A DNA stretch of 64,000 nucleotides from positions 1,536,001-1,600,000 of the forward strand of contig OY970340.1 in assembly GCA_963717465.1 (NCBI GenBank), given 5' to 3'. Of the stretch, positions 1 to 64,000 are shown piece after piece (within the stretch, counting starts at the first letter, position 1; every line of letters begins with the position of its first letter). The DNA comes from Candidatus Bathyarchaeota archaeon. GTDB taxonomy: Archaea > Thermoproteota > Bathyarchaeia > Bathyarchaeales > Bathycorpusculaceae. Under the pieces are notes generated by a model. The model saw only the letters and a program-made list of their open reading frames with translations. It was not told the DNA's origin and searched no databases. A program made the position numbers and the translations under genes.

Positions 1-23
1 ATAGGAAAAGAATTTACTTAAAA

Positions 24-139
24 CACTCTCTGGGATGACTGCTCTGGGAAAAACTCTGAGAGTGAGTATCCAAAGAAATGGGAATAACTCAATGACCTGA
101 CTACTGTCTTGTTGAGTTCCATTTCGAAAGAGACACTGA
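24..139 (+). ncRNA. candidate structured RNA (K-turn / C/D-like) in the tRNA-Ile leader
   Basis: GGATGA at 33-38, CTGA at 56-59 and 136-139; CACTCTC/GAGAGTG pairing (24-30/58-64); long hairpin about 75-125. Confidence 0.3.
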
Positions 140-217
140 GGGCCGGTAGCTCAGCACGGCTGGAGCGTTCGACTGATAATCGAAAGGTCGCCGGTTCAAA
201 TCCGGCTCGGCCCACCA
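140..217 (+). tRNA. tRNA-Ile(GAT), CCA encoded
   Basis: Acceptor stem GGGCCGG pairs with TCGGCCC; anticodon arm TTCGA-CT-GAT-AA-TCGAA; T-arm GGTTCAAATCC; ends ACCA. Confidence 0.97.
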
Positions 218-298
218 GTAAGCGGCTGAACGTTTTTTTAAAGCTAAAATCTTATTAAGATTAAATCTTATTAGTTGACCTGAAAGGGGAAGAAAAAA

Positions 299-667
299 GT
301 GGCAAAAGAAGATGAAATGCTACAGGAACTAAGAAAGATCAGAGAAGCACTTGAAAAACCGCCAGCGCCTGCGCCGCCAAAAGGTTTCTCGAACGAGTTT
401 AAGGATTTTCTTTCGAAGTACAAGATTTTCGGGCTTGCAATTGCGTTTGTCATCGGTTTGTACGTTGGAGCCTTAGTCAGCGCGTTAGTCAAAGATTTGC
501 TGGTGCCAGCGATTGGTCTTTTAATTCCAGGCATGAGCAATTTATCGCAGTTCACGTTTGGGCCATTCGGAATCGGCGATTTCCTGAACGCCTTAATAAC
601 GTTCCTATTCGTTGCTCTATTTGTCTTTGTGCTGGTGAAAGTTGCGAAACGTTGGGGCATCGAGTAA
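299..667 (+). CDS. mscL: large-conductance mechanosensitive channel MscL family protein
   Basis: EFKDFL...GLAIAFVIG...LVSALVKDLLVP and GDFLNALITFL motifs; two TM segments. Confidence 0.9.
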   Translation: MAKEDEMLQELRKIREALEKPPAPAPPKGFSNEFKDFLSKYKIFGLAIAFVIGLYVGALVSALVKDLLVPAIGLLIPGMSNLSQFTFGPFGIGDFLNALITFLFVALFVFVLVKVAKRWGIE

Positions 668-765
668 TCGCAACGACTAACGCAGCGACTAGCCAACCAA
701 CTCTTTTTTTTCTTTTTAGTCCATTTTGGTGCAGATACTATCGTTGATTGTCGGCATTATTCATT
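507..765. repeat. copy 1 of diverged direct repeat (mscL 3' half plus downstream region)
   Basis: Aligns by eye with about 4822-5066. Confidence 0.85.
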
Positions 766-896
766 TTAAGAGGTTAAGCTAAAACGGTCTTACCTAACAG
801 AGAAGAGGTCCCAAAAAAATAAGTTTAATCGTTAACTGATATTCCTGATTATGTAAGACGTTAGTTTTAAATGGTGACAAGCATGATTAAAGAACG

Positions 897-1148
897 GTGT
901 ATTTCTTGAAGAAGGATGAAGCGGTGGCTTGCCTAAAGGAAATTCTGCTTAAATGCCAATTTTCAGCTAATTTTTACACCATAACTAGCCCTGAGAACAA
1001 CATAATTTTAAAAACCGTTCTAGACGAGGCATGTCAAATAGAAATTGATAAGATCATTCAAAAATACGTTTTAGCCATAGATAGAAAGAACGGTTATTAC
1101 TTAATTTTCGAGCCTGAAACGGGATCAGTGAAAAAATACCAAACATAA
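897..1148 (+). CDS. small hypothetical protein
   Basis: 83-aa ORF, no recognised motif. Confidence 0.45.
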   Translation: MYFLKKDEAVACLKEILLKCQFSANFYTITSPENNIILKTVLDEACQIEIDKIIQKYVLAIDRKNGYYLIFEPETGSVKKYQT

Positions 1149-1273
1149 TTTGCTACTTTAAAAGGGGTTCCACATTCATCACAAGTGTAAGTTGCTATGT
1201 TAAACACTGTATTTTTTAATTCTTTGTCAGGCGGTTTGTTGAGCTTCTTTCCGCATTTAGGGCAACTGAGCAT
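1097..1273 (-). CDS. 58-aa CPxCG-type zinc-ribbon microprotein (below ORF-track cutoff)
   Basis: Hand translation MLSCPKCGKKLNKPPDKELKNTVFNIATYTCDECGTPFKVA...; two CxxC pairs. Confidence 0.6.
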   Translation of the reverse strand: MLSCPKCGKKLNKPPDKELKNTVFNIATYTCDECGTPFKVANYVWYFFTDPVSGSKIK

Positions 1274-1627
1274 TAAGGGCTACCTTAGTACATTAATTAC
1301 CGCTTAATGATGCATATTTACAATAAATATGTATGTTGTCACATTATTGAGACAATTATTGATGATAATGATTCATAATTCATCTTCTCTATATGTGGGA
1401 GTTTATCCCATTCTGTAAATTGTTTTGGCAGGCAAACTTTGGCCTCATGGCTTTTGACGCAATTATAGTTCTCATTGTTGAAGGCTGGGAAATATAGACA
1501 GTGCGCACACTCTTACTCTTAATATGAAACTATATGTCGATAGTTACCGCGTAAACGGGAATGACGATAAATTAACAGAACCCACAATCGACCTCATCAT
1601 AGAATCCTAAGGCTCAACACTCTACAG

Positions 1628-3958
1628 CTAGGAACTATTTTTGCTTTCCATCAAAGTGTAATAAAAGGAAGCTACAAAATTCAAATCTCTATCGTCTTTT
1701 AATTCGAGTTTAGGTTCAACCGGCAAAGTAACTGTGAAGGTTGTACCGTTGCCTTCGGAAGTCTCTACGTCAATTTTTCCACCATGAGCGTCAACTATGC
1801 GTTTGCATATGGCTAAGCCAAAACCCATACCCTGCGCCTTAGTCGTAAATAACGGCAAAAAGAGCTTTGGCAATATCTCTTTTGGAATACCTATACCTGT
1901 ATCAGCGAAAGAAACTTGCACATTATCCTTGTCTCTTTTGCTGGTAATCGTCAATTTGCCTCCATTTGGCATAGCATCAAACGCATTCTTAGCAAGATTA
2001 GTAAATACTCTTTTTACTTTAACACAATCCACACGTAAGCTTAGTTCTTCAGGAAGATGATTTAAAACTCTTATTTTTTCAGGAACATTTAACATAGCTA
2101 AACTTTCGTCTAATAATTTTTTAAGCGAGGTCTTTTGCTTTTCCAACTGTATTTCTCTGGAATAATCTAGTAGATCCCTTATAATTTTGTCAGAATGATC
2201 AATACAACTGTTAATTGTTTGAAGCATTTCCATAGTCTGCTTTTCTTTGCCTGCTAAGGTATCGACGTTTCTATTCAAATAGTAAACGGCGCTTTTAATT
2301 CCAGTCAAAGGGTTACGCAGATCATGACCAATCATTCCTGCAAGTTCACCTATCGCTGCTAATCTCTCAGACTTTAAAAGTTTAGCCTGCGTTTCAGCCA
2401 ACTGCATTGTTCTTTGCTTAACCAGTTCCTCAAGACCTTTAGAATAAGTCTCAAGCTGATCTTGCATCTTTTTACGCTCAGTTATATCAGATATCACTCC
2501 AAAATTTCCAATTAGTTGTCCCGTGTCATCTGTAATTTCAGAGGTCGCAACACTTGTGTAAACGCGCGATCCATCCTTTCGAGGAAATTCATATTCAAAA
2601 TGTCCAATTTTCACATTCTCTCTTAAAAAGCTATTAAGATTTTCAACGTCTTTCTGGTCTACTAATTCAAATAAGCTTTTTTCCATAATTTCGCTTTCAT
2701 TGTAGCCAAGTATTTGAGCCATGCAATGATTTACGAAAGTTGTTTTGTAATATTTATCGGTCACCCAGATGCCTTCTTGCGCGAGTTCAACTAATTTGCG
2801 AAACCGCAACTCGCTCTTCACAAGGTCATCTTGTATTTTCTTTATCTCAGTTATGTCGTGAAAAAGGCATTGAAGAACTTTCTTACCGGCCAATTCAATT
2901 GTTTTTACTGTTACTACGACATTTCTGATTTCGCCATTTTTTGTGTAATGCTCAGTTTCAAACTCAGCAACTCCATCCATCATTACTTCAGCTTCTTCAA
3001 GTGCTTCTTTTTCTTCTATCTGAGGAATTGTGAGCTTTGAGAATTCTTCTCTTGAATACCCTAGTTGACTATGTGCAACATCATTGAACTCAATAAAGGC
3101 CATTGTTTCTGGATCAATCACCAAGACTCCTAATGGCGCTTCTTCAAATAATGCACGATAACGCGCTTCCGCCTCTTTCAGCGCCTGCTCGTCTTGTCTT
3201 ATTTTGGTGATATCTGTCACTATCCCGAGAATGGCTTGTTGACCCTCGTACTCAATAAGTTTCGCGTTAATCGCAACATCTATTCTTCGTCCATCTTTTG
3301 TAATCTCTTGAACGAAATACGGCGAGGAATCAACGCTACTCATGTGCCTGCGCAAACTATCCTTAGCAAGCTCCCTGTTTTCAGGAGCCATTAAATCTAG
3401 GAAATTAAATTCAGGTGAGTAAAAGTATTCTTTTGAATATCCCAATGATCGCTCGCATTCCTCATTAACATAAATGACTTTTCCATTTTGGAAAATGAAA
3501 ATCATATTCGGGGATTGCTCGGCGAGATTACGAAATTTCTGTTCACTTTCAACCAAGGTTTGCTTGAGCATTTCTTGATGCTTGTTTCGCTCGGTAACAT
3601 CGTGAAAAACTATAAGGTCAAGCAACTCGCCTTGATATTGAACTCGATTCCCATTGGCTTCTAGAAATATTAATTTTCCTTCTTTTGTAGTTATTTTAAT
3701 CTCATATGGCGGGATGTCAACTCCGCTAAGCCTCTTCTCTATATTCTCCCCTAAACCTAAAACTTGCTCTTGATCAAAAAACTTGCTAAAGTGTTGCCCC
3801 ACAAGTTCCTTGCTATCGAAACCAGTGAATTTTCCCGCCATTTTGTTGGCTGCAACAAAAATACCGTTCGCATCTAAAATCACCACGGAATTCGGGATGA
3901 GGTCGATTAAAGTTGAGAAATAATCTCTAAATTCTTTATTTTTGAGGTTGCCCATCAT
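1628..3958 (-). CDS. multi-PAS (about 4) sensor histidine kinase
   Basis: Repeated PAS/PAC ends (DVTER, DITKI, DITEI, DITER); H-box GHDLRNPL; N-box NLAKNAFDAM; G boxes DTGIGI and GMGFGL. Confidence 0.95.
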   Translation of the reverse strand: MMGNLKNKEFRDYFSTLIDLIPNSVVILDANGIFVAANKMAGKFTGFDSKELVGQHFSKFFDQEQVLGLGENIEKRLSGVDIPPYEIKITTKEGKLIFLEANGNRVQYQGELLDLIVFHDVTERNKHQEMLKQTLVESEQKFRNLAEQSPNMIFIFQNGKVIYVNEECERSLGYSKEYFYSPEFNFLDLMAPENRELAKDSLRRHMSSVDSSPYFVQEITKDGRRIDVAINAKLIEYEGQQAILGIVTDITKIRQDEQALKEAEARYRALFEEAPLGVLVIDPETMAFIEFNDVAHSQLGYSREEFSKLTIPQIEEKEALEEAEVMMDGVAEFETEHYTKNGEIRNVVVTVKTIELAGKKVLQCLFHDITEIKKIQDDLVKSELRFRKLVELAQEGIWVTDKYYKTTFVNHCMAQILGYNESEIMEKSLFELVDQKDVENLNSFLRENVKIGHFEYEFPRKDGSRVYTSVATSEITDDTGQLIGNFGVISDITERKKMQDQLETYSKGLEELVKQRTMQLAETQAKLLKSERLAAIGELAGMIGHDLRNPLTGIKSAVYYLNRNVDTLAGKEKQTMEMLQTINSCIDHSDKIIRDLLDYSREIQLEKQKTSLKKLLDESLAMLNVPEKIRVLNHLPEELSLRVDCVKVKRVFTNLAKNAFDAMPNGGKLTITSKRDKDNVQVSFADTGIGIPKEILPKLFLPLFTTKAQGMGFGLAICKRIVDAHGGKIDVETSEGNGTTFTVTLPVEPKLELKDDRDLNFVASFYYTLMESKNSS

Positions 3959-4244
3959 ACTATCACAACTGAAATGTCACTAGACGGCTTTTACAGTGAT
4001 TATTGCTCAAATCTATCTCGCCTGCACAAGCTTTCCATCAAACCATTATTTCTCTTTCTTAAGTATAGCTTGACTCGAAAGAAATTAAATGTCTTTTGAA
4101 TTTCAGATACTGACCTTTAATTAATGAAATTAGTCATCTTTCTAAGTCTCTTTTCCGAAATTCTTTCATGACCCTTGTAGATATAATTTTTTTCTGGATT
4201 TCTTGTAGGTAGCAGAAAATAAATCCCTACTGGGAAGCAAGGGT

Positions 4245-4538
4245 TTAGTAAGGAACCAAAACTTGGTTTCTTGCTTCTTCAACCATTGGAAGAATTTGTC
4301 TTAGTTCTCTAAATTGCTTTAGCACGGTAATGCCACGTTGTGTTACAGCATAAACTACTCTAGATTTGCCCACAACTCGCTCTTCAACAAGACCTTGTTT
4401 TAGCAGAAAATCAAGATATTCTTTGAGTACACTGCAGTTTACGTTTGCTTTGTACATTACATGAGTTAGCTTTAACGGTCCTCGATGAGCCAATACCTTT
4501 AATACATCAATATAAATTTCGAGTTTTGACCTATGCAT
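4245..4538 (-). CDS. winged-helix transcriptional regulator (archaeal HTH_45-like)
   Basis: RSKLEIYIDVL...THVMYKANVN...YAVTQRG pattern. Confidence 0.85.
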   Translation of the reverse strand: MHRSKLEIYIDVLKVLAHRGPLKLTHVMYKANVNCSVLKEYLDFLLKQGLVEERVVGKSRVVYAVTQRGITVLKQFRELRQILPMVEEARNQVLVPY

Positions 4539-4811
4539 CCTTTTTAGCCTCTTATTATAGAACTCCTATTTTATTATAAAGATTTGTGGCGTTATAATCA
4601 ATATTTTTTCCATTATTAAGGACGTTGTAACCAGTGCCAGAACTATATTAAGAAATAGCCTGTAGAGTCACATCAAAACTGCTTTTTTGCTTGTGAAATT
4701 TCCCAAGTTGTAAATTTATACTTGAATAAGTTATTTATACGTTTAAGAGTTAAAAATAAGCCGCTTAAGCTTAGCGATTAAGGCTCTTTAAGCGCTAAAT
4801 CGCTTACTCGT

Positions 4812-4982
4812 ATGCACCTTTCAGTTATTGGTTTTTTGATTCCAGGCATGAGTAATTTGTCGTCGTTCGTGTTAGGGCCATTTGGAATCCGCGACTTCTT
4901 GAACGCCTTTATAACATTCCTATTCGTTGCGTTATTTGTCTTCGTGCTAGTGAAGGTTGCGAAGCGCTGGGACATAGAATAA
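4812..4982 (+). pseudogene. mscL: 5'-truncated second mscL copy (loop plus TM2 only); repeat copy 2 extends to about 5066
   Basis: Translates ...VIGFLIPGMSNLSSFVLGPFGIRDFLNAFITFLFVALFVFVLVKVAKRWDIE*, near-identical to the C-terminus of 299-667. Confidence 0.8.
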
Positions 4983-5237
4983 GTAAGCGGCTAACAATCC
5001 AACTCTCTTTTTTCTTATAGATCGGTTTCGGCACAGGCGTTACTGTTGTTTGATTTCATTGTTTACCAATTGTTGTTATTTGTATCATTTTATAGACCAT
5101 TCGTGTATTCAGATTTTTCGAATAAAAAGAATTAAAAACTTTGAAGTTAGGAATCTAAAAATAAGCTTCCTATTAAGGATTCTAAGTTCATAAATGATTT
5201 ATAAAAAAATTGACCATTCCAATTCAGATGGCAATAC

Positions 5238-5579
5238 ATGAACAGGTCTAAGCTAGAGTTCTATGAGGACATCATGCAGGCCTTGGCGAAAAGGCCCTTA
5301 AGTATCGAGCGAATAGCCTTCACCTGCAACATGGACTGCGTTAATTTGCGTCAAAGAATAAACTTTCTAATAAAGAACGACATTGTGCAAGAAAGGATGT
5401 ACGGAAAAAAACCACTTTATGCCCTAACTGCAAGGGGATTAGCAATCTTTAATACCCTTAACCTGACGCATCAGTTGGAAAAGCTTCAGACAACAGCTGA
5501 TGAATTTGACCAGAAAATCACTGTTCCATCTTTCTCAGAAATCAAGGAACAAAAGAAAAAGAAATCCGAAAAATATTAA
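5238..5579 (+). CDS. winged-helix transcriptional regulator, paralog of 4245-4538
   Basis: MNRSKLEFYEDI...YALTARG. Confidence 0.8.
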   Translation: MNRSKLEFYEDIMQALAKRPLSIERIAFTCNMDCVNLRQRINFLIKNDIVQERMYGKKPLYALTARGLAIFNTLNLTHQLEKLQTTADEFDQKITVPSFSEIKEQKKKKSEKY

Positions 5580-5611
5580 CCAAACCAAAAGTTTCTTCTT
5601 TACGAAAAATT

Positions 5612-6616
5612 ATGATAGCTTTCTCTCCAGAAACGGTATGGAATGCTAACGAAAAAGAACTCTTATCAATGCTAGACCAAAATGGGTTTGTAAGCAAGCG
5701 TAAGGAAATTCGATTTTATGCCCCAAGTTTTACTTATTACAAAACAAGGTTTTATTGTTCGTCGCCTGTTGATTTTCCAACAATTTCAGTAACAGGAAAT
5801 GGCTGCTCGCTTAACTGTAAGCATTGCGGAGGCAAAGTGCTTGAAACAATGCATCCAGCCAACACGCCTCAAGAACTCTATAATTTAGCAATAAAACTTA
5901 AGAAAGATGGTGCTTCTGGCTGCTTAATTAGCGGCGGATGCTTACCTAACGGTTCCGTGCCGCTTGATAAGTTCATTCCAACAATAAAAAGAATCAAGCA
6001 TGAATTAGACCTTACAATTTTTGTTCACACAGGAATAATCGACCAGCAAACCGCTTTTTCACTAAAAGACGCAGGCGTTGATGCAGCTTTAATTGACATC
6101 ATCGGCTCAGAAGAAACAATACGTAAAATTTACAACCTCAAGATAACCGTAAAAAATTACGCTGATTCGCTAAAAGCATTGCACAGGGCGAAATTGAATT
6201 TAATACCTCACATTATCGTCGGTTTGAATGATGGCAAATTAGACGGTGAATTCAAAGCGCTCCAAATAACTTCAACTGTTAAGCCTAATGCTCTAGTCAT
6301 AATTGCTTTCATGCCTATTCACGGCACTGAGATGGCTCAAACCAAACCGCCAACACCAAACGACATCGCAAGAGTAACGGCGACGGCGCGACTAATGTTT
6401 CCTAAAACGCCAATGGTTCTCGGATGTATGAGGCCAAAAGGCAAATTGCGTGCAGAAACTGATATTTTAGCATTAAAGGCTGGGGTTGATGCTATAGCGT
6501 TTCCCAGTGAAGAAGCGATACAATATGCGCAAAGCAGGGGTTATGAAATTTCTTTTTCTTCTTATTGTTGTGCCCAAATTTATTTGGATGCAGCTTTTCG
6601 AAGGCCTTCGAAGTAA
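5612..6616 (+). CDS. radical SAM protein, LipS1-like archaeal lipoate synthase component
   Basis: CxxxCxxC (CSLNCKHC), GCMR motif and C-terminal CC, as described for LipS1-type proteins. Confidence 0.7.
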   Translation: MIAFSPETVWNANEKELLSMLDQNGFVSKRKEIRFYAPSFTYYKTRFYCSSPVDFPTISVTGNGCSLNCKHCGGKVLETMHPANTPQELYNLAIKLKKDGASGCLISGGCLPNGSVPLDKFIPTIKRIKHELDLTIFVHTGIIDQQTAFSLKDAGVDAALIDIIGSEETIRKIYNLKITVKNYADSLKALHRAKLNLIPHIIVGLNDGKLDGEFKALQITSTVKPNALVIIAFMPIHGTEMAQTKPPTPNDIARVTATARLMFPKTPMVLGCMRPKGKLRAETDILALKAGVDAIAFPSEEAIQYAQSRGYEISFSSYCCAQIYLDAAFRRPSK

Positions 6617-6639
6617 AAACATTGTGAAAGAGTTTTAGC

Positions 6640-7242
6640 TTAACTTTTTGCTTTTTTAATCATTAGGTAGCCGAGCACAAATGTCCAAATTGAACCAGCC
6701 AGTCCTGATATGAATTCTGGGATGGCAACTTTTGGAGCAAATTCAATTGTGAAATATAGTACCCATATTAAGGATGCAATTAACGCTAAAATCAACGTGA
6801 ATACCACTAGTTTATTTTGATGTTTGAAAGCGAAAGCGGCCATGTTGACTATGAGTGCAATTCCAAGTAATGAGAAGAAAGCTACAGACACGATATAGTG
6901 TGTGGGTGAAAAGTGTTCGTTAAAAACTCCAATGGCAATCAAAGCTAAACTTGTTAAAGCGAAGAATACTGAACCGACGCGTCCGATAATGTTTTCTTTG
7001 AAGTAGAAAAATAAGCCTAAACCGAAGATGAATGCGAAGATACCTGCTAAAACCAGGCCTGTGTTGAATAGTATTGAAGTGGCCCCGGGAACAACTCCTA
7101 AGTCGCTTAGTGCATTATTTTGCCAACCGAACTGTGGATAAAAAGCGATTGCTAACAGAATAAACGTGAATGCTACAAAGGGTATGCATAAACCGAAAAA
7201 TCCTGATATTTTAAGAATTGTAGAATCTCTTTTCGTTTGCAA
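6640..7242 (-). CDS. DUF998-like membrane protein
   Basis: NALSDLG motif, GVF...H, multiple TM helices. Confidence 0.75.
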   Translation of the reverse strand: MQTKRDSTILKISGFFGLCIPFVAFTFILLAIAFYPQFGWQNNALSDLGVVPGATSILFNTGLVLAGIFAFIFGLGLFFYFKENIIGRVGSVFFALTSLALIAIGVFNEHFSPTHYIVSVAFFSLLGIALIVNMAAFAFKHQNKLVVFTLILALIASLIWVLYFTIEFAPKVAIPEFISGLAGSIWTFVLGYLMIKKAKS

Positions 7243-7279
7243 GGTTCTTACCCTAACTTACAACTGCTTGTTTTCTTGT

Positions 7280-8419
7280 TTAAAAGTTTGCGTCTGCTGG
7301 AACATATCTTCTAAGCCCTTGGAGAGAACGTAGTTTTTCTTTTTCGCCGATTTTTGCGGCTTGCACTGCTTGCTTGAGAACTTGTATTGATTCGTCCATT
7401 GCTTTTCGGTCGACTGGGTATGGTACGCCGTCTTTTCCGCCGAAGGCGAAACTGAATTTTACGGGGTCTTCCCAGCTTGGTTGTTCGCCGTAAATGAGTT
7501 CTGCTACGAGTGCTAATCCTCGAACTGTTGCTGGTCCGACGCCTTTTACGCTTAATAATTCTTCGTAATTTTTGGGTTGAAACTCGTAAACTCTGCTGAG
7601 CGTGTCCCAGTTAATGTTTCTTGGCATGTTAAGAACGCCGACGGTTCGCCGCAGTGAATCCCCGCTTGGAAGCCATTCTTGAAGTGATTTTTGATTTGCA
7701 GGCTTAATTGCAGATTCAATTAGCCTCATTATTCTGTTCGGTGGCTCCTTAGCTAAATCCACTGATGCTTTTCTTGTGCCCTCACTTGTTTTCGCAACCA
7801 TATTCAGAGCTTTCTCGCGTTTCACGTCGCCAACGATAGCATTATGAGGTTCAACCACAAAATCTCTTGTGCTGTCTGAAAGCCAATGATAGCGTCGTGC
7901 AGTTCGATCTTGATTGCTCATGCCCTGCTGGATAACTGCCCACTTCTCATCTTTTGTAATCAGGAAAGCGTGATGGTAAAGTTGGTAGCCTGCTTGAATA
8001 GCCGTATTATCCACCTTAGCCGTCATTCTGCTCGTGTAAGTGAGTTTGTTGGCGGTTTCTTCTGAAAAATGGAATTTTTCGGCTGCGACTGTTATTTCGT
8101 TTGGCGTTTTTCTGGATGTTTTGCCTTTGCCGCCGCAAACAATTATACCGTGTTCTGTTGGTGAGAGTGCTCCTTTAAGGATACCAGTAACTACTGTAGT
8201 TACGCCTGAACTGTGCCAGTCATAAGCTAAAACGCATCCGAACGCTTGAAACCAATAAGGGTCCGATAGGCGCTGGATGAATTTGCTTGTGCCTTGCTCC
8301 TCAATGATTATGTCTGCTACTTCTTTGGCTAATTTGCGCATTCGAATTGTAAGCCATGCTGGGGCTTTTCCTCCATGAAGCGGGAGGTCAGCAATACCTG
8401 TTCTTGACATTGTTTTCAT
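7280..8419 (-). CDS. DUF763 family protein
   Basis: ADLPLHGGKAPAWL, DWHSSGVTT, FAFGGKDGVPYPVD motifs. Confidence 0.9.
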   Translation of the reverse strand: MKTMSRTGIADLPLHGGKAPAWLTIRMRKLAKEVADIIIEEQGTSKFIQRLSDPYWFQAFGCVLAYDWHSSGVTTVVTGILKGALSPTEHGIIVCGGKGKTSRKTPNEITVAAEKFHFSEETANKLTYTSRMTAKVDNTAIQAGYQLYHHAFLITKDEKWAVIQQGMSNQDRTARRYHWLSDSTRDFVVEPHNAIVGDVKREKALNMVAKTSEGTRKASVDLAKEPPNRIMRLIESAIKPANQKSLQEWLPSGDSLRRTVGVLNMPRNINWDTLSRVYEFQPKNYEELLSVKGVGPATVRGLALVAELIYGEQPSWEDPVKFSFAFGGKDGVPYPVDRKAMDESIQVLKQAVQAAKIGEKEKLRSLQGLRRYVPADANF

Positions 8420-8703
8420 TTTTCTTGATGGCTAAAGGTATATTTTGATATTTTGATCTTTTTAACAGCATTAATACAAAAATCCTTTGAACCTGATGGA
8501 TGCTTGCAATATGCGGAAATAAATTGATTAAAGCCGTATGGGATTAAATTTTAATAGCGTGTTCGATTTGAAGAGAGATGTGGAGTAGGCAAGCAAACGA
8601 ATGGAATTGGAGATTTGGCAATTTTAGCATCTGACTATTAAAAAGTCGCGCCGCTACAGGCAGTCTTGATTTGGCTAATACTGCTCGTGTTATGTGATGA
8701 ACA

Positions 8704-8940
8704 TTACCTTAAACAATAATAGCCTTGTTCCAAGTTGAATTTGTCAAAGTTTATGCAACTGCTGCATATGCAATTTTCTTGAATTTTCCTGTTCAAGAGA
8801 TCCTTAAAATCAAATACCGCTTCTTTTGCCTTGCCTTTGGCGCAATAGAAATTGCTACTAAATTGGTTTTTCTTGAATGTTGGGCATTTTTGACAAATGC
8901 AATGGTTCATGTTTTCAATTGTATCTGGCACTGTAACCAT
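8704..8940 (-). CDS. small Cys-rich protein (DUF2769-like)
   Basis: CICQKCPT...YCAKGK...CICSSC...YYC; upstream GGAGGTG SD. Confidence 0.75.
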   Translation of the reverse strand: MVTVPDTIENMNHCICQKCPTFKKNQFSSNFYCAKGKAKEAVFDFKDLLNRKIQENCICSSCINFDKFNLEQGYYCLR

Positions 8941-8999
8941 TCATTCATTCACCTCCTATAAAAAATGTCAAACTATTCTGGGTTCTCTGTTGAATTGAC

Positions 9000-9332
9000 T
9001 TATGTTTTTAAACCCTTGATTAGAACGTGATTATTTTCTGTTTGAACTTCAAATTTTGGTTCAGGCTCGCTGGCTGGTCCAGAGACTTTAATACCTGTTT
9101 TTACGTTGAACGATGAGTTATGACAAGGGCACGTTACGTTTTCTCTATCAAGTGTTCCTCTTGAAAGCAAACAGCCCATGTGAGTGCACACATTTCCTAT
9201 AGCAAAAAATTCTCCATTTATGTTAGCGACAAGGACTTTATTATTCTCCACTGCAAAGCCCTTCATTTTACCAGGCTTTATCTCCTCCGTTGTACATAAG
9301 TTAACAAATGGCAACTTGAAAAATACCTCCAA
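9000..9332 (-). CDS. Rieske [2Fe-2S] ferredoxin
   Basis: CTH...CPCH Rieske ligand motifs. Confidence 0.9.
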   Translation of the reverse strand: MEVFFKLPFVNLCTTEEIKPGKMKGFAVENNKVLVANINGEFFAIGNVCTHMGCLLSRGTLDRENVTCPCHNSSFNVKTGIKVSGPASEPEPKFEVQTENNHVLIKGLKT

Positions 9333-9637
9333 GACTAAAACGTAGTGTTGGTTTGAATTAACCTAATTTTAATCCGAGCGAAAATAAAATTACCTGTTAG
9401 GTATGAAAGGGTCTTTTCACTTTGACTAAACGTCAACTCAACCAACTTTTTAACCAACTTTATGCTTTGCGCTTGTCAAAGTTATTTGGCTAATACTCTC
9501 TTATGATTATGTGACTGTATGATAGCAACAACATAGGGCTTAATATTACAACAACATTAGTCCTTACCTAACTGTAATACTAAGCGCACGCTATGACAAA
9601 GCGGAAAAAGCGCTGAAAATTGAGGGGATGAGTGTAA

Positions 9638-9808
9638 ATGAAAAATGTGGAGATAGCAAAAGTTCTTTCCTTGTGTGATGAACTACATCTAGTTATTCTG
9701 GAAACTGAAGAGAGAAATGAGAAAAGCGTCTCTATGTCTAGGGAACAAGTCAAGGATATTATGAAAAACCAAGTAGCTAAACCTCTGTTTATCTTGCGAG
9801 CTGAATAA
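9638..9808 (+). CDS. possible 56-aa hypothetical protein
   Basis: Hand-translated ORF MKNVEIAKVLSLCDELHL... with upstream GAGGGG; more plausible than the antisense 9580-9879 ORF. Confidence 0.3.
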   Translation: MKNVEIAKVLSLCDELHLVILETEERNEKSVSMSREQVKDIMKNQVAKPLFILRAE

Positions 9809-10112
9809 TCTTTAGATGCTCTCAACAAATTAATCCTTATTTTATGTGAATTAGCACGCTTAATTTCAGGGAAAAGCAAATACTCTAGCGTGCATGGCTG
9901 TTTCTAAAATTGCTAGATAATGTTTTTGGTTAACTTTTTCTAAATAATTTTTATTGTAGAAACCTGCTAACGAAGCAAAAGCCAAAAACCGCAAAATAGA
10001 AAAGAATTACGTACTTCAAAAATGAATTTAGGAACACGCATGCTCTCCAAAAAAAATAGTTAAAAAAAGTGAGTGGTTAGGCTAAAGCCTCTATTGGTTA
10101 ATCGTCGCGCAC

Positions 10113-10640
10113 TTAACCGGGTTGCGTGAACAGAGAGTCTGGAAGTGAAGGATTAATTTGGATATTGGTGAAAGCAACCGTTCCTCCTGCATTCGTACCA
10201 CTCGTTATATTATAAGTATAGCTTCCAGGCCACCATAGGCTTCTAGCATGTTTACGTATAAAGTTGCTGTTGATTCTACGCTAGATTGCAGAGATGCGTA
10301 ATCGGTAGTGAGATTCGTCCATGTTCCGTCACTATATACCCATGCCTCCTGCGTTACTCCATTTATAATGGTCTCAGTGGTGCCACTCGAAGGAGTTGTT
10401 ATTACCCATAGGTACTCAATGTTAGATGTCTCAAGATTTTTTGTAGCAATTTATGCCATGTCAAGTACGTTCCGTTACTAGCCTTTTCGGTTAAGTTGAA
10501 CTCATAACTGGTTGCATCAGTGATAGAGTAGGTGTAGCTGTCGGGGTTGGTGTGGCTGTAGCGAACAAAAACCACCGAGCAACCTCTAAACTCGGCTCTT
10601 CCCACTTCGCAATAAACTTGGCAATTTTCTAAAGTCAAAA
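10113..10640 (-). pseudogene. frameshifted Ser/Thr-rich secreted-type protein remnant
   Basis: Fragments in different frames: ...ETIINGVTQEAWVYSDGTWTNL... and ...TNIQINPSLPDSLFTQPG*. Confidence 0.55.
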
Positions 10641-10913
10641 TTAGTTTTCACATAGTCTCAACAGACCAGACATACGCGTAAATAATAATCCAGAAAGGAC
10701 TGTTTTCAACAAATACCCCTTAAATTGCAGTTCACTCAAATTTTATTTAAACAGCAGCGATTTTTTTTATGGTGTTGGCGCAATCTTTTCTTTGGACTTG
10801 GGCATTTTTGCTTTAAATGTCTTCGGACTGTGGGGCGCGACAACCGAAGTAAATACCTTCTTCGTTCCTAGCGGGGAAAAAGAAACTAAATAGTAAGCAT
10901 AGTTTAAGTCTGT

Positions 10914-11360
10914 TTACTTTGACAGCCCAAGTTGCTGCATAAAACCTACGACATCGTAGAATAGTCGCTCTTCGACGATTTCTCCGTTTTTCCATGTGGC
11001 GACAGTACAAAATTCGAGCTTTGCCGTTTTTCCGGTCGGCGGGATCATTTTCCCGTCAGGACCTTTCATCGGTTCCTTCATAGTTACAGTCCAATCGGCT
11101 ACAGTGCACGTGTAGTCTCCAGCGCCGAACATTATTTTGTATGGGTTGTTGACGAGTTTGTTATCAAATTTCTTGAAGAACTCTACCGCTTCAACGTCGT
11201 GGGCATGACGTCCCATAGTAGGCAATGGTTGAGCTGGCCAGTACACTTTCACGTCTTCTCGGTGTCGCTTTCTAAAAGTCTCCCAGAGTGGGCTGTTTGG
11301 CCCCGCATTCCAAGCATCATCAAGGGTTTTCATCAACTCAAGATTTTCTTTAACTCCCAT
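10914..11360 (-). CDS. SnoaL/NTF2-like ester cyclase family protein
   Basis: PDGKMIPPTGK...FCTVATWKNGEIVEERLFYD...MQQLG. Confidence 0.85.
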   Translation of the reverse strand: MGVKENLELMKTLDDAWNAGPNSPLWETFRKRHREDVKVYWPAQPLPTMGRHAHDVEAVEFFKKFDNKLVNNPYKIMFGAGDYTCTVADWTVTMKEPMKGPDGKMIPPTGKTAKLEFCTVATWKNGEIVEERLFYDVVGFMQQLGLSK

Positions 11361-11984
11361 AAAATTCGCCTACTAGTTGTTTGGCGTTATTGTTAATAAA
11401 CGTGAGCAATTTACAATCATAGCTTATTCCCTCTTCTTTGAAACATGTTAAAATAGGGTTCTGTAAAGTTGTCGGTAAGAAAGACGCACGCTATGGAAAT
11501 TAAACCCGAGTACTCTAGCGATATCGCCAATCGTTCATTTTCTTGGTAGCTACTTTCTCTTTTTTAGAATAATCCTACTCTGGAGCAATCCGATGGGACT
11601 CGTAAACATGTGCGAAAAAGGTACGAGCGTTTCCTATTTTTCCAATTTTTTCCAAACTTACCAATAACGCTCGGTGAATCTTGCAGCTTAGGCTGCCAAG
11701 TAGGCCGTGTGTTAAAACCATTGTAAGCTGTAGCCTCAAAAACACCCCAATTTAGCACCTAAAACCTTAACTAATGCACATAAAACCTTAACAATTTCCG
11801 TCTTGTTAAAGCCGTCTCCTTCAAGCTTTAACGAAAATAAGCGTATTTCAAGCGTATCTCTCACCATAAAAACCACTTTTTTTAAGGTTTACTTAACTTT
11901 TTGCGAATTTTACTACCAGCCCTTGAAGTTACCTATTGTTTTATTCAACCGTGTGGATTCTCTAAAAATATACGAGTTTAAGCC

Positions 11985-12050
11985 AAAGAGCTGGAGATGG
12001 GAATTGCATCCCATGCAAGTGGAGTTATCTCCCGCAAAATTCTCTTTTTT
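11985..12050. repeat. att-like repeat A: tRNA-Cys 3' fragment plus ATCTCCCGCAAA motif
   Basis: Direct sequence comparison with 17815-17843, 12836-12900 and 16576-16640. Confidence 0.7.
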
Positions 12051-12118
12051 CCATGCAGGCTATTTTCAATGAGAAGAGTTACCTTAGTTTTTTATGTTAA
12101 GGGCGTAATATTCTATTC

Positions 12119-12742
12119 ATGCCTAATTATTCCAAGAAACCACTCCTAACAGTTAATGACGAAGAATACATGATATTAATCGAGGTTGCTGAAGAATTTC
12201 AGAGACAAAAAATCGGAAAAACAGCTTGTGAGACATCTGGAAATGCAACTGAAATAGTAATGCGCAATCATCTTTTGAGAAGAAATCTTAACCTTTCAAT
12301 GAATCCAAACGTCAGAATTCAAGGATCAAAAATCAAAAACGATCTGCTTCTTTTAAAGAACGGCGTAAACCCAACCCAAGAAACCTTCACGTCTGACAAT
12401 GTGAAAATAGTAATAGAGATTAAGAACAACGCCGTCGGTGGCAAAATTATGGAAAACGGAAAGCGGGAAGACCCTAACAAGGTGTTGCGTTCCAAATTCA
12501 ACGAGCTTGAAGCAATTACCAATGTAAGAAATTTTGCTGTTATCGTTCTTTCTGAAACGCTACTTCCACCTAAAACCCCCTACAAATGGCGATTTAAAGA
12601 AGAGGTAATAGGAAAAGAAAACTGTAAAGTCTTTACTTTAGTTGCCCGTCAGATGTATCCTCCTGGTGGACTCTACATCAAGTCAAACATAGTAGAACTG
12701 CTCCAGAAAGAACAGATGAAAAAAACCGGAGAATTTCAATAG
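12119..12742 (+). CDS. hypothetical protein, possible PD-(D/E)XK nuclease
   Basis: E...NDLLLLK...IVIEIKN arrangement resembles the restriction-endonuclease-like fold. Confidence 0.5.
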   Translation: MPNYSKKPLLTVNDEEYMILIEVAEEFQRQKIGKTACETSGNATEIVMRNHLLRRNLNLSMNPNVRIQGSKIKNDLLLLKNGVNPTQETFTSDNVKIVIEIKNNAVGGKIMENGKREDPNKVLRSKFNELEAITNVRNFAVIVLSETLLPPKTPYKWRFKEEVIGKENCKVFTLVARQMYPPGGLYIKSNIVELLQKEQMKKTGEFQ

Positions 12743-12835
12743 CTGATAAATTACCTTCAAAACTTGTAGAGCGCGCTCCGGAGGTCAAATATGATTTGTT
12801 CGTTTTAATGCTCAAAAATGGGCGGGATTATTTGC

Positions 12836-12900
12836 AGCGGGTGTGGAGGGATTCGCTCTCATCCCATAGTGGGGACATCTCCCGCAAACTATCCTCTTTT
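12836..12900. repeat. att-like repeat B
   Basis: GCGGGTGTGGAGGGATTCG (tRNA 3'-end-like on - strand) followed by CATCCCATAGTGGGGACATCTCCCGCAAAC. Confidence 0.55.
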
Positions 12901-13048
12901 TCTTTTTATGCTAGACCTGAAGAACAGATTTTCTAAAATGCAATAAAACTAAAAGCAAAACTAAACTAGCAGAGACCAGATAAGATACTGTTAAGTTATT
13001 TGTCGCGCGCTATTACATAAAAGTAAAATCTACTAAGGGAAACAAGAA

Positions 13049-14326
13049 TTGACTACTGAAAAAATAACTCGGTTTTACGGTTGCCAGTTAACAACCACTA
13101 ATTCAGTAAAACAGCATAAGCTGAGAAGACTCGTAGCATGGTTATCCGATAAAGAGGGACAAGGAAAAGAATTCATCTCGCTTTACATACCTTCAGGAGC
13201 ATCAAAAGATGCAATAGCAGCAAGCCTTAAAAAAGAATTTGATTCCATAACTAAATCAGGCACCATTGAAGAACGCGTCCAGACTGCGCTCAAAAATCTT
13301 ATTCACCAAGTGAGGCAGTATAAGGAAATTCCAGAAAATGGATTGGCACTTTTTGCTGGGTCGTTTGAGAATGACAATCAAGAACGAGAAATTTTGAATG
13401 TTGAAGAGATAATCCCCCCAGAACCAGTTACTAACTACCTATATGAGGTAAACGACCATTTTCTCTTAGAGCCGTTAAGGCAAATGCTACGAGACCCAAG
13501 AATTATAGGCCTTATGATCATGGATTCTAAGGAGGCTAGCTTTGGAATTTTTGAGGGCGAACGCCTCGAAATAATCGAAAACATAACTTCGGGGGTTCCT
13601 GGCAAAACTGGCAAGGGCGGACAAAGCCAAAGGCGATATGAGAGAGAACGCGACATGGAACTTGCAAACTTTTTCCATCGGGTTTCTGAGCATGCAACGA
13701 AGGCATTTCTTGAGAGCCACAAAGTTACAACGTTAGTCGTCGGTGGCCCGAGTCTAACTAAAAATGATTTCTTAAAAGGCAACTACCTCCACTATGAGTT
13801 AAAAAATATGCTTCTAAGCATGGTTGACACCCAATCAGCGAGCAGAGAAGCTATCAGAGAACTTCTTGATAGGTCGTTTAATGCGTTAAATAATATGTGT
13901 TTGCCTGAGGAGAAGAAAATTATGCAGCGACTTTTGGTAGAGTTAGGTAAGCATGACGGTTTGGCTATTGCTGGGTTAGATGCAGTGCTTGATGGGCTTA
14001 AAAACGGTGAAGTGGAGGTTGCCTTGGCAACTGATAGCTCTCCTTTAATTGAAGTTATTGCCATTTGTAAAAAATGCGGTTTAGCAAAGATGCAAATAGT
14101 AGATAAGAAGGATGTCGGAGCAATACAGAAAATCATATCAGCATCATGCGAGAAGTGTCATTCGGCTGAATATGAGATGCAAGAGAAAGACATGATTGAT
14201 GTGCTAGAGGATGCTGCTTCACAGACGGATGCAAGAGTTCAGGTAATAGCCACAGATTCAGAAGAAAAAACCAAGCTAATAGCTTTAGGAGGTTTTGCCG
14301 CTCTTTTGAGATACAAGCCTCATTAG
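13049..14326 (+). CDS. aRF1/eRF1 family peptide chain release factor paralog
   Basis: ISLYIP, PENGLALFAG, VPGKTGKGGQSQRRYER, GGFAALLRY; CxxC...CxxC insert in domain 3. Confidence 0.9.
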   Translation: MTTEKITRFYGCQLTTTNSVKQHKLRRLVAWLSDKEGQGKEFISLYIPSGASKDAIAASLKKEFDSITKSGTIEERVQTALKNLIHQVRQYKEIPENGLALFAGSFENDNQEREILNVEEIIPPEPVTNYLYEVNDHFLLEPLRQMLRDPRIIGLMIMDSKEASFGIFEGERLEIIENITSGVPGKTGKGGQSQRRYERERDMELANFFHRVSEHATKAFLESHKVTTLVVGGPSLTKNDFLKGNYLHYELKNMLLSMVDTQSASREAIRELLDRSFNALNNMCLPEEKKIMQRLLVELGKHDGLAIAGLDAVLDGLKNGEVEVALATDSSPLIEVIAICKKCGLAKMQIVDKKDVGAIQKIISASCEKCHSAEYEMQEKDMIDVLEDAASQTDARVQVIATDSEEKTKLIALGGFAALLRYKPH

Positions 14327-14519
14327 ACGAGCAGCACACGTTAAACATGCATGAGTGAATAGGCTTCATCCGACTGAAACAAACAAGGGCAAAGGCGTAT
14401 TATTGTCAGCTTTCGAGGCAATACGTTAAGCGTGGGTTTTTCTCATTTTGGTTTTTTCTGGCAAAGCTGATATAGCTTTTTTATACAAAGAATATTAATC
14501 TTAAAGGGGAAGGTGTTCT

Positions 14520-15236
14520 ATGACAAAAGCACTGTTTTTAGTCGACAGTTATCTCAAAGAATCTAACGCGACTGTAGTTTCTGTGAAAGATGGAAAGTAT
14601 GTGGTCCTGGACCGAACAATCTTTTATGCGAAAGGAGGCGGTCAACCACATGACACGGGCAAGATGATTAAAGGCAACGAGGTCTTTAAAGTAGTCTTTG
14701 TCGGAAAGTTTTCGGGCGAAATCTCCCATGAAGTTGACCACATCGGTCTTCAACCCGGCGATGTTGTCTACTGTGGCCTAAACTGGGAAAGAAGATATAG
14801 ACTGATGCAAAGTCATACTGCTGCGCATGTTCTTGCAGCTCTGCTCAACAAAGGTACAGGCGCCCTTATCACAGGTAACCAGCTTGAGGAAGATCACATC
14901 CGCTTCGACTTCAGCTTGGAAAAATTTGACAAAAACCTCCTTGAAGCTTATCTGGTGAAGGCAAACGAGTTGTTCGGCATCGACATTCCCGTGAAATGGT
15001 ATGAGTTGCCCCGAGAAGAAGCGATGAAAATTCCCGGTGTAATCAAGATGGCTGAAGCATTCCCGCCAGACCTTCCTGTTCTAAGAATCGTCGAAATCGT
15101 TGGTGTAGATAAGCAGGCGGATGGCGGTACCCATGTTAAAAACCTTAATGAGATTGGAAAAATTGAGCTTATCAGGACTGAGAACAAAGGTAAAAACAAT
15201 AGGCGCATTTATTTCAAGCTAAATAATAGTACATAG
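14520..15236 (+). CDS. alaX: alanyl-tRNA editing protein AlaX (AlaX-M type)
   Basis: FYAKGGGQPHDTG, HTAAH, ADGGTHV. Confidence 0.9.
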   Translation: MTKALFLVDSYLKESNATVVSVKDGKYVVLDRTIFYAKGGGQPHDTGKMIKGNEVFKVVFVGKFSGEISHEVDHIGLQPGDVVYCGLNWERRYRLMQSHTAAHVLAALLNKGTGALITGNQLEEDHIRFDFSLEKFDKNLLEAYLVKANELFGIDIPVKWYELPREEAMKIPGVIKMAEAFPPDLPVLRIVEIVGVDKQADGGTHVKNLNEIGKIELIRTENKGKNNRRIYFKLNNST

Positions 15237-15264
15237 GGCTTGCTTGTACATAGGGCTTGCTTGT
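15229..15264. repeat. 17-bp tandem duplication across the alaX stop
   Basis: GTACATAGGGCTTGCTT x2. Confidence 0.9.
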
Positions 15265-15396
15265 TAGCTTTTTCCGCAATGAAGGACAGTCGAGAACAAA
15301 CACGGCAAACTGCACTGTTCTTTGGTGGACAGATGCTTATCTCTTTGCTGGGCGGCGTTACGCTACGACAAGCAAACAGTGGAAAACGTGCTAAAG

Positions 15397-15663
15397 TTAC
15401 TTGAACGTGTTAGCATCAATTTCCTTGACTTCTGAAATTTTGTTTATTGATAGTTGAGCTTTCTTAGCGTGTTCATACAGTAGTTCAACATTTGGAGATT
15501 CGAAAACACAATATAAAATGTTTGATTTTTTTGGCGCGTAGCTCTTAATCCATTTTATCTTGCCAATTTCAGCCACAGCTTTTTTTGAACGTTTAACAGC
15601 TTCTGCTAGTTCATCATCACTTAAAGGTCTCCCAGTTTCGCGCTCAATCACATATAAAGGCAT
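15397..15663 (-). CDS. DUF4242 family small protein
   Basis: YVIER...WIKSY...YCVFESPN...HAKKA...ISEV. Confidence 0.8.
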   Translation of the reverse strand: MPLYVIERETGRPLSDDELAEAVKRSKKAVAEIGKIKWIKSYAPKKSNILYCVFESPNVELLYEHAKKAQLSINKISEVKEIDANTFK

Positions 15664-15848
15664 TTTAGTTCACATCCAAATACACTTAATTCCTAAATTT
15701 TAAGATGACGCTCATAACAGTTGCAGCGGGCTTAAGCTCAGTTGTACCTCGAAAACTTACCGATGTAGTTAGGTTAGGTAGCGCGAACTAAAATCGAGAG
15801 CCTAACACTTAAAGAATGCTAATGCACTCGTGTTAAGGGTAATACAAT

Positions 15849-16478
15849 TCAACCGATTAATATTAGACAGTTCTGTGTGATTGCTTCTTTCGAGTTCCAA
15901 GTTAATTGTATGCCTGCATTTTTCATTGTTTTATTGATATCGATGCCCATTGCTTCCATGCTTGGTCTTGCTTCCCAGGGGTGCTTGCATGGAAATTTTA
16001 GTTCGCATGTTTCACATAACATGCAGGCGCCTGATCCAAGTCCAAGTGATAAATAATAGCCTTTGTTAAATGCTTCTCTTTCTATTGACGAAATAAGGTT
16101 TCTAAGTTTTTTACTAACAGTGTCCCATACAACTTTCATTTCTTTTTGAAATTCAGGTTTATTTATGATATCTTGGAATTTTGCTCCGTCAACATTTAGG
16201 TGATTTTTTATTTCGTCAACGTATGGATGACTTATTTGTGCTGCAATGGCATAATCATATTTTTTGACAATTTCCCGGAAGTCTTTTGCATTAGGCGTGT
16301 AAGGAGGACACATAAGATTTTTTCCATAGTTAATGCAGGGAGGATATACGCACTTTAGTTGAACTCTTTCGTCTACAACAACCTTCCCGGACTCTATTAC
16401 TTTTACGTCGGTTGCACCATTTTTTAAGGCAAAATTGCTTAAATCTTCCAGGTCTTTTTTTAATCTATCCACTTCCAT
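15849..16478 (-). CDS. DUF2284 family Cys-rich metal-binding protein
   Basis: C..PPC.NYG..LMCPP; GACMLCETC...CKHP..ARPSMEAMGID. Confidence 0.85.
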   Translation of the reverse strand: MEVDRLKKDLEDLSNFALKNGATDVKVIESGKVVVDERVQLKCVYPPCINYGKNLMCPPYTPNAKDFREIVKKYDYAIAAQISHPYVDEIKNHLNVDGAKFQDIINKPEFQKEMKVVWDTVSKKLRNLISSIEREAFNKGYYLSLGLGSGACMLCETCELKFPCKHPWEARPSMEAMGIDINKTMKNAGIQLTWNSKEAITQNCLILIG

Positions 16479-16575
16479 CCTATTCCCTCACTTAAGTTCG
16501 ACGATTAAAGTTCTTAAATATTGGGTTGTTTGGTTTTTGAAAGAAGAGTTTTGTTTTAGACACCAGTCTTAATTT

Positions 16576-16640
16576 AGCGCTAGGAACGATTTGAACCCTC
16601 TCGCAATGGAGATTTTATCCGCGAAACTCCTTTTTTTTCT
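16576..16640. repeat. att-like repeat C
   Basis: GATTTGAACCC (T-arm GGGTTCAAATC on - strand) plus GCAATGGAGATTTTATCCGCGAAACT and a T-run. Confidence 0.5.
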
Positions 16641-16801
16641 TTTTAAAAATAGTGGTTCAGTTCAATTCCTAAACTTAAATTTATGATATTCTTAAATTGA
16701 GAAATCGTTCTAAAGAATAAACCTAAAAGGTACTGAATTAAATAGTTAACAGCTGCAATGAAAGCGTAGTTGGCGTCAAGATGTCTGCACATTGGAAGTA
16801 A

Positions 16802-17428
16802 GTGTTAGCAATAGTAGCTGCAATCATTATTCTTGGGGCAGGAGCCCGCGCTTTAGGTGTCGAGTTAACTAACTTTAAACCAGACATAATAGCATCACCA
16901 AACTTGCCACTTAATCTAATCGAGCCTATGCAAAGCTGGACTAGTCCTGGTTTATCTACTGCCAATACAGCCACCGCCACTCCTACACAAACACCGACAC
17001 CAACTCTCATGCCGCCTTCGGCCTCTGCATCTTTTTACGGGATTTTTGAACTTACAATTTCAGTTGAAAAGGACTCGTATGAAGTAGGCGAGCCAATTAA
17101 CATAACTTTAGCGATAACAAACATCAGCAATAAGACCGTTAATTTTACACACACTGGGATGGATTTCGACTTCATAGTGACCGACGACAACAATAACTTA
17201 GTTTATCAATGGTCTACGGGCAAAGCCTTTCCTATGTTTGTCATGCTCGAGCCGCTTGGCCCCGACGAAAATGTGACGGCAACTTACGTTTGGGCTCAAA
17301 CTTGCAACAGCAACCCTTCTTCGGTTAGCACACAAGTTGCCCCTGGAACATATTATATTGTTGGCAAAAGTGACTCAATTTACGAGTTGCAAACAAAACC
17401 AGTTCAAATCACGATAATTAGCTCTTGA
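16802..17428 (+). CDS. secreted protein with Thr/Pro linker and Ig-like (BsuPI-like) domain
   Basis: Signal-like N-terminus; YEVGEPINITL.ITN...FDFIV...VYQWS.GKAF...PGTY. Confidence 0.65.
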   Translation: MLAIVAAIIILGAGARALGVELTNFKPDIIASPNLPLNLIEPMQSWTSPGLSTANTATATPTQTPTPTLMPPSASASFYGIFELTISVEKDSYEVGEPINITLAITNISNKTVNFTHTGMDFDFIVTDDNNNLVYQWSTGKAFPMFVMLEPLGPDENVTATYVWAQTCNSNPSSVSTQVAPGTYYIVGKSDSIYELQTKPVQITIISS

Positions 17429-17468
17429 ACGCATGATAAAATTTTTAGAACTATCAAGTGGGTCCACT

Positions 17469-17790
17469 CGGCAAAGAAAGAAGGCAGCATTAAAACTCGG
17501 AAACCCACGCCTGCTGCAATTAACCTTCCATACATTCAGGCACTGAAGGCAACAATGGGCTATCATAAAACCAAAGACATCCTTTACGTCATGCACCTTT
17601 TAGGACATAAAAATATCAAGAATACCCTTGTTTACACAAAAATAGTTAATTTTCCAAAAGAAAAAGAATCCTCTGCAAAGTTGCCAAAACGCTTCAAGAA
17701 GCAAGCCAATTGATAGAAAATGGCTTTGAATTTGTCTACGCGATGGACGAAGTAAAGCTGTTCAGAAAACCAAGAAACTACATAGTAATC
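17469..17790 (+). pseudogene. tyrosine recombinase/integrase C-terminal remnant
   Basis: Frameshifted fragments LGNPRLLQLTFHTFRH / KATMGYHKTKDILYVMHLLGHKNIKNTLVY (HxxR, LGH, catalytic Y) / LIENGFEFV...KLFRKP. Confidence 0.85.
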
Positions 17791-17818
17791 TCCCGAAAAG
17801 CTGAGGATTCGGCTAAAG

Positions 17819-17891
17819 AGCTGGGGATGGGAATTGAACCCATATAGAGCAGCTCTGCAGGCTACCGCCTGAACCATTCGGCCACCCCAGC
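17819..17891 (-). tRNA. tRNA-Cys(GCA)
   Basis: Reverse complement GCTGGGG...GTAGC-CT-GCA-GA-GCTGC...GGTTCAATTCC...CCCCAGC-T. Confidence 0.95.
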
Positions 17892-17958
17892 ATGGATGAC
17901 TAGGCTTAGACTATAATAAAAATATTTTTGGGTATTCTTATGGTTTTTTGCATATGAT

Positions 17959-18321
17959 TTATTTCTTAAAGGCTAAACCTGAAAAAAACGCGACGATTTT
18001 GTCCTCTTTTTTAACTGTAACATTGTATAGCCCTGTTGTTTTCCCATCATTCATCCTGACTGCCTCAGCTGTTAAGGTATCTCCTTCGATTGACGGTTTA
18101 AGAAAATGTATGCTAACTTGCACTGCTACAGCGACGTTATCTCCAAAGTTGCATGCTTGGGCAAAAGCGTAATCTGCAAGGCTAAAGATTGCCCCGCCAT
18201 GCGTGAAGCCTAAAGCGTTCGTGTGATTCTTTTCAACCTTCATGGAAACTTTCGCATAACCATCCTTTGCTTCCAATAGTTTAATTCCCAAGTTTTCAGC
18301 AAACCAGTCTGTTCCCTTCAT
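17959..18321 (-). CDS. paaI: PaaI-family hotdog thioesterase
   Basis: NALGFTHGGAIFSLADYAF. Confidence 0.88.
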   Translation of the reverse strand: MKGTDWFAENLGIKLLEAKDGYAKVSMKVEKNHTNALGFTHGGAIFSLADYAFAQACNFGDNVAVAVQVSIHFLKPSIEGDTLTAEAVRMNDGKTTGLYNVTVKKEDKIVAFFSGLAFKK

Positions 18322-19419
18322 TTATTCTTACTCTCCTTATTCTGCGGCTTCTCTTCAGTCATTATCCAATTATAGAGCTTGCGGAATAATGGTATTAAGC
18401 CTCCTGGACTAAAAATGACGATTAAAAGCAGAATTACACCTATTAGCAAATAAGTTATGGGCGGTCCAACATAGCTAATTTTTGGAAATAATGGTCCCAA
18501 CGAGTTATTAAGCGCTATTGTAACGCTCTGTGTTGCAAAAATTTGCTCTATTGATATCAAGAAAACTGAGCCGACTATTGGCCCTGCGACTGTGCCCAAG
18601 CCACCGATAACGCTCATTATAAGCGGGATAAATGACAGAGTCGGAGCAAAAATCGAGTTATCGACAAACCCGAAAAAATAAACGTACAATCCGCCAGCTA
18701 TGCCCGCAAAGAACGTGCTAATAACGAAGGCTATCAGCTTGTACTTAGCCGTGTTAATTCCAATCATTCTCGCCTCAGCCTCATTGCCATGAATCGCCCT
18801 AAAAGCAAAACCAATTCGTGACTTCATGAGCAAGTACATTATCCCAATGGATGAGACAGCAAAACAAATCACCAAGATATAAAATGCGTAACCGCTTGGC
18901 ACCAAGGTTACTGGCGGAAAACCGTTTATCCCATTTGTAACGGAATCAAACTGGTATGATATAGTAGTCAGCAATGACTGAGAAGCCAAACGTAACTATC
19001 GCCAGATACCAAGCTTTCAACCGTACACAAGCCAGCCCAATCAGCAAGCCAATTCCAGCTGATAAAAAGCCCCCGACGAGAATTACCAGAATCTGCAGTG
19101 AGACTGACAAAAGTCCTATAGGCATCGTATAGACACCTAATCCCAAAATGATTATAGTTGCTATTCTCGTGCCAATTATGGCTGACGCAAAACCTCCGAT
19201 GCCTAAAAACATGGCATGACCAAGGGAGCCCTGTCCTGAATTGGCCAAGAAATTCCAGCTTGCCGCATAAATCCCATAGATAAAAATTAGTGTAAACGTG
19301 TAAAGAAAGAAACTGCTTCTTATTAAAAAGGGAATTAGGGCCAAAATTATTATGGCGATTAGAAAAAATTGAAAGCTTTTTGAATGCAGAAAAGTGCCAG
19401 TTTTAGGTTTGCTTACCAT
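18318..19419 (-). CDS. livM: branched-chain/aromatic acid ABC permease LivM (one frameshift near 18960-18990)
   Basis: GQGSLGHAMFLGIG...RLKAWYLAIVTFGF in one frame; AFRAI..NE.EA...GIN...IGGLGT in another. Confidence 0.8.
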
Positions 19420-19420
19420 G

Positions 19421-20298
19421 TTATTCTCCTTTTTCGCCGAATAAGCCAGTAGGCTTGATAATGAGTACAATTATCAGCAAAGCAAACGCTATAGCGCTTG
19501 ACCAGATTCCACCAAGAAACAAAGTTGCCATCTGCTCAGTAATGCCATACAGTAAGCCAGCCGACGATTGCTCCTCGTATGCTTCCTAAGCCTCCCAGAA
19601 TAATTACTGCGAAAGCAATGATTGTTGGCATCTCCCCGCTTACATTATTAAATGAAAATACTATGCCGTAGAATCCTCCAGCTGCAGCAGCTAATGCGGT
19701 TCCTACCGCAAAAGCGATGATGTAAATTTTTTCAACGTTAATTCCCATAAGCATAGCTGTAAGACTAGATTGGCTGGTAGCTCTCATAGCTAATCCAATC
19801 TTTGTTCGATACATTAAAACTCCAAGGGCTAAGAGGATAATAACTACCGCCGCGATAACAACAAGAATGTCATAGCTAATAGAAATGTCTTGCAAGTTCA
19901 AACTTAAACCGTTAACAGGGCTCACAATCATGTGAGAGTTATTTCCCCAAAGAAGCACTGATGGCGTTTTCAAAGATGTAAATCAATCCAAGACTAACAA
20001 AAATCTCGTTCAACTTATCCGTGCCTAAGACCTTGCGAAAAGTAAACCGTTCAATAACGACACCTAGTACTGCGACGATTGCCATAGAGACAACAATAGC
20101 TACATAAGCGTTTAATCCAGCTTCAACTGAGATGGCCCAAGCGGCAAAAGCTCCAACGGTAAGAAACTGTCCATGGGCAAAATTCGCAAGTTTCATCACC
20201 CCAAAAATAATGTTTAGCCCAGTTGCTAAAAGCATGTAGACGCAGCCAATGGCCACACCCCAGATTAAAGCGAAGATGAAAGTCGATGCTATTATCAT
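19421..20298 (-). CDS. livH: ABC permease LivH (two frameshifts, near 19950 and 19560)
   Basis: GLNIIFGVMKLANFAHG; GLAMRA; ILGGLGSIRGA; tail IIKPTGLFGEKE* in a third segment. Confidence 0.8.
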
Positions 20299-20422
20299 GC
20301 TAAACCTTTTTCCTCTTTGCCATAATCAATTGGCATTTGGCTCATCTATTTCTCACAAAAGTATTTAAAACATATTCGTTTCGAAACCAAAAGAAAAAAG
20401 GAATTGTGATAGGAAGGCTTGT

Positions 20423-21851
20423 TTAGCTTCCAGAGACGTATCCGTCTGGCAGAGTGAAGGTCGTTTGATTAAAGTCGCTTATGCCTGCAGCAGTTGATGG
20501 CCAGATGATTTTAGACTGCAATTTGTTAGTTGTTGAGTTCAGATAGAGTTGCTCCATGAACGTTATTGGCTGTATTTCATGATAGCTGATGCCTATACTG
20601 CTAGAAGTTCCGTTGCCTGTGCTGAACTGTATTTTGCCAGTCTGCGTAAGTATGAGGCTATCAGGCATATTCGTGTTCTCTAATGCATCGCGAACAGATG
20701 CTTTATCAACTGTTCCTGCACTTTCGATTGCTGCTTTAGCGATGTAAAATGCATCGTAAGTGTCAGCGCCCATCATTCCAGGCATCACTCCTAAGTCTGC
20801 GTTAAATGTCGTTGCGTAAGTTCCAACTGCTGATGAGTACGAAGGCATCATGAATGGATCCATTTTTGACTCCAGCAGAGTACCATTTCCCTCGGCCATA
20901 TTACCCATGCCTTCAAGTAAACTATAGAACTGTGGGTCTTGATTGTTCTCGACTGCAACGTAAACAGTTTTTAGTCCAACAGTAACTCCATCCTTCCTGA
21001 ATTAACGACGGTGTTAAGTTTGGGTTTTCAGCGACAAATACTGCATCCGGATTTGCAGCTTTAGCATTGTCAAGTGCGATTGCTGCGCTTGGATATAGTC
21101 AGTTACGACATGCAGTGTACCCTTGGTCAGCCACGACAGTGATTGGCAGACTTTCGTTTTGTATCCAGTATTTGGTTGCTTTATCAACGCTTTGGCCGAA
21201 AGCGTCATTTCGGTAGACTATGGCAAGGCTGAAGTTTCGATCAGGTGCGACAATTGGTTTCATTACTTGGGTAAAGAAATCAACTACTGTTTTAGTGTAG
21301 TCGTAGGTTGTGGTGCAATAGTGGAACATGTAACTCATTCCATCAGCATCGGTGATACTGGTGCTTGCTGTAGCTCCCTCGCCGCCATAGTTGCCTTGTG
21401 GTCCGCGTCTTGTTACAAGAGGGTTTGACGCACCGGTTATTATGAAGGGAATCTTATCTTGTATTGCCACGACTTCATCAGCGAGTGTTGCTGCGCTGCC
21501 ATATCCGCCAATGAACATGTCAACAGGAGTTTGGCTCTCTAATTGACTTACTGCTGTTTCAGCGGCAGATCCAGAAGAATCAGTGCCTGTGTCAGCGACT
21601 GCCAAAGTTATGTTTACTTTTGTACGCCAACTGGAAACGTAAACGCCGCCTTGATCGTTAATTTGATTAACAGCCAACTGAGCCGCGTGATCCATATCTT
21701 GTCCTATTGAGGTTGACATAGGTGCAACTAAGCCAATTACAATGCTTCTTGCGTCTGGTGAAGGTTCAATGTATTGAGTGTATACTACTACTCCTACTGC
21801 AGCTATGATGATTATTACAATTACGATTATAGCTATTGTTTTTCTTAGCAT
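20423..21851 (-). CDS. livK: ABC substrate-binding protein, LivK/LivJ family (frameshifted in about 20900-21120)
   Basis: N-terminal anchor; IGLVAP...AVNQINDQGG; YDAFYIAKAAIE.AGT. Confidence 0.75.
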
Positions 21852-21907
21852 TTTTCTTCTTTCTCCTCAATTTTTCTGTAGTAAATGATAACGTAAGATT
21901 AATAAAA

Positions 21908-22495
21908 CTATCTTAAGACAGTCTGTCTACCAAGCTGAAAAGCCTTCAAATTCACGTTAACGTACTTATCCTTCAGTCTGCTGCTCATCGCTTTTTCAAA
22001 AGATTCTTTCTTCACTGGAATCTCAGATAAAGCCGAAAGAGCACCTAAAAGAACAGTATTAACAACCAGTAAATTTCCCAGTTGCTCAGCGATTCCGTTG
22101 CCATCAACCTCATGGACCTTTAGAGCTTTGGCTTTTATGATTTGCATTAACTCTTGGCTTGTTTTTGGTTTAGCACTGCTAAGCGTGCAGTTAGGCGGCA
22201 TGTACTTCATGTTCACTACAACTGAACCTTCGCTCTTTAGCATAGGCAGAGTTCTTGCAGTTTCCAAAATCTCAAACCCAACTACAACATCAGCTTTCCC
22301 ATGCTCAATCAGTGGTGACTCAACTTTGTCGCCGATTCGCGCGTAAGCAACTATTGAACCGCCACGCTGAGCCATCCCGTGAACTTCAGCTTTTGCAACA
22401 TCAAAGCCGTCCAGCATGGCTGCCTCACAGTAAATATCGCTTAAAACAACAACTCCTTGCCCCCCAACGCCTGAAAAAATAACGTCTAACTTCAT
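21908..22495 (-). CDS. iorB: indolepyruvate:ferredoxin oxidoreductase beta subunit
   Basis: GVGGQG, EVHGMAQRGGS. Confidence 0.92.
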   Translation of the reverse strand: MKLDVIFSGVGGQGVVVLSDIYCEAAMLDGFDVAKAEVHGMAQRGGSIVAYARIGDKVESPLIEHGKADVVVGFEILETARTLPMLKSEGSVVVNMKYMPPNCTLSSAKPKTSQELMQIIKAKALKVHEVDGNGIAEQLGNLLVVNTVLLGALSALSEIPVKKESFEKAMSSRLKDKYVNVNLKAFQLGRQTVLR

Positions 22496-24684
22496 TTCTC
22501 TTTTCTCCCAACAGCGTCAAAAGGGCAAATCGCTTCACACACGCCGCATCCATAACAAAGCGTTGGATCAATTTCCGCATGCTCTCCAGATAAGGATATG
22601 GCTGGGCAACCGAAAGCTTTCACGCATAACCCACATGCATTACATTCATCTTTAACCTTCCTTATCTGACCTTTACTGATTAAAAGCGGACATGGTCTCT
22701 GAGAAATAACCACAGACGGCCCATTATAAACAAGCACATCCCTTAACACTTTAATCGTGCCATCAACATCATAAGGGTCAACAACATCTACCCTGTCAAT
22801 TCCAAGTCCCTTGGCAACGTCAATGAGTCTGACTATTTTAGCGTCTTGACCCATCGCTGTTTTCCCAGAAGCAGGTGTTGGCTGATGACCAGTCATAGCA
22901 ACAATATTATTATCAAGAATAACCACGCAGACATTAGCCTTATTATAAACTATATTCAACAAGCCAGGCATGCCAGCGTGAAAAAAAGTGGAATCTCCAA
23001 TAACTGCAAAAACCTTATCATCAACACCTGCATGAACCATTCCAGCAGCTTGAGAAATTCCTGCCCCCATGCAGAGGCATGTTTGAACCGCGTTAACTGG
23101 TGGCAAAACGCCTAAAGTGTAACAGCCAATGTCGCCTGTAACAATTTTGTCTTTCGATTTTCCTGTCAGTGTTAAAGCGTTTTCAGGGCAAAGCTGAATA
23201 CATTTTGGATCGCCTTGACAGGTATCGCAAATTATAATTTTCTTCTTGCTTGGATGCAACGTGATGGCTCCGTACTCGCAGGATTCGATGCACCAGCCGC
23301 AACCATTGCATTCATCTTCGTAGACATTTATTATTCCTGTTTCTTTTGACTGCGTTAATGCGTTTTTCGGGCAAGATTTCACGCATGGTGCGTTAAAGCA
23401 TGTTTTGCAGGTTATTGCTGTGTTAAAGGTTTGGCTCAAACGCAGCGAGCGGATACGCGATTTTAAGGGGTTAAAGACTTTTTCTTTCTCATAGCTGCAG
23501 GCGTACTCGCATATATCGCATCCTACACATTTTTGACTGTCGCAATTAACGAATGGATTAACCATTCCTAAAGCGTAATAAAACGCTCTATGCGGGCAAC
23601 CTGGGCAAAGAACTGGTGGACGTGGCGGCAAATCTAAAATCTCTTTTTTCTTAGCCTTCTCCGCTAATCCCAAGTTTGCAAATGCTTCGCGTATCGCGTC
23701 GGGAGTAAATTCGCCGATTTCTTCTAACTTTAACGCTTTTTTGCCAGAAATATCCAGCCTCAACCGCTGAATGTTTTCTTCAAGATATGGCCTTAATTCC
23801 TCAATCACAATTAGCTTCTTTACTTTAGCCGCAAACTTCTTCACTATCGCATCTGGAAAGGGATACACAAAGCCGAGTTTTAACCAAGAAAACCTTTTCG
23901 CATCTAGTACAGAACGCGTGTAGTAATAACCTACCCCGCTTCCAACAATACCCACATCACTGTTATTGTCTTCAATGGAGTTGAATCTTGATTTTTCGGC
24001 AAGCTTTTTTGCCTCCACTAACCTGCCCTCCAAAATTCTATGTTGCCTAATGGCGTTGGAAGGCACCATGACCCATTTTTCGCCTTTTTTATCAAACTCT
24101 ACTCTTCGGGTGATTCTCTGGAACTCGCCCATTTTTACTCTTGCTTTTCCATGGGCAACTCGAGTGGTAAGCCTCAAAATTACGGGTAGATTTAATTCTT
24201 CGCTTAGTTCAAACGCATCCCTTGCCATGTCTAAAGCTTCCTGAGGGTTTCCAGCATCCAACAAAGGCAGTTTCGAATGAACCGCGAAAAATCTAGTATC
24301 CTGCTCATTTTGGCTACTGTGCAAGGCTGGATCATCGCATATTGCGATTAACATTCCGCCTACCACACCAGTGTAAGCCAGCGTCATTGCAGCGTCCGCA
24401 GCGACGTTTAATCCAACATGCTTCATGGATACGATTGCTCTTGCACCACTCATCGAAGCGCCTGCCGCAACTTCTGTTGCGACAATCTCGTTAACGCTCC
24501 ATTCAGCGTAGATGTCGCGTTCTTTTGCAGCTTCAGCAAGAGCTTCTAAAATCTCAGTTGCGGGAGTGCCAGGATAAGAAGCAGCAACCTTAACGCCTGC
24601 TTCAATTGCCCCTCTTGCAACTGCTTCATCGCCGTTAAGCAGGGCATAACTGCCAGGCTTAGCCACTGCAATCTTTGAAGTCAT
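22492..24684 (-). CDS. iorA: indolepyruvate:ferredoxin oxidoreductase alpha subunit with inserted polyferredoxin domain
   Basis: YPGTP, MKHVGLNVAAD, RPPVLCPGCPHR, GDIGCY, GDSTFFH, AMTGHQP. Confidence 0.92.
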   Translation of the reverse strand: MTSKIAVAKPGSYALLNGDEAVARGAIEAGVKVAASYPGTPATEILEALAEAAKERDIYAEWSVNEIVATEVAAGASMSGARAIVSMKHVGLNVAADAAMTLAYTGVVGGMLIAICDDPALHSSQNEQDTRFFAVHSKLPLLDAGNPQEALDMARDAFELSEELNLPVILRLTTRVAHGKARVKMGEFQRITRRVEFDKKGEKWVMVPSNAIRQHRILEGRLVEAKKLAEKSRFNSIEDNNSDVGIVGSGVGYYYTRSVLDAKRFSWLKLGFVYPFPDAIVKKFAAKVKKLIVIEELRPYLEENIQRLRLDISGKKALKLEEIGEFTPDAIREAFANLGLAEKAKKKEILDLPPRPPVLCPGCPHRAFYYALGMVNPFVNCDSQKCVGCDICEYACSYEKEKVFNPLKSRIRSLRLSQTFNTAITCKTCFNAPCVKSCPKNALTQSKETGIINVYEDECNGCGWCIESCEYGAITLHPSKKKIIICDTCQGDPKCIQLCPENALTLTGKSKDKIVTGDIGCYTLGVLPPVNAVQTCLCMGAGISQAAGMVHAGVDDKVFAVIGDSTFFHAGMPGLLNIVYNKANVCVVILDNNIVAMTGHQPTPASGKTAMGQDAKIVRLIDVAKGLGIDRVDVVDPYDVDGTIKVLRDVLVYNGPSVVISQRPCPLLISKGQIRKVKDECNACGLCVKAFGCPAISLSGEHAEIDPTLCYGCGVCEAICPFDAVGRKEK

Positions 24685-24696
24685 AAATTTGATCCT

Positions 24697-26028
24697 TTAC
24701 ATTTTGCCCTTTCGTAAATCTAACACTCTTTTTGCTTTTCCTTCAGTTCTCGGAATTTCTCCGCACTTTACGATTTCAACATCCGCGGTCAATCCGGTGA
24801 CAATGTGAATTCTCTGCTGAATATCATTTTTAAGAGCATTCTTGTCTATCTTCGAATTCTTAGAGGCTTGATCTGACAGTTCAACTTTAACAAGGAAAGT
24901 ATCTAATGCCCCTGGTCTATCTAGAATGATTTGGTATTGAGTGGCTAATTCTGAGAAACACATCACAGCATACTCTATCTGCGAGGGAAAAACGTTCACT
25001 CCCCTAACGATTAGCATGTCATCAGACCTGCCGTGCACGCGCATCATTCTTGCATGCGTGCGACCGCACTTACACACGTCTGTTTCTATCTTAGAAATGT
25101 CTCGTGTTCTGTAGCGAAGCATCGGTAAACCTGTTTTTGTAAGCGTAGTAAATACGAGTTCACCTTCTTCTCCAGCAGGCAATGGTTCGCCTGTATCAGG
25201 ATCAATTGTTTCAACGATAAAGTGATCTTCCCAAATGTGCAAGCCCTTATGCTCGGGGCACTCAACTGAGACGCCTGGTCCGCATAGTTCAGTTAAACCG
25301 TAAATGTCAAACGCTTCGATTCCAAGTTCCTGCTCAATTCTCTCCCTAATCTTATCTGACCAAGGTTCAGCCCCGAAGAGTCCCAGTCTTAATTTGAGGT
25401 CTTTTTTCGGGTTTATGCCTTCCTGAGCCATGGTTTCCGCAAGGTAAACGGCAAAGCTCGGTGTGCAGGCTAATGTTGTTACGCCCAGGTCTTTCATCAG
25501 TTTGATTTGTCTTTGTGTCATTCCGCCGCTTGCAGGAATTATTTTGGTTCCGATTTTTTGTGCACCATAATGGAATCCAAGTCCGCCTGTAAATAATCCG
25601 TAACCGTACGCGATATGGATAACGTCATTTGGTCTAGCGCCAGCAGCGTATATTGAACGTGCCATTAGTTCCTGCCATACATCCATGTCTTCTTTTGTGT
25701 AGGCACCAATTATAGGGTTTCCTGTAGTTCCGCTTGAAGCATGAATTTCGACGATTTCATCGGATTTCACGGTTACCATTCCAAACGGGTAGTTATCTCT
25801 TAAGTCGCTTTTCACGGTGAAAGGAATTTTTCTTATGTCTTCAAGCGATTTTATGTCTTCTGGCTTTAGGTCGATACTGTCAAATTTCTTTCTGTAAAAA
25901 GCGCTGTTGCTATAGCAGTGTTTCACCATTTGTTTAAGCTTTTTTAATTGACTTGTTCTTATTTCCTTACTGGGCATTGTTTCAATTTTGTTCCAATACT
26001 GATTCGTTACTTTTCCCCCTGCTTTCAA
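24697..26028 (-). CDS. paaK: phenylacetate-CoA ligase family protein
   Basis: HASSGTTG, YGLFTGGLG, YGLTE, RYRTRD, GRSDDMLIVRGVNVFP. Confidence 0.93.
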   Translation of the reverse strand: MKAGGKVTNQYWNKIETMPSKEIRTSQLKKLKQMVKHCYSNSAFYRKKFDSIDLKPEDIKSLEDIRKIPFTVKSDLRDNYPFGMVTVKSDEIVEIHASSGTTGNPIIGAYTKEDMDVWQELMARSIYAAGARPNDVIHIAYGYGLFTGGLGFHYGAQKIGTKIIPASGGMTQRQIKLMKDLGVTTLACTPSFAVYLAETMAQEGINPKKDLKLRLGLFGAEPWSDKIRERIEQELGIEAFDIYGLTELCGPGVSVECPEHKGLHIWEDHFIVETIDPDTGEPLPAGEEGELVFTTLTKTGLPMLRYRTRDISKIETDVCKCGRTHARMMRVHGRSDDMLIVRGVNVFPSQIEYAVMCFSELATQYQIILDRPGALDTFLVKVELSDQASKNSKIDKNALKNDIQQRIHIVTGLTADVEIVKCGEIPRTEGKAKRVLDLRKGKM

Positions 26029-26729
26029 AGTCCAAGGTACACTTCCTTAATATGACTATTAGTTAGTAGTTCCCTGCTTTTTCCTTCTAAAATTATTTTT
26101 CCTTCTTCAAGAACGTATCCGCGGTCAGCAATGTTTAATGATTCATGGATATTCTGTTCAACCAACAAGACAGTTACTCCTTCCTCATTGATTTTGCGAA
26201 CTGTATCCAAAACTTTCTCGACAATAATCGGCGCTAAGCCTAATGACGGTTCATCAAGAATCAGTAGTTTAGGGTTAGACATTAAGCTCCTGCAGACAAC
26301 AAGCATTTGCTGCTCGCCGCCGCTGAGAGTTTGAGCAAGCGCTTTTTCCTTCTTTTTCAATACTGGGAAGATTTCGTAGACTTTTTCTTTTGTTTCTTTA
26401 ACTTTGGCTCTGCCCTTTACCGTGTAGCCGCCTAAAAGCAGGTTCTCCTCAACAGTCATTTTAGGAAAGATTTCCCTGCCTTCAGGAATCATTGTTAATC
26501 CCCTCTTTACTATTTCGTTAGTGGCAAGTTTCTCGATGTTTTTTCCATCGAAGCGTATTACTCCCTTTTTAGGATGAAGCAAACCCATGATTGTTTTTAC
26601 AAGGGTAGTTTTTCCAGCTCCGTTAGGTCCAATGATGCTGACGATTTCCTTTTCTTCAATGCGAAATGACAAATCGCGCAGTATCTGCACCATGCCATAA
26701 CCCGCTGAAACGTTTTCAACTTCTAACAT
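26025..26729 (-). CDS. livF: ABC ATPase LivF
   Basis: GPNGAGKTT, LSGGEQQM, LDEPSLGLAP. Confidence 0.92.
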   Translation of the reverse strand: MLEVENVSAGYGMVQILRDLSFRIEEKEIVSIIGPNGAGKTTLVKTIMGLLHPKKGVIRFDGKNIEKLATNEIVKRGLTMIPEGREIFPKMTVEENLLLGGYTVKGRAKVKETKEKVYEIFPVLKKKEKALAQTLSGGEQQMLVVCRSLMSNPKLLILDEPSLGLAPIIVEKVLDTVRKINEEGVTVLLVEQNIHESLNIADRGYVLEEGKIILEGKSRELLTNSHIKEVYLGL

Positions 26730-26730
26730 C

Positions 26731-27462
26731 TTAATCCTCGCCGAAGTTGAATCTCTTTCCCAAATACACTTTTACAACGTTTTCGTTGCAAACTATTTCT
26801 TTTGGGGCTCCTTCGCAGATTTTTTCTCCATGATGAAGAACAATGACTCGATTGCATAATCCCATGATTACTTTCATTACATGCTCTACCATGAGAATGG
26901 TTACGCCTTGCTTGTTGATTAGCCTAATTAAGCTTATTGCTTCATCAGATTCCTTAGGCGTCAAGCCAGTGAGAAGTTCATCTAACAAGAGCAATTTAGG
27001 GTTTGTAGCCAAAGCCTTAGCAAGTTGAATCCGCCTCAGTTCAACAACGTTTAGATTTTTCGCTTTAGTGTTAAATTTCTCCTTACTTAAACCAACAAAT
27101 TCCAAAAATTCTTGAGATTTGCTTAATTGTTCATTTCTAGCGAGTTTTTGGTTAAAAAGCAAACTTGTTAATACATTTTCAACGGCCGTCATTTCTGGGA
27201 ATGATTGGACTGTTTGTGCAGTCTTAGTGATACCTCTCCTACAGATTGCATATGGCCGGAGCTTCGTTATTTCCTTATCCAAAAAAATTATTTTGCCTGA
27301 ATCCGGCTTGTAAACGCCGCTGATTAAGTTTAAAAGGGTTGATTTTCCAGAGCCGTTTGGCCCAACAAGTCCAGCGATTTCACCCTGGTTAACGGTTAAG
27401 TCTACTTTTTTTAATGCTTGAAGCCCTCCAAACTGTTTTGAGACTTCTATGCACGTTAACAA
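26731..27462 (-). CDS. livG: ABC ATPase LivG
   Basis: FGGLQAL, GPNGSGKST, VEHVM, VYLG. Confidence 0.9.
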   Translation of the reverse strand: MLTCIEVSKQFGGLQALKKVDLTVNQGEIAGLVGPNGSGKSTLLNLISGVYKPDSGKIIFLDKEITKLRPYAICRRGITKTAQTVQSFPEMTAVENVLTSLLFNQKLARNEQLSKSQEFLEFVGLSKEKFNTKAKNLNVVELRRIQLAKALATNPKLLLLDELLTGLTPKESDEAISLIRLINKQGVTILMVEHVMKVIMGLCNRVIVLHHGEKICEGAPKEIVCNENVVKVYLGKRFNFGED

Positions 27463-27583
27463 TCCGTAGACTCACCCAATTTCGTTAAGTTAGTGCAAAA
27501 GTGAAAATATAAATATTCTTCAATTCAACATGGCACGGAAAATAAAACTCGGATAGTCTTTTTAGAAAAAGAATCTATAAATA

Positions 27584-28063
27584 TTGTTTATAACAAAATC
27601 AGTACAGGGTGCCTGTTTGACTATACCTCAAGTAAGCGTATTCCTGGATAATCATCCTGGATCCCTTCATGACGTAATGATGCAGTTAGACAAGAATCAA
27701 ATCAAAGTTTTCGCCTTATCCATCGCAGATGCAGGCGAATTTGGCTTAGTGCGAATGATAACTCAAAAACCTCAAAAGACAATTCAACTTCTTGAAGACG
27801 CAGAATTTAACCTTGCAAAATCTAAAAAGAACACTGAAGCCACCGCAGTTTTCATTACTGAAGAAGACAATCTGTCAAAGATAACAAAAATCCTCGGAGA
27901 GGGCGGCATAAACATTGAATATGCATATTCTTCAGCAATCCATGTAGAAGGCAAAATTGCATTAATACTACGACCCAGCAATATTGAGAAAGCCGAGCAA
28001 ATGCTAACAGCTAAAGGCATATTCATCCTTTCACTTGACCAAATCGAAAAATACTTCCAATAA
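27584..28063 (+). CDS. tandem ACT-domain protein (paaK-associated type); true start probably about 27617
   Basis: QVSVFLDNHPGSL...ALSIADAGEFGLVR; GINIEYAY. Confidence 0.85.
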   Translation: MFITKSVQGACLTIPQVSVFLDNHPGSLHDVMMQLDKNQIKVFALSIADAGEFGLVRMITQKPQKTIQLLEDAEFNLAKSKKNTEATAVFITEEDNLSKITKILGEGGINIEYAYSSAIHVEGKIALILRPSNIEKAEQMLTAKGIFILSLDQIEKYFQ

Positions 28064-28339
28064 ATAACAAAGAACCTACAGATTTCAATAGATTAGCGAG
28101 TTTAAATCGCATGACGATATCAATAACTTTTTCAATTTGGGCTGCATTCTGCCATGGAAAGTTCACGAAGCATTTGTAAACGCTAAACTTGCGCCTTATC
28201 TTGGTTTCTCGCGCACCCGAACAGTTTGGCACTTTCGTTAATAGAAGACAATAGGAAGTGTTCTTGCAGAGATCATGGCGTAACATTGCTTTAAATCTTT
28301 AACTATTTCGTTGCTAACATAAAATAAGAGTGGTCTCGG

Positions 28340-29884
28340 ATGGAGTTAACAGTCGACATTTTATATATCACTACGGGCGGAAGCAGAATCGCCATTTTGA
28401 ACGAGAAGAACGCCAATTTACTGGGCGTTCACAGTTCAGACAGAATAAAAATAACTTATGACAGCAAAGAAATGATTGCAATCGCAAACATTTCAGCTAA
28501 ATTCCCAGTAAACCATGTCGGACTCTATGAGGAAACCGCTTCTGCCGCTGACGTAAAAAAAGGCGCAACCGTTAACGTGGAGTTAGCACAACTCCCCGAA
28601 TCGCTTATGAATGTGAGAGCAAAACTTCACGGATTACGACTTCGCGAAGAAGATATCCTGACTATCGTAAAGGACGTAGTTGAGAGGCATTTAAGCACTG
28701 TTGAAATAGCTGCTTTCTTAACAGCCCTTAGCATCCATGGTTTAAGCATCAGCGAAAATGAAGCCTTATCAAGAGCCATGGTTGCAACGGGAAAAACGAT
28801 TAGCTTTGGCGGTAAACAAATTCTTGATAAGCATAGTGTAGGCGGAATACCGGGCGACAAGACCTCAATGGTAGTCGTGCCCATTATTGCCGCCGCAGGA
28901 TTCACAATTCCCAAAACCTCATCCAGAGCGATTACTTCTCCCTCCGGCACTGCTGACCGAGTTGAAACGCTTTGCCCCGTAAACTTGGCGATTGACGAAA
29001 TAAAAAGTGTTGTTTCCAAAACAAACGGCTGCTTGGTTTGGGGAGGAGCTTTAGAATTAGCGCCAGCTGACGACTTGTTCATTCAGGTTGAATACCCCTT
29101 GGGAATCGACCCATTGCTGTTGCCTTCAATCTTAAGCAAGAAAAAAGCAATCGGCGCAACGCACGTGATTATTGATATTCCAACAGGCGTGGGCGCAAAA
29201 ATTAAGACAAGAACCGAAGCCTACACTTTAGCTTCTGACTTTATCGATTTAGGCAAACGTTTAGACTTGAACATTCAATGTGCGTTAACTTATGGTGACC
29301 AACCACTTGGAAGCACGATGGGACCTGCCCTTGAAGCTCAAGAAGCCTTGAAGGCACTTATGGGTGCAGGACCGCCGGATTTGCGAGAAAAAGCCGTAAG
29401 TCTTTCAGGTTTACTCTTGGAAATGGTTGGCGTTGAAAACGGACGAGAAAAAGCTGAAGATTTAATAGATTCTGGCAAAGCTGAAAAGAAACTTCGAGAA
29501 ATTATAGAGGCTCAAGGTGGAAACCCAAGAATTAAGCCTGATGACCTTCCAGTTGGCAAAGAAAAAGCTGAATTCAGGTCAAATTGTTCAGGAAAAGTCT
29601 TGTGGCTCAGCACTGATGACCTAGTTAGAATTGCACGCGAAGCTGGGACACCTAAAGAGAAAGGCGCAGGCATAGTACTTAAGGCAAAGCTAGGTGCAAC
29701 AGTGCACAAAGACAGCGTATTGTTCGAAATTTACGCTGAACGAAGCAGCAAGCTAACAGCGGCTTTAGAGCTTGCAAATAAATTGCAACCTATAGTTCTA
29801 AGCAAGAAACCCGAGGAAAAAATGATTTTAGATCAAGTCCCTCAAAGAGGACTTCACGAAAAAACATTCATGCTTGACAGATGA
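28340..29884 (+). CDS. AMP phosphorylase (thymidine phosphorylase family)
   Basis: DKHSVGGIPGDKT, KTSSRAITSPSGTAD, N-terminal extension typical of archaeal AMPpase. Confidence 0.9.
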   Translation: MELTVDILYITTGGSRIAILNEKNANLLGVHSSDRIKITYDSKEMIAIANISAKFPVNHVGLYEETASAADVKKGATVNVELAQLPESLMNVRAKLHGLRLREEDILTIVKDVVERHLSTVEIAAFLTALSIHGLSISENEALSRAMVATGKTISFGGKQILDKHSVGGIPGDKTSMVVVPIIAAAGFTIPKTSSRAITSPSGTADRVETLCPVNLAIDEIKSVVSKTNGCLVWGGALELAPADDLFIQVEYPLGIDPLLLPSILSKKKAIGATHVIIDIPTGVGAKIKTRTEAYTLASDFIDLGKRLDLNIQCALTYGDQPLGSTMGPALEAQEALKALMGAGPPDLREKAVSLSGLLLEMVGVENGREKAEDLIDSGKAEKKLREIIEAQGGNPRIKPDDLPVGKEKAEFRSNCSGKVLWLSTDDLVRIAREAGTPKEKGAGIVLKAKLGATVHKDSVLFEIYAERSSKLTAALELANKLQPIVLSKKPEEKMILDQVPQRGLHEKTFMLDR

Positions 29885-29919
29885 AAAGTTTAACAAGTGA
29901 ACTTGTGCAAAGGGCTTAG

Positions 29920-30538
29920 ATGACCAACAAAAACGGACTGATGTTCCTTGTTAAAACTCAAGACTTAAAGATTCTTGTTGTTGGATCCGGAAAGATTGCT
30001 CGAAGAAAGATCTTTAAGCTCTCCGATGCAGGAGCAGATTTCACCGTTGTATCCAAAGATAAACCATCATTTACAGCCGCAAGAGTGAAGTTTGTTGTTG
30101 ATGAAGGGTTAAACTACACCAAAAAAAACATCAGTAATTTTGACATTATAGTAGCAGCGACTAACAATAAAGAAGTAAACAACAAAATTGCAGAACTCGC
30201 ATTGAAAGAAAAAACATCAATGTGGTAACCAACCCTGAAAAATGCAACATTTTCTTCCCAGCAATAATAGATTTCAAAAACTTCCAGATAGTGTAACGAC
30301 ACAAGGCAAAAGTCCGCTTATGGCAAAAATGCTCAAAAAGAAAATCCTAAAAGCAATCAAGAAAGAGGATCTTGACCAGATAAACTTTGCAATCCGAGCT
30401 AGAGAAGTTTTAAAGAGAAACAATTATGGCGCAGAAGAGATAAAAGAATTCGTTAAATCCATAGACAAATAAGCTGTAGATAAAATAACAGATGATGAAA
30501 TCCTAAAACGGGCAAACAAGCTTCGTAAAGTATTTTAA
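29920..30538 (+). pseudogene. sirC: precorrin-2 dehydrogenase (SirC/Met8-like) with two frameshifts and an in-frame TAA
   Basis: VVGSGKIARRK, AATNN.EVN, then NVVTNPEKCNIFFPA, then VTTQGKSPLMA in successive frames; TAA at 30470-30472 followed by open frame to 30538. Confidence 0.75.
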
Positions 30539-30575
30539 AATAACTGAAAGTTCAAGAATTAAGGGTCAGCGTTTT

Positions 30576-31952
30576 TTATCTGTGCCTGTAAGATTGGCAT
30601 GAATTAACGAATTTGCGTACTGTTTTTGGGCATGCAAGATAGAGGAGATGCGTATACATTCCCAAGGTCTCGTTATAGCGCAAGCCATCCATTGAGTTGT
30701 TGATGCCTTTTCCTCGAAGAACCTTGAACATAAAATTAGTTTCATTCAGGTTTTGTATGGCTGAGTAGTGGAACTCATGACCTTTAAGGCGGTCGCCCTG
30801 CTCAGCGATTGGATTGGCAGCTGTTGATTCGAGTAAAACGTAGCTGAGAGCTTGAGGTTTATCGCGCATCACGGCTTCACCGTTGAATACGCCGGCCATT
30901 CTCATTTTTGAACCTCCAGTTGTTATTGAATTGCACAGGTACATTAATCCGCCGCATTCGCCAATGATCGGCATGCCATTGTCAGACTTGTCTTTGACGT
31001 CCTTTCTTAAAGACGAGTTAGCTTCCAGCTGACGTGCGAAAACCTCAGGATAACCTCCCCCAATTATTAGGCCTGACGTATCATCGCCAACATTCGTATC
31101 GGATAAACTGTTTATTGTGTGCACGTTAACGCCACACTGCCGTAACGCGTCAATGTTGTCGGCGTAATAGAAAGTAAATGCTGAATCAGTGAATACTCCT
31201 ACAGTCACATTCGGTCCACTATTGTCTGGAACTTTTTCTTCTTCAGGAGCCTCCAGCGGCGGAGCAGTTTTCATTATGTTGAGAAGGCCTTCAAGATCAA
31301 ATGTTTCTTCAAGCATTAAACCAACAGATTCGATGACTCGAAGTGTCTCAGCGTTTTCCTGAACCGTGAGAAGACCTAAATGTCTCTTCGGAATCGCGAA
31401 GGACGAATCACGATATACTACGCCTAAAACAGGAATGTTAGCATAATATGAAATCGCGGATCGCAACTTGTCCTCGTGACGCTTGTCACTAACTTTGTTG
31501 AGGATTACTCCGGCTACCTGCACGTTTTTATCAAAAGCTTTTAAGCCTAAAAGGTTGGCTGCTGCACTTCTCGTGATACTTTGACAGTTCAACACAATTA
31601 TCACAGGTGCATTGAGAATCTTGGCAATGTGCGCTGTGCTTCCATGCTCATCCAGAGGCGATTCAGCCTCGTAGAGGCCTCTTACACCCTCTATTATTGC
31701 AAGATCTGCTTTTGCCGCTGACTTTATGAACGAGCGCTTAATCGTCTCTTCATTCATGATCCATGAGTCAAGATTTCTCGAGGGCACGCCTGAAGCTATC
31801 GTATGGTAGCCTGGGTCGATGTAGTCGGGTCCAACTTTAAACGGCTGAACCCTGTAACCATGCTTATTCAGCAGCCAAAGAAGAGCCGTGGTCACTAATG
31901 TTTTTCCAGCATCGCTACCGTTGGCTGATATAACTACTCTAGGAGTGCTCAA
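30576..31952 (-). CDS. cfbB: Ni-sirohydrochlorin a,c-diamide synthase (CbiA/CobB homolog)
   Basis: GKT, FKVGPDYIDP, EGVRGLYE, RHLGL, ECGGLMYL, GHEFHYS; operon context. Confidence 0.85.
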   Translation of the reverse strand: MSTPRVVISANGSDAGKTLVTTALLWLLNKHGYRVQPFKVGPDYIDPGYHTIASGVPSRNLDSWIMNEETIKRSFIKSAAKADLAIIEGVRGLYEAESPLDEHGSTAHIAKILNAPVIIVLNCQSITRSAAANLLGLKAFDKNVQVAGVILNKVSDKRHEDKLRSAISYYANIPVLGVVYRDSSFAIPKRHLGLLTVQENAETLRVIESVGLMLEETFDLEGLLNIMKTAPPLEAPEEEKVPDNSGPNVTVGVFTDSAFTFYYADNIDALRQCGVNVHTINSLSDTNVGDDTSGLIIGGGYPEVFARQLEANSSLRKDVKDKSDNGMPIIGECGGLMYLCNSITTGGSKMRMAGVFNGEAVMRDKPQALSYVLLESTAANPIAEQGDRLKGHEFHYSAIQNLNETNFMFKVLRGKGINNSMDGLRYNETLGMYTHLLYLACPKTVRKFVNSCQSYRHR

Positions 31953-32736
31953 ACCTTAAAACCTCTAAGTCTTCATCCGAAATGAATTCCGGAACTCTTG
32001 AGAACTCATTTTTAAGGACGTTACTTGCAAGCTTCTTGAACGCTGTAGCCTCAACTGAGGAAGGGTAGGCCTCAATAACAGTTTTGTTTATGCGATCACA
32101 GACCTGAACAATTTCCGATGTGGGAGCCTCACCGATGATCGGCGTCTGGATTGCACGAGATAACTGTTCTATGTACTTGCGGCCTTCATCGCTTGCCTTG
32201 TTGTAGAGGAGACCGCATACTTTAACTTTTAACGATTTGAAACCATGGCAGAGATTGTTTGCGGCAAACAACGACATAAAATCATCTGAGGACACAATGA
32301 AAGTGTCTTTTGCATAACCTTCCTTGACCACTATTGCAAGTCCTCCACAAACAATGTCCGCTGGTACATCAAAAATTACCACATCATAAGAGCCGACAAT
32401 ACCGCAATCGTTAAGATACTTTAGACCAATAATCAAGCCTCTTCCTGCACAACCTACACCTGGCTCTGGACCTCCGATTTCAACGCAGGATACCCCATTA
32501 AACCCAGTTCGCAAAAACAATGAAGAATCAGGCTTCTTGTTTGTTTTCATAATCTCCAAAAGCGGCTTAATCCTCTTACCAACTATATTTATTGCAGTGT
32601 CTGATTTGGGATCACAGCCTACCAGAAGAGTCTTAAGCTTTTCGCCTCCGTAAACAGCGGCGATATTGCTTGAAATTGTTGATTTTCCTATCCCGCCTTT
32701 ACCGTAGACTGCAAATGTCCTTGTCATTCTAGCCAA
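31939..32736 (-). CDS. cfbC: Ni-sirohydrochlorin a,c-diamide reductive cyclase ATP-dependent reductase (NifH-like)
   Basis: YGKGGIGKST, GCDPK, GGPEPGVGCAGRG, DIVCGG; adjacent to cfbD. Confidence 0.88.
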   Translation of the reverse strand: MARMTRTFAVYGKGGIGKSTISSNIAAVYGGEKLKTLLVGCDPKSDTAINIVGKRIKPLLEIMKTNKKPDSSLFLRTGFNGVSCVEIGGPEPGVGCAGRGLIIGLKYLNDCGIVGSYDVVIFDVPADIVCGGLAIVVKEGYAKDTFIVSSDDFMSLFAANNLCHGFKSLKVKVCGLLYNKASDEGRKYIEQLSRAIQTPIIGEAPTSEIVQVCDRINKTVIEAYPSSVEATAFKKLASNVLKNEFSRVPEFISDEDLEVLRFEHS

Positions 32737-33814
32737 CCGCCTTTCTCAGGGCGTATCCAAATCTTGATTGCTGAACCCGTTTATCTACTCCAAGGGAAAC
32801 TGCGTGAGCGTCTCTATCAGCAACGGCAAATGTGTATCCGAGAGTTTTCAAATTTGATATTGCTCTGGTACCTACGGTGACAACTACGCATTTCATGGCA
32901 TTTTCCAATTCTACGGCATGAGGTATCCCTGCAATAATGGCAATGTCAGGGGGATCATTTAGCAAAAATTCTTTTGCTTTAATGCCAGTTAATGGGTACT
33001 CATCCAGTCCTCCAGTGATGAAATCTAATTTTACCTGGTTATCTTGCAAGGTCTTGCGTACTGTGGATGCATATGATCGTATCCTTGGCAACCCAATATT
33101 CTCATCAAGGTTTGCAATGTATCTAACCTTCGCTCGACTCCTGACTGCCACTTCATTCATTGCAAGCAGAACGTCTGAGTAGAGAAAAACGGTCTCTTTC
33201 TTTGCGTTAAGAACGCAGTCTATGCGAGCACCTTCTTTGGCCAGTTTTATGATTGAGCGGGCGACTGCTACTGGATTATCGCCAGGCTTAGGCTCAAGGT
33301 ACTCACCCCTAGCGGTTCCTCTTTTCTTTTCTAAATCGGTTGCCATTTCTAGCATTTTTTGTTGGCGATTGAATTCTTCTTGTGGGATAAGACCGAGACC
33401 TACTGCTTCTTTTAGCACCATTACGGCGCCAACAGTGTTATCGCCACTCCCACTGTGGACATTACAGCATATCGTCTTCTTGGATACGCCTGCTTCTTGT
33501 GCAACTTTCTTGAGGTCTTCTCCAATAATCATGCTAGCGCAGCTGCCGACAAGCCCTATCAAGTGTGGACTGAAAAGTTCATCAACTCTTTTGAGAACCT
33601 TTGCAAGCTTTTGCTCAGCGCCGAAGACAAAATCATCATCTGTCAACGCAGTAGTTATTACTTTCACTCCGTCTTTTTCAAGGAGCCGCGCTGGTCTAAA
33701 GCAGCATCCCGATGGACCATGTAAAACTATTACATCAGTGTTAAGATCCCTCAGAGTGTACATTGCGGCAGCAAGCGGACTTGGTCGAGGATGCATAATA
33801 ATTGACATATTCAA
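32729..33814 (-). CDS. cfbD: reductive cyclase catalytic subunit (NflD)
   Basis: HPRPSPLAAAMYTLRDL, HGPSGCCF..ARLLE.DG, CASMIIGEDL, NAKKET, TGGLDEYP. Confidence 0.92.
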   Translation of the reverse strand: MNMSIIMHPRPSPLAAAMYTLRDLNTDVIVLHGPSGCCFRPARLLEKDGVKVITTALTDDDFVFGAEQKLAKVLKRVDELFSPHLIGLVGSCASMIIGEDLKKVAQEAGVSKKTICCNVHSGSGDNTVGAVMVLKEAVGLGLIPQEEFNRQQKMLEMATDLEKKRGTARGEYLEPKPGDNPVAVARSIIKLAKEGARIDCVLNAKKETVFLYSDVLLAMNEVAVRSRAKVRYIANLDENIGLPRIRSYASTVRKTLQDNQVKLDFITGGLDEYPLTGIKAKEFLLNDPPDIAIIAGIPHAVELENAMKCVVVTVGTRAISNLKTLGYTFAVADRDAHAVSLGVDKRVQQSRFGYALRKAVG

Positions 33815-35112
33815 CGCCGCTCCAAATACAATACTGATTTACCATTTAGCGAATTCATATCAACAATTTTCTTATTCTTTAACAATGACTTTACAGCATC
33901 TCCGAGCTCGCCAAATAGCGCTACTTGGTTAACTTGGCTGCAATTGTTTATTACATTTGCAAACTCGTGTATGTCCATAAACCCGCAGGTTGTCTTGATC
34001 GTCCCGCCGATGCATAGCGAAACAGGAGAAGAATAAACTTCAATAAAATCGTTAATGGATTGCTGCAACGACACTGGATTAATCGAGGAGCTGATATTAA
34101 CAATTCTTTTTGGAACTTTTTCGTCAAGAACCATCTTATTCGCTACGCCATCAAAACTTTCCAATTGTGCAATCTCCTTATCGCCTCCACCTAGAAAGAC
34201 TACGATGGTCAATGCAAGCAAAAGGTTCTCTACATGTTGCCTTCCAACTAATCTGGAACTGGCATACACTGGGTACTTTTCAGAGACATGTTTTCCTTTA
34301 AAATTTTGAAAGTTGTTAAATGTGGCATTGAACCTGATGCCGGGTGCACTTAACTGAACACTGTCAGCAGTGACTTCAGCTGTTTTTCCCATGGTGGAAA
34401 ATCGCTGCACATTTTCGAGAGCACAGAGCAATGGATCGTCAGCGTTAACAAGCGTAAAAGCAGATGGTCGCTTGTTTTTAATCATTGATGTCTTGGCATC
34501 GAAAGCGTGTAGAGTCTCAGCCGCAATCGGGTAATTATCGTATACGTTCTTTATGATTCCCAGATCGGCGAGGCCTGTTCCGCCGAGCGATACCTCAAAT
34601 ATGGCTGCGTCGAATGGTTTGGGGCAAAGCCTGACTGCTCGAATAATGTTTGCTGGTGTTGTGCTGACTTTTCCAGTTAGAGGCGTTACTGTGCCGCGGT
34701 TAACGTGAAAGATGCCCTCACTAGTTAGTGCAAGTATTGAGAGCCGACTCTTAATCATGTGCAGAGCAGCTAGTATAGTTTCAGTTTTTCCATAGCTTCC
34801 CGTAATTTCGACGACAGGGCACTTTAATTCTTTTTCCAGAAGATAATTGACTGCTTGATGAGCGGTAATTACACGTTTGTTTTTCAGGTCACCGAGACGT
34901 TTCCTTGGGAAGTGAATTGGGCTTATTATAAGATCAAATCCATCAAGATCTGGCAATTCTTTTTCTATTCTGAAGGTTCCTTTGAAGTTATCCGCGACTT
35001 CTTTGCTGACGGTTTTGTGTACATCTGCACATACTACCTCGTAGCCTTTCTTCACGTATTCTTCTGAAAGGGTGAGGCCGCCGTGTGTTGCATCAATCAC
35101 TAAAACTTTCAT
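33811..35112 (-). CDS. cfbE: coenzyme F430 synthetase (Mur-ligase-like)
   Basis: N-terminal LVIDATHGG, SPIH, EITGSYGKT, TPAN, FEVSLGGTG, YPIA. Confidence 0.88.
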   Translation of the reverse strand: MKVLVIDATHGGLTLSEEYVKKGYEVVCADVHKTVSKEVADNFKGTFRIEKELPDLDGFDLIISPIHFPRKRLGDLKNKRVITAHQAVNYLLEKELKCPVVEITGSYGKTETILAALHMIKSRLSILALTSEGIFHVNRGTVTPLTGKVSTTPANIIRAVRLCPKPFDAAIFEVSLGGTGLADLGIIKNVYDNYPIAAETLHAFDAKTSMIKNKRPSAFTLVNADDPLLCALENVQRFSTMGKTAEVTADSVQLSAPGIRFNATFNNFQNFKGKHVSEKYPVYASSRLVGRQHVENLLLALTIVVFLGGGDKEIAQLESFDGVANKMVLDEKVPKRIVNISSSINPVSLQQSINDFIEVYSSPVSLCIGGTIKTTCGFMDIHEFANVINNCSQVNQVALFGELGDAVKSLLKNKKIVDMNSLNGKSVLYLERR

Positions 35113-35502
35113 TTAAAGCGCCTCTGCAGACGAAATGACGTCGCTGAGTATGTCAATTAGCCGTGGGTCTTTTCCGATTGGTTCAGCGTACACGAGAAGA
35201 ACCTCTTTATCCTTAGCTTTTAATGTCCTCTTTTTGGTGCCTGGCTTTAATCCTAATTCTTCAGGTATATCTTGGTCAATATGAATTCCTCTTGCCAAAA
35301 AGACGGGGACAACTATTATTTTCTCCATGCCAGCATCTATCGCTCTTTGCATAACTGTTGGAATCGACGGATCGTTGATTTGCATGAATGCTGAAGAAAC
35401 AAAATCATAGCGACTCTTAAGCTTTGAAGCGTAGAATTCAATCGTTTCTTTGTTGTATGGTTCTTTGCTTCCGTGTCCTACTAAAATTATTCCAGTTTTC
35501 AT
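35113..35502 (-). CDS. cfbA: sirohydrochlorin nickelochelatase (short CbiX type)
   Basis: GHGSKEPYN and VPVFLARGIHI..DIP; 129 aa; context. Confidence 0.85.
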   Translation of the reverse strand: MKTGIILVGHGSKEPYNKETIEFYASKLKSRYDFVSSAFMQINDPSIPTVMQRAIDAGMEKIIVVPVFLARGIHIDQDIPEELGLKPGTKKRTLKAKDKEVLLVYAEPIGKDPRLIDILSDVISSAEAL

Positions 35503-36974
35503 TAGTTTTGCTTTCCCTCCTTTAGTTTCATTAAAACGCCATCAAGCGTGTGAACATCAGATACCTCAGGGTTAAGATTATACACGTCCAGTTCCTTAGC
35601 TGTCTCAGAACCAATACATACAGTTCTCACTTTCTTTAGCTTTGAGATAAGATCATCAAGAGCGTCTTTAAGCTTGAAGTATTCAATTATATAGTGAACT
35701 GAGGATCGGCTTGTAAAAACAACCGTGTCAACGCCACTTGCGAGTTGTTTGTAAAAGCTTTCTAGACCTTGCTCGTCTCGTTCTGTTCTGTATAGCTTGA
35801 ATTCGGTGACTTTCATGTTGGCGCTGTGAAGCTTTTCGGAGAGAGAACTGTCAGCAAATGTGCTCCGCACTAATGCAACGCGACCCAACTCGCCTTTTTT
35901 ATCGATTAGTATTTCAAGGAGTCCAGTGCTGCTGAAATCCGAAGGAATAGTTTCGACGCTAATGCCTTTTGCTTCCAAAGACTTCTTTGTAGATGGCCCA
36001 ATAGCGTAGACCTTTACGCGTGACAAATAATCGAGATTTTCACGGTCAAAGTTAATCATGTCTACGGCTCTTGGGCTCATGAAAACAAGCGAATCGAATA
36101 ATTTTGATTTTAAGGCCGCAAGAAAAGCAGTTATTTCTTCTTGGTTGGCAATCAACTTTATAACGGGCGTGACGATGGGAGTGAATCCTGAAGTGAAGAA
36201 TTTTGAGGCAATAGATGTATCTAAAGAGGTTAAAAGAACCTTATTAGTACTCAGTGCTTTTGCAACTACATCGCCTATGACCACAACTACTGAATCTGCC
36301 TTTTCACTTACTTTGTCAGCAATGGTACTCACTGTTCCAAGAGTGACCGACAGGTCTTTTCCCTTTAGCGTCAGGGCCGCCACAGCCTTTTCTGGATTCA
36401 TCCCGCTGCCCATGAACGTTTGCATAATGCTCAGGAGGTTTTTCTTTGCCATCAACAATACAATTGTTCCATCGAATTTCGCATGCTTAGCAAAATAAGA
36501 TGCGTCTTCAGGCGATGCATGATGCCCCGTTAAGATCAGAATTGAAGATGAGACTTCCCGTATAGTTAAAGGGATACCAGCAAAAGTGGGTATAGCAATT
36601 GCAGAAGTTAAACCGGGAACCAACTCAAACTCGATGCCTGCATCTTTCAGCGCGAGCAGTTCTTCCCCCCCTCTGCCAAATATGAACGGATCGCCACTCT
36701 TTAACCGGACAACCGATTCGCCTTCATTCGCTTTTGTAGTTAAAGTTTTGATTATTTCTTTTTGAATAGCTGGGTCATCACCAGGCTCTTTTCCCATATA
36801 AATCAATTCAACGCCTGGTTTAGCTAATTCAATTACAGAGCTGTCAACAAGCCGATCATACACTACTACATCCGCCTCAGCTATCACCTTCGCAGCCTTG
36901 ATAGTGAGAAAATCTATACTGCCAACGCCCGCACCAACCAGATACACCTTTCCTTTTATCAGTTTAGCCTCCAA
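35502..36974 (-). CDS. cobA-hemD: uroporphyrinogen-III C-methyltransferase / uroporphyrinogen-III synthase fusion
   Basis: LVGAG.G, YDRLV, RLKSGDPFIFGRGGEE, VPGLTS; C-terminal HemD features AIGPST and FTSRSSV. Confidence 0.9.
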   Translation of the reverse strand: MEAKLIKGKVYLVGAGVGSIDFLTIKAAKVIAEADVVVYDRLVDSSVIELAKPGVELIYMGKEPGDDPAIQKEIIKTLTTKANEGESVVRLKSGDPFIFGRGGEELLALKDAGIEFELVPGLTSAIAIPTFAGIPLTIREVSSSILILTGHHASPEDASYFAKHAKFDGTIVLLMAKKNLLSIMQTFMGSGMNPEKAVAALTLKGKDLSVTLGTVSTIADKVSEKADSVVVVIGDVVAKALSTNKVLLTSLDTSIASKFFTSGFTPIVTPVIKLIANQEEITAFLAALKSKLFDSLVFMSPRAVDMINFDRENLDYLSRVKVYAIGPSTKKSLEAKGISVETIPSDFSSTGLLEILIDKKGELGRVALVRSTFADSSLSEKLHSANMKVTEFKLYRTERDEQGLESFYKQLASGVDTVVFTSRSSVHYIIEYFKLKDALDDLISKLKKVRTVCIGSETAKELDVYNLNPEVSDVHTLDGVLMKLKEGKQN

Positions 36975-37873
36975 AACGTCTTAACTATCTCGTCTTCAAG
37001 CATCAGTTGAGCAGCACGCCTACCAGACAATACGGGGTCGCCGAACCCCATATCTATAGATTCTACCTTAAACTTGGCACCATCTACAGAGTAAACACCC
37101 GCGGTTATTCTCAGTCGCCCGTCTTTTGCAGTGGCTGTGCAGCCAACTGGCGAGGCGCATCCTCCACCTAAAGTTCGCAGAAATTCCCGTTCAGCCAAAA
37201 CTTCAGCTTGATATGCAGGAGAATTTATGCTTGCAACTAAATCCGTCAAGTACTGGTCAGAGGAAGAATTGCGAACAAGCACGCAGATTGCGGCTTGACC
37301 TGGGCTTGTCGGAAATGACTCTATGCTAAGTCGCTCTACAGTCTTCGGTAGCAAGCCAAGCCTCAAAAGTCCAGCTTCGGCTAATACAGCGCCATCGCAG
37401 GATTCGCCCATTACTTTCTTAAGTCTCGTGTCTACGTTGCCTCTCAGTGGAAGGATCTGGAGGTCTTTCTTGACAGCCATTAATTGTGCTTTTCGCCTCA
37501 CACTGCTAGTGGCCAATTTTGCGTGCGCTGGTAAGGCTGCGAGTGACGGGTAGCGGGCGGAGATGAAAACATCATTCGGTGATTCGCGGTCAGGAATCGC
37601 ACCTAGTTTGATACTTGGTGAAATGTTTAAGGGCACATCCTTCATGCTGTGGACTGCCAAATCAATCGTTCCGTCTATTAATGCGTTATCAACTTCTTTT
37701 TCAAAAGCGCCCTCACCAATCTTGTGCATCGGCGTGCGCGTTATGATGTCGCCTTGTGTTTTTATTGGGACAACTTCAAACTGGGCATCTGTGAACTTGG
37801 CTAGTTTATTGATTACAATGTCTGTTTGTATTAGTGCTAGTTTGCTGCCTCTTGTCCCTATTTTGATCTTCAT
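36959..37873 (-). CDS. hemC: hydroxymethylbilane synthase
   Basis: GTRGSKLAL.Q, AVHSMKDVP, LRGNVDTRL, GGGC..PVG. Confidence 0.95.
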   Translation of the reverse strand: MKIKIGTRGSKLALIQTDIVINKLAKFTDAQFEVVPIKTQGDIITRTPMHKIGEGAFEKEVDNALIDGTIDLAVHSMKDVPLNISPSIKLGAIPDRESPNDVFISARYPSLAALPAHAKLATSSVRRKAQLMAVKKDLQILPLRGNVDTRLKKVMGESCDGAVLAEAGLLRLGLLPKTVERLSIESFPTSPGQAAICVLVRNSSSDQYLTDLVASINSPAYQAEVLAEREFLRTLGGGCASPVGCTATAKDGRLRITAGVYSVDGAKFKVESIDMGFGDPVLSGRRAAQLMLEDEIVKTFWRLN

Positions 37874-39135
37874 TAAGGTTTCACTTGAGTCTGATTTACC
37901 GATTTAATCGAGATCTTCATGGTTTCGATGGTTTTTTCAATGTCTTCTTTTGAGTGTGCAGTTGAAAGGAAAGAACATTCAAATTGAGAAGGAGGTATGT
38001 ACACTCCGTTGTCTAAGAGCGATCTGTGGAACTTTTTGAAGGTTTCAAGCTTAGACTTTTTCGCCGAGGCATAATCGATTACCTTCTCAGACGTGAAGAA
38101 TACTGTAAAGATGGATGCTAAAATTGATAAGTAAAAATCTATTTTTTCGTCGCTTAGAATGTCGCTGATTGCTGAGCATAAAGAGCTAGTGTTCTGCCTA
38201 AGCTGGCGGTACAGTGATTCGTCGAGTTTTCGCAAAGATGCAATGCCGGCTGCCATGCTTAGAGGGTTGCCATTGAAAGTTCCAGCGTTATACATGCGGC
38301 CCTCAGGAGCGACAAGATGCATAATATCCTCTCTACCCCCAAAGGCTCCCATTGGGAGACCACCACCTAAGACTTTACCAAGCGTTGTTAGGTCCGCATG
38401 CACATTATAGTACTCTTGAGCACCTCCTTTTGCGATTCTAAACCCTGTTATGACTTCATCAAAAATGAGGAGGGCACCAGTCTCATCGCATCTTCTTCTG
38501 ATCTCGTCAAGAAAGCCTGAAAGAGGCTGCACAAGTCCTATATTTCCCATAACTGGTTCAACTATTACGCAAGCAGTTTCTTCTCCTATCTTATCTAAAG
38601 CGTGAAAATCGTTGAAAGGAATAACTTTAGTCTTCTCGGCTACCACTTTGGGTACTCCATCTGAAAAAGGAGCCTGAGAAGTACCTACACCATTTACCAT
38701 TAAAGAGTCCACTGCGCCATGGTAGCAGCCGTCAAACTTGACGACGACCTCTCTTTTCGTGCAGGCCCTGGCCAGCCGGATGGCATTGGTTGTAGCCTCA
38801 CCTCCAGAGTTCACAAATCGTAACTTTTCAATAGAAGGAAAGGCTTTCTTAACTTCTTCTCCGAGCATAATTTCAAGGGCTGAAGGTGTTCCGTAAACTG
38901 TTCCTTTTGAAAGTTGATCTTTCAAAGCGTCTACAATAAATTGTGGTGAATGCCCAAATAGCAAGACCCCGTACGCCATACAGTAATCGATGATTTCTCT
39001 TTTATCAGCAGTGTAAAGCCTTGAACCGTGGGCATGATCTGTAAAAAAAGGATAAGGATCAAAATATCTCACCGGACTGTTGACTCCTTTCGGAAATATC
39101 GCTGAGCTTCTGGAGAAGAGTTCCTTTGAGTCCAT
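37873..39135 (-). CDS. hemL: glutamate-1-semialdehyde 2,1-aminomutase
   Basis: GVNSPVR, FDEVITGFR, GKVLGGGLP, GTFNGNP. Confidence 0.95.
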   Translation of the reverse strand: MDSKELFSRSSAIFPKGVNSPVRYFDPYPFFTDHAHGSRLYTADKREIIDYCMAYGVLLFGHSPQFIVDALKDQLSKGTVYGTPSALEIMLGEEVKKAFPSIEKLRFVNSGGEATTNAIRLARACTKREVVVKFDGCYHGAVDSLMVNGVGTSQAPFSDGVPKVVAEKTKVIPFNDFHALDKIGEETACVIVEPVMGNIGLVQPLSGFLDEIRRRCDETGALLIFDEVITGFRIAKGGAQEYYNVHADLTTLGKVLGGGLPMGAFGGREDIMHLVAPEGRMYNAGTFNGNPLSMAAGIASLRKLDESLYRQLRQNTSSLCSAISDILSDEKIDFYLSILASIFTVFFTSEKVIDYASAKKSKLETFKKFHRSLLDNGVYIPPSQFECSFLSTAHSKEDIEKTIETMKISIKSVNQTQVKP

Positions 39136-40113
39136 TTACTTGTCCTCTTTTAGCCATTCAATCAACTGCGGAGTGAAGTATGAGATTATGATATCGGCGC
39201 CAGCTCGTTTCATAGAAAGCACGGTTTCTAATGCTACCTTCTTCTCTTCAGTCTTTGTGTGTTCACAATACAATTTGATCATCACGTATTCGCCGCTAAC
39301 TTGAAATAGGGCAAGAGGTCGATAGAAGCGTCTCTTGATTTGAGCTGCAATATCAAGGCAGGGAAGAGCTGGCTTAACCATAAGGATGTCCGCACCTTCC
39401 TTGACGTCTAATGATGCTTCTAGTAGAGCTTCTTTCTTGTTGCGAACATCCATCTGGTATGATGAGCGATCACCGAATGCTGGTGAGGAACCGACTACTT
39501 CTCTAAATGGGCTGTAGAGAGAAGAAGCATATTTTGTGGTGTATGACATTATCAACGTGTCATGAAAGCCATTGCTGTCAAGCATGGTTCTTATGGCAGC
39601 AACCTGTCCATCTGTCATCGCTGAAGGCGCCACAATATCTGCTCCAGCTTCGGCATGGCTCACAGCTACTTTGGCTAAAGACTCGACAGTCTTTGTGATG
39701 TTAATTCGCCCATTATCATTTATTATTCCACAGTGACCATGACTCGTATATTCGCAGAGGCAAACATCAGTTATCAAATTAAGGGTTGGAAATTCTTTCT
39801 TTAGAATTCTTAACGACTCTTGAACGACGCCGTCTTTTGCATACGCATCTGATCCTAAATCGTCCTTCTTTGAGGTTATTCCGAAGATAATTACAGAATT
39901 AAGACCATTTTTCCAAATGGGACGAACATAGTCAGCGACTTGATCTATGGGCAGTCGCATTAATCCAGACCTGAAGACCTCCTCGATCTTTCCACCTTTT
40001 TTTACGAAAAGAGGAAGAACCAAGCTTGATGGATTTAAACTGGTTTCAGCTACAAGATTTCTTATCGCGGGGGACTGTCTCAACCTGCTGGGCATAATTG
40101 CGTTCATTAACAC
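39136..40113 (-). CDS. hemB: porphobilinogen synthase (Zn type)
   Basis: DVCLCEYTSHGHCG, KYAS..Y.PFR, MVKPA, QVSGEY. Confidence 0.95.
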   Translation of the reverse strand: MLMNAIMPSRLRQSPAIRNLVAETSLNPSSLVLPLFVKKGGKIEEVFRSGLMRLPIDQVADYVRPIWKNGLNSVIIFGITSKKDDLGSDAYAKDGVVQESLRILKKEFPTLNLITDVCLCEYTSHGHCGIINDNGRINITKTVESLAKVAVSHAEAGADIVAPSAMTDGQVAAIRTMLDSNGFHDTLIMSYTTKYASSLYSPFREVVGSSPAFGDRSSYQMDVRNKKEALLEASLDVKEGADILMVKPALPCLDIAAQIKRRFYRPLALFQVSGEYVMIKLYCEHTKTEEKKVALETVLSMKRAGADIIISYFTPQLIEWLKEDK

Positions 40114-41359
40114 AAACCTCCTTTAGGATATTGCGAAGAATTTTTACGTGATCAGCATGATTTTCAGATTCTCGTAAGGGTTTTATGAATGGAATCATCA
40201 GGTCGCGCATTAGGGAATATGAAAAGTCGCTGATTACTTTCTTCTGTGCCTCGTCAAATTCCTCTTCTTTTAGGGCTCGCTCTAAATTCTTCTGTCTTTT
40301 TTCTTCACTCCAATTCATAAAGTCAGAAATCAAACTTGAATGCGGTGCCACTTCAATCCTCTTAAACACGTTTTTGATGTCTTCATCGATGATCTTTTCA
40401 GCTAGAAGGATGGCAGATTCCTTTTTGCGCTGATTATTTTTCGCTTGGTCTGCCAATTCATCAAGGTCAAGCAGGTCTACACCACGCATCTCCTTAACAA
40501 TTGGGTCTACAGCCCTTGGATTTGACGCATCGATAAGGAGAAGATTTCCTTTCTTTCCGTCTTGCTTTCTCCGCTTAAGGGCAGAAGCAACATTGCTCGC
40601 TGAAATTATTCGATGAGGTGCTGAAGTTGCACAAACGGCGACATCAGACTTGGCAAGAACTTCTTCAAGTTTATCAAAGTTGACTGCTGTGCCGGATAAC
40701 ATCTCCGCAAGTTTTTTGGCTCGGGTAAAAGTTCTGTTTGCAACAAGGATTGTTTTTGTTTTTTCTTTTGCCACAGCTTTAGCCACTATGCTTCCGATTT
40801 TTCCAGCACCGATGATAGCAACCGTTCGACCATCGAAAGACTTTAGCTTTGATCTAGCTAACTTCACAGCAAGGTTTCCTATGGACACAGTGCCCTTGCT
40901 TATAGTGGTCTCTCTTCTGACTTTTCTCCCAGCTTGAACAGCACTTGTAAATAGCAGGCGCAATTCAGAACCTACTGTGCCAGTGTTACGAGCTAAATTG
41001 TATGAGTCTATAACTTGGTGAAGGATTTCATTCTCGCCAAGTAAAAGAGATTCAAGACCTGATGCAACACGAAATATATGCTTTACCGCTTGGGCATCCA
41101 AGTAAACATCTGCGAGATCTTGAGAAGAATAAACATTCGATGATTTTTCGCAAAGAAGAGATTTTAACATTTCAGGTTTAAGCCCTTCTAAGCTGCTTAT
41201 GTATATCTCTACTCTATGGCATGTCTGAAGTATCACACATTCAGCTACGCCCTCTACCTGTTTGAGCTCAAGCAAAGTTTTGCTGACATTCCTGAATGTG
41301 AAATTTTCCAGTATCCGAACAGGAACCCTTCGGCAGCTTATAGAGACACAGCTAATCAT
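40046..41359 (-). CDS. hemA: glutamyl-tRNA reductase
   Basis: LQTCHRVE, VASGLES..LGE.EIL.Q, GAGKIG, NRT, D.SNPR.V. Confidence 0.92.
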   Translation of the reverse strand: MISCVSISCRRVPVRILENFTFRNVSKTLLELKQVEGVAECVILQTCHRVEIYISSLEGLKPEMLKSLLCEKSSNVYSSQDLADVYLDAQAVKHIFRVASGLESLLLGENEILHQVIDSYNLARNTGTVGSELRLLFTSAVQAGRKVRRETTISKGTVSIGNLAVKLARSKLKSFDGRTVAIIGAGKIGSIVAKAVAKEKTKTILVANRTFTRAKKLAEMLSGTAVNFDKLEEVLAKSDVAVCATSAPHRIISASNVASALKRRKQDGKKGNLLLIDASNPRAVDPIVKEMRGVDLLDLDELADQAKNNQRKKESAILLAEKIIDEDIKNVFKRIEVAPHSSLISDFMNWSEEKRQKNLERALKEEEFDEAQKKVISDFSYSLMRDLMIPFIKPLRESENHADHVKILRNILKEVCVNERNYAQQVETVPRDKKSCS

Positions 41360-41400
41360 CTATATCGCGCCCATCCTATTGGGAGGCTCTCTTTTTAACG

Positions 41401-41424
41401 TTTTTGTTTCATATGAAACAAAAA
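41401..41424. promoter_or_regulatory. perfect 24-bp palindrome upstream of the hem-cfb operon (candidate operator)
   Basis: TTTTTGTTTCATATGAAACAAAAA equals its own reverse complement; 42-65 bp upstream of the hemA ATG. Confidence 0.55.
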
Positions 41425-41959
41425 TTTATTACATGTTTTAGTTGACCGCTGCTCAAAAAACATCAGCACAAGCATCCGAAGACGATGGAAAAGGATGAAG
41501 ATTAAATATAAGCGTCTGACACGTTGCCAAACAAACTGAGAAAAAATTAGAAATTTTAAAATTACAGAAAAATAACATTATTTTTAGGAGAGCTGATTCC
41601 TTTTAGTCAATCAAAAGAGAAATGCAAAGTTCTCTATTGTAAACTGAAAATAATTGTCCCCGACAAATTTACTATCAAAGAATATAAAAGAAAAACCGAT
41701 TACATTTTGTTAAGCCCACGAAAGCACATTTCCAAAGAAAAAGATAATTCTTATTCCATAACAGACGAAAGCGGAGAAAAAATTCCAAATATCGAATTGA
41801 TTTTGGTAACCAAATGCAATTTTAAAACCGAAGAAGTCAACGTTTCCGCAGATTTTTTCAGCCTTAAAGGATTGCCGAAAAATATTGCGATAAGAAACAT
41901 TATTTACTGCAAACCGTCAACAGAGGAAACTTGGGAAGTAACCATCTAAGCAAATGAGA

Positions 41960-42634
41960 TTAAGATAGAAAGATTGCAATACACTTAATGGTCGCCCAAA
42001 GAATTCGCATGTTAGCTTTTAATGTACCGCCTATTCTAGGATTTTTTCTCCTCGAAGGCGGCAAATATTGTATATCCTTGATTTTAAGATTATTCTTTTT
42101 TGCGAGGACAATAAATTCGCCTCCAAAGGTTTCTCCTCCTTTAAGGTTTAATTCTGAAACGAATTCTTTTTTGAAAACACGGTAATTCGAAAATGAATCA
42201 GTCACGCCGACAAGTTTCCCCAATGTTTTAGAAGCAATTCTTTCTGAAAAACGCGGGATAATTGTACGAGAAGCAGAAACAACATCAAATTCACCAATAA
42301 ATTTTACGAGCACAGGTATAAGATCAGGGTTGTTCTCCAAGTCAGAATCAATCGTGACAATAACAGGATACTTTGCCAGTTTCATTCCATAAAGCAAACC
42401 TTTTGTTTGGCCTTCCCGTTTTTTTGTCACTGCCACATCTGCAAAACGCTTGGCAACTTCAAATGTGCCGTCTTGCGATTCATCGTCCACAACTATTATT
42501 TCATACACATTCGGTTTTAGGACTTCTCTTACTTGCCTGATTAACTCAGCAATATTTTCTCTCTCATTCCAAGTAGTAGTAACGACTGAAATCCCAGGCA
42601 CGCTTGAATTATTCTGCAATTTTTTCAGTTTCAC
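41960..42634 (-). CDS. glycosyltransferase family 2
   Basis: TTWNE, VVDDES.DGT, IDSDLEN. Confidence 0.88.
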   Translation of the reverse strand: MKLKKLQNNSSVPGISVVTTTWNERENIAELIRQVREVLKPNVYEIIVVDDESQDGTFEVAKRFADVAVTKKREGQTKGLLYGMKLAKYPVIVTIDSDLENNPDLIPVLVKFIGEFDVVSASRTIIPRFSERIASKTLGKLVGVTDSFSNYRVFKKEFVSELNLKGGETFGGEFIVLAKKNNLKIKDIQYLPPSRRKNPRIGGTLKANMRILWATIKCIAIFLS

Positions 42635-42727
42635 TTCATCATTGCTAAATTAAATAATTTTCGCCAAAAAAGAACAAGCAATTACGCAAAGAAACTAAAC
42701 TTTTCATTTTCTGGATTTTGCAATTTT

Positions 42728-44371
42728 TTATTGAAGCTTGAGTATTTTCATAACCTTTTCCAGTAAGTTAAAGATTTTGTGCGCAAGTTTACCTACGAAT
42801 CCGATTTCGCTTGTCATTGCCCGCAAGTTGCTAATGTCCGAACTTGTGACTGATCTAGTCAGTACTATTGACAAAAAAAAGACCACGATAAATACCACTA
42901 CGCCGATGACAAGCTGAACCCAACTTGAAAAACTCAGCAATGAGACGATCAAGTAAGTTACGGCTGCAGTTATTGCGGCTGAAAGAAGAATTTTTGCAGA
43001 TGAGATCCAATCAACGCTTACTTCATAATGTTTTTTTAACCATCGTAAACCTATGAAAATGCTTGGGACCACGCTTGTAAGCGATGTCGCTAAAAGTCCT
43101 AAGACTCCAAACCGCATGATTAGGATGAAACCCATTGGAAACCCTATAACTGCTTGAAGAATTGTTAATTTTAGTGCATAGACGGTTTGCCCTTGACCGT
43201 TTAGTAAGTTGCCTATGCTCAAGTTTCCTAAGGCAGTATACAGGTAGTTTATGCAAAGCAGAGAAAGAAACAAGGGAGCCAAAGTAAAAGTCTGGCCGAA
43301 AAGAGTTTGAACCGCCGGTCCAGACAGGCACATCACAAGCGCTGCTACAGGAACAACAAGAAGAGAAGCGTACTTTACTGAAAATTGAAAAACATTTTTT
43401 AGGGCTTCTTTGTCTCTTTGAAAATCTAGTTTTGAAAAAGCTGGAAAAAGCATTGTGGTTATTGGAGTGGCAAAGAAACCTATTAAGACCACAAAGTTTT
43501 GAGCAATGTAATAGTTACCAAGCACTGTGTTCTGTGCAGAAGGATATACAATAGGTAATAAGAGTGTGTAAAAAGCGGTAAGAAAACCTGATATAATGGC
43601 GGCTATTGATAAAGGCATTCCGTAGCCAAACAATTTTTTGATATAGGATATTGTATTCCTTCGAATCGTTGTTGGTTTAGGCAATTTTTTGTAGATAGTC
43701 CACATGAGCAAGATTCCGATTAATCCAGCAATAAAAGTACCCACCGTGTATCCGATAACCGCTCCAGAAGTTTCTAAGCCTACGCTTAATAGTGTTATTA
43801 CAAGCCCAAGTGAAACAAGTGTTTTAATTATGGATTGACAAATGAGCATTATACTGTTTAACTGCATTTCTTCAACGCCAGTAAAAGCACCTGCTGCAGC
43901 ATTGATCAATCCTCCCGCAAAGATGGAAAATGAGGCAATTTGAATTAATGGAGCAATTTCTGGTCGGTTGAATACAGTTGTCGCTAAAAAGCCTGAAAGT
44001 GAGAATGAAATTATGGAAAGTACCAAGCCTAAAGCTATCTCAAAAATTAATCCTGACAAGAAAACGCTTCTAATTTCATAGAGTCGATCTTCTGCCTTAT
44101 ATTGGGCAGTGAATCGAACCATTGCCGAATTTACGCCCCAATCTCGAAATAGCAAAATTAAGTTTGGCACAACAAAGGCAATTCCGTACACACCGTAATT
44201 GCTTGATCCTAATAATCTAGCGATGAATATGAGACCTATAGCCGATATGACTTGGGATACTACCAGTCCCCACATGTAGTTGAAGCTTCCTTTAGCTGAA
44301 ACCTTTCCGATGTCTGCGGCTTTGCTCATGCAGTCGTCTATCCTTTTCTTGAATCTTTTTTGAATTAACAC
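42728..44371 (-). CDS. oligosaccharide flippase (Wzx/MurJ-like)
   Basis: Many TM helices; ARLLG...YG.Y; LFPAFSKL. Confidence 0.85.
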   Translation of the reverse strand: MLIQKRFKKRIDDCMSKAADIGKVSAKGSFNYMWGLVVSQVISAIGLIFIARLLGSSNYGVYGIAFVVPNLILLFRDWGVNSAMVRFTAQYKAEDRLYEIRSVFLSGLIFEIALGLVLSIISFSLSGFLATTVFNRPEIAPLIQIASFSIFAGGLINAAAGAFTGVEEMQLNSIMLICQSIIKTLVSLGLVITLLSVGLETSGAVIGYTVGTFIAGLIGILLMWTIYKKLPKPTTIRRNTISYIKKLFGYGMPLSIAAIISGFLTAFYTLLLPIVYPSAQNTVLGNYYIAQNFVVLIGFFATPITTMLFPAFSKLDFQRDKEALKNVFQFSVKYASLLVVPVAALVMCLSGPAVQTLFGQTFTLAPLFLSLLCINYLYTALGNLSIGNLLNGQGQTVYALKLTILQAVIGFPMGFILIMRFGVLGLLATSLTSVVPSIFIGLRWLKKHYEVSVDWISSAKILLSAAITAAVTYLIVSLLSFSSWVQLVIGVVVFIVVFFLSIVLTRSVTSSDISNLRAMTSEIGFVGKLAHKIFNLLEKVMKILKLQ

Positions 44372-44810
44372 TTGTTTAATTAGGATATGTTTATCAGTTG
44401 CGGTCTTTTTTCAAAAGAAAAACGTGAAAAAAAGTCTATTCGAAGTATGCCTATCATTTTGGACTTTTCGTATTCAAGAAATCACTCAAGAATGTGAAAT
44501 TCCAATTTTGACCCATCAGATCCAGAACAATAGGTTTTTTGATTGTCTGGTGAGCGAGCCGTTGTTATTTAAATCTGACCTCCAAGCTGTCTGGCGATGG
44601 CAGTTTTAATACTGCGTATTAGGGTTGTGCTCAAACCCAGCTGAGAGGGATAAGCAGGTAAACTCACAGAAATGTTTTCTGTCTCTTTCAAACTCAGGTG
44701 TATTATTTTTTACGCGCATCGCCAACCAAGTGTGGGTGCGAGAAACAATAGCATGAGTTGAACCTTTTATACGCCACACGTTTTTTAATCTTTTTTTCAT
44801 AAAAGTTAGA

Positions 44811-44917
44811 TGGCGCCCAGGCCGGGATTCGGACCCGGGTCCTGCGGGCGACAGCCGCATATACTATTCCGTCAACATGAATTAATTCATGCTGAGACCG
44901 GACTATACTACCTGGGC
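44811..44917 (-). tRNA. tRNA-Asp(GTC) with about 31-nt intron in the D-loop (44866-44896)
   Basis: GCCCAGG/CCTGGGC-G-CCA; anticodon arm TGCGG-CT-GTC-GC-CCGCA; inserted hairpin with BHB-like geometry. Confidence 0.9.
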
Positions 44918-44966
44918 TATTGTACGTTGGCTTAAGCGCCGCAACAATAAAAACTGTTTTAGCTAA

Positions 44967-45467
44967 TTAACCTTTCTCGGCAAGGTTTGTATTCGGTTTT
45001 TGATGTTTTTTGCCTGTCAGGTCTTTCAAGTCGATCTTGCCTATGCTCGTTGATGCGAGTTTTTCTGGTTTAACTTTTGCCAGTTTATCTTCTGGGTTGG
45101 CAGAGAGCTGCCTAACTAACACTTCTAGCGCATGCTGCTTCTCCCTGAGGTCATCAACCTGGAAATACTCTCCTGAAAAATGCACTGATACGTAGGCATA
45201 GTCACACTCGTTCGTTACACCGTAATCCAGTATCGCTTGTCCCCAAACTTTGTTGTTTGATCTTAAATAGGCTAGTTTTTTGCCTTCAGGTGCACAGTGG
45301 AAGTATAGACAATTCTTTGCTTCATCATAGCCATGGCTTAATGAAACCAGATACGGCTCGTCATCCACGCAGAGGGCAACAGTAACATACTTGGTACTTT
45401 TTAGCACCTGTCGTAATTCATTTTGATCCGTGATTTCCCTATCTTTACGCCGAACATGAAAAGACAT
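44967..45467 (-). CDS. pyridoxamine 5'-phosphate oxidase-like / NimA-family FMN-binding protein
   Basis: RRKDREI, PYLVSL, LYFHCA.EGKK. Confidence 0.85.
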   Translation of the reverse strand: MSFHVRRKDREITDQNELRQVLKSTKYVTVALCVDDEPYLVSLSHGYDEAKNCLYFHCAPEGKKLAYLRSNNKVWGQAILDYGVTNECDYAYVSVHFSGEYFQVDDLREKQHALEVLVRQLSANPEDKLAKVKPEKLASTSIGKIDLKDLTGKKHQKPNTNLAEKG

Positions 45468-45592
45468 ACCTCAAAAATATTTGTTCATATAATATTAACT
45501 TTTAGAACATGTATGTTTGTTACCTTTCGGTCTTCGAGAAACTGAAAGCTAATCTGAGAACAAAAAGAAAAATTGCATTTATCCAGATAATG

Positions 45593-47681
45593 TTATTTGT
45601 CGATTGAAATTCTGCTTGTGCCTGCTTCTTTCTCTAGAATTACAACGTGTTCAGCTTTACTTGCGAAGGATTCACTGTGCGTTACGGCAATGATTTGCTC
45701 AATTGCTTTGAATCGGGCTATTGCCTCAGCTAAATGTTCGATGCTGCCGTCTTCATTTCCCAAGTTTTCCGTAGGCTCATCTAGTACAAGCATGCTTAAT
45801 CCGTGCCCAGTTCTTGATTGCATGATGAGTTGTCCTAAACCTAATCGATAAGCGAACGCAAGTAATGTTCGCTCGCCGCCAGAAAGATTTGCAACCTCAC
45901 GATTTACTCCAGATTCGCTTTTGACATACGGCGTATATGTATCGTCGATAATTACGTTCAAAAATGCGGTTTCGCTGCCTACTAAACCATCTAAAACCTG
46001 TTGAACGAAACTTCGCAAAACACCCACGAACTCGCTTCGCAGCAAAGGCTGAACACTCCGATAAGCATCCCGAACAGCGCCTAAAACCTCAATCGTTTTA
46101 CGAATTTTCTCGACGCGCTCAACCTTTTGCATAGAAACATCAATTCGCTCTTTCAAAATATCCAAACGTTCAAAAAGATCAGCTTTGCGATTTTCCTTAG
46201 TGCGCATGTCAGAATCAACCTGATAGTACTGCTTGAAAAGCTGCTCTCTGCGGGCTTTGGCTGATTCAAGCTCTGATAAATTGAACCTGCTAATTTCAAG
46301 GTTCACTAGTTCAAGTTGATTTTGAAGTTCAGCTTCTAACTTTTGCTTGCTCTCAAACTCGCTTGAAATATTGCCCATATTTAGTTCTTCTTCAGAAATA
46401 CGCGCTTTAAGATCGTCAGCTCTGGTAACGCAGTTTTGCAGGTTAGAATATGCTTCAGATGCAATTTTTTTGCTTTTCTTAAGTTCCTCAATTTCAACTT
46501 GCAACTGTTTAATGATTTTTTCTCGTTCACAATTCTCATGTTCAATGCGCGTAAGTAGATTAGTCTTGTATTCACCATCTAATGGTTGCACGCAAAGGGG
46601 ACACTTGTTCTCCTGCGACAACGAAATAGTTCTTTTTTGGTCGGTCTGCAAGCTCCGTAGAAGTTGCTTCTTGCTCAGCTTTTATAGTGCTGATTTTATC
46701 GTCAAAAGATGCCAGAAAAGAACCTAATGCTTCAAAAGGCTGACTTACAGGTAATCCTGCTTGTTCAAGTTTACTTAAACACAATTTAGCTTGGATATCA
46801 ATAGAGTTTTGGCGCTGCAGCAAATTGTCAAGAATAGTTTTTTTACCCTCAAGTCTGTCATTCAATGAAGCAAGTGCATCCTTAAGGTTTAGCAAGTTAG
46901 CGTTTATTCTAGCTTCTTTTCGCTTCAACTCTTCGATTGCCACTTTTTTCTCTTCCAATCGCTTAAGCGTCTGATCAGCATCAGCCAGCACTTTTTTGGC
47001 AATAGCAAGTTTCTGGGTTAAACCTTCAAGATCCATTTCTAAAAGTGCAAATTCTTCACTTGCCCTATTGTATTCAGCGCTGAGTTTTTCCAATCCAGTA
47101 ACATCTGAATCTTTTTCGTAAATTCTCTTCTCGTTATCATAATCTCGTTGATACTGTGCGATGTTGCTCCATGCAGATTCATAATCTGACAGGCCGAACA
47201 ATTCGTCTAAGCGTTTTTGCCTATCGCGTGGTGCTAAATCTAAGAGCTCTTTTAGATGCTCCTGCCTGAACCATACTATTTCACGGTATAGATCTTTATC
47301 CAGACCTGTAATTGCCTTAAACTGTTCAGCAATTGCATCGCTCTTCATACTTGCAATGAGCGTTTCCTCTTCAAACAGTTTAAGCTCCTCAAAATTCTGG
47401 GTTACGCTTTTTCCGCGTCTTTTTAACCCCCGTATTAACTTGTAAGTTTTACCGCTCTGAGTAAATTGAACTGTTACCTTTCCTGAATCTGCTCCTTCGC
47501 GAAGCAGATATTCGAAGCTTCGGCCGATTGAATCGCCGAATAAACCAAAATCCAAGGCATATAAGACACTGGATTTTCCGCAACCCAAACCGCCTACAAG
47601 ACAGTTAAATCCTCTGGTGAATGGCACCGTTGATTTAACGTGAGACCGCAGGTTCTCAAGCTGGACTATTTCAATTTTCAC
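45593..47681 (-). CDS. rad50: Rad50 ATPase (one frameshift near 46655)
   Basis: Walker A GCGKSS, Q-loop, Zn-hook CPLC, LSGGE, LDEPT; follows mre11. Confidence 0.88.
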
Positions 47682-48895
47682 TTCGTCATCTCCTCGATTA
47701 TCTGCTTCACTTTTTCGTCTTGCTTGCGCGTTAATGGTTCAATCAAATCAATTGCTAAGTGAGCTATTTTCTGCGCTTCTTCATTGCTGTAACGTTCAGA
47801 AAAAATCCGAACAAAATACTCCGAGGATTTAGTCTTTAAATCTTTAAATTCGCCCTCAAAAATTGAGCGGACAAGCTCGTCTGAAACCGCGCTTTCCTTG
47901 AGCATGACAATAGGATGAACAATCAAGGCTTTTTCTGCGGCACTTCTGATTTTGGCTATGTCAACTTCTGCACGGCTTGCTCCTGCTGGTAAAGTGCCCT
48001 TTAATACTGGAATGACGACTGAACCTTCCGTATCATTGTCTTTTACAAGTTGATAGCCTAAATCGCCAATTTTTCCTGGAGCCATGCCTGAAAAGTCATG
48101 ATCGAAAACGACAAATCGTCTTGTACCTGTAAGGTCAACAAAGTCAGGTGTGACTTCGCCTTTTGCGTCAACTTGAACGTGGTAAAAGCCTTTATTGTAT
48201 GCCGCTTCGTCATAACTGACTGTTTCAGTACTTCCGCTATAAGCTAAGTAACCAGTTTTGAATTTGCCCAAGTAACGTTGATGAATGTGACCAGCAGCGT
48301 AATACGTAAAACCTTCAGGTAATTGCTCAGGTGAAATTTCAGCTTCAATGTAAGGTGGCTTAACATTTGGTAGATCAACGGCGCCGTGAAAAACAAAGAT
48401 GCTTCCAACATTTTCTTGAGGTGCTGGAGGATTTTCCGCCATGAATTTTGGCAATGCTTCAGATGTTTTATGCCTGCTTCGAAAATTTGGAACACCATAA
48501 ACGTAACAGCAGTCTAGTTTGCGCCATGATCCTTGGTGCCGAGGTAAATGGTAAATTAGTCCTGCACTATCCAACGGGTAAAGAATTGTTCCGGTGATCA
48601 TATTTGGAGCAGAATCATGTGAACCATCAACTGTCAAAACAGGGATTTGCATGTCTTTTAAGCGTTTGAAGCTTCTGATCGTATTTTCAAGTGTAACGTT
48701 GGATGGTCGGGCTTGGTGGAATAAGTCCCCTGCAATTATCATGAAGTCAGGTTTTAATTCGATTGTTTTATCAATTAATTCTGACAAAGCGTTGTCAAAG
48801 TCTTGTCTTCTCGCTTCCAACCCGTACTGAGAGTAACCTAAATGTAAATCTGAAGCGTGAACAAAGCTGAACGGTTTCAATCTGCTGCTCCCCAT
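47678..48895 (-). CDS. mre11: Mre11/SbcD nuclease
   Basis: SDLHLG, AGDLF, GSHD, GHIH. Confidence 0.9.
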   Translation of the reverse strand: MGSSRLKPFSFVHASDLHLGYSQYGLEARRQDFDNALSELIDKTIELKPDFMIIAGDLFHQARPSNVTLENTIRSFKRLKDMQIPVLTVDGSHDSAPNMITGTILYPLDSAGLIYHLPRHQGSWRKLDCCYVYGVPNFRSRHKTSEALPKFMAENPPAPQENVGSIFVFHGAVDLPNVKPPYIEAEISPEQLPEGFTYYAAGHIHQRYLGKFKTGYLAYSGSTETVSYDEAAYNKGFYHVQVDAKGEVTPDFVDLTGTRRFVVFDHDFSGMAPGKIGDLGYQLVKDNDTEGSVVIPVLKGTLPAGASRAEVDIAKIRSAAEKALIVHPIVMLKESAVSDELVRSIFEGEFKDLKTKSSEYFVRIFSERYSNEEAQKIAHLAIDLIEPLTRKQDEKVKQIIEEMTK

Positions 48896-49031
48896 TTATC
48901 CTCCTGGATAGTTACGATTAAATTATGTTTGAGCTTGCTGGATTTTAAGCGTTTAGTTAAAGCCTTCCCAAGCTTTGTTCGGGTTTTATTAGGGGAAACA
49001 TATAAACCTTTAATCTGCAATTTAGCTTAAA

Positions 49032-49865
49032 TTGCGCGATAAAATGTATTGCCAGAAATGTGGGGTAGAAGTGGTTCTTCCCTTTCAATGCCCGTACTGT
49101 GGAGCCCAATTTTGCAGTGAACACCGTCTGCCTGAGAATCACAACTGCGCGAAAATTGACCAGGCCCGAGCAAAACTACAACAAAATGTCTTGCCCCAAA
49201 ATTACGACTCGTTTAGGTATTCTTACTCATACGGCGCACCCATTAAAAGTAGAAGTCGCATCAATTTTAGTCCAAAAGAAATAAAACACATTACCGTTGC
49301 AGCCTTGCTAGTTATAGGAATAGGTTTTTCCATTGGATTGTACGATAACATCCTTGGCGCTTGGACAACTCCATGGAATTGGAGCATGATGACTGTTTTC
49401 GCGTTCCTAATCACTATATCCTTTTTGACGCATGAACTAGCACATAAAGCCGTTGCCCAAAAAAAGGGTTTATGGGCTGAATTCCGTTTGACCATGTGGG
49501 GAGCAATATTAACGTGTGTTTCAATTTTTATACCCTTTAAAATGATTGCTCCAGGCGCGATGATGATTTCAGGTTCTCCGAATGGCGATGCAATCGTAAA
49601 GATTTCGCTTGCAGGGCCTGTTACAAACATGATTTTTTCAGTTGGAATTCTCGGAGTGGCATTTGCTTTTCCCAACAGCATTTACTTTGTGCCTTTGCTT
49701 TTAGCTGCTTATTTTAACGCTTTTATTGCATTGTTTAATCTTATTCCTTTCAGCGTTTTAGATGGGCAAAAGATTTTTAATTGGAATAAGTGGATTTGGC
49801 TTTGTGCATTTCTTGTGAGCGCGGGTTTAACGCTGATTACTTACTTGCTTATATATGGCATTTGA
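49032..49865 (+). CDS. AN1-type zinc finger plus M50 (site-2) metalloprotease
   Basis: CQKC...CPYC...FCSEHRLPENHNC; HELAH; AGP; FNLIP...LDG. Confidence 0.88.
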   Translation: MRDKMYCQKCGVEVVLPFQCPYCGAQFCSEHRLPENHNCAKIDQARAKLQQNVLPQNYDSFRYSYSYGAPIKSRSRINFSPKEIKHITVAALLVIGIGFSIGLYDNILGAWTTPWNWSMMTVFAFLITISFLTHELAHKAVAQKKGLWAEFRLTMWGAILTCVSIFIPFKMIAPGAMMISGSPNGDAIVKISLAGPVTNMIFSVGILGVAFAFPNSIYFVPLLLAAYFNAFIALFNLIPFSVLDGQKIFNWNKWIWLCAFLVSAGLTLITYLLIYGI

Positions 49866-49977
49866 TAATCTATTGCAAATTCTCAAATTTTTTTAAACAT
49901 GATTTAACGGCCGCTTTATTCAGGAAAGCTTATAGTCTTGCTGCATAAACTTTGAGTACATAGAGTTTAAATCGAGA

Positions 49978-51384
49978 ATGTTTATGCTCAAATGCATTCG
50001 ATGTGGATCAAAATTTCCAGATAAAACATTGAAAAGTAGGTGCACAAAATGTTCTGGAACACTTGAATACAATCCAGACCATCCAGTCCAAGGTAAAATT
50101 AGATTTTCGGGTCCAATTGGTTTTTGGAGGTACAGGCAGATGCTTCCTCCAGTTCAGCACATTATAAGTTTAGGAGAAGGCGGAACACCGCTGCTTAAGG
50201 CTGAAAGGCTCTCAAAAGAAATCGGATTAAAAGAGCTTTACTTAAAAGATGAAACGCGAAATCCGACACACTCATATAGAGACCGAGCAGCTGCTTTTTT
50301 AACGTCCAATGCGGTTGACTTAGGATGCAAGGCATTAGTTAGCGCATCTAATGGAAATATGGGTGCATCGATAGCGGCTTATTCTGCCAAGGCAGGCGTG
50401 ATCTGCCATGTTCTAGTGCCTAAGCTAGTTGATGTAGGCAAGCTTGCTCAAATGATTGCTTACGACGCAGTTATCGAGGAATACGGCGACATAGTTGACG
50501 ACTCAATACGTAAAGCTGAAGCATTAGCTAAGGAAACAGGATGGTATCAAGCAACCGCAGAACTTAACCCCTACGTTGTTGAAGCACAGAAAACAATTTC
50601 ATACGAAATTTACGAACAGTTCGGCGTTCCCGAGTTCGTCTTGGTTTCGATGGGAAGCGGTGGAACAATTTATTCTCTTTGGAAGGGGTTCAAGGAGCTA
50701 AAACATCTTGGAATAACAAAATCACTTCCCAGAATGGTGGGAATTCAAACTGAAAGTTGTGCTTCAATAGTTGACACACTTACAGGTAACAATTTAACCA
50801 CGATACAAAAATCAGGTAATCCTTCAACTCATGCGCTTGCCATACTAGTGGGTGAACCACTTCAAAGCGACTTGGCAGTAAAAGCATTAACAGAATCCAA
50901 AGGGTTGGCGTTAACAGTTTCTGATGCTGAAATGCTTGATGCCGAATTACAAATTGCAAAATATGAAGGGGTATTCGCTGAGCCAGCAAGTTCCGCAACT
51001 GTAGCAGCGCTTGAAAAGCTTGTAAACAGAAAAGAGATTTCTAGTAATAACAGTGTCGCGTGTATTATTACCGGGAGTGGACTGAAGGCGACTGATGTTT
51101 TGCAAGCGTTAACTAAAAAACAAAAAACCGCTGGGTTAAGCTTGGAGATAAGTACTAAGGCGAAAATCCTCAAAATTTTAAACGAAAAAGACACCTACGG
51201 TTACGATTTATGGAAGCTGCTTGGAAAAATCATGACTCGCGGAGCAATTTATCAGCATTTGAATGAGTTGTCAGAAAAAGGCTTAATCGTCGGCTATGAT
51301 GAAAAAGGCAAAAAATTCTTTAGGATAACGCAGCATGGAAAAAGGGCTTTGTCTGCTTTTGATGACTTGAAATTCTTGATGTAG
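49978..51384 (+). CDS. threonine-synthase-like protein with N-terminal Zn ribbon and C-terminal PadR-like wHTH; PLP lysine replaced by Arg
   Basis: SLGEGGTPL, NPTHSYRDR (canonical NPTGSFKDR), ASNGNMG, TGSGLK; tail ILKIL...YGYDLWK...GAIYQHL.EL.EKGLI...F.IT..GK. Confidence 0.85.
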   Translation: MFMLKCIRCGSKFPDKTLKSRCTKCSGTLEYNPDHPVQGKIRFSGPIGFWRYRQMLPPVQHIISLGEGGTPLLKAERLSKEIGLKELYLKDETRNPTHSYRDRAAAFLTSNAVDLGCKALVSASNGNMGASIAAYSAKAGVICHVLVPKLVDVGKLAQMIAYDAVIEEYGDIVDDSIRKAEALAKETGWYQATAELNPYVVEAQKTISYEIYEQFGVPEFVLVSMGSGGTIYSLWKGFKELKHLGITKSLPRMVGIQTESCASIVDTLTGNNLTTIQKSGNPSTHALAILVGEPLQSDLAVKALTESKGLALTVSDAEMLDAELQIAKYEGVFAEPASSATVAALEKLVNRKEISSNNSVACIITGSGLKATDVLQALTKKQKTAGLSLEISTKAKILKILNEKDTYGYDLWKLLGKIMTRGAIYQHLNELSEKGLIVGYDEKGKKFFRITQHGKRALSAFDDLKFLM

Positions 51385-51416
51385 TTTCTACCAAAAATAC
51401 TTAAATATAGTTGCTA

Positions 51417-51440
51417 ATAGTATAGTAATAACTATACTAT
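51417..51440. promoter_or_regulatory. perfect inverted repeat (10-4-10) just downstream of a TATA-like box, candidate operator
   Basis: ATAGTATAGT-AATA-ACTATACTAT; ACTTAAATA at about 51399-51407; ATG at 51459. Confidence 0.6.
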
Positions 51441-51458
51441 CTGCATAAGGTTATCTTA

Positions 51459-52004
51459 ATGAATAAAACAAACATGAAACAGGCGTCTAACAAACTTGAT
51501 CGCCAAAAGCACGTAACAGTAACCCTTGCAAGAACAAGCATCATGACGGCGCTAGTATTTGTTGCTACGTATATAGTGCAAGTTTATGTTCCAGCAACCC
51601 GAGGGTACTTGAATTTTGGTGATATCATGGTTTTCGTCAGCGCGCTAACTTTCGGTCCAGCGGTTGGCGGTTTTGCTGGTGGCGTTGGATCGGCATTGTC
51701 AGACGCGGTTTCAGGTTATGGATATTTTGCACCTTTTACGTTGATAATTAAAGGTTTGGAAGGGTTAATTGCAGGATTAATATCCAACCGTAAACAAGTT
51801 TGGCGAGACATAATCGCCGTGTCAGTGGCTGGAACAGTAATGGTGGTGGGATATTTCCTAGCCGAGTTTTTCCCGCTCCAAATCGGATATGCAGCTGTAG
51901 TGGAGATTCCAATCAATATCCTTCAGATAGTTGTAGGAGCCCTTGTAGGTGTCCCTATTGCTTTGGTGATTCGCACAAGATTGCCTGAAACATGGTTGAA
52001 ATAA
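51459..52004 (+). CDS. ECF transporter S component (HmpT/PdxU-like)
   Basis: GYLNFGD...FG...G..AGGVGSALSD..SGY..FAPFTLIIKG.EG. Confidence 0.82.
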   Translation: MNKTNMKQASNKLDRQKHVTVTLARTSIMTALVFVATYIVQVYVPATRGYLNFGDIMVFVSALTFGPAVGGFAGGVGSALSDAVSGYGYFAPFTLIIKGLEGLIAGLISNRKQVWRDIIAVSVAGTVMVVGYFLAEFFPLQIGYAAVVEIPINILQIVVGALVGVPIALVIRTRLPETWLK

Positions 52005-52079
52005 AGCAAGAATGAATTGCAGATAATATTATTGCTTAATAGCTTGATAGAGAGACTAGCTAAATGAGGAAAAGATGAG

Positions 52080-53084
52080 ATGAAACTGCCGCCTGGAAAA
52101 ATACCCGTTGATATTCTGAAAGATGTAGTTTTTAAGAATTTAGGAGCTGAACGCAAAGAAGTTACGCTTGGCCCCTCAGCTGGAATTGACGGAGCAGTCT
52201 TAGATTTCGGCAGCAAAAACGCTATTATCTCATTGGATCCTATAACTGGCGCTGTTGAACGCATTGGGTGGGAAGCCATTAATATTAACGCTAATGATGT
52301 AGCAACGTTCGGGGTGGAGCCAGCCTTCTTCTTTTCGTGCATTATGCTGCCAGAGAATGCTGACAGTTCCATGGTTCAAACTATAAGTACTCAAATGGGT
52401 TCTGCAGCGAAGAATTTGGGCATCGCCATTGTAGGGGGACATTGCGAATCTACTCCCGGCTTAACAAGCCCTATAGTGGTTGGCTGCATTATGGGCTTAA
52501 CAGAGAAGGGCAAATACGTAACAGCGGCAGGAGCAAAGCCTGGAGACAAACTTATACTGACAAAGAGCGCTGGGATTGAGGGCACGGCAATATTAGCTTC
52601 TGACAGAGAAGCCCAATTAAAAAAAATCTTGAATCCAACGATGCTTGAGAGTGCAAAAGATTTTTACAAGCAAATAAGCGTAGTAAAAGACGCGTTAACC
52701 GCTTATGGGGCAGGTGGAGTGCATGCGATGCATGATCCAACTGAAGGTGGAATCCTTAACGGCATACATGAATTATGCGATGCTGCGGGTTTGGGCGTAA
52801 AGGTTTTCTCAGAAAAAATCGTTGTTGAACCCGAAACAGCAAGAATCTGTAGGTTCTTTGAAATTGATCCACTTCAACTTATCAGTTCTGGCGCGTTGTT
52901 GATTGCGGTTGAGGCTGAATCGGCAAACAAAGTAATTGAAAGTTTATTCCAGCAACACATTTATGCTTCAATAATAGGTGAATTCAACAAAAACGTGGAT
53001 AAACGGGTACTGGTTCATGGAAACGATGTGGATATGCTTCCGCGACCATTGTCAGACCATTTATGGATTGCTTTAACGAGATAA
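52080..53084 (+). CDS. AIR-synthase (PurM/HypE/ThiL superfamily) related protein
   Basis: DPITG, NANDVA, GGHCE, AMHDPTEGG, DPLQLISSG. Confidence 0.85.
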   Translation: MKLPPGKIPVDILKDVVFKNLGAERKEVTLGPSAGIDGAVLDFGSKNAIISLDPITGAVERIGWEAININANDVATFGVEPAFFFSCIMLPENADSSMVQTISTQMGSAAKNLGIAIVGGHCESTPGLTSPIVVGCIMGLTEKGKYVTAAGAKPGDKLILTKSAGIEGTAILASDREAQLKKILNPTMLESAKDFYKQISVVKDALTAYGAGGVHAMHDPTEGGILNGIHELCDAAGLGVKVFSEKIVVEPETARICRFFEIDPLQLISSGALLIAVEAESANKVIESLFQQHIYASIIGEFNKNVDKRVLVHGNDVDMLPRPLSDHLWIALTR

Positions 53085-53837
53085 AAAGTCTCGAAAACCG
53101 TTTAGGGGCAATTGTAAAAACCAGTAAAACATGAAAACAGGATAAAAGAAACTGTAAGCAATCATATGCGAATAAAGTAAACCACACTCAAATTCTACGA
53201 TCGCTTGATTAATCATATTCTGAAAATTCCAATTAGTCGGCGGTTTGTAATGAAGACAGTAAACTTCGTTTCCAATTTTAGCTTTATAACCATGCTTTTT
53301 GATGCACTTAACAAGAAATGAATCCTCGAAAGCATGCAAGTTACCAGGAATTTTTACACCTTTGACGGCTTCTGTTCGAATGAGCGTATCATGCATTCCA
53401 CCGCGTAAATCAAAGCATTGCCTAGCAATCAAAATTTGCAGAAAAATAATCCGTTTATCCTTAACATTTGGAATAACATCAACATTTAAACCCCATACAG
53501 CACCCACATTTTCTGATAAGTCTTCTTGGACTTTTTTAAACCAATCACGGCAAAGGACAACATCGCTGTCAACAAACACGAACCAGTCAGTGCTAACTTT
53601 GCTTATTCCTATCTCTCGCGCCCTTGCCCTCGTACCACTTGTCTTGTAGATCTTTACGTTTTTATGAATTTTTTTAAAATTATCGATTATTTTTAAAGTG
53701 TCATCCGTTGAGAATCCATCAATTACAATCAAGTTTTTAACTGGGATATTTTCGTAAATTGAAGTTATACACTTGCCCAGAAGATACTCGCTATTTTTGG
53801 TCAATAACACTACATCAACGTTGCCGGCAAGTGTCAT
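53073..53837 (-). CDS. glycosyltransferase family 2
   Basis: LTKNSE, IDGFSTD.T, FVDSD, FED. Confidence 0.85.
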   Translation of the reverse strand: MTLAGNVDVVLLTKNSEYLLGKCITSIYENIPVKNLIVIDGFSTDDTLKIIDNFKKIHKNVKIYKTSGTRARAREIGISKVSTDWFVFVDSDVVLCRDWFKKVQEDLSENVGAVWGLNVDVIPNVKDKRIIFLQILIARQCFDLRGGMHDTLIRTEAVKGVKIPGNLHAFEDSFLVKCIKKHGYKAKIGNEVYCLHYKPPTNWNFQNMINQAIVEFECGLLYSHMIAYSFFYPVFMFYWFLQLPLNGFRDFLSR

Positions 53838-53922
53838 CCCAATTCCTCCAGTTTTTAGCAGGGCAAATTTATTGTACAGAATACTAATAGGCTAAGATAA
53901 TAATCTATGCCATGTTGAAGCT

Positions 53923-54645
53923 TCAGGCGAGCAATCGGTAAATCGAATACGCCGTGTAAAAACCATAAGCTAAAAACAATTTAGCGACCAAAAGAAAATC
54001 GCCAAACCTTAACGCGTCAACAATTAACTGTAAACTTCCTTTTAAGCTCCAAACTTCCTGAGGTCTGTAGTGAATGCAGAATGGACTGTAACACGCAATT
54101 ACTTGATAACCTTTTTTTGTTATCCAATCTTTAATGAATGCATCCTCGAAAACATGCAAATTGGGAGGTATCTTCATGTCTGCTACAGCCGCAGTTCGGA
54201 TAAGAGTGTCATGCGTTCCGCCTCGAACATCGAAAATTTTGCGGGTGACCATTAAAAACATCTTTAACGTTGACGGATTTGTAATCGTTGACCAGACCTC
54301 AATTCCCCAAATGGCGCCAACATGTTCGTTAACATATTTTGCGGCTTTACTATACCAATCGTTACAGAGAACAACGTCGCTATCAACAAACAAGAACCAA
54401 TCAGTTTGCACACGACTTATGCCTTTTTGACGTGCTGTTGCACGAGTTCCATGGTCAAGAACAATTTTTACATTATGATACTTGGCATCGAAATCGCGCA
54501 GAATGTCTATGGTTTTATCAGTTGAGTAACCATCAACCACTATCAATTGCCTGACTGGAATGTTTTTGTAGATTGACTCGAGACATTTTTTGAGAACCCG
54601 CGAACTGTTTTTTGTCAGCAAGACAACATCAATGGATTGAAGCAT
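53923..54645 (-). CDS. glycosyltransferase family 2, tandem paralog
   Basis: LTKNSS, VDGYSTD.T, FVDSD, RGGTHDTLIRT. Confidence 0.85.
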   Translation of the reverse strand: MLQSIDVVLLTKNSSRVLKKCLESIYKNIPVRQLIVVDGYSTDKTIDILRDFDAKYHNVKIVLDHGTRATARQKGISRVQTDWFLFVDSDVVLCNDWYSKAAKYVNEHVGAIWGIEVWSTITNPSTLKMFLMVTRKIFDVRGGTHDTLIRTAAVADMKIPPNLHVFEDAFIKDWITKKGYQVIACYSPFCIHYRPQEVWSLKGSLQLIVDALRFGDFLLVAKLFLAYGFYTAYSIYRLLA

Positions 54646-54774
54646 GTTTGTCCTTTAGCCAGTATTAATTTTCAATACATTAATCTTTCCTGAACATCTC
54701 CCAGCCAACCTTATGCATGCTTTTATATTTCCAAACTAATTACACATTCTTAACAATTCAAAGAGTGATAATGC

Positions 54775-55815
54775 GTGAGTTCAGGCATCAAGAAAGCAGC
54801 TGGAGTAGCTGTACGCTCATTAATTAATGGTCAACCTCATCATGCGCAATGGTTAGTCACAAGAAGATGCAATTACCGATGTCTAGGCTGCAATGTTTGG
54901 AAGGAACAAGACAAAAATGAAATATCCACCGCGGAAGTAAAAAAGGGCTTAGACATTCTCAAAAAACTTGGGATAATAGAGCTTGTACTCTCGGGAGGAG
55001 ACCCGCTTTTAAGGGACGATATCGGTGAGATAATTCAACATTCAACAAAAAATTTTATGACAACAGTGTATGATAACGGTAGCATGGCTGCCAAAAAAAT
55101 TGATTGCCTGAGAGGAGTAGATTTTGCGGCCATTTCCATAGATAGCTTAGATGCAAAGAAGCATGACTACATCAAAGATGTGCCGGGTGCATGGAAAAAA
55201 GCCATGGAGACAGTTGAAATACTTCATAAAGAAGGCATAAAGGTATGCGTGACCCCAACGATTTCACAGTTAAACCTAAATGAAATCGTTGACATGACTA
55301 ATTATTTTACGAAAAAAGATATTCCAGTTTGGTATTGCCTCTACTCGTACGATAAAACGATGGATGTCGATCAACTTTTCAAAATCGGCAAAGCTAATGA
55401 CGAATTCATTATAACCGACAAAAAGGGCATGGTTAAACTCTGTGATGACTTAATTAAAATGAGAAAAAAGAACAATAAAATTTTAATTAGCGACAAACTG
55501 TTAAAAACAGTAAAAAGTTTATATCAAAATGAAAGGACATGGAGTTGCCTTGCACTCGACAGCTTTTTAGTCGTTGATCACCTAGGCAGAATCGCGGGAT
55601 GCCACAACCACAATTTTGCTGGTTCAATTTTTGATTTACCCACAAAGTGGAAAAGCAACGAATTCAAAGAATTACGCAGAACCTACAATAATTGCACACA
55701 ATGCACTTACTTATGTTACATTTTTTACTCGCTTCACGGAACCCCAAGGGGACACTTGTCATTAGCTGCTGAGCAATGGAAAAACGCAGGGTTACTTATT
55801 AACAAAAGCAAATAA
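54775..55815 (+). CDS. radical SAM protein with SPASM/twitch-like C-terminus
   Basis: CNYRCLGC, SGGDPLLR, C-terminal C...CHNH...CTQC...C. Confidence 0.88.
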   Translation: MSSGIKKAAGVAVRSLINGQPHHAQWLVTRRCNYRCLGCNVWKEQDKNEISTAEVKKGLDILKKLGIIELVLSGGDPLLRDDIGEIIQHSTKNFMTTVYDNGSMAAKKIDCLRGVDFAAISIDSLDAKKHDYIKDVPGAWKKAMETVEILHKEGIKVCVTPTISQLNLNEIVDMTNYFTKKDIPVWYCLYSYDKTMDVDQLFKIGKANDEFIITDKKGMVKLCDDLIKMRKKNNKILISDKLLKTVKSLYQNERTWSCLALDSFLVVDHLGRIAGCHNHNFAGSIFDLPTKWKSNEFKELRRTYNNCTQCTYLCYIFYSLHGTPRGHLSLAAEQWKNAGLLINKSK

Positions 55816-56011
55816 GCATTACTAGTTAAGACGAGCTAAAGATAGCGTATATCGATTCTGTAAAGCAGAAGAATACCTCGTTCATGTTAGTAACGCTAGG
55901 AAGGTATTGTAAGTTAGATCGCAATAATCGTTCTAAGAGATCAACGATGTTCTGATTTCGCCAGTAAATTAACAGCAGTGACTCAAGGCTGAGCAATAAT
56001 TTTTTTAAGTA

Positions 56012-56638
56012 TTAACTTTTTTCTGCAATATGAATTTTAACTGCTGGATATATCCATTTACTTTCGACATAGTGTAATTTTGCTTTTTCAAATAGTTCCT
56101 TAAATTCTTTTGTTGAATACGTCTTTATGTGCGCTGCTTCAAGCCTACGGCTTAAGCCATCTATCATCTGCGTGAAAAAATTGTCAGCAGTGGCATCCAG
56201 AATGCAGACTTTGCCTTTGACTTTCAAGACTCTAAATGTCTCTTTGAGTGCCTTCTCAGAATCTGAAAAATGATGAAAAGCGTTAGAACTAATAACGAAA
56301 TCAAAGAAGTTATCGCTGAAGGAAAGTTTTTCAACCATGGATTTTTCAAAAAAAACATTCGCATAACTCTTAGATTTTGTTTTTGCCTGCTCAATCATTT
56401 TGGATGAATTATCGACACCATAAAACGTTCCTTTCCCTCCTATTAGACGAGCAGAATAACGCACAGCCCATCCAGTACCGCAGGCTAAATCCAAAAGGCA
56501 AGGGTTCTCTCCGAACGAAAGTTGAGAAACAAGTTTTTTCTGAGTCCACCGTAAAAATCTGTAGCGCCAATCATATGTTTCAGCTCTTGAATCCCACAAT
56601 TCTTCATTCAACTTAGCTTTCTCGTTAGATTTCTCCAA
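56012..56638 (-). CDS. class I SAM-dependent methyltransferase
   Basis: LDLACGTG, FDFV...AFHH, RVLK..G. Confidence 0.9.
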   Translation of the reverse strand: MEKSNEKAKLNEELWDSRAETYDWRYRFLRWTQKKLVSQLSFGENPCLLDLACGTGWAVRYSARLIGGKGTFYGVDNSSKMIEQAKTKSKSYANVFFEKSMVEKLSFSDNFFDFVISSNAFHHFSDSEKALKETFRVLKVKGKVCILDATADNFFTQMIDGLSRRLEAAHIKTYSTKEFKELFEKAKLHYVESKWIYPAVKIHIAEKS

Positions 56639-56666
56639 ATATTTTCACCAACTTAAGCCTGATAAA

Positions 56667-57362
56667 TCAGGTGTTACTAAGTTTTTTCTCATTTGAAGGT
56701 TTTTTCTCGTTCGAAGGCAATAAGAACACGATGACTACAATCGCCAGTATAATTACAATGGCTACGGGCAAACCCCAATAGGTATCCCTTATGGAAAGCG
56801 TTATCCAACCAAATAAGGGAATGCGCATGATAACTCTACCCACCACTAGATTCTGCGGAACCCCTTGTCCCCCATCCTGAGTGTCCCACCCATCGTAACC
56901 TGTTGTCGGTGTTTGAGGCCATGGGTTGCCGTTTCCGTCGCCTTTGGTGTCAAAGTACAAAGTACCATTAATTTCATGCACGTCTATTATGCGGTGAACG
57001 ATCAAATAATTTGGATCATATGGGTGTTCTGGGCTATAAAACACGATTATGTCACTATTCGGATAATTGGTGTTTAAATCCGCGGGGTTCACTCCTTGAA
57101 TTATAATAATGTCGCCTACGTTAAGGGTTTTATCAAATGGATGCTCTAAAGTTAATAGGAAATAGCTAAACAGATACGGAGGTCCTGGTTCAAAATCATA
57201 GGGAATACTCATGCTGCTGCTCTCTACAGTTAACGCGGGATAGGGCGTGTTAAGAACCGCTTGCAAACCAAACAATAAACCAAGAAAAACTACAACAATC
57301 AAAACAATAGCAACAAAGGTTTTGAAGGCATCTTTTTTCCATAGTTCTTTAAGGGTAATCAA
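56667..57362 (-). CDS. signal peptidase I (S26, Sec11 type)
   Basis: VESSSM, GDIIII, IVHR, TKGDGN, VVGRV. Confidence 0.85.
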   Translation of the reverse strand: MITLKELWKKDAFKTFVAIVLIVVVFLGLLFGLQAVLNTPYPALTVESSSMSIPYDFEPGPPYLFSYFLLTLEHPFDKTLNVGDIIIIQGVNPADLNTNYPNSDIIVFYSPEHPYDPNYLIVHRIIDVHEINGTLYFDTKGDGNGNPWPQTPTTGYDGWDTQDGGQGVPQNLVVGRVIMRIPLFGWITLSIRDTYWGLPVAIVIILAIVVIVFLLPSNEKKPSNEKKLSNT

Positions 57363-57734
57363 AACTCCTTCCCTTTACATTAATGAATTTAACGTTATAT
57401 GACGGCACTTATGTTTAAACTTACCTTTCCTTAAATCTGCAAAATTGTTTGCCGATAGTTTAGTCTGCGACTTCCTAATAGGTTTCTTGGTAAGCACAAA
57501 ACTTTGATTGTTTTAAAGAATTCGTGCAAAGTGCCAATATGCTATAGGGTATGCACTTGTGATGATTATTTAAGTAGCCAGCCGCTATTGCTAAAAATGC
57601 TTAAAAATTAGTAGCGATTCAAAATTAATATTCAACTGCCTGCTACTAACATCTTTTAATTTTAGATGCATGGCTTATCGCTAAACGAAGCAAAGAATAT
57701 AAGCGACTTTTAGAATGCCAATATTCTGATAAAA

Positions 57735-58706
57735 ATGGGTTTATGGGAACTTAGACTTTCGATGGTGGCTACTCTTGCCATAATCATAGGGTTATCCACG
57801 TTAGTGTTAACTGCGATTATGATCTATTTAGGTATCTTTGACATTGTAACTTTAGGCGTTCTTGTGGTGGTTATTAATCTGGTTCAATGGCTGATTGCCC
57901 CTTACCTAGTTGGGGCCATGTATAAGGTTCGTAAGGTTTCGGAAGCTGAGAATCCGCAACTTCACCAAATCGTTGGTGAGTTGAGCCGAAAATGCAATAT
58001 CGCTAAGCCGCAGCTTATGCTGGCGCAGATCCCGCTTCCAAACGCTTTCGCGTATGGTTCACCGCTGACTGGCAGCCGAGTCGCAGTAACTCAGGGATTA
58101 TTGACGACACTGAACACGGGCGAAATTGAAGCAGTATTAGGACATGAACTTGGACACTTGCGACACAAGGATGTTCAAGTCATGATGGCCATTTCCTTCT
58201 TACCTGCCCTTTTCATGTACTTGGGATACGCCTTAATATTTTCAGGCTCTTCCGGAGGCAACGGAAGAGGCAACGGAGGTTACGGTGCAATTATCGGTAT
58301 AGTGCTTATGGCGTTTTCGTGGGTTCTTAACATTTTCACCTTATACTTAAGCAGAATTCGCGAGTATTATGCCGATAGAAACAGCGTATCTGTAGTTAGT
58401 GATGGAGCTATGAAACTCTCAACAGGGCTCGCCAAAATCGTTAACGCAACAAAAAGAAACAGTAGGCCAAATAGCCGTGGGCAGCAACAAAACATTAGCG
58501 CATTTAAGGCGTTATTCATCGCTGATCCAGACAGGGCAAACACCGATTCTACTAAAGCAAACTTCGACGCACAATCTATGGTTCAAGAAATTCTTTCGAG
58601 AAAAATAACGTCAACAGATAATTTGATGGAAATCCTATCTACACACCCCAACATTACAAAACGGCTTCGAGCACTACAAGAACTAAGTCACAATCCTACT
58701 GCTTAA
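57735..58706 (+). CDS. htpX: zinc metalloprotease HtpX
   Basis: PNAFA, HELGH, SRIREYYAD, STHP. Confidence 0.92.
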   Translation: MGLWELRLSMVATLAIIIGLSTLVLTAIMIYLGIFDIVTLGVLVVVINLVQWLIAPYLVGAMYKVRKVSEAENPQLHQIVGELSRKCNIAKPQLMLAQIPLPNAFAYGSPLTGSRVAVTQGLLTTLNTGEIEAVLGHELGHLRHKDVQVMMAISFLPALFMYLGYALIFSGSSGGNGRGNGGYGAIIGIVLMAFSWVLNIFTLYLSRIREYYADRNSVSVVSDGAMKLSTGLAKIVNATKRNSRPNSRGQQQNISAFKALFIADPDRANTDSTKANFDAQSMVQEILSRKITSTDNLMEILSTHPNITKRLRALQELSHNPTA

Positions 58707-58825
58707 GACCTAATTTTTTTATTTTTTGCAAATATTTGCTCAAAATATTTTAATTTCTAATGCAACAGGTTTGGCTATAGTTTTTTCCTATTATGTAGAA
58801 CATTCAACTTAGCTTCTGCGGCATT

Positions 58826-59470
58826 ATGCAAAGAAAAAGAAGGAGAAGAGTAACTAACAGGCATAAATCTATTCATACTAGTGTAGCCCAGAATGCTTAT
58901 AGTGGAATAGTGAATTTGATGAAATGTGCAAAGTGTGGGTACGAAAATGCTGCTGATAACGTATTTTGTAATATGTGCGGAACTAAACTAGGAGAAAATG
59001 CAAGCCAGACTGCGCCACCAACTCAGTCTGCAGTTGGTGTTGACGAGAATGTTAGAGGTGTCATTGTTAAGAGGTTTGACGCGATAAAGAATAAGGATGA
59101 AGCTACGGTTACAGGGTTAATGGATGAGAGTTATAGTAAGTTTGATGATTGGGCTCCTTATCAAAGGCAGGAGCGTTCTGAAGCCTTGCAGAACGAGTTT
59201 TCAGCATTTAAAGTATTATCAAATTATACGTATGAGCTAAACAATTTGAAAACCAGTATCTTAGGCGGTTTAGCAATAGCAACTTGCATAGTACATTATA
59301 AAGCAAATATTAGAAACCAACAATATGACATAACCTCTCGCGTTACCATTATTCTGAAAGGTCAAGATTCAACCTGGAAAATTGTCCATGAGCACTTCTC
59401 CAGGATTCCTCAAGAAGGTGCAAGTCAACAGCAATTCCAGAGGCAAAGACGATTCGGATTCCCATTTTAA
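58826..59470 (+). CDS. zinc-ribbon plus NTF2/SnoaL-like domain protein (true start probably about 58919)
   Basis: CAKCG.EN....FCNMCG; WKIVHEHFS. Confidence 0.8.
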   Translation: MQRKRRRRVTNRHKSIHTSVAQNAYSGIVNLMKCAKCGYENAADNVFCNMCGTKLGENASQTAPPTQSAVGVDENVRGVIVKRFDAIKNKDEATVTGLMDESYSKFDDWAPYQRQERSEALQNEFSAFKVLSNYTYELNNLKTSILGGLAIATCIVHYKANIRNQQYDITSRVTIILKGQDSTWKIVHEHFSRIPQEGASQQQFQRQRRFGFPF

Positions 59471-59649
59471 CCCTTTGAAAAATAAGATCTGGGCTCTAAA
59501 CTGATAACCAGAACCCTTCTTTTCGGTTATAATGTGATTTTTTTGAAAAAAACTGTATTCATTTTTCTTTGCAACAAAGCAATATTAAGTTTGATAAAAA
59601 TTTGGAAGAGTTAAATTTTTGCCATAAACCTTCTTTGGTCTGTTTGAGT

Positions 59650-61197
59650 TTATGCTATCCGTCTATTTCTCTTATAAGTCACGACTGAAAGGCTGATTAC
59701 CATTGCGCCAAAACCCCAACAAGCAAAACCAGCAATAATATTTACAATAGAAATTTTAGTAGGTGTGTTTGCCGAATTAGAAGACGCTGTCGTTGTTGAA
59801 GTACTGTTGCGGTTGCTATTTTCTCCATTATCACTAGTAACACTGTGATTATTGGTATCGATAGAACCATATTGTCCTGTTGGATTGTTTGCGAAAGTGT
59901 TTATGAATACTTGTCCTCCTTGTGTTGGATTAAAGTTCGAATCACGCATGGCAAATTCACCGATATCTCTGAACCAATGCTGCCCAACTGAGATGTGATT
60001 TGCGATAGAAATGGCAAAGATGTTCTGTTCAGCAGTAATTTCATTTGCTAAGTCTGAATCCAAGTCTATGCCTGTTTCGCTCAAGAAAACAGGGTGATTC
60101 TGCGCGACTTGAAGTATTCCTTCTGTTTGCATCGCATTGTAGACATCGCTGTAACTGTAGCCTTGCGTAGTTGTCCCAAATGCAGAGTTAGACCTATACA
60201 AGTGAGTACCATAAATAATATTGCTGTCATTTAATCCCAGTGCGTTCAACCAGGAACTCATGTCAGTATGCATAACGGCCGAGTCTTCTGAAGATGTGCA
60301 CCATGAATCAACTTCGCATTGAACTATTATTGGTTGAGTATATCCGACTGCTTCCATAGCTGAAACAGATTGATCTATAGCTTGAAACCAATCTTCCTGT
60401 GCAATACTACTTATATCAGTGTTTGGTTCGTTCCAAAGTTCAATCATAACGTTTGGATACGATTTTAAAATTTCTGCTTCATTTTGAGTGAATGCGACAA
60501 AGTCAGCTATGCTACTTATGCCAGAATTAATGCTTGTGGCAAAGGGTGGAAAAGGCAAAGGATCTTGCGTTGCTATTTGGTTGTTTGTCCAATAATCGCT
60601 TAATCTATAATTACAGACATCAACATACATTCCTAAACTTTGCGCATCTTGGCAAACCGTTTCAACCGCTGTTTGATAAGGCACCAATTCCGTGTTCGGA
60701 TCGCCGCTAATTATTGCAGATGTGACGTTATTTAACCAATCTTGAGCGTTAACTAGTAATCTTACCGTATTTATACCCCAGCTTTGCATTATTTTAAGCT
60801 GAGCTAGCACATTCAAACTTAATTGTGCTTGCGATGTAAAACTTGATACGCCATTCCACACTCCATCAGGTCCGTCAGCCATTTCTACCACGTTTACACT
60901 TTGAAGAATTATTTCTTGTCCATTACTAGTTATGATTTTATTTCCTTGCACGTCTAATTCTGAAGCTGATGCAGTATTAGCATAGGTTCCAGAGATTAGA
61001 GAGGTTTCATCATCTTTGAGTAACAATGCAAGGGGTGACTTCGCAGGGTCTACATCTCCAGTTCCATTACTTGCCAATAGTGAGACCGTTGAAACTAAAC
61101 CTGTTAAAAATATGCTGATTGCGCATATGGCAATTGGTTTTGCGTATTTACGAGCAATGCTCAGAGCCAATTGTACTTTTTGATTTTTGATGTTCAA
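59650..61197 (-). CDS. membrane-anchored glycoside hydrolase family 5
   Basis: WGINTVRL, ELWNEP (acid/base), H.Y, LSETG (nucleophile); signal region, S/T/N-rich linker, C-terminal TM. Confidence 0.82.
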   Translation of the reverse strand: MNIKNQKVQLALSIARKYAKPIAICAISIFLTGLVSTVSLLASNGTGDVDPAKSPLALLLKDDETSLISGTYANTASASELDVQGNKIITSNGQEIILQSVNVVEMADGPDGVWNGVSSFTSQAQLSLNVLAQLKIMQSWGINTVRLLVNAQDWLNNVTSAIISGDPNTELVPYQTAVETVCQDAQSLGMYVDVCNYRLSDYWTNNQIATQDPLPFPPFATSINSGISSIADFVAFTQNEAEILKSYPNVMIELWNEPNTDISSIAQEDWFQAIDQSVSAMEAVGYTQPIIVQCEVDSWCTSSEDSAVMHTDMSSWLNALGLNDSNIIYGTHLYRSNSAFGTTTQGYSYSDVYNAMQTEGILQVAQNHPVFLSETGIDLDSDLANEITAEQNIFAISIANHISVGQHWFRDIGEFAMRDSNFNPTQGGQVFINTFANNPTGQYGSIDTNNHSVTSDNGENSNRNSTSTTTASSNSANTPTKISIVNIIAGFACWGFGAMVISLSVVTYKRNRRIA

Positions 61198-61594
61198 TCC
61201 TTCCTCTCCCGCATGAAGCTTCAGAATGTTTAGCAGTAAACTATTATACCTTGTTGAAAAGCTTGTTTTTCAGATTTTCCAAGTTTAATTCTTTTTGTTA
61301 ATAATGTAAATTCTATTCGTACTTTCATCAAGTTACAAGAAACGAACTTTTTTCTCCGCACATTTCAAAAGTAATACTGTTCATAGAAAGACCTGACTTG
61401 AGATTCAAGAAACAAAATAACTCTAAAACCAAGGAGAACACCCTATCAGACGTCAGCATTACAATAAACACTTAACCACATGCAGCTTAAACGGAAAACG
61501 ACGCATTCTCAGCGATGCCTGCGGTTAATTAGCCTTGATTGAATTGAGGACTTTATTCAAGCAATGGATAAAAACATCACTTTGGAAAGTTTTT

Positions 61595-62344
61595 CTAGTT
61601 TTCTTTTTTTGCACGTCTGTCCATCCATTCGTGGGCGAAAACTTCAGGCTGCCCATAGTCTATTGCTTCAAGAATTTTTTCTGCTATGTGCTCTGCTGAG
61701 TCAGGTTTAAATCGTTCATCAGCAACATGCTCGTTTGAATTTCTTTTTTGTTCCTCTTTTACAGCTTTGATTGTATTTTCTTCGAAATTAGTTAGTGTAA
61801 TATACGGATAAACTACGGAGATTATGATACCGTCTTTTTTTAGCTCTTCTCTTGCAGTGATGCTTATGTGTGCCAGTGCCTGCTTTAGGCCACCGTAAGC
61901 GCTTGTGCCTGGAAGATTCATTAGGGCTAAACCTGAACTTATGTTAACAATTGACCCAGCACCTTGCTTTCGCATATAGGGCACTACTTGCTGCATTGCA
62001 ACTATTGGACCTACTAAGTTCAAGTTAAAAATGTACTGAAATTTTTCCACGTCTATTTGTTCCATGAACGCGTCGTATCCTTGTCCAGCATTGTTAACAA
62101 GGATGTCTATTTTGCCAAAGTGCGATATTGTTTTTTGGATCATGCTCTTGATTTCACGAGGTTTTGTCATGTCTGCGGTGATTGCAATCGAGTCTGGAAG
62201 CTGTTTAGATAAAACTTCTAGTTTGTCTTTTGATCTTGCTGCTAACACAAGCTTTGTGTTTTTAGATGATAATAGTTTTGCAGTGGCTAATCCTATTCCA
62301 CTTGAGGCTCCTGTTATTATGGCTACTTTACCTTTGACCTTCAT
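61595..62344 (-). CDS. short-chain dehydrogenase/reductase
   Basis: TGASSGIG, NNAG, YGGLK (YxxxK). Confidence 0.92.
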   Translation of the reverse strand: MKVKGKVAIITGASSGIGLATAKLLSSKNTKLVLAARSKDKLEVLSKQLPDSIAITADMTKPREIKSMIQKTISHFGKIDILVNNAGQGYDAFMEQIDVEKFQYIFNLNLVGPIVAMQQVVPYMRKQGAGSIVNISSGLALMNLPGTSAYGGLKQALAHISITAREELKKDGIIISVVYPYITLTNFEENTIKAVKEEQKRNSNEHVADERFKPDSAEHIAEKILEAIDYGQPEVFAHEWMDRRAKKEN

Positions 62345-62553
62345 ATCAATTCCTTGCCAATTAGGTGGAGAAGTTCTAATTTATCTTTTTTCTGTTTTAA
62401 CTAATATACGAGTAAATTCTTTTACCTTTTGACCTTTTTCAATTATCGGAAAAGGCAACTTTTTCCCTCTTTTATGAATCAATTTGGTCTAACACAAAAA
62501 AGCTGTCAAAACTATTCTATAGTTTGAGTGACAAGACGTATATTGAAGAAGGG

Positions 62554-63186
62554 CTATGGGGCATTCTTACATAATATCATATTATCAATAACTTTGCATA
62601 ATACCTCAAAAACCTCATCGGCATCCAAGTTATTGGTGTCCAGCACTAAATCAAATGGAGCTAGGTCTTCGCCTAGGATAAAACCGTATAGATCTTTGTA
62701 AATTGCCCTAGTTTTTTCTTCTTTTTCTTTCAAAACTTCAAAAGCTTCTTTAATAGTTATTTTGTCGCGTTGCGCAACTCTGGTTGCTCTTTTCTCTATT
62801 GAAGCTTGCAGCCAAATCTTAAACCCTGTTTTTAGCAGCCAAGGCATTGTCCAACTATCCAAAAGAACATTGCCTTTTTTTGCGCGTTCAAGAAGCTTTG
62901 TATCGACAGCTTTATCGAATTTGGGGTCTTTGCTTCTTGCGTCTAAGAAGCTAAGTCCCAATGGTTTTTCCCACCAGCCTTCGCTATACACGGTATATCC
63001 TGCCTCTTTTGCTAAATCTTTAAGGGCATCTCCTCCTGAATAGTAATCAAGATTGTATTTTTGGGCTAACTTTTTTGATAAAGTGCTTTTTCCGGTTCCA
63101 GCCATGCCTGAAATGCAAATTACAACATTTTTTGGGGGAGGTTGGTTGTCAGTAAGATTTATGTTCATTGGGTATTGGCACCGCAT
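62554..63186 (-). CDS. cmk: archaeal cytidylate kinase
   Basis: ISGMAGTGKST, SGG, R.TRVAQRD, Y..LYG; conserved position downstream of secY. Confidence 0.85.
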   Translation of the reverse strand: MRCQYPMNINLTDNQPPPKNVVICISGMAGTGKSTLSKKLAQKYNLDYYSGGDALKDLAKEAGYTVYSEGWWEKPLGLSFLDARSKDPKFDKAVDTKLLERAKKGNVLLDSWTMPWLLKTGFKIWLQASIEKRATRVAQRDKITIKEAFEVLKEKEEKTRAIYKDLYGFILGEDLAPFDLVLDTNNLDADEVFEVLCKVIDNMILCKNAP

Positions 63187-63198
63187 AAATTTATTGGG

Positions 63199-63666
63199 CT
63201 AAGTGGGGAGGACTATTGGGTTAGTGCCGAGTATGCGTGTTGAAAGCGTGCTTAAGAAGAGCGAGCAGATAAAATACCAGTAAGTTAGGATTAAGCCACC
63301 ATAGCCTGGAAGGTACGCGACAGGGGTTGTTCCGAAGGTTGGAAGTAAGACTAGCCACCATAATACAAGGCTGAAGAGCGATACACCCATCAAAACAAAC
63401 TGGGGTTTCATCATTTTTTGTTGCATTGCGTTTATTTGTGGCTGCCTTTTTTTCAGTTTTTCCATTTGCTTAGTATCGTTTGAACGCGCAGCTTTCATAG
63501 TTTCACTTTGATATTCCTTCATTTCTTTTTGCATTGAAAGATATTCTTTCCAGCCGACAAGACGACTTATCAAAACCCGGTTAAGGCATTGGATAAGGAT
63601 TGAAATTACAAGCGCTATTGAGAAAATAATCATTGTTGAAAAAGGTACTACTGTAAATATGGCCAT
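63199..63666 (-). CDS. EMC3/TMCO1 (DUF106) Oxa1-superfamily membrane protein
   Basis: TM, coiled coil, MMKP, WYFICS; next to secY. Confidence 0.85.
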   Translation of the reverse strand: MAIFTVVPFSTMIIFSIALVISILIQCLNRVLISRLVGWKEYLSMQKEMKEYQSETMKAARSNDTKQMEKLKKRQPQINAMQQKMMKPQFVLMGVSLFSLVLWWLVLLPTFGTTPVAYLPGYGGLILTYWYFICSLFLSTLSTRILGTNPIVLPT

Positions 63667-63841
63667 TCGCTTTCCTTCGTCTTTTCTTTTATATTCTTAG
63701 CCTATCATCATTTTCTCGTTTATAATCGTTTTTGCTGTTTTGGTAAATTTTACGCTGATTTTCAGGCAAATGAGAAAAACTAGGCAGTTCTTTTCAAAGA
63801 AAGATGAACTTCTTATCTTAGCATATGCGTTTGCTCATTAT

Positions 63842-64000
63842 TTATTCGCCTAGGATTCGTCTGAAAGCTGGGAACATTTCAGCTGCTCTTTCACGCATTA
63901 ATAATTCATAGTACTGGTAGATTATGGTAACTGATAGCATGATGCCTGTGCCTGTGCCATATGCGCCTAATAAATCAGCAGATCCAGCGAGTAGCCCGAT
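63842..64000 (-). CDS. secY: preprotein translocase SecY, 3' end (partial; one extra A near 63890)
   Basis: [37 protein letters not shown], then [15 protein letters not shown] after removing one A. Confidence 0.88.

Follow-up and report, generated by a model that had tools for sequence, protein, structure and literature searches.

A hem-cfb gene cluster for coenzyme F430, probably acquired as a block, and a group II MCR operon in one Bathyarchaeon from peat

Coenzyme F430 is known as the cofactor of methyl-coenzyme M reductase (MCR), the methane-forming enzyme. The cfb genes of Methanosarcina are not known to be joined to the hem trunk. Zheng et al. 2016 and Moore et al. 2017 reportedly defined the F430 pathway biochemically with the cfbABCDE genes of this genus. 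At 71 loci of the Methanobacteriales type, cfbD stood without the other cluster genes in the sequence examined. Among the Thermoproteota, two methyl-reducing methanogens in culture have a joined hem-cfb operon: Methanosuratincola petrocarbonis LWZ-6 (CP130488.1, locus L019) and Methanosuratincola verstraetei LCB70 (CP186953.1, locus L020). For the class Bathyarchaeia, the available part of Hou et al. 2023 (PMC10321748) gives mcr or acr in only 3 of 304 metagenome-assembled genomes (MAGs); it describes BA1 and BA2 as ACR-like (group III) and one Jinwuousiales MAG as having a group II MCR. According to the available part of a preprint (10.1101/2025.10.16.682713), all group II mcrA sequences from peat look Methanosuratincola-like.

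We analyzed a 64-kb stretch of DNA (the window) from a Bathyarchaeon from peat. The genome is a closed single contig of 3.05 Mb from a metagenome-type long-read assembly with many errors. Among the 120 homologues listed for the flanking AMP phosphorylase, five of the six with an organism name are from Bathyarchaeia or Bathyarchaeota (77 to 80% identity). Judged by this flanking gene, the host of the cluster is a Bathyarchaeon, as an initial annotation made from the window alone had suggested. Ten minus-strand open reading frames (ORFs), each touching or overlapping the next, run from 41359 to 30576 and contain no internal stop codons (Table 1). Their order is hemA-hemB-hemL-hemC-cobA/hemD-cfbA-cfbE-cfbD-cfbC-cfbB, and a convergent, interrupted sirC follows. 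Because the ten genes overlap or abut, they are probably co-transcribed as one operon. The ORF list and the NCBIfam and Pfam identities thus agree with the initial annotation, which had described ten intact, co-oriented genes forming a self-contained unit from glutamyl-tRNA to F430. NCBIfam and Pfam scans showed no extra tailoring genes within or adjoining the cluster. The annotation was also right that the window lacks mcr, mtr, and corrin ring-methylation genes: Pfam found none of these families in 75 of the 76 ORFs that reach 60 aa in the window (all but 28023-28286 on the minus strand).

Table 1. Features of the hem-cfb locus, with positions in the window and products named from profile matches
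Feature	Position	Strand	Evidence or remark
sirC, precorrin-2 dehydrogenase, convergent with cfbB	29920..30472	+	Pfam NAD_binding_7 5.2e-18; frame interrupted twice
cfbB, Ni-sirohydrochlorin a,c-diamide synthase	30576..31952	-	NCBIfam F430_CfbB 521.8 bits (cut-off 560)
cfbC, NifH-like ATP-dependent reductase subunit	31939..32736	-	F430_CfbC 276.9 bits (cut-off 402); P-loop GKGGIGK at residue 12
cfbD, reductive cyclase catalytic subunit (methanogenesis marker 13)	32729..33814	-	TIGR03282 448.3 bits (cut-off 268.4)
cfbE, coenzyme F430 synthetase (Mur-ligase-like)	33811..35112	-	F430_CfbE 241.1 bits (cut-off 250)
cfbA, sirohydrochlorin nickelochelatase, small CbiX type, 129 aa	35113..35502	-	F430_CfbA 136.4 bits (cut-off 120)
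cobA (uroporphyrinogen-III C-methyltransferase) and hemD (uroporphyrinogen-III synthase), one 490-aa frame	35502..36974	-	Profile matches
hemC, hydroxymethylbilane synthase	36959..37873	-	TIGR00212 305.5 bits
hemL, glutamate-1-semialdehyde aminomutase	37873..39135	-	TIGR00713 530.4 bits (cut-off 527.3)
hemB, porphobilinogen synthase	39136..40113	-	NF006762 411.1 bits
hemA, glutamyl-tRNA reductase, first operon gene	40046..41359	-	TIGR01035 312.4 bits
24-bp perfect palindrome, candidate operator	41401..41424	.	Core 14-mer 41406-41419; 46 nt upstream of hemA ATG

The enzyme activities are predicted from the gene identities. HemA, HemL, HemB, HemC, and HemD would lead from glutamyl-tRNA to uroporphyrinogen III, which CobA would methylate to precorrin-2 and SirC would oxidize to sirohydrochlorin. 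CfbA would then insert nickel, and CfbB would amidate the a and c side chains. With ATP as the driving force, CfbC and CfbD would bring about the six-electron reduction and close the lactam, and CfbE would close the last ring to give coenzyme F430. The five enzyme families and their inferred chemistry are the same as those of the Methanosarcina cfbABCDE cluster.

CfbA and CfbD score above their curated NCBIfam cut-offs and belong to these families. CfbD keeps both N-terminal motifs, HPRPS at residue 8 and GCCF at residue 36; in a 20-homologue alignment, C35 is invariant and C36 nearly so (numbering of the 359-aa P0121). CfbE scores just below its cut-off, CfbE being by far the best-matching family, and has DATHGG at residue 7. 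The CfbD and CfbE motifs quoted in the initial annotation are therefore both present. CfbC is below its cut-off, but CfbC is still the top-scoring family, and the printed sequence has cysteines in GVGCAGRG and IVCGG that we take to be cluster ligands. CfbB is also below its cut-off, and the generic cobB model is level with it at 522.4 bits. At about 2.197 Mb, within a cluster for corrinoid salvage, the genome has a separate CbiA-like gene that is 37% identical to CfbB. As a control for the cut-offs, we scored the orthologues of the cultured methanogen M. petrocarbonis LWZ-6 with the same five Cfb models. Its scores were similar but slightly lower on all five, with CfbB at 490.4, CfbC at 273.8, and CfbE at 231.7 bits. 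On this comparison, the below-cut-off values of CfbB, CfbC, and CfbE are probably a property of the clade.

The locus resembles those of Methanosuratincola in layout. The ten-gene order and the convergent sirC after cfbB are common to L019 and L020 and to the related loci L022 and L026. However, protein identity to L019 and L020 is only 42 to 64%, and the GC content of their hem-cfb operons is 56%, versus 43.5% here. The host also differs, and the present CfbD lies outside the Methanosuratincola clade. In the single cobA/hemD frame, TIGR01469 matches residues 8-238 (232.4 bits) and Pfam HEM4 matches residues 256-479 (1.3e-43), whereas in M. petrocarbonis cobA and hemD are two overlapping genes. 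The fusion could be an artifact, because the assembly has insertion errors.

At a distance of about 83 kb from hemA, the same contig carries an mcrBDCGA operon (C1:1660034-1665078). The McrG match has 375 bits (cut-off 172). McrA is spread over three frames (684.7, 186.1, and 59.4 bits) and McrB over two (286.4 and 342.1 bits); McrC and McrD are also encoded. The operon is part of an mcr island of at least about 40 kb, separate from the F430 cluster. The island encodes methanogenesis markers 2, 3, 5, 6, 7, 8, 15, and 17 and component A2; HdrA2, HdrB, and HdrC; three MtaA-type proteins, an MtrH-like protein, a corrinoid protein, and a RamA/AcsV-type activase; and a fused ComDE (sulfopyruvate decarboxylase) at 1685493. 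This accessory set reads as intact throughout. The genome search found neither ComA nor MtrA, nor an Mtr complex, and from this last result we predict methyl-reducing methanogenesis, as in Methanosuratincola. In a quick tree of the unaltered 468-aa fragment, McrA falls in a 20-row clade with Methanosuratincola, Korarchaeia, Nezhaarchaeales, and Archaeoglobi (SH-aLRT 99). By this placement, it is canonical group II (TACK-type), apart from ACR, and the genome resembles the Jinwuousiales MAG in having a group II MCR. The central puzzle of the initial annotation, F430 without MCR, therefore disappears: the absence of mcr is limited to the 64 kb. Nor is there support for its suggestion of a divergent MCR or ACR elsewhere in the genome.

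We favor the reading that this is an ordinary F430 pathway whose product would serve the canonical group II MCR of the mcr island, and that the cluster was probably acquired as a block; we give this reading a probability of about 0.8. The initial annotation had proposed that F430 or a variant is made for a non-MCR enzyme or for partner organisms. The sole point for that idea is the lack of mcr in the window. It is set against a complete MCR system in the genome and a cluster free of tailoring genes, and it is hardly credible. Since mcrBDCGA and its markers are present, neither MCR-independent use nor export to partners is needed. A further reading is that the MCR genes of this strain are truly inactivated and that the intact F430 operon is a recent relic, or is kept for another reason. 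One such reason would be that the cluster holds the sole copies of hemC and cobA/hemD in the genome, which gives a single hemC match. Five frameshifts, each a one-base insertion, fall within about 5 kb of mcr, so its frames are not intact as assembled. None was seen in the 10.8-kb cfb cluster, a contrast that would also fit genuine mcr decay. Related peat contigs are one base shorter at all five sites, but no peat contig aligned to the operon reaches 99% identity, and therefore the frameshifts may still be real in the strain sequenced. As an assembly control, we looked for frame breaks in 140 conserved genes of this genome, sampled through their orthologues in a closed congener. Thirty-four were split, with up to five shifts in one gene, and 49 of the 53 frame changes were of the same one-base-insertion type. 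Because of this control, the mcr frameshifts are most likely assembly errors. McrA is otherwise 80 to 86% identical to its nearest homologue and has no in-frame stops or other lesion, and the accessory genes are intact. We consider inactivation of MCR quite unlikely.

The distribution of the genes bears on their origin. Window positions 29900-42090 have no counterpart in five congeners, and both flanks match those congeners at 63 to 76%. CfbD was found in none of 24 and none of 39 congeners and in none of the 103 sampled family members, and the same was true of McrA; among 401 genomes sampled across the class, McrA occurred in three and CfbD in two. Among 265 genome windows, the cluster ranks at the 98.9th percentile for GC content and at the 97.7th for tetranucleotide distance. 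HemL is 57 to 59% identical to Methanosuratincola versus 46 to 47% to native Bathyarchaeial copies, and HemC is 45 to 48% versus 38 to 43%. The palindrome upstream of hemA, which recurs in five related loci, is a further sign of foreign origin. Because the sampled genus and family lack cfb and mcr, the cluster was most likely acquired as a block with its control region. The transferred module suggested in the initial annotation is thus supported by the synteny break, the distribution of CfbD, and the Methanosuratincola gene order; the direction of transfer is inferred. The data may also reflect an old, vertically inherited cluster that was lost many times, or a transfer between members of the class. 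In the former case, an ancestral methanogen of the Thermoproteota or Bathyarchaeia would have passed the genes on, and nearly all other Bathyarchaeia would have lost them. For the one group II mcr that it reports in the class, the available part of Hou et al. 2023 (PMC10321748) argues for vertical descent. The mcr island is host-like in composition. In the trees, CfbD and McrA lie outside Methanosuratincola, each on its own branch within the TACK-type clade. The CfbD tree proposed in the initial annotation gives a five-member clade (SH-aLRT 95), including the 71% identical P0123, beside Methanomethylicia and not inside it. A Bathyarchaeon of another family (G215) has cfbA-E-D-C 60 to 79% identical to the present cluster; its CfbD, also 71% identical, may be P0123 itself. 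Against vertical descent stand the absences from the genus and family, the break in synteny exactly at the cluster, and its outlying composition. McrA also shares only 63 to 65% identity with its counterparts in the two other sampled Bathyarchaeia that carry mcr; those counterparts are 81 to 82% identical to Methanosuratincola. We think vertical descent unlikely. The odd composition and the error-rich assembly might instead suggest that a cluster from a co-occurring methanogen was misassembled into Bathyarchaeial DNA. However, native DNA flanks the cluster on both sides in one contig, no more than a few hundred bases away, and the matching MCR system is in a second, separate island of that contig. 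The GC content is unlike the 51 to 56% of Methanosuratincola clusters, and the sequences form their own branch without being nearly identical to any known methanogen (best organism-named match, 64 to 65%). Misassembly is very improbable, and the flanking DNA and GC content exclude contamination.

On our preferred reading of a block acquisition, the F430 pathway itself is ordinary and the host lineage is the interesting part: a closed Bathyarchaeial genome encodes both a full, canonical MCR system and the pathway for its cofactor, and none of the 103 family members sampled has either. The finding matters for methane biology. Peat is rich in Bathyarchaeia. We tentatively suggest, with somewhat less than even confidence, that one species of an otherwise non-methanogenic peat genus became a methyl-reducing methanogen through separate blocks, namely the F430 operon with its own tetrapyrrole trunk and operator, and the MCR island. 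A host with corrinoid salvage only, and otherwise lacking hemC and hemD, would gain the whole trunk along with cfb. Blocks of this kind suggest a way for methanogenesis to pass from one lineage to another. If this is true, some of the Methanosuratincola-like group II mcrA sequences from peat may belong to Bathyarchaeia.

The palindrome upstream of hemA is unique in the genome, allowing up to one mismatch. Of 143 loci searched, five (L019, L020, L022, L026, and L136) have its exact 14-bp core ahead of the operon's first gene; in L019 and L020, as here, that gene is hemA. Transcription of the operon would start from this region. If the acquisition in blocks is true, the palindrome would be the binding site of a putative regulator of F430 synthesis shared across Thermoproteota. 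It is a testable starting point for work on how F430 synthesis is regulated.

The initial annotation had correctly noted that sirC is damaged. It is 52% identical to the SirC convergent after cfbB in L019 and L020, and alignment to Methanosuratincola SirC crosses three reading frames, +1, +3, and +2. Damage to sirC as a sign of decay is not supported, as about a quarter of the sampled conserved genes carry frame errors. However, both shifts are of the deletion type, the rarer one in the assembly control (4 of 53 frame changes), and the break in sirC may be real. Elsewhere in the genome, at 1119745-1120026, there is a second, weak sirC-like stretch.

A profile search of the whole genome (one contig of 3,053,889 bp, 40.1% GC) found an mcrB-mcrD-mcrC-mcrG-mcrA operon about 83 kb beyond hemA. 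The initial annotation had seen no mcr gene in the window and considered a divergent methyl-coenzyme M reductase (MCR) or ACR elsewhere in the host, an MCR-independent enzyme that uses F430 or a variant, or supply to partners. The presence of mcrBDCGA on the same contig removes the puzzle of the missing mcr, and the suggestion of an unusual use for the cofactor was not borne out. The cluster is best read as a standard F430 pathway that would serve an equally standard MCR. The nearest McrA homologue is 85% identical, followed by those of Archaeoglobi (76%), Methanosuratincola (72%), Korarchaeum (69%), and Nezhaarchaeales (65%), and a quick tree placed the protein in a 20-row clade of group II sequences (SH-aLRT 99). 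The genes that surround the operon are listed in the table. MtrA was not found in the genome. The ComA route to coenzyme M was not found either, in a genome that is 88% complete by markers, so absence is not implied. The arrangement of the methyltransferases, corrinoid protein, and activase beside mcr is as reminiscent of systems that demethylate methoxy groups as it is of methanol use.

Positions of the main features, in contig OY970340.1 (C1), in the window (C1:1536001-1600000), or in individual loci (L); L019 and L020 are the loci of Methanosuratincola petrocarbonis LWZ-6 and M. verstraetei LCB70
Feature	Position	Context
mcrB-mcrD-mcrC-mcrG-mcrA	C1:1660034-1665078, plus strand	
HdrA2, HdrB, HdrC		around mcr operon
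Three MtaA-type methyltransferases (MtaA/URO-D-type), MtrH-like protein, one corrinoid protein, RamA/AcsV-type activase	C1:1645070-1657360 (L120 5070-12215, L121 593-5358)	adjoining mcr
Two small regulators		around mcr operon
Methanogenesis markers 8, 7, 17, 15, 5, 6, 3, 2		around mcr operon
NifB-like radical SAM protein	C1:1672111-1673091 (L122 7111-8091)	beside methanogenesis marker 17; 317 bits to nifB, below cut-off
NifX-like small protein	C1:1666796-1667128 (L121 14796-15128)	directly after mcrA
Component A2, DUF2117, fused ComDE		around mcr operon
Corrinoid salvage set: CbiZ, BtuFCD-type importer, CobS, MobA-like transferase, CbiA/CobQ-like amidase (second CbiA-like gene)	C1:2188442-2198398 (L144 442-10398)	
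Split-gene examples	C1:384036-392399, 589252-611517, 2522868-2523676	
Perfect 24-bp palindrome	window 41401-41424	46 bases upstream of hemA
Exact palindrome core	L019 2484-2497, L020 2484-2497, L022 1831-1844, L026 2507-2520	upstream of hemA
Exact palindrome core	L136 4705-4718	upstream of cfbA; metagenome cfb cluster without hem genes

The cluster itself consists of ten minus-strand ORFs arranged head to tail (window 41359 to 30576), all without an internal stop. Neighbors abut or overlap, by at most 68 nt when the longest ORF starts are used. NCBIfam and Pfam models named the products HemA, HemB, HemL, HemC, a CobA-HemD fusion, CfbA, CfbE, CfbD, CfbC, and CfbB. A hem-cfb cluster had been rightly recognized from the sequence, and the CfbD and CfbE motifs quoted at that time were found in the translated proteins. 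With SirC counted, the eleven genes span all steps from glutamyl-tRNA to F430; the pathway itself is the one reported by Zheng 2016 and Moore 2017, both of which PMC9982363 cites. The convergent sirC (window 29920 to 30472) runs through three reading frames. In window 35502 to 36974, cobA and hemD form one seamless frame of 490 aa, whereas in M. petrocarbonis they are separate, overlapping genes. A single extra base close to the stop codon of cobA would look identical to such a fusion.

CfbA and CfbD exceeded the curated NCBIfam cut-offs. CfbE (241 versus 250 bits), CfbB (522 versus 560 bits), and CfbC (277 versus 402 bits) fell below theirs. As a control, we ran the five orthologues of M. petrocarbonis LWZ-6, which PMC12244365 describes as an isolated methanogen, on the identical models. 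They scored 124, 232, 440, 274, and 490 bits, each slightly under its counterpart in the cluster. Because the orthologues of an isolated methanogen score lower still, these cut-offs appear ill suited to the clade.

The rest of the genome may account for the company of the tetrapyrrole trunk. There is no second hemC or cobA/hemD in the genome, a second hemA is broken into three pieces, and the second CbiA-like gene belongs to a corrinoid salvage set, near which no corrin ring-synthesis genes were seen. A host of this kind would have no use for cfb genes that came without a precursor supply of their own. A lone second hemB is also present, and hemC occurs in only 12 of the 24 congeners.

In the assembly, mcrA has two frame breaks, and mcrB, mcrC, and mcrD have one each. 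These could be lesions of decayed genes or errors of assembly. Both breaks in mcrA are a single extra base, flanked by sequence 80 to 86% identical to the nearest homologue and with no other lesion. Contigs from two peat metagenome runs span the operon at 85 to 97% identity and have exactly one base fewer at all five break sites. Three runs were found, and they contain relatives only; none of the 54 contigs aligned from them reached 99% identity. A search for expression listed no RNA run that covers the mcr stretch. For a genome-wide control we drew 219 ORFs, each 200 aa or longer, from 395 kb of sequence of the closed congener G003; 140 of these ORFs have an orthologue here. Of these conserved orthologues, 34 are split in this assembly, with up to five shifts per gene, and the shifts are clustered; 49 of the 53 frame changes are of the one-base-insertion (+1) type. 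Within the window, livK, livH, and livM of a branched-chain amino-acid ABC transporter (18318 to 21851) are split by four +1 shifts, and rad50 (45593 to 47681) has one split. Given this genome-wide rate of splitting and the one base fewer in the peat contigs at every site, we interpret the breaks in mcr as errors of assembly, with a probability of roughly 85 to 90%. The 88% marker completeness of a closed genome fits frequent insertion errors. A specific enrichment of frameshifts in mcr was also considered and was dropped, because it came from a window-only rate of about 0.1 per kb and the reference-based control was higher and clustered. The two breaks in sirC are of the rarer type (4 of the 53 frame changes in the control). 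Pseudogene calls anywhere in this genome require read support.

We then compared the DNA with that of relatives. In a 20-kb query against five congeners, both flanks of the cluster matched at 63 to 76% identity, and window 29900 to 42090 gave no match beyond short, weak ones to the congeners' own hemL, hemB, and hemA. Most of the DNA that separates the cluster from the mcr island is native (64 to 78% identity), and nothing in the congeners corresponds to the 20 kb surrounding mcr. Because the cluster and the mcr surroundings are both absent from congeners and mostly native DNA lies between them, at least two separate insertions are implied. This is evidence that the host lineage gained an F430 operon and an MCR island, neither of which is found in the relatives sampled. 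The cluster stands out in composition (43.5% GC, the 98.9th percentile of 265 genome windows; 97.7th percentile in tetranucleotides), and the mcr island is host-like. Signs of a mobile element around the cluster were not found: no tRNA adjoins it (those in the window lie at 140 to 217 and 17818 to 17891), no direct repeats of note flank it, and no integrase family appeared in a scan of the window ORFs. Rfam found only the two tRNAs and no riboswitch in the whole window.

Of 80 genome loci that contain a CfbD relative, four share the ten-gene order, namely those of M. petrocarbonis, M. verstraetei, a Methanosuratincola MAG, and one further archaeon; one of them (L022) ends with its contig before cfbB. 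Three of the four have the convergent sirC. Another five have cfb genes only, and 71, of Methanobacteriales type by title, have cfbD alone within the stretch examined. The Hem proteins of the cluster are nearer to Methanosuratincola than to the native Bathyarchaeial copies, for which the gene order is hemB-hemL-hemC-cobA-hemD. A stray Methanosuratincola contig is ruled out by GC content, which is 51 to 56% in the Methanosuratincola clusters versus 43.5% here. In the CfbD tree, the host sequence falls in a five-member clade (SH-aLRT 95) beside the Methanomethylicia and not inside them. The donor could therefore have been another Bathyarchaeon. Ten related loci were found in JGI metagenome contigs, with a best CfbD identity of 71%; none shares the Bathyarchaeial flanks of the host cluster.

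The host identity agrees with a flanking gene. Six of 120 homologues listed for the AMP phosphorylase have an organism name; among these listed matches, five are Candidatus Bathyarchaeia or Bathyarchaeota (77 to 80% identity), and the sixth is labeled bacterium. Neither McrA nor CfbD above cut-off was found in 24 congeners and 16 same-order genomes, six of the congeners giving weak nif-like matches to CfbD. In a draw of 401 class genomes, host counted, McrA occurs in three (the host, G045, and G215) and CfbD in two (the host and G215); the 39 congeners and 103 family members within the draw have neither. The initial annotation had proposed a survey for cfb-positive, mcr-negative genomes, and the sample holds none with cfbD but without mcrA. 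G215, from a different family, has cfbA-E-D-C genes 60 to 79% identical to those of the cluster. The McrA proteins of G215 and G045 are 81 to 82% identical to Methanosuratincola and just 63 to 65% identical to the host McrA. In G045, which is rated 100% complete, McrA is full length and canonical (244851-246497 of the first contig, C1, of G045 itself, locus L130; 968 bits, 82% to Methanosuratincola). CfbD was found there neither by the family model nor by a host CfbD query. G045 could have MCR without F430 synthesis, or this could be a binning issue. Hou et al. 2023 (PMC10321748) examined 304 Bathyarchaeia MAGs and report mcr or acr in 3 of them, one of the three being group II. The uncommon part is the host; cultured Methanosuratincola already have this type of cluster.

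The palindrome upstream of hemA has a 14-bp core that occurs once in the genome. A search for a regulon in the host gave a single site when up to one mismatch was allowed and 18 sites when up to two were allowed, the latter in line with the shuffled expectation of 13 to 29, and this idea was rejected. The exact core is present in 5 of 143 loci examined (1.9 Mb), each time 37 to 70 nt upstream of the gene that opens the F430 operon. The Bathyarchaeon, Methanosuratincola, and a metagenome cluster thus have it in common despite a GC range of 40 to 56% and a HemA identity of about 42%. Most simply, it is a candidate operator that was retained with the operon. In three Methanomethylicota-type loci, forms of the core with one and two mismatches are found upstream of cfbA.
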